DNA of 34,068 bases from an uncultured Muribaculaceae bacterium (GTDB lineage: Bacteria > Bacillota_I > Bacilli_A > RF39 > UBA660), in NCBI GenBank assembly GCA_964655835.1, contig CAZZNR010000001.1, positions 1-34,068 on the forward strand, written 5' to 3'. Shown here one piece after another: positions 1 through 34,068 of the stretch. Made by a program: the position numbers and the translations under genes. How positions within the stretch are numbered: the first letter of the stretch is position 1; each line of letters starts with the position of its first letter. The notes beneath the pieces are model-generated. The model saw nothing but the letters and a program-made list of their open reading frames with translations. It ran no database searches and was not told the DNA's origin.

Positions 1-7727: not shown

Positions 7728-9215
7728 TTATTCAACATAATTCAACGTATTTCGCAATTTAATATATTTATATATCTTGTCTATTTCTAAATCTTTAATA
7801 CTGGTAATATTGTAATAATTACATAATTTATTTGTTTTATCAATTAAACCTTGAAGGGTATCTTCATCTAAAGCCAGGGACTCTAAATTTAAATTATCTA
7901 ATTTATATTTATCTAAAATAATCATTTCCATGTTGTATTCTTTTAATAAGCCTAAATTATTTATTAAATTAACGTGAGGATTTAAACAAATATTTTTTAT
8001 TTCATCATAATTTATCGTACTTTTATCGTCTTCTTCCTTTGTTTCATTAAGTAATCCCAAGAAGTAACTATAATATGACAAAAGGAAAAAAATAACATCA
8101 ATTATTTTGGATTCTTTGTTAATATTAGTTAATATAGCTTCTTCATAGTATAAATTATCGTATTCTTTGTATAAGTTTGCTATTTGAACTATTAATTCTT
8201 TTTTATCTAATTTCTTTTTAAAAGCCATTTTTAATTTTTTTTCAATTTTAAAAATTTCTTTTATTGTTTTATTAATTTCGGCTTTTATTTTTTTGGAATT
8301 CTTGGTATCACTTTTAATTAAAACATCTTTGACCTTATCAATAATATTTTTAATTTTTAAATAACTTTGATATTCTTTTAAGGTATCATTAAAATTATAA
8401 ATTGTACGTGAATATTTTAAGATATCTCCTTTAATTAAATCGGTTGATAGCTTTTCGATTCCTTCAGGTAAATATTCCATAATATTAAACTCATTTTTAG
8501 TAAATTTTTTAACTAAATATTCTTTATTAGAATTATATAACAAATTGTTTTCAATAATATTACTCTGATATTCTTTAATAATTTGATCATAACTTTTATT
8601 TACTTTTAATTGTAAATTTGTAATGTGATTATTAAATTTTTTTATATTATGGTGATATAGAGATTTAAAACTTGTGGCAATGTCTTTTATTATATCAGGA
8701 TTTTTCCAGTAATATTCTTCAAAAACGGGTTTTAAATTGCTATTTAACTTTTCATCTTTTTTAGCATTTAGTATTGCTTTCATATAAGCGTTTTCATATT
8801 CATTATAAAAGAAATCATCACTAGTTAAATTTAACCCTACTCGATTATAAATCGTAATTAATCGAATAATATATTCATTAACTTTTTCAAAATTAGATTT
8901 TGAAAAGTTATCTAATTCATAAAATATTTCATCTAAGTCTAATTTTTCATAAGGAGTATTTAAAGGATTAGTTATTTTTAAATGATAATCCAGTTCTTGA
9001 TAATCAATACTAGGTAGAGGATCGGATTTAATAGAATTTTCAAAATTTTTGATTCTTTGTTTCATTTCTTCGACTATCGCAATCTTAATAGTTTGATACT
9101 CAGCATAAATTTTATTACCTTCAGTTATGTAATGTTTAATATTTTCTATATTATTTTTAGGTAAAGCTGATAAAACTTCCATAGAAAGGGCTAATTTTTC
9201 TTCAAGATTATTCAT
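7728..9215 (-). CDS. Cytoplasmic, predicted all-helical protein, unknown function
   Basis: 495-aa ORF with a strong RBS GAGGAGGG. No hydrophobic span and no nucleotide-binding motif. Rich in K/E/N/I/Y. Translationally coupled to the upstream micro-ORF. Confidence 0.6.
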   Translation of the reverse strand: MNNLEEKLALSMEVLSALPKNNIENIKHYITEGNKIYAEYQTIKIAIVEEMKQRIKNFENSIKSDPLPSIDYQELDYHLKITNPLNTPYEKLDLDEIFYELDNFSKSNFEKVNEYIIRLITIYNRVGLNLTSDDFFYNEYENAYMKAILNAKKDEKLNSNLKPVFEEYYWKNPDIIKDIATSFKSLYHHNIKKFNNHITNLQLKVNKSYDQIIKEYQSNIIENNLLYNSNKEYLVKKFTKNEFNIMEYLPEGIEKLSTDLIKGDILKYSRTIYNFNDTLKEYQSYLKIKNIIDKVKDVLIKSDTKNSKKIKAEINKTIKEIFKIEKKLKMAFKKKLDKKELIVQIANLYKEYDNLYYEEAILTNINKESKIIDVIFFLLSYYSYFLGLLNETKEEDDKSTINYDEIKNICLNPHVNLINNLGLLKEYNMEMIILDKYKLDNLNLESLALDEDTLQGLIDKTNKLCNYYNITSIKDLEIDKIYKYIKLRNTLNYVE

Positions 9216-9333
9216 TTAAACCCTCCTCTAATGTTTTGATTTCAGCATCTAAATTAGTTAAGAATTCTTCTAATTTATTATATTTATCAATCAATTCATC
9301 TGATGATAAATTGATAATATTATCAGTTTCCAA
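9208..9333 (-). CDS. Unlisted 41-aa acidic helical micro-protein (TTG start)
   Basis: Hand translation gives (M)ETDNIINLSSDELIDKYNKLEEFLTNLDAEIKTLEEGLNE*. AGGAGGG (9345-9339, overlapping the stop of the giant gene) lies 5 nt upstream of the TTG at 9333. Its last codons overlap the ATG (9215) of the next gene. It fills an otherwise unexplained 129-nt gap. It is probably missing from the ORF track because of its length. Confidence 0.5.
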   Translation of the reverse strand: METDNIINLSSDELIDKYNKLEEFLTNLDAEIKTLEEGLNE

Positions 9334-9344
9334 TATATCCCTCC

Positions 9345-12300
9345 TTATCTTATAATAATATAATTATACACCTCGCCAATAAAATTGTCATCATCATATA
9401 ATGCGAAACCAACTTTATAAGTTCCGGTTACTAGGTTATTTTTTAAATATAAATTTACAATTTGATTAGCTTGTAAATTGTTACTAAGTAAATATTCGTA
9501 TTTTGCTAAATCTCCTACTTGAGTATAAGCATGAGTAAAATAATCACTCATATCAACTGGTACATAGTCAAGAGAATAAATTTCACTGTAATCTCTTCTT
9601 TTTAAAGATATTCTTAAATTAGGATCAGATAATCCTGAAGCATACTCAACATTGAATATAAGAATACTATTACCATTTGCTGTTTTACCAGTTGTTTTAT
9701 CAATATTTACTAAACTATCAGCGATAGTAGTTTTTAAGCCATGAATATTATTTAATAAGTTAAGTGTAACCACTTTTGTATCCGATGAAACTAAGCCATA
9801 GTAAATACCATCAGTTGACCCAAAAGACTCAACTTTTATTGTATAAGCTCCTGATGGTAAAGTAGAATTTGAAGTATCAATTGTAATATTTGATAATACA
9901 TTAGCAACTTTAGGCGATATATTAATTCTAGTTGTACCATCCATTCGCGGATAATAAGTAATACCATTTAAAGTAAAGGTAACCCCTAATAAACTGGCGC
10001 CATTTAATTGATTATTATTTTCATCATAAACTGATAATTTTAACCCTAACTTTTTATAATAATAAGTCGTATCATGGATGGTTACACCCCCTACTGCAGC
10101 TTGAGTAAAATTGGTATTAACGATTAAATTAGTAGCTTCTTTTATATAAATATTTTGTTTACTAAGTGATGCCGTTATACCGACTAAAGCATCCTGATCA
10201 TTATAAATATCATAAGTTAAGTTACTGTAATTAATACCTAATACGCCAATCATAGTTTGTTCATTGCTATCTCTTATTTCTAAGAGCAAGGTACTATTCA
10301 ATTTGTCAGAAGTGATATTGGTTTCTTCATAATCTACGATAAAAATAAATTCTTCATTGGCAATTCTCGTATTCGGATCATAATAAAGGCTATTTTGGGT
10401 AGCATCATCATAATTATTATTTAATGAAGTAGAACCCATTTTAATAAACTTAGACAATTTATAAGATGCTTCATTATGTAAATTGAATTCAGCAGTAGCA
10501 GAAATAACATCTTGAGCAGTTGTGATGTAATAATAATACGTTGGAGTAGCAGTTGTAAAATCTATCATGGTAATTTTTGTATTTTCTGGCAACACAAATG
10601 ATGAAACTAAACTGCGATGATATCCTGTTTGATAAATATTATTTGTATTATCGATAAAGAGCGAATAATAAGCACTTAGTTTTGACTTATCCGTAATATT
10701 TGTATTAGTAGAAACAAATAATTCATGCTCTTCACCTGAGGTCAAAGCACCTTCATATTCAGTAGAAGTATATAAGGCTTTAGATAAATTAATATTAATA
10801 TTAACTCTAGTAATTTCATTATTTAAATCATCAATTGGTTTAATAGCAACTAAATTTAAAACGACTGTTCCAATATCTCCAGCGGAAGAAATATTTTTAG
10901 AATGATATAAATTAAATAGTAAACTAGGCACTGTTGATGAGTTTTCACTTAAATAATTAGTTGTTCCAATAGGTTCTAAATTTGCTGTATAAAATTTTGT
11001 TTCTCCAACTGTTATCCAACCTGTATTACTACTTCGCATTGTTAATGCCATTTTCGTATCAGAAGTACCATCAATCGATAACCGAGGTATTGTACTACTA
11101 TCAACTAATTCAAAATTACTAGGTAATCCATTATAATTTACCCCAATAATTGAAAACGTTGTATTAGGATCAGGGGAATTAATTAATGATAATTCATAAG
11201 CCCCTAACGTAGAAAAGCGCGAAGCAATTAAATCAACTTCATAAGATGAAACAATTTCCCCAATCGTCCACATATAATAGTTAGACGACTCAGGAATTGG
11301 ATCAATATATTTAACCTCAATAATATCTTCATTTTCTTCATCTTGATAATTAGTATAAAATCCATCAACTTCAATATTATGATTAGCTACATGGCTTCCT
11401 AAAACATAAGAACCGCTTGAAAAAGTATAAAACTCACCCGGATTTACCGTATCGCCATTATCATAACTATTATTATAAAAGGCTTCGACAACATTACCAT
11501 CACCGTCACGCAAATACATTCCAAAGAAAGTCATACCAGATACAATTCCGTAAGAAGTAATACTTTCATTAGTAGCAACATTAATATTTACTCCCTCTAA
11601 GGCATAAAGGCGATTATTAACATTTTTAGTAATTGTTCCATCATCAATTAAAACATTTGCTTTAACATTATTTACCGTATCTACAACACTAGTAAATTTT
11701 TTTAAAAGATTAGTACCAGTTTCTAAATAAATACTGGAATCATCACTTAATTTCAATTCGTTTATTCGACTTAAACTAAATAAAACATTAGAATATTCAT
11801 TAGTTCGGTCCGTTGCTCCAAATAATTCGATATGAGAATTATTTAAAGTAACTAATGTAGCTCTTTGAATCGAAATATTTCGTTTATGATTAACTTCTGT
11901 ACCATAATTATCAATATAAATATAACTTGCTCCGGTTGTTGAAGAAGCATTTCCACTTCCAAATATTGAACCATCTATTTCGATATCATTAGTAGCAGTA
12001 TTTTTAATATTTATATTTATTCCATTAGTTACACTTATAAAAGAGAAGTCATATATTTCACTTCCGCTAGCATTTGCCTCGCCCCCACCAAAGACAGTAC
12101 CTCCAATAGTGATTTTATCATTATCTAAATTTGTTATATTACCAATATTAACTTCTGTAGTTCCATATACTACCGATGTATTAGCTCCTCCATAAACATT
12201 ACCCCCAATTTCAGCACCAGCAATATTTACGATGCTTGATGAATTTTTAAGAGCTTCAGTTCCGGTAGCAGCCGCATTTCCACCACCAAAGACGTGCTCA

Positions 12301-15300
12301 CCAACTATAGTTGAACCTTCAATATTTAAGGTTGTACTACCTATTACTACTGCTGTACTTCCTTTACCACCTGAGTAAACACTTCCTAAAATATCAGAAT
12401 CGGTTATCTTAGTACTTGCACTACCTTGTAATGCGCCATCTTTTCCACCACCATATATTTCATTATTGATGGTTGTATTAATAATATTTAAATTAGTACT
12501 TCCGGTATAGGCTTGGTTACCGCCCCCGAAAACATTGTTGATAGTCCCCCCATTAGTATCTATATTACTGGTTGTGGTACTACCCCCCGCATTATTACCG
12601 CCATATATATCAGTTATAGTAGGATTATTATTAACCGTAACATTGCTTGTTGTTACGATACCACTTTGATTTGATCCGCCATAAACATATTTAATGTTCC
12701 CCCCAAGAATATCAACATTACTAGTTGTGACATTAGCAGCATTCCCGCCGCCATAAACATAATTTATTTGATTTGAGTTATTATTTATTTGGATATTACT
12801 GGTTGTGGTATTAGCTTGGTTGCCACCCCCATATATACTTGTTACATTTCCACTATCTACTGTTATATAAGTATTAGTAGTAGTGCCGCCCATATTATTG
12901 CCGCCAAATAAAGCTATTGTACTACCTCCTAGTATATGGATATTACTATTAATAATAGTTCCGCTGTTATTTGATCCGCCATAGACATTAGTAATAGTTC
13001 CTGAATTTATATGGATATTAGTATCAACATCAATACTAGCTTGGTCACCACCACCATAAACATTACTTATCGTTCCCCCACTTATATCGATTGTAGTTTT
13101 GCCAGTATCTGCTAACCTTCCACCACCATAAATATTAGTAAAAGTTCCATTAGTTGTGGTTATATAAGAATTAGTAGTTTTACCACCGGCATTATTACCC
13201 CCGTAAACATTGGTAGATGTTCCTCCCTTTAAATCAATATTACTAATTGGAACATTACCGCTTTGATTTGATCCCCCAAAAAGATTATCAACCGATGAGT
13301 TAATTAGTTCAATATTTGTATCAGTATCAATACTAGCTGATTCGCCTCCACCATAGACATATGGAACACTACCACTGGTTAGAGTTATATTAGTTTTGCC
13401 AGTATCAGCTAATTTTCCCCCACCATAAACATTTGTTAATGTACCGCCTTTAACTTCTATATTTGAAGTTGTAGTTTTACCACCAACATTATTACCACCA
13501 TAGACATTGGTAACTGAACCAGAAGTTAAAGTAATAGTCGATGATATCATATTACCACTTTGATTTGATCCCCCAAATATATTAGTAGCGGTTGAGCCAT
13601 TTAAATTAATAAATGAATTATTTCCCGAGACTTGATTTCCCCCACCATAGACATTAGTAATAGTCCCGCCATTTAGATTAATCGTCGTATTACCCGCTAT
13701 TGATCCTGACATATCATTCCCACCAAATAAATCGGGAATTGTGCCATCATTAACAGTAATTATAATATGCCCATTAACTTTAGGATTAAAGCTTGCTGAT
13801 CCTTTTGATCCACCATAAACCGACCCTGATATATCCATGTTATTAATTACCATATTGATGCCATAACTAGATAAACTTAAAGTTTCGTCTGCTCTATTAA
13901 CTGTTCCAAAAGCACTTCCGCCGTATAAATTATTAGTAATAATGGGAACACTTGATTCTGATCCAATCGTTAAATTGATAGCATCTCTTACATAAGTTCC
14001 AGGTGATGAACTACTAGTATAGCCGCCTTCACCACCGCCATAGACCGAATCATAACAAGTACCACCTATCATATTAAGATTAACACTACCATAAATAATT
14101 CCTTGTTGGTTACTACCTCCGTAAATTGAACCTTCAACTTCTCCAGAAGTCATATTTATATTAATAGTTGAACTAACGCTAGTTGTGCCCGCACCATTAT
14201 TATTTCCACCACCATAGACCGAATCTTTTACTACTCCACCGTCAATAAAAATATTAGTTGTGGTAGTTCCGCTAATACCAGTAGCCCCATAATTGCCTCC
14301 ACCATAAATATTTTTATTAATTGTAGCTAAATTTTTAATCATTATATTAGAATTGGAAGATGAACCAATTGTGGAATATCCACTTCTACCATTGCCAATT
14401 CCAAATACTGATCCAGCTTCTGCTCCATAAATTGTATTTCCAGCTGTTACATTGGCTTGACTACCGATTTCTGCTGTTCCACCTATATAAATAAAAGAAT
14501 CACCATTTACTGTTCCATCAGTACCAGACCCTAAATATCCATTAGAGCCTCCAAATATTGTATAATTAACTGTTCCACCAGTTACTTGTATTATTCTGTT
14601 GCCATAAGTTGCACTTACCCCCGCTCCGCCTACTATTACTTCAACATTACCGCCAACCATATGAATAAAAGAATCATTTATGCCGGATCTGTTAGTTGCC
14701 GTAAGAGGTCCTCCTATGACATTATAAATCCAGCCTCCTTCTATTTTGGCTTTTCTAATCGCGTTATGCGTTCCATATGATCTACCCCCAACATATAGCC
14801 CAGCTGAGTAATCATATTGATTTGTTCCAAAACTACCACTTTTAACGGTTAAATCAAACATTGGTTTATTTGAATTTTCTCCATAAAGAGTGCTTCCCCA
14901 TGAACCGGCTGCGCAAAATATAACTTGCATATTATTGTTATTATTAGTTACTCGGTCATAATCATTACCATAAACTGATTTGTTATTAATATAGGCCGTA
15001 TAACTTGATGTTCCCCCATTAACAATTGACATATTTTGATATATACCACTTTCAACTATTAATTTATACTTTGTAGCACTTCCAGAAGAACCGGTATTTC
15101 CATTGCTTCCTCCAATAACATCAACAAAGTTCACATTTGTTCCATAGTTGGTAATTCCTCTACCAACTCTTAAATTATTAAACCGTCCAAATAATACTTT
15201 TCTAGTAGATGTTGAGCCAGTAGGTGTTGTAGACGAATTAGCGGGATTTGTTTCGCTTCGAATTTGAATATTCTCAATATTAGTATCAGCATATGCTCTT

Positions 15301-16634
15301 ATCATAATATTAGTAACATTTAAATAATAATTACGATAATCAGTACCATTATGGACCGAAGTTAAAGTAAATGGTTTAGTATAGCTACTTCCCCATTCGG
15401 ATGTTACATTACTTTGTAAAACGATTATATTAGTATCTCTAGTAACTAAATAATAATAGGTTTCATTCGTGTTTAAAATTTCCGGATTACCATTTTTATA
15501 ATATTGGATAAGTTCATATACTTGACAAGACGAGCCACAGTTTCCTGATAGCCTTACCCCAGTACTACTATAATAACTACTTTGATTTTGACCACTTGTA
15601 AGGGTTAAGCGACGATAAAAACCGCTCATATTTGAGTTAGCAGTAAAACCATTTACAAAATTAGTAACATACTGAAAATCATTTGGAATAAAGGCTGTCA
15701 TAGTACCGCCTTCTAAACGATAATAGGTTTGATTATCTTGGTAATCTTCATTAATAATAATATCATAGTAGGTACATCCAAAGAAAGAACGACAAGTACA
15801 ACTAGATTGAAGAACGCCACTACTATCATAATATCCTGTACAACTTCCATAAAATGATACTGATACACTTTTAAAATATCCCGCCATAGAATAAGGTAAA
15901 CGAATAGTATCCTGATATTGTAATTCCGCCATTTGTTTAGTAAGTAAAGGGCTAAAAGCACTTGACCAACTACCGGTCATATTACCCACATTAGCTAAAG
16001 TCCAAGAAGCATTAAAACTAATATTAATAATATCGGGGTTTCCACTAGTATATGTTACTGGTACTTGAGCATATCGAGTATAATAAGATGAATCAAAAGA
16101 GATAGTTGCTCCACTGTAACTGGTAACCCAACCATTAAATCCTTGATTAGTAGGTCGATTAGTAAAAGGATTTTCAATTAACTCAACAACAACATAATCA
16201 TCACTTAAATAAGCAGGAGTACCATTATCATTCACGGGATATACTTTATAATATTTATAAGTGTCTTGTAATTCTGATAGGGAAACATATCCTTTAAGAT
16301 TCTTAATAACATCAGTTGAATTATAAGTAATATTTATATTTACTAAGCGATTTTCATGATAGATATTTTGATCTACTCCTGTAGGAATTTGACCATTTTC
16401 TTTATAAGTATAATTAAGTCCTTTTAAATAAAAATAATCTCTTACTTTATCATCTACGATGACTTCATTTTGATATACCCCACTTAAATCTTCATTAAAA
16501 TCATTTATATAAGCAGGTTTAAATTCCCCTTTCGTAAAAACTAATTTAATAAGGATAATTAAAACAACCAAAAAAAAGCTTAAGAGTAAACCCATATTGA
16601 TATAAACTTTTTTTATTTTTTTTGGTTTTTTCAT
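9345..16634 (-). CDS. Giant (2429 aa) N-terminally anchored or exported surface protein with a central beta-helix-like repeat array
   Basis: Uninterrupted 7.3-kb ORF. The N-terminus is MKKPKKIKK plus one hydrophobic span. The N-terminal ~600 aa include Cys clusters (GSCTGYYDSSGVLQSSCTCRSFFGCTYYD, GNCGSSCQ). About 930 aa are (Y/F)GG-type coils. The C-terminal ~850 aa are beta-rich and T/N/S/Y-rich. There is no LPXTG-like sorting signal and no C-terminal hydrophobic tail. Confidence 0.8.
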   Translation of the reverse strand: MKKPKKIKKVYINMGLLLSFFLVVLIILIKLVFTKGEFKPAYINDFNEDLSGVYQNEVIVDDKVRDYFYLKGLNYTYKENGQIPTGVDQNIYHENRLVNINITYNSTDVIKNLKGYVSLSELQDTYKYYKVYPVNDNGTPAYLSDDYVVVELIENPFTNRPTNQGFNGWVTSYSGATISFDSSYYTRYAQVPVTYTSGNPDIINISFNASWTLANVGNMTGSWSSAFSPLLTKQMAELQYQDTIRLPYSMAGYFKSVSVSFYGSCTGYYDSSGVLQSSCTCRSFFGCTYYDIIINEDYQDNQTYYRLEGGTMTAFIPNDFQYVTNFVNGFTANSNMSGFYRRLTLTSGQNQSSYYSSTGVRLSGNCGSSCQVYELIQYYKNGNPEILNTNETYYYLVTRDTNIIVLQSNVTSEWGSSYTKPFTLTSVHNGTDYRNYYLNVTNIMIRAYADTNIENIQIRSETNPANSSTTPTGSTSTRKVLFGRFNNLRVGRGITNYGTNVNFVDVIGGSNGNTGSSGSATKYKLIVESGIYQNMSIVNGGTSSYTAYINNKSVYGNDYDRVTNNNNNMQVIFCAAGSWGSTLYGENSNKPMFDLTVKSGSFGTNQYDYSAGLYVGGRSYGTHNAIRKAKIEGGWIYNVIGGPLTATNRSGINDSFIHMVGGNVEVIVGGAGVSATYGNRIIQVTGGTVNYTIFGGSNGYLGSGTDGTVNGDSFIYIGGTAEIGSQANVTAGNTIYGAEAGSVFGIGNGRSGYSTIGSSSNSNIMIKNLATINKNIYGGGNYGATGISGTTTTNIFIDGGVVKDSVYGGGNNNGAGTTSVSSTININMTSGEVEGSIYGGSNQQGIIYGSVNLNMIGGTCYDSVYGGGEGGYTSSSSPGTYVRDAINLTIGSESSVPIITNNLYGGSAFGTVNRADETLSLSSYGINMVINNMDISGSVYGGSKGSASFNPKVNGHIIITVNDGTIPDLFGGNDMSGSIAGNTTINLNGGTITNVYGGGNQVSGNNSFINLNGSTATNIFGGSNQSGNMISSTITLTSGSVTNVYGGNNVGGKTTTSNIEVKGGTLTNVYGGGKLADTGKTNITLTSGSVPYVYGGGESASIDTDTNIELINSSVDNLFGGSNQSGNVPISNIDLKGGTSTNVYGGNNAGGKTTNSYITTTNGTFTNIYGGGRLADTGKTTIDISGGTISNVYGGGDQASIDVDTNIHINSGTITNVYGGSNNSGTIINSNIHILGGSTIALFGGNNMGGTTTNTYITVDSGNVTSIYGGGNQANTTTSNIQINNNSNQINYVYGGGNAANVTTSNVDILGGNIKYVYGGSNQSGIVTTSNVTVNNNPTITDIYGGNNAGGSTTTSNIDTNGGTINNVFGGGNQAYTGSTNLNIINTTINNEIYGGGKDGALQGSASTKITDSDILGSVYSGGKGSTAVVIGSTTLNIEGSTIVGEHVFGGGNAAATGTEALKNSSSIVNIAGAEIGGNVYGGANTSVVYGTTEVNIGNITNLDNDKITIGGTVFGGGEANASGSEIYDFSFISVTNGININIKNTATNDIEIDGSIFGSGNASSTTGASYIYIDNYGTEVNHKRNISIQRATLVTLNNSHIELFGATDRTNEYSNVLFSLSRINELKLSDDSSIYLETGTNLLKKFTSVVDTVNNVKANVLIDDGTITKNVNNRLYALEGVNINVATNESITSYGIVSGMTFFGMYLRDGDGNVVEAFYNNSYDNGDTVNPGEFYTFSSGSYVLGSHVANHNIEVDGFYTNYQDEENEDIIEVKYIDPIPESSNYYMWTIGEIVSSYEVDLIASRFSTLGAYELSLINSPDPNTTFSIIGVNYNGLPSNFELVDSSTIPRLSIDGTSDTKMALTMRSSNTGWITVGETKFYTANLEPIGTTNYLSENSSTVPSLLFNLYHSKNISSAGDIGTVVLNLVAIKPIDDLNNEITRVNININLSKALYTSTEYEGALTSGEEHELFVSTNTNITDKSKLSAYYSLFIDNTNNIYQTGYHRSLVSSFVLPENTKITMIDFTTATPTYYYYITTAQDVISATAEFNLHNEASYKLSKFIKMGSTSLNNNYDDATQNSLYYDPNTRIANEEFIFIVDYEETNITSDKLNSTLLLEIRDSNEQTMIGVLGINYSNLTYDIYNDQDALVGITASLSKQNIYIKEATNLIVNTNFTQAAVGGVTIHDTTYYYKKLGLKLSVYDENNNQLNGASLLGVTFTLNGITYYPRMDGTTRINISPKVANVLSNITIDTSNSTLPSGAYTIKVESFGSTDGIYYGLVSSDTKVVTLNLLNNIHGLKTTIADSLVNIDKTTGKTANGNSILIFNVEYASGLSDPNLRISLKRRDYSEIYSLDYVPVDMSDYFTHAYTQVGDLAKYEYLLSNNLQANQIVNLYLKNNLVTGTYKVGFALYDDDNFIGEVYNYIIIR
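11941..14738 (-). repeat. Array of ~24-25-aa coils with consensus x-(I/V)-(Y/F)-G-G-(G/S/N)-N ... T-x-I-x-(I/L)-x-G-G-T inside the giant ORF
   Basis: The array runs from GGWIYNVIGGP (14707-14738) to DGSIFGSGNASS (11941-11975). The most regular part contains a 297-nt (99-aa, four-coil) tandem duplication at about 12987-13580. Boundaries are approximate. Confidence 0.75.
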
Positions 16635-16644
16635 GCTTTCCTTT

Positions 16645-17613
16645 CTACTGAGCTACGAATTGTAAATTAATAATTAAACTGCCTTGTGAGGCGCTGTTTT
16701 CACAGTCAATATCTTGTCCTTCAACCCAAATATAAACTCTTAATTTAGTTATTCCCGGAGCGATATCAGTAAAATAATGATAATTTTCATCATTTTTAAT
16801 CGTTGTAATATTAGGTTTAACTAATTTAAAGTACTGGGGATAATCAGCACTATTTGCTTTACTAACATTCAATTCTAATTCCGCTGGGATTTCATTTGCT
16901 ACGCCATAATAAGGAATAATATTGGCATTATTTTCTGTTGTTATAATATTATAAATAGTTTTAGCATGATCGATAGCAGCTAGGGTATGAGTATCATAAT
17001 TGGGTTCCCATACAATTGATTCATTACCATTATTTAAGTTTTGAATCAGATTTATATTAGAACTTGATGAAAGATTCCCTTTGTTAATAAAACCAATTCG
17101 AAAGGCATTTTCTATTCCGGTAGGTTGAGAAACATCGGTTTTATAACTAACTCCCGAATCAGGAACAATTTGTAATTTTTTAGGTGAGGTGGATTTAACG
17201 AAAATATCGAAACTAACATACTTTCCATCCGAATCATTCATTAAAGCCGCTTTTTCAGTTTCGCGAAAGGTTGTTAAGTAAAAATGCTTTCTAACATTAA
17301 CCGTGCCATAAAACATTTTTAATAGACCATTTTCTACTTCACCAGCGGTTGATACTGGTAATACCATATTGGGAATTTGATTTTTATTTGCTGGATAGGT
17401 ATTAACTGCCGCCATAAAATCGGCCATTCCAACGACGCCTTTCCAGTCAATTGCATCAGTTGATATTTGTAATCCTCCTTTGGTTGCAATCTGAATATCA
17501 AATGATTCAATTTCAAATATTCTATTTGTAGTAAACCAGGCATAAGTAGTCATGGCTAATAAAAGCCCTGTAATAAATACCCATACTAATAATATCAATC
17601 TTCTCTTTTTCAT
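16645..17613 (-). CDS. Exported TasA-like protein with TTYAWFT signal and WVEGQDIDC motif (paralogue of 4352-5365)
   Basis: N-terminus MKKRR plus hydrophobic span plus TTYAWFTTNR. Colinear motif set with 4352-5365. Single Cys. ATGA overlap with the upstream gene and a 10-nt gap to the giant gene. Confidence 0.7.
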   Translation of the reverse strand: MKKRRLILLVWVFITGLLLAMTTYAWFTTNRIFEIESFDIQIATKGGLQISTDAIDWKGVVGMADFMAAVNTYPANKNQIPNMVLPVSTAGEVENGLLKMFYGTVNVRKHFYLTTFRETEKAALMNDSDGKYVSFDIFVKSTSPKKLQIVPDSGVSYKTDVSQPTGIENAFRIGFINKGNLSSSSNINLIQNLNNGNESIVWEPNYDTHTLAAIDHAKTIYNIITTENNANIIPYYGVANEIPAELELNVSKANSADYPQYFKLVKPNITTIKNDENYHYFTDIAPGITKLRVYIWVEGQDIDCENSASQGSLIINLQFVAQ

Positions 17614-18320
17614 GATTTATTTTCCTCAAAATAACTTTCAATGATCCTAACTTTAACTTTTAATTCTCCACCAATTAAATTGTCTAAGCAATCCGGATCA
17701 TCGCCTTCAATCCACATTACAATGGTATATTTATCGATTTCGTTTGGCATAATGGCTTTTCTTTGTTCTAAAACAGCCTTTTTTTCATTATAGAAAGCTT
17801 TTGTTCCTTCTTCTTCACGATTAGTTAAAGCATTCATTTTAGCATATACTGTTTTAGTTTCATTTTGGTAAATCATAAATCTTACAGCTTCATCGACATT
17901 TCTAATAACATCAACTATTTCAACTTCATACCAATAATTAACGGCTTGTAAGCCATTATTTTCAATAAAAAAAGTATAGGATATATAATTTTCCCCATTA
18001 TTAGTTCCCCCACTATGCTCATGCAAATTATTAGGTAACCAATCAATTGAAATATTATCCATAAAATCAATCTCATTAGCATATAATTTTATTTTATCAT
18101 CTTTTAATTCAGCATTATCATACATTTTAAGACCACTTTTTAAAGAAAACTGCGGATCTAGCGTAATGGTAAAGTCACCGCCTTGATATACTAAAGACAA
18201 AATAGCAAACAAAAATAATATAAACAAGATTAGAATAATCAATAGTTTAGATACTAATTTAATTCTTTTTTCCCGTTTATCGAGTTTTTCAGCAGTGAAT
18301 TTAACATAACCTCTACTCAT
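17610..18320 (-). CDS. Membrane-anchored (N-terminal tail plus one TM) protein with TasA-like core and WIEGDDPDC motif; first gene of the minus-strand operon
   Basis: About 22-aa basic cytoplasmic tail, then TM LLIILILFILFLFAILSLVY. Motifs YISYTFFIENNGLQAVNYWYEV and KYTIVMWIEGDDPDCLDNLIGGELKVKVRI. Single Cys. RBS AGGAAG. Confidence 0.65.
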   Translation of the reverse strand: MSRGYVKFTAEKLDKREKRIKLVSKLLIILILFILFLFAILSLVYQGGDFTITLDPQFSLKSGLKMYDNAELKDDKIKLYANEIDFMDNISIDWLPNNLHEHSGGTNNGENYISYTFFIENNGLQAVNYWYEVEIVDVIRNVDEAVRFMIYQNETKTVYAKMNALTNREEEGTKAFYNEKKAVLEQRKAIMPNEIDKYTIVMWIEGDDPDCLDNLIGGELKVKVRIIESYFEENKS

Positions 18321-18333
18321 ATGATCTTACTTC

Positions 18334-18350
18334 CTATTCTTAATAAGAAT
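18334..18350. promoter_or_regulatory. Perfect 8-1-8 palindrome TATTCTTA-A-TAAGAATA; candidate operator in the divergent control region
   Basis: Read directly from the sequence. It overlaps the candidate -10 of the minus-strand operon promoter. It is AT-only apart from one C/G pair, so chance occurrence is not negligible. Confidence 0.35.
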
Positions 18351-18374
18351 AACATACAAAACTCGCTTTTTCAA
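18345..18374 (-). promoter_or_regulatory. Candidate promoter of the minus-strand fibre operon (17610-18320 onward)
   Basis: Minus strand: TTGAAA (18374-18369), 18 nt, TATTCT (18350-18345), with TG one base upstream of the -10. RBS AGGAAG follows. Confidence 0.4.
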
Positions 18375-18384
18375 TTTTATTTCG

Positions 18385-18413
18385 TTGTTTTAGTAAGACA
18401 TTTATGATATACT
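18385..18413 (+). promoter_or_regulatory. Candidate promoter of the plus-strand operon (18429-24615)
   Basis: TTGTTT (18385-18390), 17 nt, TATACT (18408-18413), with extended -10 TG (TGATATACT). RBS GGTGA lies before the ATG at 18429. Confidence 0.5.
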
Positions 18414-18428
18414 TTTTATGGTGAAAAT

Positions 18429-18956
18429 ATGAGAAGTATAATAAGCAGAGTATTAATATTGATATATTTATTAATAGTTATAACTGTATCAGGCTATATC
18501 TTTATGTATGACTCTTTAGGAATTTCCAGTGATAAAAAATATACTATTTTTGCTTCAGAAAATTTAAAATCATTTAAAGAAGGCTCATTAATAATTGCCA
18601 AAAAAAATCACCATATAAAAGTTAATGACAGCATTCTTTTTTATAATTTTTATACTAATAAGAATAAAATACTAGAAGGAAAAGTTATTTCTTATGAAAA
18701 AACTAATGACGATGTAATAACTTATGAACTTGATAATCAACGTTTTGTATCAAGTAATTATGTTTTAGGTAATTTAGATGATGCTAATACAATTCCTTTA
18801 TTAGGATATGTTTTTAAAACCCTTACTAGTGCTTGGGGTTATTTATTATTTGCTTTAATTCCAACAATGATTCTTTTTGTTTATCAATTAAATAATTTTA
18901 TAAAAACAGTTAAAATTGGTGGTGCTAGCGATGATCAAAAAATTAAGAAAAAATAA
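18429..18956 (+). CDS. SipW-like pseudo-peptidase 2 (paralogue of 7170-7688; catalytic boxes absent)
   Basis: N-terminal TM span. It has the EGSLIIAKK..VNDSILFYNF strand pattern and the C-terminal TM GYLLFALIPTMILFVYQLN, which aligns with the C-terminus of 7170-7688. There is no SM.P Ser box, and LEGKVIS stands where the His box is expected. Confidence 0.6.
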   Translation: MRSIISRVLILIYLLIVITVSGYIFMYDSLGISSDKKYTIFASENLKSFKEGSLIIAKKNHHIKVNDSILFYNFYTNKNKILEGKVISYEKTNDDVITYELDNQRFVSSNYVLGNLDDANTIPLLGYVFKTLTSAWGYLLFALIPTMILFVYQLNNFIKTVKIGGASDDQKIKKK

Positions 18957-19839
18957 GTTCATTTTGATTCCTCTTCTTATTTTATCAGTAGTTTTAATCA
19001 CTACTTTAGGGCGATTCGTTTATATTGAAATAAGAAAAAATTTTGTCAATAGTGAAAACTTTTACTTTGAAAGTGACAAATTAAGAGAAAATAATGCCGT
19101 TTATCAAGTAAATAACTATAATGGTGTCGATAATTATGATATAGTTATTAATATGAACAGTATAAAAAATAATAAACTACGAGCAACTACTGATATTAGT
19201 TATGATATTAGTTATACTTGTTCAGCTAAAGCTAATTGCAGCGTTAGCAAAACAACAGGTACTATTTATGAAGCAACAGGAACTGATTTCTTTATTGTAT
19301 CTCTAAGTCCGAGTACTAGTTTAAGTAATGGTGATTCTATTGGGGTTGATATTGAAGTAGAATCTACCTCTCCTTATGAAAAAGGTTTAAGTGCCACATT
19401 TACTTTAGTAGTAGGCAATTATGGTTTATCTTATGAAATATATGATGAAGTAGGAAGACCATATATTGAATTTAAAATGACTAATACTTTAGATTATTAC
19501 ACAGTTAAAGAAGCCTTTTCAACTTATCAAGTTAATGATTTGATTGATATTGAGACTTATTTAAGTTTAAGCGATACCGATAAGAATAAATGTGCTTCAG
19601 CCATCATTAATTTGGATTTTGATCCTAATGTCATAATATTTGATAATGCAAGTATTGTAAAAGGTTTAATATCTACTAGCACAACACTAATTGGGGGCTA
19701 TAACTATATTGATGAGTTATCGTTTAAAATTGATGCAATATCAAGTATGATTGTAAGGTTTTATAAAAAGAATCGAAATCTTGATTATACTTACCCCATA
19801 GTTAATCAATACCCGATATTAAATGTTACCTATAGTTAA
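18931..19839 (+). CDS. Exported beta-rich protein with N-terminal signal or anchor (..ITTLGRFVYIEIRK); minor-subunit candidate
   Basis: The track start is TTG at 18916. The ATG at 18931 (MIKKLRKNKF..) is preceded by GGTGGTG. It has one hydrophobic span followed by a 270-aa S/T/N/Y/D-rich sequence. Confidence 0.55.
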   Translation: MIKKLRKNKFILIPLLILSVVLITTLGRFVYIEIRKNFVNSENFYFESDKLRENNAVYQVNNYNGVDNYDIVINMNSIKNNKLRATTDISYDISYTCSAKANCSVSKTTGTIYEATGTDFFIVSLSPSTSLSNGDSIGVDIEVESTSPYEKGLSATFTLVVGNYGLSYEIYDEVGRPYIEFKMTNTLDYYTVKEAFSTYQVNDLIDIETYLSLSDTDKNKCASAIINLDFDPNVIIFDNASIVKGLISTSTTLIGGYNYIDELSFKIDAISSMIVRFYKKNRNLDYTYPIVNQYPILNVTYS

Positions 19840-19851
19840 AAAGGAGGAGTT

Positions 19852-20811
19852 ATGAATAGTAATATTATTTCAGAATATATTAATTTTTCGAAACAATGTA
19901 TTAATCGCTATTTTAAAACAATATTAGACAAAGAATATAATAAAGATATTGTTAATAAATTAATAAATTCATATATTGATTCTAGATATTATACTAATAG
20001 CGAAAATCTTCCTCTTACAATTAGAACGAATTTAAATGAAGCTGCTAAAGATTTTAAAGGAATAGATTTAAAACTAGCTCATGATGTTATCAAAACATTT
20101 AATTTTATTATGTATTTTGATAACGTAATTGAATGTGAATCAACCGTTAAAGTTATTGAAGCGATCGCTTCATTTAGAGTAAATGTTTTAGGTATGAAAA
20201 AAGACAATAAATTTAATGATTCTTTATTTGAAATGGTTAAAGAAGATTTAATTAAGAAAAAAGAATATTTAGATACTTATGATGGTGATAAATTTAATTT
20301 TGAATATAGCTTAACTAATAAAGATAATGTATATAATGTCCATCTTAAACAAAATTTGAAGTTCCCGGTTGTTTATAACTCAACTGTTATTGACCGTGTT
20401 TTTAAATCTAAAGAATTAGATAATAAAAGATCTTTAGTAGAATATAACTATACTGCTCTCCAAATATTAAGAGATATTATTCAAGGAAAGTATTATGAAT
20501 ATTTAATATCCTATCCAAGTTCAATAAGTCAAAAAGTTAAAAATATGGAAAAACTCTTTATTATTATTAACCATGAAATGATGTTAAACCGTATTACTAT
20601 TAAAATAAATTATGAAGATTTTATTAGAGAAAAAGAATATATTTATGAATATATGAGAATGGGTTATATGTTTGCGGCCTGTATAGATAATACTTTTATT
20701 GAAAATGATACTAATTTAAATTTTTTAAAAGTATTTAAATATATAATTGTAAGCCGCAGAAATAATTTTATGGAAATTAATAAATATCCAAATATTATAA
20801 AGGTAGATTAG
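19852..20811 (+). CDS. Cytoplasmic protein, unknown function (first gene of the AAA+ sub-cluster)
   Basis: Strong RBS AAGGAGGAG. 319 aa with no hydrophobic span. The C-terminal half has an alternating beta/alpha pattern (RITIKINYEDF .. MGYMFAACIDNTF .. FLKVFKYIIVS). Confidence 0.6.
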   Translation: MNSNIISEYINFSKQCINRYFKTILDKEYNKDIVNKLINSYIDSRYYTNSENLPLTIRTNLNEAAKDFKGIDLKLAHDVIKTFNFIMYFDNVIECESTVKVIEAIASFRVNVLGMKKDNKFNDSLFEMVKEDLIKKKEYLDTYDGDKFNFEYSLTNKDNVYNVHLKQNLKFPVVYNSTVIDRVFKSKELDNKRSLVEYNYTALQILRDIIQGKYYEYLISYPSSISQKVKNMEKLFIIINHEMMLNRITIKINYEDFIREKEYIYEYMRMGYMFAACIDNTFIENDTNLNFLKVFKYIIVSRRNNFMEINKYPNIIKVD

Positions 20812-20817
20812 AGGAGT

Positions 20818-22344
20818 ATGGAAACATTTTTTAGATTTGCATATGAAATATTAAGCGCCTTCTTAGAAGGATTTATCCATGTAGTCAAAGCCATTATTGA
20901 CTCTTTTACTATGACATTCGATATTAAAGATTATATCGTTATCATAAATCGTTATAGTAATGATTTAAGTACTCCAGAATGGATATTAGTGGTAATTCTT
21001 TTTATTGTTATATTAGGTATTATAGCTTCCGTGATTTTCTTAATCGTAATATTGGTAAAAAAATATATTCGTATCAGAAAGAGTCTTGTTGAACAAGAAA
21101 GTTTATTAGAAGAAGTTGCTAATCTAAATAAAAAAGTATTATCTTTGTCAAAAGAAAAAGATGAAATTCTAGCTATGAAAGTATCCCAATTAGGATTAAA
21201 ACCTGGTGATGCTTTAAGTGAAGATAAACCTGAAGGTAATGAAGAAGAATTATTAGAAGATTCTGATGTTAGATTTTCAAAACTAAATCAAGTTGATAGA
21301 GACTACCAAAGTTATAAAATTACTAATTATGAAAATAATTTTAAATTACCAGAATTAGTTGATATGTTCAGAAATTTTGCTGCTAGTAAATTAGGGCTAT
21401 ATTACTCCGAAGATATGATTAGATTATTTGTTTCAGCTTTAGCCTCAACTAAATTAATTATTTTACAAGGTATATCTGGTACTGGTAAAACTTCGCTGGC
21501 ATATGCATGGGGGAAATTTTTATCCAACGATTCATGTGTCGCTTCCGTTCAGCCATCATGGCGTGATAAAACCGAATTATTTGGTTATTTTAATGAATTT
21601 ACCAGAAAATTTAATGAAACCGATGTATTAAGAGAAATCTATTTAGCTAATTACACCGATGATATTTATACCATTATCTTAGATGAAATGAACATTGCGC
21701 GGGTCGAATATTATTTTGCAGAAATGTTATCTATTCTAGAAATGCCCGATAAAAACGAATGGATAGTTGAATTAGTTTCTAGTGCTTGGGATAGTGATCC
21801 TAAAAAAATACAACGAGGTAAATTAAAAATAGCTCCTAATGTTTGGTATATTGGAACAATCAATAATGATGACTCAACCTTTATGGTAACTGATAAAGTT
21901 TATGACCGTGCTATGCCAATCGATATTAATGAAAAAGGTCAGGTATTTAAACCTAAAGATGTTTCAGCTCAAAAAATTAATTATAGCTATGTCAGTAAAT
22001 TGTTTGAAGATGGTATGAATGCTCATTTTATATCTAATGATAACTTAAAGAAAATTGAAGATATGGATAATTATGTTATTCAACACTTTAGAATCGCTTT
22101 TGGTAATAGAATTGTTATGCATATGCAAAAATTTGTTCCTATTTATATGGCCAGCGGAGGTGATGAAGTTGCTGGAATTGACTACTTCGTTGCCCGTAAA
22201 ATTATCAGGAAATTTGAACAATTAAATATTTCCTATATTAGAGATGAAGTAGATGGTTTTATTGATTTCTTAAATACTACTTTTGGTCAAGATAAAATGA
22301 AAGAATGTATTGAATATTTAGTTAGACTTAAGAAAAGTATATAG
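20818..22344 (+). CDS. Membrane-anchored McrB-family (AAA_5-type) AAA+ NTPase with a short coiled coil
   Basis: Walker A LQGISGTGKTS. Walker B plus McrB-family signature IILDEMNIARVEYYFAEMLSILE. Also WYIGTINNDDSTFMVTDKVYDRAMPIDI. N-terminal single TM EWILVVILFIVILGIIASVIFLIVILV followed by KKYIRIRK, which places the ATPase in the cytoplasm. Then LVEQESLLEEVANLNKKVLSLSKEKDEILAM. No recognisable DNA-binding N-domain. Confidence 0.8.
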   Translation: METFFRFAYEILSAFLEGFIHVVKAIIDSFTMTFDIKDYIVIINRYSNDLSTPEWILVVILFIVILGIIASVIFLIVILVKKYIRIRKSLVEQESLLEEVANLNKKVLSLSKEKDEILAMKVSQLGLKPGDALSEDKPEGNEEELLEDSDVRFSKLNQVDRDYQSYKITNYENNFKLPELVDMFRNFAASKLGLYYSEDMIRLFVSALASTKLIILQGISGTGKTSLAYAWGKFLSNDSCVASVQPSWRDKTELFGYFNEFTRKFNETDVLREIYLANYTDDIYTIILDEMNIARVEYYFAEMLSILEMPDKNEWIVELVSSAWDSDPKKIQRGKLKIAPNVWYIGTINNDDSTFMVTDKVYDRAMPIDINEKGQVFKPKDVSAQKINYSYVSKLFEDGMNAHFISNDNLKKIEDMDNYVIQHFRIAFGNRIVMHMQKFVPIYMASGGDEVAGIDYFVARKIIRKFEQLNISYIRDEVDGFIDFLNTTFGQDKMKECIEYLVRLKKSI

Positions 22345-22351
22345 GTGAATT

Positions 22352-23491
22352 ATGAATGATTTAAATGTAGTGGATCTATATCATAATTCTAGTGATAATA
22401 AAAGGAAAGATTTCTTAAAAAACCATAAAACCAAAATTAAGATTGATCATAATTTCGAAAAAAATATTGTTGATGATTCATGGTTAATAAAAATAGAAGA
22501 AAATATTCGTTATATAGATAATATATTAAGAAATCCTAATCGTTTTATTATAAATGAAGAAGAAATAGTTAAAGTAGAACTAGCTAAAAGAATTACAGTT
22601 GACAGCATTAAACATTTATCGCGAAATACTAGTTTTATTCAAGATATTGATGAAGTTACTGGTGATGTAAAACCTTCCAAAGTATTAAATATTAATAAAG
22701 AAGAAAGTTTTAATACATATGAAAATAGGTTTATTTATACTTTAATAAAAAATTTAATGATGTATGTTGATATTAAAAAAAGAAGTATAAACTTAGGGGC
22801 TTCAAGCAAAAATGATAAATTACTTACGTATGAAGGCGAATCTAAAGTTGGTAATGAAAACGTTAATATTAGTTTAGTTTTAAATAGTTCTATGAAAGAT
22901 GATATTTTTATTAATGAATTAGAAAAAAGGATTAATAAAGTTGAATTTCAAATTAAAGATTTAGTTAATACCGATTTATATAAAAATATTGATCGTTTAA
23001 GAGTCGCTTTAGTAACTGCCCCGATTAAAAAAACTAATTTAATCTTAAAAAATACTAATTTCCAGCATGCTGTTGCTCTTTGGAATTTTCTCCAAGAAGA
23101 AATGAATGATAATTCGGAAGTTGAAACCGGCAATAATGTAATTGAAAATGATCCCAAAATAAAAAAATTACTAGATGAAACTTTCTTACTTAATTATTTT
23201 ATTTTAAACTCAGTTGATAACGATGAAAAATTAGATAATGATAAAAAAATAAAACAAAATCGCGATGTTCTTATTAATAATATGATTCAAGATTTAGTAG
23301 TAACTAATCGCGACTTAACAATTGATCAATTAGGTGATATAGTAAATAAACAAATCCAATTAGTCAAGAAACAAGCTTTAGCAGATGAAAAAGAAATTAG
23401 AGCCATATTTGAATCAGCTATCAATGAATATTTGGAAATGATATATAATGCTAATTTAGGTGATGAAGATGAACAAGTTAATAAACAATAA
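22352..23491 (+). CDS. McrC-like partner protein without recognisable PD-(D/E)xK nuclease motif
   Basis: It starts 8 nt after the AAA+ gene. It contains ESFNTYENRFIYTLIKNL, which resembles the conserved (S/T)xENR(F/I/L) helix I remember from McrC/DUF2357-type partners, then ..NFQHAVALWNFL.. and ..LLDETFLLNYFI... The C-terminus is helical and acidic, and I found no D..(D/E)xK pattern. The assignment is from memory of motifs, not a search. Confidence 0.5.
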   Translation: MNDLNVVDLYHNSSDNKRKDFLKNHKTKIKIDHNFEKNIVDDSWLIKIEENIRYIDNILRNPNRFIINEEEIVKVELAKRITVDSIKHLSRNTSFIQDIDEVTGDVKPSKVLNINKEESFNTYENRFIYTLIKNLMMYVDIKKRSINLGASSKNDKLLTYEGESKVGNENVNISLVLNSSMKDDIFINELEKRINKVEFQIKDLVNTDLYKNIDRLRVALVTAPIKKTNLILKNTNFQHAVALWNFLQEEMNDNSEVETGNNVIENDPKIKKLLDETFLLNYFILNSVDNDEKLDNDKKIKQNRDVLINNMIQDLVVTNRDLTIDQLGDIVNKQIQLVKKQALADEKEIRAIFESAINEYLEMIYNANLGDEDEQVNKQ

Positions 23492-24032
23492 ATTTATGAA
23501 ATTTTTATGGAAATTTATCCAAATTGTTTTGGGGATTATTTTATTCTTTATTTTAATTATTATTGTTACCCAAAGAGTTTTTAATAATAAATTTTCTTTT
23601 TTAGGTTATCAAATATATACTGTAGCAACCGGTAGTATGGTACCAAAGTATAATGTTCATGATTTAATATTAGCTAAAAAAATTAATCCTGATGATATTA
23701 AAGTAAAAGATGATATAGTCTACAATGTTAAAGAAGGTGACTTAATAGGTAATACTATCACTCACCAAGTAATTGAAATCCAAGAAAAAGATGGCAAAAG
23801 GTATTTTGTTACCCAAGGTATTGCTAATCCACTAGCAGATCCTTTAGTTGATGAATATCAAGTTCAAGGGAAAATAATTTATAAATTAGTCTCTTTCAGT
23901 TTAATAAATAAAACAATAAATACTAATATAGGATTCTTTTTATTAATTGTAATACCCATCGCAGTTTTAATATTATTAGAAATAATAGACCTAAAAGAAA
24001 AAAGAGAAAGTTTAAGTATTAAAGATGAGTAG
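23469..24032 (+). CDS. Signal peptidase I, SipW type (S26B), with a variant Asp box
   Basis: The track start is GTG at 23460. The ATG at 23469 has AGGTGA 6 nt upstream. Ser box VATGSMVPKY and His box TITHQVIEI are present. The Asp box reads TQGIANPLADP (GIAN instead of GDxN). N- and C-terminal TM spans. It overlaps the end of 22352-23491. Confidence 0.75.
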   Translation: MNKLINNKFMKFLWKFIQIVLGIILFFILIIIVTQRVFNNKFSFLGYQIYTVATGSMVPKYNVHDLILAKKINPDDIKVKDDIVYNVKEGDLIGNTITHQVIEIQEKDGKRYFVTQGIANPLADPLVDEYQVQGKIIYKLVSFSLINKTINTNIGFFLLIVIPIAVLILLEIIDLKEKRESLSIKDE

Positions 24033-24615
24033 TATCGATTTAAGAAAAAAACTTAAAAAAAGTATTAGATTAAAATTACTAATAATTTTAGGAACCTTAT
24101 TAGTAGTAAATACTTTTGCTTGGTTAATATATACAAATACGATTGGTACTACCATCACTGCTTCAATTAAAGCTTGGAAAATAACTTTCAGTAGTAATAA
24201 TGAAGTAGTTGAATATGTCGAATTTGACATTAATGAACTATATCCAGGAATGCCTGATTATGATAATTATATTAAGATAATTAATTATGGTGAAATTGAA
24301 GCTGATGTTTCATACGAATTAGAAGAAGTCACAATATTAGGTACTACTTATACGGATGAAGATTATACTAGTTTAGAATTACTAGGTATATTAAACGCTA
24401 ATCCTTTTCAAGTAACATTTAGTTTTGACAAAACTACGGTTGGGATTGCAGAAGACTTCGCTGAATTTAATGTTAATATCACTTGGCCATATGAAAATGA
24501 TAATGATGTAGCTGATACCCAATGGGGTTATGATGCTTATAATTTTAATCAAGACTATCCGGGCGATCCCCATTTAACAATTATACTTAAATTAATTGCT
24601 AATCAATCGCAGTAA
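24025..24615 (+). CDS. Exported TasA-like protein (..VNTFAWLIYTNT signal region)
   Basis: 8-nt overlap with the peptidase gene. Motifs ASIKAWKITFSSNN, LYPGMPDYDNYIKIINYGEIEADVSYEL, NVNITWPYENDND, and C-terminal ..KLIANQSQ. Confidence 0.65.
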   Translation: MSSIDLRKKLKKSIRLKLLIILGTLLVVNTFAWLIYTNTIGTTITASIKAWKITFSSNNEVVEYVEFDINELYPGMPDYDNYIKIINYGEIEADVSYELEEVTILGTTYTDEDYTSLELLGILNANPFQVTFSFDKTTVGIAEDFAEFNVNITWPYENDNDVADTQWGYDAYNFNQDYPGDPHLTIILKLIANQSQ

Positions 24616-25195
24616 CTTGCTTAAAGTTTATTAAGACACTTAAGACCGCTTGAGCTTGAGCTATGGTTGCATCGGTATCGGCCTCATTATCCATGGTTTC
24701 AGTTAAGGAATCTTCCCAAGTAATATAAATTCTAATTGTTTTAGTACGTTCTACTTCTGATAATAAGATTGTATTAGTAATATTGGTTAAACCCCCACTT
24801 ACGGGTACTATCGTTCCACCATCGATTGAATAACCCGTAACTATTAAATCAGTTACACCACTACTTTCGGGAATAGAAGTAACTATTGTATATTCAAAAG
24901 ATGTATCAACATTAGAATAATCTAAAACTAAATCAAAATAGCCAACTGACTGGGGAGCAAAAACTCCCTCTTTTACATGGTCGCTACTGATGGTTGAAGG
25001 AGTTATAGCATTAGTTATATATGAATTATCTATTATATCTTGGTTATTAATTGATATTTGCCATCTAGCAATCGATAAAGAAGCATCTCCTTGTGCAGCA
25101 GTATTATATTTACTATAGGTATCTTGAACCATACTAACCAAAGCAAAAAGAGATAAAAATGCTAATGCTAGTTTTATGTTATAAAATTTTGGCAT
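24599..25195 (-). CDS. Exported TasA-like protein (paralogue of 6586-7167), monocistronic
   Basis: Signal-like N-terminus ..LVSMVQDTYSKYNT. Motifs as listed for 6586-7167. It has its own promoter candidate. Its 3' end overlaps the convergent 24025-24615 by 17 nt. Confidence 0.65.
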   Translation of the reverse strand: MPKFYNIKLALAFLSLFALVSMVQDTYSKYNTAAQGDASLSIARWQISINNQDIIDNSYITNAITPSTISSDHVKEGVFAPQSVGYFDLVLDYSNVDTSFEYTIVTSIPESSGVTDLIVTGYSIDGGTIVPVSGGLTNITNTILLSEVERTKTIRIYITWEDSLTETMDNEADTDATIAQAQAVLSVLINFKQVTAID

Positions 25196-25211
25196 ATTTA
25201 TCGCTTCTTTC

Positions 25212-25241
25212 TATATAATAATGTTATCATAACCGCGTCAA
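25212..25241 (-). promoter_or_regulatory. Candidate promoter for 24599-25195
   Basis: Minus strand: TTGACG (25241-25236), 18 nt, TATATA (25217-25212), about 17 nt upstream of the ATG. Confidence 0.4.
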
Positions 25242-25292
25242 GTTTCTTGCTTAATTGTCAAATATACAAGCGGTTTACACAAAATTTTACAC

Positions 25293-25321
25293 AAAAAAAA
25301 GATGGGTTATCCATCTTTTTT
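25293..25321. terminator. Rho-independent terminator downstream of hybrid kinase 1 (bidirectional shape)
   Basis: AAAAGATGG (25297-25305), loop GTTAT, CCATCTTTT (25311-25319). It is flanked by an A8 run and a T-run, 10 nt after the kinase stop. Confidence 0.7.
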
Positions 25322-25330
25322 AAATTTCTC

Positions 25331-27193
25331 TTATGAAGTAAAAACCTGATCTATTTTAACTTTTATTTGTTCTTTAGAAAAAGGTTTAGCTATATAATCA
25401 TCAAAACCGAGCTTTTTATATTTTTCTTCTGACCCTGATATGGCATCCGCTGTTAAAGCAATAACTGGAATATTAAAATCATTTATATTCTTTAATCTCT
25501 TTATTGCCTCTTCACCACTCATTACTGGCATCATAATGTCCATTAAAATCAAATCATACTGTCTACCAGATTTAATTATATTAACACATTCCTCCCCATT
25601 ATAACATTCATCTATTTGGCTAAAATCTAAAGGTTCTAAACTTCTTCTTGCAACTTTAATATTTAAATTATTATCATCTACAATCAAGATTTTTTTATTT
25701 TTATAATCAATATTATCTTGATTTACCGCTTTTCTTATCTGATTAGTATTAATTATTTGGGTCTCAGTTAAAGGTTTGGTTAAAACCCCAATTTTCTGTG
25801 GTATTTGTGCTATAAAGATTGATCCTTCGCCATACTTTGACTCAACATTTATTTTGCCCCCCATTAATTCTACTAATTTTTTTGTAATAGCAAGGCCTAA
25901 ACCGGTTCCTTCGGTTGTGGTGTTTTTTTCAGCTTCTAGTCTTTCAAATTTGGTAAATAGTTTATTAATATTATCAGCTTTTATTCCTCGTCCTGTATCT
26001 TTACAAGAAATAATTATTAAACAGGAATTATTTTTATTTATACATCTTACTGATAAATCTATTGTTCCTTTGTCGGTATATTTGATAGCATTAGTTAATA
26101 GATTATTAACAATTTGTTTAACATGCCCTTTATCACCAATTAGTTCATAAGGAATATCTTCAGCTATACTTATTTTTAATTCAACTGGTTTATCGCCTAT
26201 TCTAATTGATAATACCCTTGCTAGAGTCTCAATTTCTTCTTTAAAATTATATGAAGATTCAAATAGTTCCATTTTTTCACTTTCAATTTTGTTAATATCC
26301 ATTATGTTACCAACAATTTCGAGAAGAGTTTGTGATGTTGATACAACATCTTTTAAGTCTTCTTTCATTTCTTCAGGGCAGTTACCTCTTTTTTCCATAT
26401 CATCTGATAAACCAATAATAACATTTAAAGGGGTTCTTATTTCATGAGACATGCTTGATAAAAAATCACTTTTTGCTCTGTTAGCTTTATCGGCATTTTC
26501 TTTAGCAATATTTAACTCGGAAATCATTTTAATATCAGGATTTTCAATGGTATTATACATTATCCAAACTATTAATCCAAATACAGCATTTGATAATAAA
26601 ATTTGAGGATAGATACTTTGGATTATAGCAGTTAAACTTAAAAGTACCAGTAAAACGATAATTGGCAAATAGCCCTTTTTCTTAATATCTTTAATATGAG
26701 TAATTACTAAGATAAGCATTATTATCATATAAATAGCAGTAACTCCAAATACGATATTAACACTTGGCCCCGTAGTATATTTAGCATTTCCGATATCAAC
26801 GAAATTGATTGGAAATAATAATATTAATATTGCACATATGAAATTAATAGTTAAAAATATATAATATGATGATAGATATTTATTGATATTTTCTTGTTCA
26901 CTTTTATTATTATTAAACATGGTAGTAATAAAGGTATAATCAATAAACCTGGATAACCAAATTAACACAATAACTAAAAATATTTTTTGCACTATAGTGC
27001 TTATTGTTGGCATGTTAATTGTAGCAACAATTAGAAGTTCGGTAAACATTGATAAAATAGTTAATAATAATAATCTTTTATAAATTTTATTTTCTACTTT
27101 ATTTATTTTTTTCTTTGTATAAAAAAAGACTGCAGTTATTATCGTATAAATTAAAGCCGAAATGGTTAAAAAGATTGTTCCGCTTGCCGCCAT
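25331..27193 (-). CDS. Hybrid sensor histidine kinase (polytopic N-terminal sensor, HisKA, HATPase_c, C-terminal receiver)
   Basis: H-box SHEIRTPLN, N-box NLLTNAIKYT, G-boxes DTGRGI and GTGLGLAI. Receiver KILIVDDNNLN ... DLILMDIMMP ... ALTADA ... YIAKPF. About 6 hydrophobic spans in the first ~210 aa. The ATG at 27193 (MAASGT..) has TAGGTG 6 nt upstream; the track start at 27202 is GTG. Confidence 0.9.
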   Translation of the reverse strand: MAASGTIFLTISALIYTIITAVFFYTKKKINKVENKIYKRLLLLTILSMFTELLIVATINMPTISTIVQKIFLVIVLIWLSRFIDYTFITTMFNNNKSEQENINKYLSSYYIFLTINFICAILILLFPINFVDIGNAKYTTGPSVNIVFGVTAIYMIIMLILVITHIKDIKKKGYLPIIVLLVLLSLTAIIQSIYPQILLSNAVFGLIVWIMYNTIENPDIKMISELNIAKENADKANRAKSDFLSSMSHEIRTPLNVIIGLSDDMEKRGNCPEEMKEDLKDVVSTSQTLLEIVGNIMDINKIESEKMELFESSYNFKEEIETLARVLSIRIGDKPVELKISIAEDIPYELIGDKGHVKQIVNNLLTNAIKYTDKGTIDLSVRCINKNNSCLIIISCKDTGRGIKADNINKLFTKFERLEAEKNTTTEGTGLGLAITKKLVELMGGKINVESKYGEGSIFIAQIPQKIGVLTKPLTETQIINTNQIRKAVNQDNIDYKNKKILIVDDNNLNIKVARRSLEPLDFSQIDECYNGEECVNIIKSGRQYDLILMDIMMPVMSGEEAIKRLKNINDFNIPVIALTADAISGSEEKYKKLGFDDYIAKPFSKEQIKVKIDQVFTS

Positions 27194-27324
27194 GTAATAC
27201 ACCTACTATTCAAATAATATTATAACATATAAAAACCATATACATGGCACTTTTATTTAATTAATTTATCTTTAAAAAGATATTACTCAGTTTACAATAA
27301 ATGAATCAATGCGAGCCTACATAA

Positions 27325-27353
27325 TTGTTTTTTAGGCAAATATATGCTACAAT
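27325..27353 (+). promoter_or_regulatory. Candidate promoter for 27388-29544
   Basis: TTGTTT (27325-27330), 17 nt, TACAAT (27348-27353), with extended -10 TG. RBS AAGGAGAGGG lies before the ATG. Confidence 0.5.
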
Positions 27354-27387
27354 AATCCCAAATTAACTAAGGAGAGGGATAACGAAA

Positions 27388-29295
27388 ATGGAAGAAAAGG
27401 AAAAAATTAAAGAAATTAAAGAAAAACTTGAAAGACACGACTATACAATTAATAATCAAGAAGTTTATAAACAAAAAGAAAAAGAACTTTTAAAAAGATT
27501 TAATGAAATTCTTGAGGCCGAAAAATATGATCGAAAACTTACTACTCGTATCAATGCCATAAAAGAAATTTTTCAAAATAAACTAGGCGATGAATTTAAT
27601 AACGGTCTAATTCGTTTAAATAATAAATTCAAAGCAGTCGAAGGTTTTTTTAAAGTTCAACAATTAATGAAAGAGAATGAAGAAAAACTTCTAGAAGCTC
27701 AAAAAGAATTTGAAAAAGTTAAAAATGATGATTCCTTAAATGTTTCCTATAAATCGGGCTTATTATATAAATATGGTGTAAAAATAAATGAATATACATC
27801 TGAAAAAGAAGAATTGGAAGCAGATTTTACTAAAGCAAGAGGGATAATAAAAGGTAATTTCATATCAAATGATATAAACCAAGTAAAAGAAGAATTGAAA
27901 AAAAGTGTTGTTGATTTTAATGACTTATGTAAAGGTTTAAACCTAGATTATGAACAATGGCAAGTTTTATATGAGCATAACAATAAAATGTTAAATGATG
28001 TTGATTATTTTTGGAATTATGAAAACAATAAAAAAGCTTATGAAGATTTATGTAATCAATATGGAATAATTAAAAATTCAAATCAAAAAGATAAAGAAAT
28101 GAAAATTCCAACTGGTACTGACAATCCTGAGGATAATCCTAATGAAGATGCAAAAAAGGAAAACGAAGAACAAAATGATGTAAGTTTACCAAATGCTGAA
28201 CAACCAAATGAACATCAAGTATTAAAGAATGAAATTGAAGAATTTCAAAAAAATGCTAAATTACCATTTTCTAGTGAAGATAAAGCAATGCTTCAATCAA
28301 TTAGAGCAAAAGTATTAGATGAAAATAGACCGCTAACAAATAGCGAAAGAACTGATTTGATTAATACAATAAACTATTTAGATTATGAAAATGGCAAAAC
28401 CAAACCTGAATCTAATGCTGGATATAATGATATGCAACAAGATGTTCCTAGCCAGACCCAAGATGGCGGGCCAATTAAGGTTGTATCAAGAAATGTTTGG
28501 AAATGGGTAAAAGAGCACAAAAAAGAAATTTTAATAGCTTTAGGTCTAATTGCTTTAACTATAGCCGTTATAGTAGCATTGCAAGCGCTAATTCCAGCAA
28601 TTACTGCTGCTATTAATGCTTCTCAAGTATCAGCATTAAGTACAGCGATGGTCACTAACGGTAATTTATGGGGCTCGGCAACAGTTGCTGAACAAGTAGC
28701 ATTACATGGAGGAAATACTGCCCTAGCGCCCTTCATCCAATCTTTAACTGGAGCATCTGCTGTTTATACACCAGCTACTGGAGTATGGACGATTGGCGGA
28801 GTAGAATTAGGTCAATTTGCTTCAATAGCAGCTGCTAAAGCTGCAGCCGCTTCAGCAAAAGTAGCAGCATTATCTGCCACAGTAGGAGTAACGAGTATTG
28901 GAGGAATTGGGTTATTAGGAGCAGGTCTATTATCAAAATCTAAAAATCAAAATCAATTTAGTCAAAATAATCAACCTGGCCAAAATAATAATAACTATAA
29001 TGAAACAATACCTGCCCAAGAAGTAGAATCTAGAGATGTTGATAATGATCCAACTAAAGAAGTTCAAGAAACATTTGAAACAATTAATAATAGAATAATA
29101 GCTATCGAGGGTTCAGTTTCAAAACCACTAGATCAAGATGATATTAAAGAACTTGAAGCATTGAAAGAAATAATAATTAATGGCTCTACTTTAAATGACT
29201 TTGAAAGAAATGATTTGCTTAATAGAATAAATTATATCTATTATATAAATAATAACTTAGATAATGACGAACCCGCTAACGAAAGAACTATATAA
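27388..29295 (+). CDS. Coiled-coil membrane protein with an Ala/Gly-rich hydrophobic central region, unknown function
   Basis: About 230 aa of N-terminal heptad-like sequence, then an acidic linker and a TM span ILIALGLIALTIAVIVALQALIPAITAAI. An uncharged A/G/S/T/V-rich segment of about 130 aa ends in IGGIGLLGAGLL, followed by a Q/N-rich stretch. The motif ..(T/D)(N/F)(S)ER(T/N)DL(I/L)N(T/R)INY.. occurs once on each side of the hydrophobic block. Confidence 0.6.
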   Translation: MEEKEKIKEIKEKLERHDYTINNQEVYKQKEKELLKRFNEILEAEKYDRKLTTRINAIKEIFQNKLGDEFNNGLIRLNNKFKAVEGFFKVQQLMKENEEKLLEAQKEFEKVKNDDSLNVSYKSGLLYKYGVKINEYTSEKEELEADFTKARGIIKGNFISNDINQVKEELKKSVVDFNDLCKGLNLDYEQWQVLYEHNNKMLNDVDYFWNYENNKKAYEDLCNQYGIIKNSNQKDKEMKIPTGTDNPEDNPNEDAKKENEEQNDVSLPNAEQPNEHQVLKNEIEEFQKNAKLPFSSEDKAMLQSIRAKVLDENRPLTNSERTDLINTINYLDYENGKTKPESNAGYNDMQQDVPSQTQDGGPIKVVSRNVWKWVKEHKKEILIALGLIALTIAVIVALQALIPAITAAINASQVSALSTAMVTNGNLWGSATVAEQVALHGGNTALAPFIQSLTGASAVYTPATGVWTIGGVELGQFASIAAAKAAAASAKVAALSATVGVTSIGGIGLLGAGLLSKSKNQNQFSQNNQPGQNNNNYNETIPAQEVESRDVDNDPTKEVQETFETINNRIIAIEGSVSKPLDQDDIKELEALKEIIINGSTLNDFERNDLLNRINYIYYINNNLDNDEPANERTI

Positions 29296-29304
29296 GGAGG
29301 AATT

Positions 29305-29544
29305 ATGAAAATAGACGATGTATTAACTTTAGAAAACGGAAAAAAATATTTATTACTTTTAAATTCAAAAATTGGTGAAACAAAATATTTCTTGGCAGTA
29401 TTAGTAGATAATGACGAAATGCCACTTAAAGAATATGAAGTATTAGAACAAATTATTAATAATGGTGAAGAATATGTTCAAATCATTAAAGATCCTATAA
29501 TTTTAGATTCTTTATTAAAAGATTTTCAAGCTCAACAAAGTTAA
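29305..29544 (+). CDS. Small acidic cytoplasmic protein (possibly DUF1292/UPF0473-like)
   Basis: RBS AAGGAGGA. 79 aa. The pattern ..ENGKKYLLL..GETKYFLAVLVDNDE..YEVLE..GEEYVQIIKD.. resembles DUF1292 as I remember it, but this is not verified. Confidence 0.55.
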   Translation: MKIDDVLTLENGKKYLLLLNSKIGETKYFLAVLVDNDEMPLKEYEVLEQIINNGEEYVQIIKDPIILDSLLKDFQAQQS

Positions 29545-29561
29545 TAAATGAAAAACCAAAT

Positions 29562-29588
29562 AAAAACAACCTTTAGGTTGCTTTTTTT
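29562..29588. terminator. Bidirectional Rho-independent terminator between convergent genes
   Basis: CAACCT (29567-29572), TT, AGGTTG (29575-29580). It is flanked by A5 upstream and T7 downstream. The T-run overlaps the stop of 29587-31389. Confidence 0.65.
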
Positions 29589-31389
29589 ATTTTTTAATTA
29601 AAGTTTTAGGAAGATTATCCTTAACAAATTCATTACCTAATTCTTCTAATAATCTAAAGTCTTGTTTATTATTAGTAGTGTATGGTATTTTATCAATTTC
29701 TTTAAAATATGAAGGAATTTCATAATCAGGAAGTTTTTCTTCACAAACTTTTTCAATTTGAGGAAGCAATTCATTAAACTGATTTTTATAATTATTTTCT
29801 ATTTCAATAAAAGCCATTGGAACACTTATTAATTTTTCATCATCAACACCGACAACGATACAATTTTTGACAAAAGGTATTTCTTGAATAACATTCTCAA
29901 TTGTATCAGGACATATTTTAAAGCAATCTTTAATTATGGTTCTTCGGCTTCGACCCTTTGGAGTAATATAACCATCTTCATCAATAATACATAAATCCCC
30001 GGTATGAATCCAATCCTTGCCATCTTCATGTTTTATTTTAATTTTTTCTGTTTCCTCAGGATTATTAGCATATTCCAAAAAAGCGTTATCCGTACATAAA
30101 CATAATTCGCCTAACTCACCTTGATTTAGTTGTTTATTAGTTTCAGGGTCAAATACTTCGGCTTCTATACCATGTAATGGTATCCCAATGCTACCTGGTT
30201 TATTGGCATATCTTGGTGAAACAACGGCCGCTCCAACTACTTCATTATTACCATAACCATTTATAATGACACGATCAAAAGTAGTTTGCATTTCAGTGAT
30301 TTCTTCAGCTGTCATTTTGTCTCCGCCGGACAACAATACATCAGTTCTTTTTAAACCTTTTAATACTCTTTCAAGTTCAATTAATACTTTTTTTAGTTCC
30401 ATTTTAGATTTACTATCTTTTTTTGGGATTAATTCTGTAACTTGAGAACTTAATTCTTTTATTTGGGTATAGATATAGCGATAATGAAGAGGTGCTCCAA
30501 AAGGAATATCAAACTTACCTAAATCATCATAAACCGTATTTTCCGCAACAAACGGAGTCATTTCGGCTTTCATCTCAAGAGCTAATGATGTGTAGATTGT
30601 ATTACATAAACCATAAATAATAAAAGGTGGTACAGCAACATAAACAGTTTTTCCTTTATAGAAAGGTAAATCAGTATAAGCTAGTTTTTGGACTGCTGAA
30701 TTAAAATTATAATCAGTATGTACAATTGACTTAGGAGTCCCTGTACTACCACTTGATTGGATTACTAAGGTAGGTTTATCTTTTTCAAAAGAAGCTGGTA
30801 TTATTTCACTATTTGAATTACCTGAATTCATGAAGTCCATAAAACGACTAAATCTTTTATCTTCAGGAACTTCAATTAATTTACCATTTTGTTTATCTTT
30901 CAAATTAGCTAGTAATCTTATTGGAAGTGGCAAATAATCTTTAGGTGAACTAAGTAATACCCGAGTAACAGCAGTTTCATCAACTATTTTTTCAAATAAT
31001 GGTGCTAATTCTTCAAATATAACTACTGTTTTGCAGTTACTTTCATTGATGTTTTTAATTATCTCATTACCTTTAGATCTTAGATCAATCCATTTGGATG
31101 TTGCCCCAATTTTATTTAACGCTAATAAATTTTGTTGAACAGCTGGTGTACTTATTGTACATATTGCTACTGTATCGCCATCTTTAATACCAGCTTTAAT
31201 ATAAGCATCTGCTAGTTTATCAACTTCATTTAAAAGTTCTCTATAAGTTTTGTTATAACCTAAAAACCCAATAGCTTGACCATTTAAGTTATATTTGTTC
31301 TCGTTTTTAACTAAAGAATATAAAGTTTGATTTAAATTAAGTTGTTTTATTGGTGATTGACGATGATATTTTGAACTAATATTATTCAT
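29587..31389 (-). CDS. AMP-forming acyl-CoA synthetase/ligase (ANL superfamily)
   Basis: Motifs QSSGSTGTPKS (A3), NGYGNNE (A5), WIHTGDL (A7), PKGRSRRTIIK (A8), and a C-terminal Lys region. The ATG at 31389 (MNNISSKY..) has an AGGGGGAA RBS; the track start at 31437 lies upstream of that RBS. Confidence 0.85.
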   Translation of the reverse strand: MNNISSKYHRQSPIKQLNLNQTLYSLVKNENKYNLNGQAIGFLGYNKTYRELLNEVDKLADAYIKAGIKDGDTVAICTISTPAVQQNLLALNKIGATSKWIDLRSKGNEIIKNINESNCKTVVIFEELAPLFEKIVDETAVTRVLLSSPKDYLPLPIRLLANLKDKQNGKLIEVPEDKRFSRFMDFMNSGNSNSEIIPASFEKDKPTLVIQSSGSTGTPKSIVHTDYNFNSAVQKLAYTDLPFYKGKTVYVAVPPFIIYGLCNTIYTSLALEMKAEMTPFVAENTVYDDLGKFDIPFGAPLHYRYIYTQIKELSSQVTELIPKKDSKSKMELKKVLIELERVLKGLKRTDVLLSGGDKMTAEEITEMQTTFDRVIINGYGNNEVVGAAVVSPRYANKPGSIGIPLHGIEAEVFDPETNKQLNQGELGELCLCTDNAFLEYANNPEETEKIKIKHEDGKDWIHTGDLCIIDEDGYITPKGRSRRTIIKDCFKICPDTIENVIQEIPFVKNCIVVGVDDEKLISVPMAFIEIENNYKNQFNELLPQIEKVCEEKLPDYEIPSYFKEIDKIPYTTNNKQDFRLLEELGNEFVKDNLPKTLIKK

Positions 31390-31420
31390 AATATTCCCCC
31401 TAAAAAAAAAATATGGTTTA

Positions 31421-31429
31421 ATTATAGCA
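31421..31429 (-). promoter_or_regulatory. Extended -10 element (TGCTATAAT) upstream of the acyl-CoA ligase gene
   Basis: The minus strand reads ATGCTATAAT. No convincing -35 was found. It lies between a terminator-like hairpin and the RBS. Confidence 0.3.
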
Positions 31430-31467
31430 TATATCATATAAAAAGCAATCTTTTATTTATTAAATAT

Positions 31468-31494
31468 AAAAGAGTGTATTTCAAACGCTCTTTT
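31468..31494 (-). terminator. Weak terminator-like hairpin downstream of hybrid kinase 2
   Basis: AAAAGAGTG (31468-31476) / CGCTCTTTT (31486-31494) with a 9-nt loop. There is one mismatch on the minus-strand RNA and the following T-run is interrupted. Confidence 0.35.
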
Positions 31495-31585
31495 CTTTAT
31501 TGTAATCTCAACTGCACCACTTTGTGTTTATTTAAATAATATCATATTTTTTATGTTAATTCTTATTTTTTTTAATTTATTTTTG

Positions 31586-33529
31586 TTATTTTTTTACATT
31601 ATTAGAATCAGTAATTATATAAATTGGTACGTCTTTCCATTTATCTATTTCTGATTTTTTTTCAACATCATTAATTAAAGCATCTGACTTTATAAAAATT
31701 TTATCAACTTTAACTTTGATTTGATCTTTACTAAATGGTTTAGCAATATAATCAACAAAGCCCATATTTTTATATTTTTCTTCTGCTCCAGCAACTGCAT
31801 CAGCTGTTAAAGCTATAATCGGAGTATTAAAATCATTTAGTTTCTTTAACTCTTCAATAGCTGTTTCACCACTCATTAGCGGCATCATAATATCCATTAA
31901 TATTAAATCATATGGTTTTCCTGATTTAATTAAATCAAGACATTCCGCGCCATTATAACATTCTTCAATTACTCCAAATGAAAGGGGTTCTAAACTTCTT
32001 CGAGCTACTTTTATATTTAATTCATTATCATCAACAATTAATATTCTTTTATTAGTATAATCAATATTTTTTCTATTACTAGCATTAATTATTTCAATAG
32101 TATCAAGCATTTGCTTTTCAGTTAATGGTCTTGCTAAAGAACCTATTTTTTGAGGAATTTGCACCATAAATATTGATCCTTGACCTAATTTTGATTCAAC
32201 ATTAATTTTTCCGCCCATTAATTCAACTAATTTTTTAGTAATAGCAAGCCCTAACCCAGTACCTTCAGTAGTAGTATTTTTTTCAGCTTCTAATCTTTCA
32301 AATTTAGTAAAAAGTTTATTTATATTTTCTGCCTTAATACCTCTACCAGTATCTTTGCATGAAATTATTAAAAGACAATTATTAGCTTTGTTTATACATC
32401 TCACTGAAAAATCAATCATCCCTTTATCAGTATATTTAATCGCATTTGATAAAAGATTATTTATAATTTGTTTAACATGTCCTTTATCTCCAATTAATTC
32501 GTAGGGAATATCTTCAGCTATATTTACTTTTAGTTCAACTGGTTTATCACCAATTCTTATTGACTGAACTCTAGCTAATGTTTCTATTTCTTCTTTAAAG
32601 TGATAAGGAATTTCCATAATTTCCATTTTATCACTTTCAATTTTACTTATATCCATAATATTACCAACAATTTCAAGAAGCGTTCTTGATGTTGATACAA
32701 CATCCTTTAAATCTTCTTTCATTTCTTCTGGGCAATTACCTCTTGATTCCATATCTTCTGATAATCCAACTATTACATTTAAAGGAGTCCTAATTTCATG
32801 AGACATACTTGATAAAAAATCACTTTTTGCCCTGTTAGCTTTATCGGCATTTTCTTTTGCAATATTTAATTCTGAAATCATTTTAACATCAGGATTTTCG
32901 ATGGTATGATACATTACCAAAAGAGAAAAAGTAAAAAAGAAAGTTTCAAAAATAATATCAGGAAATTCGCTTCTTATTAATAAACCAATAATAAATAAAA
33001 TAATTAAAACAATAAATGGGATATCTTTACTTATCTTTGATCTATTTCTAAAAAATATATAGATGGAAATTATTATAATAAGTGAAAAATAAATCAATAA
33101 AAAAAACATAAATACATTATATGAAATACCAGAGGCATCAAGAATATAGCCCTCATTTACTACTTTAATTGGCGTAATTAATATTAATATCCCAGATAAC
33201 AATAATATATTTTTTACTATAAAAATCATACTTTTTTTAATTATATTTTTTAAATTGCATATTTCGAGATTATATAACACTATATAATTAACTAAAACAA
33301 GAATAAAATATAAATATATTTTTTGAGTATAATTTATAATATCTGGATTCCCAAAATTTTTTGAATAAATATATATGATTATTGCATACACTGAAAATAA
33401 TAAATTAATTATTAATAATTTAGAATATATCTTGGTTTCAAAATTATCAATTCTTTTTTTACTAAAAAATTGGATTACTAAAAGAATAGCAATTAAGCAT
33501 GAAGCAAATGTTAATAATAGACTATTCAT
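31586..33529 (-). CDS. Hybrid sensor histidine kinase, paralogue of 25331-27193
   Basis: Same H, N, G and receiver motifs. From YHTIENPDVKMISELNIAKENADKANRAKSDFL onward it is nearly identical to kinase 1. It has an extra ~35-aa C-terminal tail. The ATG at 33529 (MNSLLL..) has GGAG 8 nt upstream, and the track ATG at 33553 overlaps the candidate -10. Confidence 0.9.
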   Translation of the reverse strand: MNSLLLTFASCLIAILLVIQFFSKKRIDNFETKIYSKLLIINLLFSVYAIIIYIYSKNFGNPDIINYTQKIYLYFILVLVNYIVLYNLEICNLKNIIKKSMIFIVKNILLLSGILILITPIKVVNEGYILDASGISYNVFMFFLLIYFSLIIIISIYIFFRNRSKISKDIPFIVLIILFIIGLLIRSEFPDIIFETFFFTFSLLVMYHTIENPDVKMISELNIAKENADKANRAKSDFLSSMSHEIRTPLNVIVGLSEDMESRGNCPEEMKEDLKDVVSTSRTLLEIVGNIMDISKIESDKMEIMEIPYHFKEEIETLARVQSIRIGDKPVELKVNIAEDIPYELIGDKGHVKQIINNLLSNAIKYTDKGMIDFSVRCINKANNCLLIISCKDTGRGIKAENINKLFTKFERLEAEKNTTTEGTGLGLAITKKLVELMGGKINVESKLGQGSIFMVQIPQKIGSLARPLTEKQMLDTIEIINASNRKNIDYTNKRILIVDDNELNIKVARRSLEPLSFGVIEECYNGAECLDLIKSGKPYDLILMDIMMPLMSGETAIEELKKLNDFNTPIIALTADAVAGAEEKYKNMGFVDYIAKPFSKDQIKVKVDKIFIKSDALINDVEKKSEIDKWKDVPIYIITDSNNVKK

Positions 33530-33551
33530 AATATCATCTCCGTATATTACC

Positions 33552-33580
33552 ATTTTATCATTCTTGATTGTTATTCACAA
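33552..33580 (-). promoter_or_regulatory. Candidate promoter for hybrid kinase 2
   Basis: Minus strand: TTGTGA (33580-33575), 17 nt, TAAAAT (33557-33552), with extended -10 TG. Confidence 0.35.
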
Positions 33581-33591
33581 TAAATATTTAC

Positions 33592-34068
33592 TTATCTAGT
33601 TTTTCTCAAAACACGAGTTTTATTTTTATTTGTTATTAAATTATTAATGGGTTCGAAAACTTCTTCTAAAGATATAATACTACTATCATGATACATAGTT
33701 TCATAGATATCTTGTAATGTATAAACATAATCTCCATAGTCATCTCTATCTACGACACTTTGTCTAAAGTTATTTATATATTCATCAGTATAAGATTCTC
33801 TTTGAGCTATTTCCTGAGTTTCCCATATTTCCCATTTTAATGTTGATAATATTTCAGTAAGAATAACATTAGCTTCTTCATTAGACATATTATTATCAAT
33901 TTTAATGTTTTCACCGATATTAACTAAAAAATCTTTACCATATTGTTCAATTGCAATAGGAATAATTTCACTATTAGTTTCTTTGGCCATTCTTACAGCG
34001 CCAGGAAATATTTTCATTATTGGTAAATGTTCAAAAACATTATAAGCGCCTTCAGGAAATATCAACAT
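33592..34068 (-). CDS. C-terminal part of a PlsC/AGPAT-family acyltransferase (N-terminus outside the window)
   Basis: The ORF is open to the window edge. It has the FPEG block (LIFPEGAYN) and the IPIAI block typical of lysophospholipid acyltransferases. The HxxxxD block would lie beyond position 34068. Confidence 0.7.
   Translation of the reverse strand: MLIFPEGAYNVFEHLPIMKIFPGAVRMAKETNSEIIPIAIEQYGKDFLVNIGENIKIDNNMSNEEANVILTEILSTLKWEIWETQEIAQRESYTDEYINNFRQSVVDRDDYGDYVYTLQDIYETMYHDSSIISLEEVFEPINNLITNKNKTRVLRKTR

What the first reader, a model, noticed from the sequence alone, without database searches (positions are those of the whole stretch)
19852..23491. Membrane-anchored McrB-family AAA+ NTPase plus nuclease-less McrC-like partner embedded inside the fibre/peptidase operon
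Seen in the sequence: 20818-22344 has unambiguous Walker A/B motifs and the McrB-type DEMN.ARVE.YF.E.LS.LE signature. Its N-terminus is a single TM helix plus a short coiled coil rather than a DNA-reader domain. The gene 8 nt downstream has a McrC-like (S/T)xENRF helix, but I found no PD-(D/E)xK pattern in it. That gene overlaps the start of an active SipW-type peptidase gene. The trio is preceded by a pseudo-peptidase and an exported protein, with no terminator or sizeable gap anywhere from 18429 to 24615.

Established knowledge: McrB hexamers with McrC are GTP-driven DNA translocase/nuclease restriction modules. Diversified McrBC relatives (for example coiled-coil fusions) are regarded as defence systems.

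Inference: this module appears to have lost both the DNA reader and the nuclease. It is tethered to the membrane and is the only NTPase in a locus otherwise devoted to secreted fibre proteins. It may therefore be an exapted motor or checkpoint for fibre export or assembly. Alternatively it could be an unusual membrane-associated defence module nested in the operon.
Basis: partly seen in the sequence, partly recalled or inferred. Interest (0 to 1): 0.85.

Follow-up and report, generated by a model that had tools for sequence, protein, structure and literature searches.

The report
Nuclease-free McrBC GTPase in pilus cluster
A membrane-anchored relative of the McrBC DNA-restriction motor, lacking both its DNA reader and its nuclease, is a conserved core gene pair of a signal-peptidase-dependent surface-protein cluster in gut Firmicutes; this kind of system was named "CoCoPALM" in 2024 but has never been studied.

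Summary
20818-22344 encodes a 508-aa protein with one TM helix, a short heptad region and a McrB-type AAA+ GTPase domain. That domain matches E. coli McrB (hhalign E 4.5e-10). 22352-23491 encodes a 379-aa DUF2357 (McrC N-domain) protein. I found no nuclease motif, Pfam nuclease domain or nuclease fold in it.

The pair sits in a gap-free operon with SipW-type peptidases and exported proteins. It is not new as a kind. Bell et al. (eLife 2024) named this architecture CoCoPALM: an NxD-motif McrB GTPase fused to TM plus coiled coil, a McrC homologue, and signal-peptidase neighbours. They described it in one paragraph and did not analyse it further.

My survey covered 105 loci with enough flank.
- 104 keep the McrC-like gene and 89 keep SipW.
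- The GTPase is the best-conserved protein of the cluster, and its divergence tracks that of the partner and the exported proteins.
- McrC-like::SipW and SipW::u319 gene fusions exist.
- The upstream 319-aa protein models with an EAL-like C-terminal half, closest to FimX.
- Clostridial versions carry true EAL and GGDEF-EAL genes.
- Close relatives are absent from viral contigs.

An assembly or control role is better supported than defence. That role remains untested.

The parts
18429..18956 (+). First gene of the operon: a SipW-like pseudo-peptidase (175 aa) with N- and C-terminal hydrophobic segments. The catalytic Ser and His are replaced.
   Evidence: NCBIfam SipW E 3.5e-6. In alignment A4 it has SENL in place of GSM and no THR box. 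Hydropathy.
18916..19839 (+). Exported or anchored 307-aa protein (family 'e307'). It has a conserved T-x-G-R-Y motif at the end of the N-terminal hydrophobic segment.
   Evidence: ORF, hydropathy. Homologues sit at the same position in 39 of 85 loci. Motif seen.
19852..20811 (+). Cytoplasmic 319-aa protein ('u319'). It has an N-terminal helical bundle and a C-terminal degenerate EAL-like domain. It is not a nuclease.
   Evidence: No TM segment and no Pfam family above threshold. AF2 model pLDDT 84.4, pTM 0.78. The best Foldseek PDB hits are FimX and other EAL domains (E 2e-3, probability 1.00, about 175-200 columns). In 13 loci the homologous domain is fused to the C-terminus of a SipW peptidase.
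20818..22344 (+). TM plus coiled-coil plus McrB-like AAA+ GTPase with the NxD signature (508 aa).
   Evidence: More than 8000 homologues were found; the top 120 are full-length and at least 66% identical.
20980..21054 (+). Single transmembrane helix of the GTPase (residues about 55-79), followed by the positively charged KKYIRIRK. This implies a cytoplasmic GTPase domain.
   Evidence: Kyte-Doolittle window maximum 3.48; sequence.
21067..21180 (+). Short heptad (coiled-coil-like) segment, residues 84-121.
   Evidence: Heptad a/d scan. Weak DivIC/FtsL_2 Pfam hits in 3 of 20 family members.
21469..21492 (+). Walker A, GISGTGKT (residues 218-225).
   Evidence: G218, G221, G223, K224 and T225 are invariant in A2.
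21679..21693 (+). Walker B, LDEMN (residues 288-292), the start of the McrB-type DEMNIARVEYYFAE signature.
   Evidence: D289, N292, R295 and E297 are invariant. It aligns to DEINRANLSKVFGE of E. coli McrB.
21862..21873 (+). GTPase signature N349-N-D351-D352, the NxD variant followed by D.
   Evidence: Across the roughly 130 aligned representatives of at least 400 aa, N349 and D351 are invariant. The fourth position varies (D, E, Q, G or A).
22352..23491 (+). McrC-like partner (379 aa). It has a DUF2357 (McrC N-terminal) domain and a helical C-terminal tail, and no nuclease domain.
   Evidence: Pfam DUF2357 E 1.1e-11. The 120 best of 2889 homologues are 284-396 aa (nearly all 365-396) and carry only PF09823. 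No PDB profile hit. Foldseek gave nothing at E<=1e-3. No conserved (D/E)xK.
22508..22819 (+). DUF2357 core, including the nearly invariant block NPNRF...TYENRF. This is the putative finger that would insert into the GTPase ring.
   Evidence: Invariant columns in A1. Residues 65-117 are the best-conserved part of the sequence yet have pLDDT below 50 in the monomer model.
23460..24032 (+). SipW/archaeal-type signal peptidase (190 aa) with two TM segments. Its start overlaps the McrC-like gene by 32 nt.
   Evidence: TIGR02228 E 5.3e-20. Ser and His are each present in 77 of 78 aligned family sequences (77 relatives plus the window's copy). The first Asp of GDxN is mostly I, V or L; the second Asp is present in 75 of 78.
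24025..24615 (+). Last gene of the + strand operon: an exported 196-aa protein with an N-T-F-A-W motif after the hydrophobic segment.
   Evidence: A homologue is present in 54 of 85 loci.
24599..25195 (-). Convergent exported 198-aa protein (T-Y-S/A-K-Y motif), a conserved member of the cluster.
5450..18320 (-). Divergently transcribed part of the same conserved cluster. It contains an anchored 236-aa protein, a 322-aa YAWF-motif protein, a 2429-aa giant exported protein, 495-, 178-, 193- and 196-aa proteins, and an intact SipW paralogue (6006-6581). The 178-aa protein is a second pseudo-SipW.
   Evidence: The same families recur around the GTPase gene in most related loci. Peptidase motifs.

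Best explanation
The finding is a CoCoPALM-type module. This is a McrBC derivative that has lost the DNA-binding domain and the nuclease and now serves as the cytoplasmic NTPase unit of a SipW-dependent surface-protein (putative pilus or fibre) cluster.

**Shown**
- The GTPase is anchored by one TM helix and a short coiled coil. All McrB-type nucleotide-binding and hydrolysis motifs are invariant.
- The next gene encodes a DUF2357 (McrC N-domain) protein without a nuclease.
- The pair is co-inherited with SipW peptidases and with exported proteins carrying a conserved (S/T)YAWF- or TYAKY-type motif at the predicted cleavage site. This holds in many Bacilli and Clostridia genomes.
- In some genomes the McrC-like protein is fused through a coiled coil and a TM helix to SipW.
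- In other genomes SipW is fused at its C-terminus to the u319 domain.
- The C-terminal half of u319 models as a degenerate EAL domain.
- Clostridial operons carry genuine EAL and GGDEF-EAL genes.

**Inferred (from the solved McrBC mechanism: Nirwan 2019, Niu 2020, as summarised in PMC11090510)**
- Six GTPase subunits form a membrane-tethered ring.
- The highly conserved DUF2357 finger inserts into the ring and stimulates sequential GTP hydrolysis.
- The helical tail of the McrC-like protein, and the GTPase's own coiled coil and TM helix, couple these nucleotide-driven movements to SipW complexes in the membrane.
- Signal-anchor cleavage and hand-over of subunits to the growing fibre are thereby powered or gated.
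- The EAL-like protein would provide c-di-GMP-dependent control. The parallel is FimX-PilZ-PilB in type IV pili.
For: **Identity of the two proteins**
- GTPase to McrB.
- NxD pattern.
- TM and heptad region.
- DUF2357.
- The matching published description is PMC11090510, section 7.

**No nuclease found**
- Partner.
- u319.

**Linkage**
- The gene order pseudo-SipW, e307, u319, GTPase, McrC-like, SipW, exported protein recurs in loci whose GTPase is 49-72% identical.
- Of 105 loci with enough flank, 104 have the McrC-like gene, 89 have SipW and 88 have an exported-subunit family.

**Co-inheritance and constraint**
- The GTPase is the most conserved protein of the cluster: median 59% identity to the window's copy, against 31-43% for all the others.
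- Its divergence tracks that of the McrC-like protein (rho 0.88), p236 (0.80), T322 (0.86) and p337 (0.77).

**Physical coupling**
- McrC-like::coiled-coil::TM::SipW fusions occur in L071 and L075. SipW::u319 fusions occur in 13 loci.
- Both fusion topologies place DUF2357 and u319 in the cytoplasm and the peptidase domain outside.

**c-di-GMP link**
- u319 resembles the FimX EAL domain.
- Among the genome-derived loci (L001-L085), 17 carry a stand-alone EAL gene (Pfam 1.4e-46). Many of the Clostridia-type metagenome loci (L115-L165) do so as well.
- GGDEF-EAL genes close the operon in L124 and L143. L116 has an EAL-only protein of similar length in that position.

**Not mobile or phage-borne**
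- Only 3 distant hits (26-34% identity) appeared in 2.9 million viral contigs.
- Flanking genes are housekeeping genes (secA, hpf, csd).
Against: - No experiment exists for any member, and no filament has been shown.
- The exported proteins have no detectable similarity to TasA, camelysin or any solved pilin. 'Fibre' therefore rests on the SipW association, the conserved motif and the published inference.
- The partner shows no profile similarity to E. coli McrC (E 0.16). Its AF2 model is only moderate (pLDDT 66) and has no PDB neighbour. Its McrC-likeness rests on the DUF2357 hit and on gene adjacency.
- u319's EAL assignment is structural only. Foldseek E is 2e-3, Pfam finds no EAL, and hhalign against the operon EALs gives E 0.064.
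- The two kinds of fusion may each derive from a single evolutionary event.
- Secretion of Sec substrates and donor-strand-type polymerisation do not in principle need a cytoplasmic NTPase. The module could therefore be regulatory rather than a motor.
- The closest relatives of the GTPase domain (CoCoNuT-type, PADLOC PDC-M26A) are regarded as defence candidates.
Confidence: 0.6

Rival explanations
1. It is a membrane-associated defence module, a Type IV-restriction or CoCoNuT relative nested in the operon. It would guard the surface fibre, a likely phage receptor, and trigger abortive infection or block DNA entry. An unrecognised effector would be needed, for example SipW-mediated cleavage of a target.
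For: The GTPase is homologous to McrB. It hits a PADLOC candidate-defence model at E 2.4e-35. It belongs to the NxD branch that also contains the CoCoNuT systems, which are regarded as defence.
Against: - No nuclease, HEPN domain or other effector domain is present in the pair or its cytoplasmic neighbour. In CoCoNuTs, loss of the McrC nuclease is always compensated by an adjacent nuclease.
- The operon position is fixed, and the genes diverge together with the structural genes across two bacterial classes.
- The GTPase is the most conserved gene of the cluster, unlike fast-evolving, patchily distributed defence genes.
- Close relatives are absent from viral contigs, and no mobile-element genes lie in the flanks.
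- The c-di-GMP genes and peptidase fusions point to envelope biology.
Confidence: 0.12
2. It is a nucleotide-state switch or scaffold, not a force-generating motor. The membrane-tethered GTPase ring, the McrC-like protein and the EAL-like protein together would form a checkpoint. It would license SipW cleavage only under certain conditions (c-di-GMP level, GTP level). The parallel is FtsB/FtsL-type regulators or FimX.
For: - The TM plus short coiled-coil architecture resembles FtsB/FtsL (PMC11090510; weak DivIC/FtsL_2 hits).
- u319 resembles the degenerate c-di-GMP receptor FimX.
- EAL and GGDEF-EAL genes occur in the operon.
- Pseudo-peptidases in the cluster suggest regulated peptidase complexes.
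- Sec-dependent export needs no extra motor (established knowledge).
Against: All hydrolysis motifs (Walker B, sensor-like Asn, conserved Arg residues) are invariant over wide divergence. So is the putative stimulatory finger of the partner. This argues for active turnover rather than mere binding. Nothing computed here separates 'motor' from 'switch'.
Confidence: 0.25
3. The co-location has no functional meaning. The pair acts in another membrane process, such as cell division or envelope remodelling, and merely shares an operon.
For: The N-terminus is FtsB-like. The exported proteins are uncharacterised.
Against: SipW linkage is seen in 89 of 105 loci and exported-subunit linkage in 88 of 105, across distant lineages. 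Gene fusions join SipW to both cytoplasmic partners. Start and stop codons overlap within the operon.
Confidence: 0.03

Closest known systems
[quoted passage not shown]
   Same: An NxD-type McrB GTPase is fused to an FtsB-like TM plus coiled-coil N-terminus. A DUF2357 McrC homologue is adjacent. Signal-peptidase-family genes are associated. All of this was verified here.
   Different: Nothing essential differs; the window is a member. The paper gives one paragraph and defers the analysis. Several things seen here are not mentioned in the text I read:
- the EAL-like u319 protein and the c-di-GMP genes;
- the SipW fusions;
- the pseudo-peptidases;
- the short (about 370 aa) McrC-like form in the Bacilli lineage, against 680-1080 aa coiled-coil forms in Clostridia.
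Canonical McrBC Type IV restriction enzyme (E. coli McrB/McrC; PDB 6hz4, 6ut6)
   Same: The AAA+ GTPase core is homologous, with a matching Walker A, Walker B and signature region. The two-gene arrangement also matches: the GTPase gene is followed by its partner gene.
   Different: - It has no N-terminal DNA-binding domain; a TM helix and coiled coil stand in its place.
- The signature is NxD rather than NxxD.
- The partner has no PD-(D/E)xK domain and no detectable similarity to E. coli McrC.
- The genomic context is a secretion and peptidase operon, not a restriction island.
CoCoNuT systems (CnuB/CnuC)
   Same: They lie in the same NxD branch of McrB GTPases. They carry coiled-coil fusions, and the McrC homologue often lacks an active nuclease. 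The PADLOC PDC-M26A hit probably reflects this relationship.
   Different: CoCoNuTs always carry a HEPN domain or another nuclease next to the pair, and they are soluble. Here no nuclease was found, the GTPase is membrane-anchored, and the neighbours are peptidases and exported proteins.
B. subtilis tapA-sipW-tasA type fibre operons
   Same: A dedicated SipW-type (ER/archaeal-type) signal peptidase is encoded together with its exported substrates. Those substrates share a conserved motif at the end of the signal sequence.
   Different: The classical system has no NTPase. The exported proteins here show no detectable sequence similarity to TasA or camelysin. The cluster is also much larger: five SipW paralogues, two of them pseudo-peptidases, and a 2429-aa protein.
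FimX-PilZ-PilB control of type IV pilus assembly (analogy only)
   Same: The C-terminal half of the 319-aa neighbour models as a degenerate EAL domain, and its best structural matches are FimX EAL domains. It is encoded immediately next to the assembly-associated hexameric NTPase gene.
   Different: The NTPase family differs (McrB-type AAA+ against the PilB secretion ATPase). So does the subunit-processing peptidase (SipW against the prepilin peptidase). c-di-GMP binding by u319 is untested, and the canonical EAL motifs are not detectable by Pfam.

Membership tests
CoCoPALM (Bell et al. 2024) | A McrB-like GTPase carrying the NxD variant of the NxxD signature. | tested here: met
   The window has GTIN-N-D-D. 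Across the roughly 130 aligned representatives of at least 400 aa, N349 and D351 are invariant. The following residue varies (D, E, Q, G or A). This matches 'NxD usually followed by E or D'.
CoCoPALM (Bell et al. 2024) | The GTPase is fused to an FtsB-like N-terminal region (a transmembrane helix plus a coiled coil). | tested here: inconclusive
   The architecture is met: one TM helix at about 55-79 and a heptad region at 84-121. Homology to FtsB/DivIC is not established: DivIC hit 1 of 20 members (E 0.012) and FtsL_2 hit 2 of 20.
CoCoPALM (Bell et al. 2024) | An adjacent McrC homologue (DUF2357). | tested here: met
   Pfam DUF2357 E 1.1e-11. The gene is present in 104 of 105 related loci.
CoCoPALM (Bell et al. 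2024) | A coiled coil on the McrC homologue ('usually'). | tested here: inconclusive
   The window's partner has only a helical tail at 296-367 with low-to-moderate pLDDT. Clostridial orthologues carry very long K/E/A-rich helical extensions of 300-700 aa.
CoCoPALM (Bell et al. 2024) | Association with signal-peptidase-family genes. | tested here: met
   A SipW gene overlaps the 3' end of the partner gene. SipW lies within 5 kb in 89 of 105 loci.
Canonical McrBC restriction system | A McrB AAA+ GTPase domain. | tested here: met
   hhalign to E. coli McrB residues 161-355: probability 96.7%, E 4.5e-10. PDB 6hz4 E 2.4e-4.
Canonical McrBC restriction system | An N-terminal DNA-recognition domain on McrB. 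| tested here: not met
   Residues 1-190 are an amphipathic segment, a TM helix, a heptad region and an acidic linker. No DNA-binding family was hit.
Canonical McrBC restriction system | A McrC partner with a PD-(D/E)xK nuclease domain. | tested here: not met
   - Only PF09823 is found in the 120 homologues listed.
- No conserved acidic/(D/E)xK motif.
- No PDB profile hit.
- No Foldseek hit at E<=1e-3; model pLDDT 66.
- hhalign to E. coli McrC gives E 0.16.
CoCoNuT | A HEPN domain or other nuclease encoded next to the GTPase/McrC pair. | tested here: not met
   No nuclease family was found in any operon protein. The only uncharacterised cytoplasmic neighbour models as EAL-like.
TasA/SipW fibre operon | A SipW-type (ER/archaeal-type) signal peptidase with the catalytic Ser and His. 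| tested here: met
   TIGR02228 E 5.3e-20. Ser and His are each present in 77 of 78 aligned family sequences. The first Asp of GDxN is replaced in most of them, including the window's copy.
TasA/SipW fibre operon | TasA/camelysin-family (Peptidase_M73-like) subunits. | tested here: inconclusive
   No Pfam or PDB-profile similarity for the T322/p337 family; no PDB-profile similarity for the T198 family.
EAL domain (for 19852-20811) | An EAL fold with the c-di-GMP-binding and catalytic motifs. | tested here: inconclusive
   Fold: the top Foldseek hits are EAL domains (FimX), with probability 1.00 but E only 2e-3 and TM 0.4-0.5 over the C-terminal half. Sequence: no Pfam EAL hit, and hhalign against the operon EALs gives E 0.064, though the alignment is colinear.

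The most novel reading that the evidence does not exclude
The CoCoPALM module is the engine and control unit of a previously unrecognised class of Gram-positive surface-filament machinery. In this reading, a c-di-GMP-responsive, membrane-tethered McrB-type GTPase ring uses the McrC-like 'camshaft' to act mechanically on SipW signal peptidases. It thereby drives or gates cleavage and polymerisation of YAWF-motif subunits. This would make it a functional analogue of the PilB/PilC/prepilin-peptidase core of type IV pili, built from a restriction enzyme.
Probability: 0.35. Interest if true: 0.85.

Novelty: new member of a known kind. Interest (0 to 1): 0.5.

Why it matters
If the assembly or control reading is right, a DNA-restriction motor has been repurposed as the NTPase of an extracellular-fibre apparatus. 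That apparatus is widespread in uncultured gut and rumen Firmicutes: RF39-like Bacilli, and Clostridia MAGs labelled Ruminococcus, Acutalibacteraceae and Oscillospiraceae. It would add a new type of pilus or biofilm machinery and a new mechanical output for the McrBC ring-and-shaft design.

The details added here give concrete hypotheses for the first experiments:
- peptidase fusions that define the likely contacts and membrane topology;
- an EAL-like partner and GGDEF/EAL genes that suggest c-di-GMP control;
- the GTPase being the most conserved gene of the cluster.

The kind itself is already named in the literature, so the value is as a well-characterised example rather than a discovery.

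Tried and rejected
1. **Nuclease in the partner.** Pfam, NCBIfam and PADLOC, a PDB profile search at E<=10, Foldseek against the PDB, hhalign against E. coli McrC and motif conservation found nothing.
2. **Nuclease in 19852-20811.** No family hit. The AF2 model matches EAL domains, not nucleases.
3. **TasA-likeness of the exported proteins.** Profile searches of two families against the PDB, and a Pfam scan of the T322/p337 family, gave nothing. I therefore do not call them TasA-like.
4. **FtsB homology of the N-terminus.** Only sporadic weak DivIC/FtsL_2 hits appeared.
5. **Sequence link between u319 and the operon EAL proteins.** hhalign E 0.064, which is too weak on its own.
6. **Literature.**
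   - 'CoCoPALM' occurs only in Bell et al. and its preprint.
   - Searches for SipW+McrB and TasA+McrBC gave only strain-genotype mentions.
   - The supplements held as text contain nothing on CoCoPALM.
7. **Source organism.** Only the nearest named relatives ('Mollicutes bacterium' and 'Bacilli bacterium' MAGs) indicate the lineage.
8. **Phage-borne origin.** No close relatives were found in viral contigs.
9. **Universality of the SipW link in the wider TM-McrB clade.** Rejected. A sister clade with two TM-GTPase paralogues has no SipW.

Full report
**1. What is in the sequence**

The + strand from 18429 to 24615 carries seven tightly packed ORFs. Junctions are 6-12 nt gaps or overlaps. No terminator-like site lies on that strand within the stretch. 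In order, the ORFs are:
- a 175-aa SipW-like protein lacking the catalytic Ser and His;
- a 307-aa protein with an N-terminal hydrophobic segment;
- a 319-aa protein without a TM segment ('u319');
- a 508-aa GTPase;
- a 379-aa DUF2357 protein;
- a 190-aa SipW-type peptidase (TIGR02228, E 5.3e-20), whose start overlaps the preceding gene by 32 nt;
- a 196-aa exported protein.

The window is AT-rich (about 20-36% G+C).

**2. The GTPase (20818-22344)**

It carries GISGTGKT at residues 218-225, the only real P-loop in the window. It also carries LDEMNIARVEYYFAEMLSILE and GTINNDDST.

Evidence that the domain is McrB-like:
- It aligns to the AAA+ domain of E. coli McrB, with phmmer E 2.4e-4 against PDB 6hz4/6ut6.
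- A family profile gives hhalign probability 96.7% and E 4.5e-10 over 175 columns.
- NCBIfam's McrB model hits at 5.5e-6, and PADLOC's candidate model PDC-M26A at 2.4e-35.

Residues 1-190 contain no DNA-binding family. They consist of an amphipathic N-terminal segment, one strongly hydrophobic helix (about 55-79), the basic stretch KKYIRIRK, a heptad-like region at 84-121 and an acidic linker. By the positive-inside rule the GTPase domain is cytoplasmic (inference).

In an alignment of the roughly 130 cluster representatives (50% identity clusters) of at least 400 aa, N349 and D351 are invariant, while the next residue is D, E, Q, G or A. This is the 'NxD, usually followed by E or D' variant that defines one major branch of McrB GTPases in Bell et al. 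2024.

**3. The partner (22352-23491)**

Pfam DUF2357 hits at E 1.1e-11 over residues 53-156. Bell et al. treat DUF2357 as the McrC N-terminal domain.

The 120 best of 2889 homologues are 284-396 aa long (nearly all 365-396). They carry PF09823 and nothing else.

In 30 diverse homologues the block from N61 to R126 (NPNRF...TYENRF) is almost invariant. A second block, PIKKTN...NFQ, is also conserved. No conserved acidic residue followed by (D/E)xK exists.

Further searches on the partner:
- A profile search of all PDB sequences found nothing at E<=10.
- hhalign against E. coli McrC gave E 0.16.
- The AF2 model (pLDDT 66) found no PDB neighbour at E<=1e-3.

The most conserved segment, 65-117, is the least confident part of the monomer model. 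That is what one would expect of a finger that becomes ordered only inside the GTPase ring. This is inference from the solved McrBC complexes, not a result.

So 'nuclease-less' is well supported. 'McrC-like' rests on DUF2357 and on gene adjacency.

**4. The upstream 319-aa protein**

It evolves fast: only 16 homologues were found through the word index. It still models confidently (pLDDT 84.4, pTM 0.78), as a helical N-terminal half plus an alpha/beta C-terminal half.

The best Foldseek PDB matches are EAL domains. The first seven are FimX, the degenerate c-di-GMP receptor of type IV pilus control (E 2e-3 to 7e-3, probability 1.00, 175-200 columns, TM about 0.4-0.5). Pfam does not see an EAL domain. 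A profile comparison with genuine EAL proteins from related operons is colinear but weak (E 0.064).

I therefore call it EAL-like with moderate confidence. It is not a nuclease.

**5. Related loci**

Close homologues of the GTPase are abundant. More than 8000 were found, and the top 120 are full-length at 66-100% identity. They come from MAGs labelled Bacilli, Mollicutes, Tenericutes and Erysipelotrichaceae.

I collected loci from three sources:
- five contig look-ups;
- 80 genome loci at 49-72% identity, from Bacilli and from Clostridia such as Ruminococcus sp. CAG:488, Acutalibacteraceae and Oscillospiraceae;
- 80 metagenome loci seeded with more distant TM-anchored relatives.

With profile HMMs built from the window's families, 105 loci have enough flank. 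Of these, 104 have the McrC-like gene next to the GTPase, 89 have a SipW gene within 5 kb, and 88 have at least one exported-subunit family.

The order seen in the window recurs in the Bacilli-type loci. The Clostridia-type loci read: EAL, p236, YAWF-protein, SipW, GTPase, McrC-like, SipW, GGDEF-EAL or EAL.

In Clostridia the McrC-like protein is 680-1080 aa, because of a very long K/E/A-rich helical tail. It again lacks any nuclease domain.

**6. Evidence bearing on function**

- **(a) Conservation.** The GTPase is the most conserved protein of the cluster: median 59% identity to the window's copy, against 31-43% for every other family. Its divergence correlates with that of the McrC-like protein (rho 0.88), p236 (0.80), T322 (0.86) and p337 (0.77). 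This is consistent with inheritance as one unit.
- **(b) McrC-like::SipW fusions.** In L071 and L075 the McrC-like protein continues through the coiled coil into a TM helix and a complete SipW domain. The HMM hits are 5e-57 and 4e-42 on one ORF, and Pfam S26 hits at 4.3e-5.
- **(c) SipW::u319 fusions.** In 13 loci the gene immediately upstream of the GTPase encodes SipW with a u319 domain after its C-terminal TM helix. Both fusion topologies place DUF2357 and u319 in the cytoplasm and the peptidase domain outside. This agrees with the hydropathy of the separate proteins.
- **(d) c-di-GMP genes.** Stand-alone EAL genes (Pfam 1.4e-46 and 3.9e-28) and GGDEF-EAL genes belong to the Clostridia-type operons.
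- **(e) Viral contigs.** A scan of 2.9 million viral contigs found only three distant GTPase-domain relatives at 26-34% identity.
- **(f) Flanking genes.** Flanks in related loci are housekeeping genes such as secA, hpf and csd. The window itself carries no integrase, transposase or known defence gene.

**7. The exported proteins**

They share a conserved motif at the end of the N-terminal hydrophobic segment: (S/T)(S/T)YAWF(T/S), N-x-F-A-W-F, T-Y-A-K-Y or T-x-G-R-Y. Each fits the -3/-1 rule for a signal peptidase I site and resembles the SipW-cognate signal of TasA-type proteins. That comparison is from my own knowledge and was not tested.

Profile searches found no similarity to TasA, camelysin or any solved structure. 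'Fibre' or 'pilus' is therefore an inference, shared with the literature, and not a result.

**8. Comparison with what is known**

Bell et al. [quoted passage not shown]
- the NxD GTPase is fused to an FtsB-like TM plus coiled-coil domain;
[quoted passage not shown] They name these systems CoCoPALM and defer them to a forthcoming paper. No later paper using the name is in the library. The window's module meets every feature I could test, so it is a member of that named but uncharacterised kind.

It fails the defining features of canonical McrBC, which has a DNA reader, the NxxD signature and a PD-(D/E)xK McrC. It also fails those of CoCoNuTs, which always have an adjacent HEPN domain or other nuclease.

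**9. Most likely mechanism**

Shown: the composition, the topology predictions, the conservation of catalytic motifs, the linkage and the fusions.

Inferred:
- a membrane-tethered hexameric GTPase ring;
- the DUF2357 finger inserted in the pore, stimulating sequential hydrolysis as in McrBC;
- nucleotide-driven movement or state passed through the McrC-like tail and the GTPase's own coiled coil and TM helix to SipW complexes, which include pseudo-peptidase paralogues;
- powering or gating of subunit cleavage and hand-over to a growing surface polymer;
- the EAL-like protein supplying c-di-GMP control.

My probabilities:
- about 0.9 that this is a CoCoPALM-type nuclease-free McrBC derivative functionally tied to the SipW cluster;
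- about 0.6 that its role is assembly or control of that apparatus as described;
- about 0.25 that it is a switch rather than a motor;
- about 0.12 that it is a defence module.

**10. Limits**

- There are no experimental data.
- The partner model is only moderate.
- The EAL assignment is structural only.
- The SipW link is not universal in the wider TM-McrB clade. Sixteen loci lack a nearby SipW. Eleven belong to a sister type with two TM-GTPase paralogues, described under things noticed in passing. L074 and L085 keep u319-like, GTPase and McrC-like genes and an ATYAYF- or ATYAFF-motif protein, but have no SipW nearby.
- The source organism could not be named.

Noticed in passing
L088:6733-17214, L097:1017-17104, L113:5026-12983 (metagenome loci): A sister system was seen in at least 11 loci. 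Two TM-anchored McrB-like GTPase paralogues (about 430 and 460 aa) flank a 500-620-aa DUF2357 McrC-like gene. Large TM-anchored proteins with Transglut_core, YDG, MBG and AgI_II_C2 surface-adhesin domains follow. There is no SipW. This appears to be another nuclease-free, envelope-linked McrBC derivative.
   Followed up: partly
window 1474-2607(+), 6006-6581(-), 7170-7706(-), 18429-18956(+), 23460-24032(+): The window encodes five SipW/S26-family paralogues. Two have the full Ser/His/Asp set; one of these (1474-2607) is fused to an N-terminal polytopic membrane domain with multiple predicted TM segments. Two (7170-7706 and 18429-18956) lack both Ser and His and so are pseudo-peptidases. One (23460-24032) has Ile at the first Asp of the GDxN box.
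   Followed up: partly
window 23460-24032 and 77 orthologues in the loci: In the SipW family encoded next to the McrC-like gene, Ser and His are each present in 77 of 78 aligned family sequences. The first Asp of the GDxN box is mostly I, V, L or T (D in only 18 of 78). A downstream Asp (xEDP) is kept in 75 of 78. This may be a specialised catalytic configuration.
   Followed up: partly
window 9345-16634 (-): A 2429-aa exported protein has dozens of degenerate 'YGG(S/G)N...' repeats, which suggest a beta-helix, and no Pfam hit. Homologues of 1000-2400 aa accompany the cluster in many loci. It may be the adhesin or cargo of the apparatus.
   Followed up: no
L116:12294-14597, L124:13496-15835, L143:11707-13974; L061:5469-6224, L071:3278-4042: Clostridia-type operons begin with a stand-alone EAL protein of about 250 aa. 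L124 and L143 end with a GGDEF-EAL protein of about 760 aa; L116 has an EAL-only protein of similar length there. Several canonical EAL positions look substituted in the stand-alone proteins; that is my reading of the consensus and was not tested rigorously.
   Followed up: partly
L074:8931-14291, L085:8916-15854: A reduced variant carries a u319-like gene, the GTPase (501 aa), the McrC-like gene (365 aa) and an extra cytoplasmic protein of 416-556 aa. No SipW lies within 10 kb, yet a protein of about 640 aa with an ATYAYF or ATYAFF signal motif is nearby. L074 also carries an ORF that looks like a group II intron reverse transcriptase (6159-7466).
   Followed up: no
window 25331-27202 (-) and 31586-33553 (-): Two paralogous hybrid histidine kinases (polytopic N-terminus, HisKA, HATPase_c, REC) flank the cluster. 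A homologue sits in the same relative position in L033 and L034, so they may regulate it.
   Followed up: no
window 27388-29295 (+): A 635-aa protein with TM segments has only a weak SLATT-like Pfam hit (E 0.008). Its function is unknown.
   Followed up: no
window 20818-20980 (GTPase residues 1-54): The segment before the TM helix is amphipathic and keeps a pattern F..Y......YS..F....W across the family. With a single TM helix it should lie outside the cell or on the membrane surface. More distant relatives (P0256, P0257, P0273) appear to have two TM helices instead, so the topology of this segment is unresolved.
   Followed up: no
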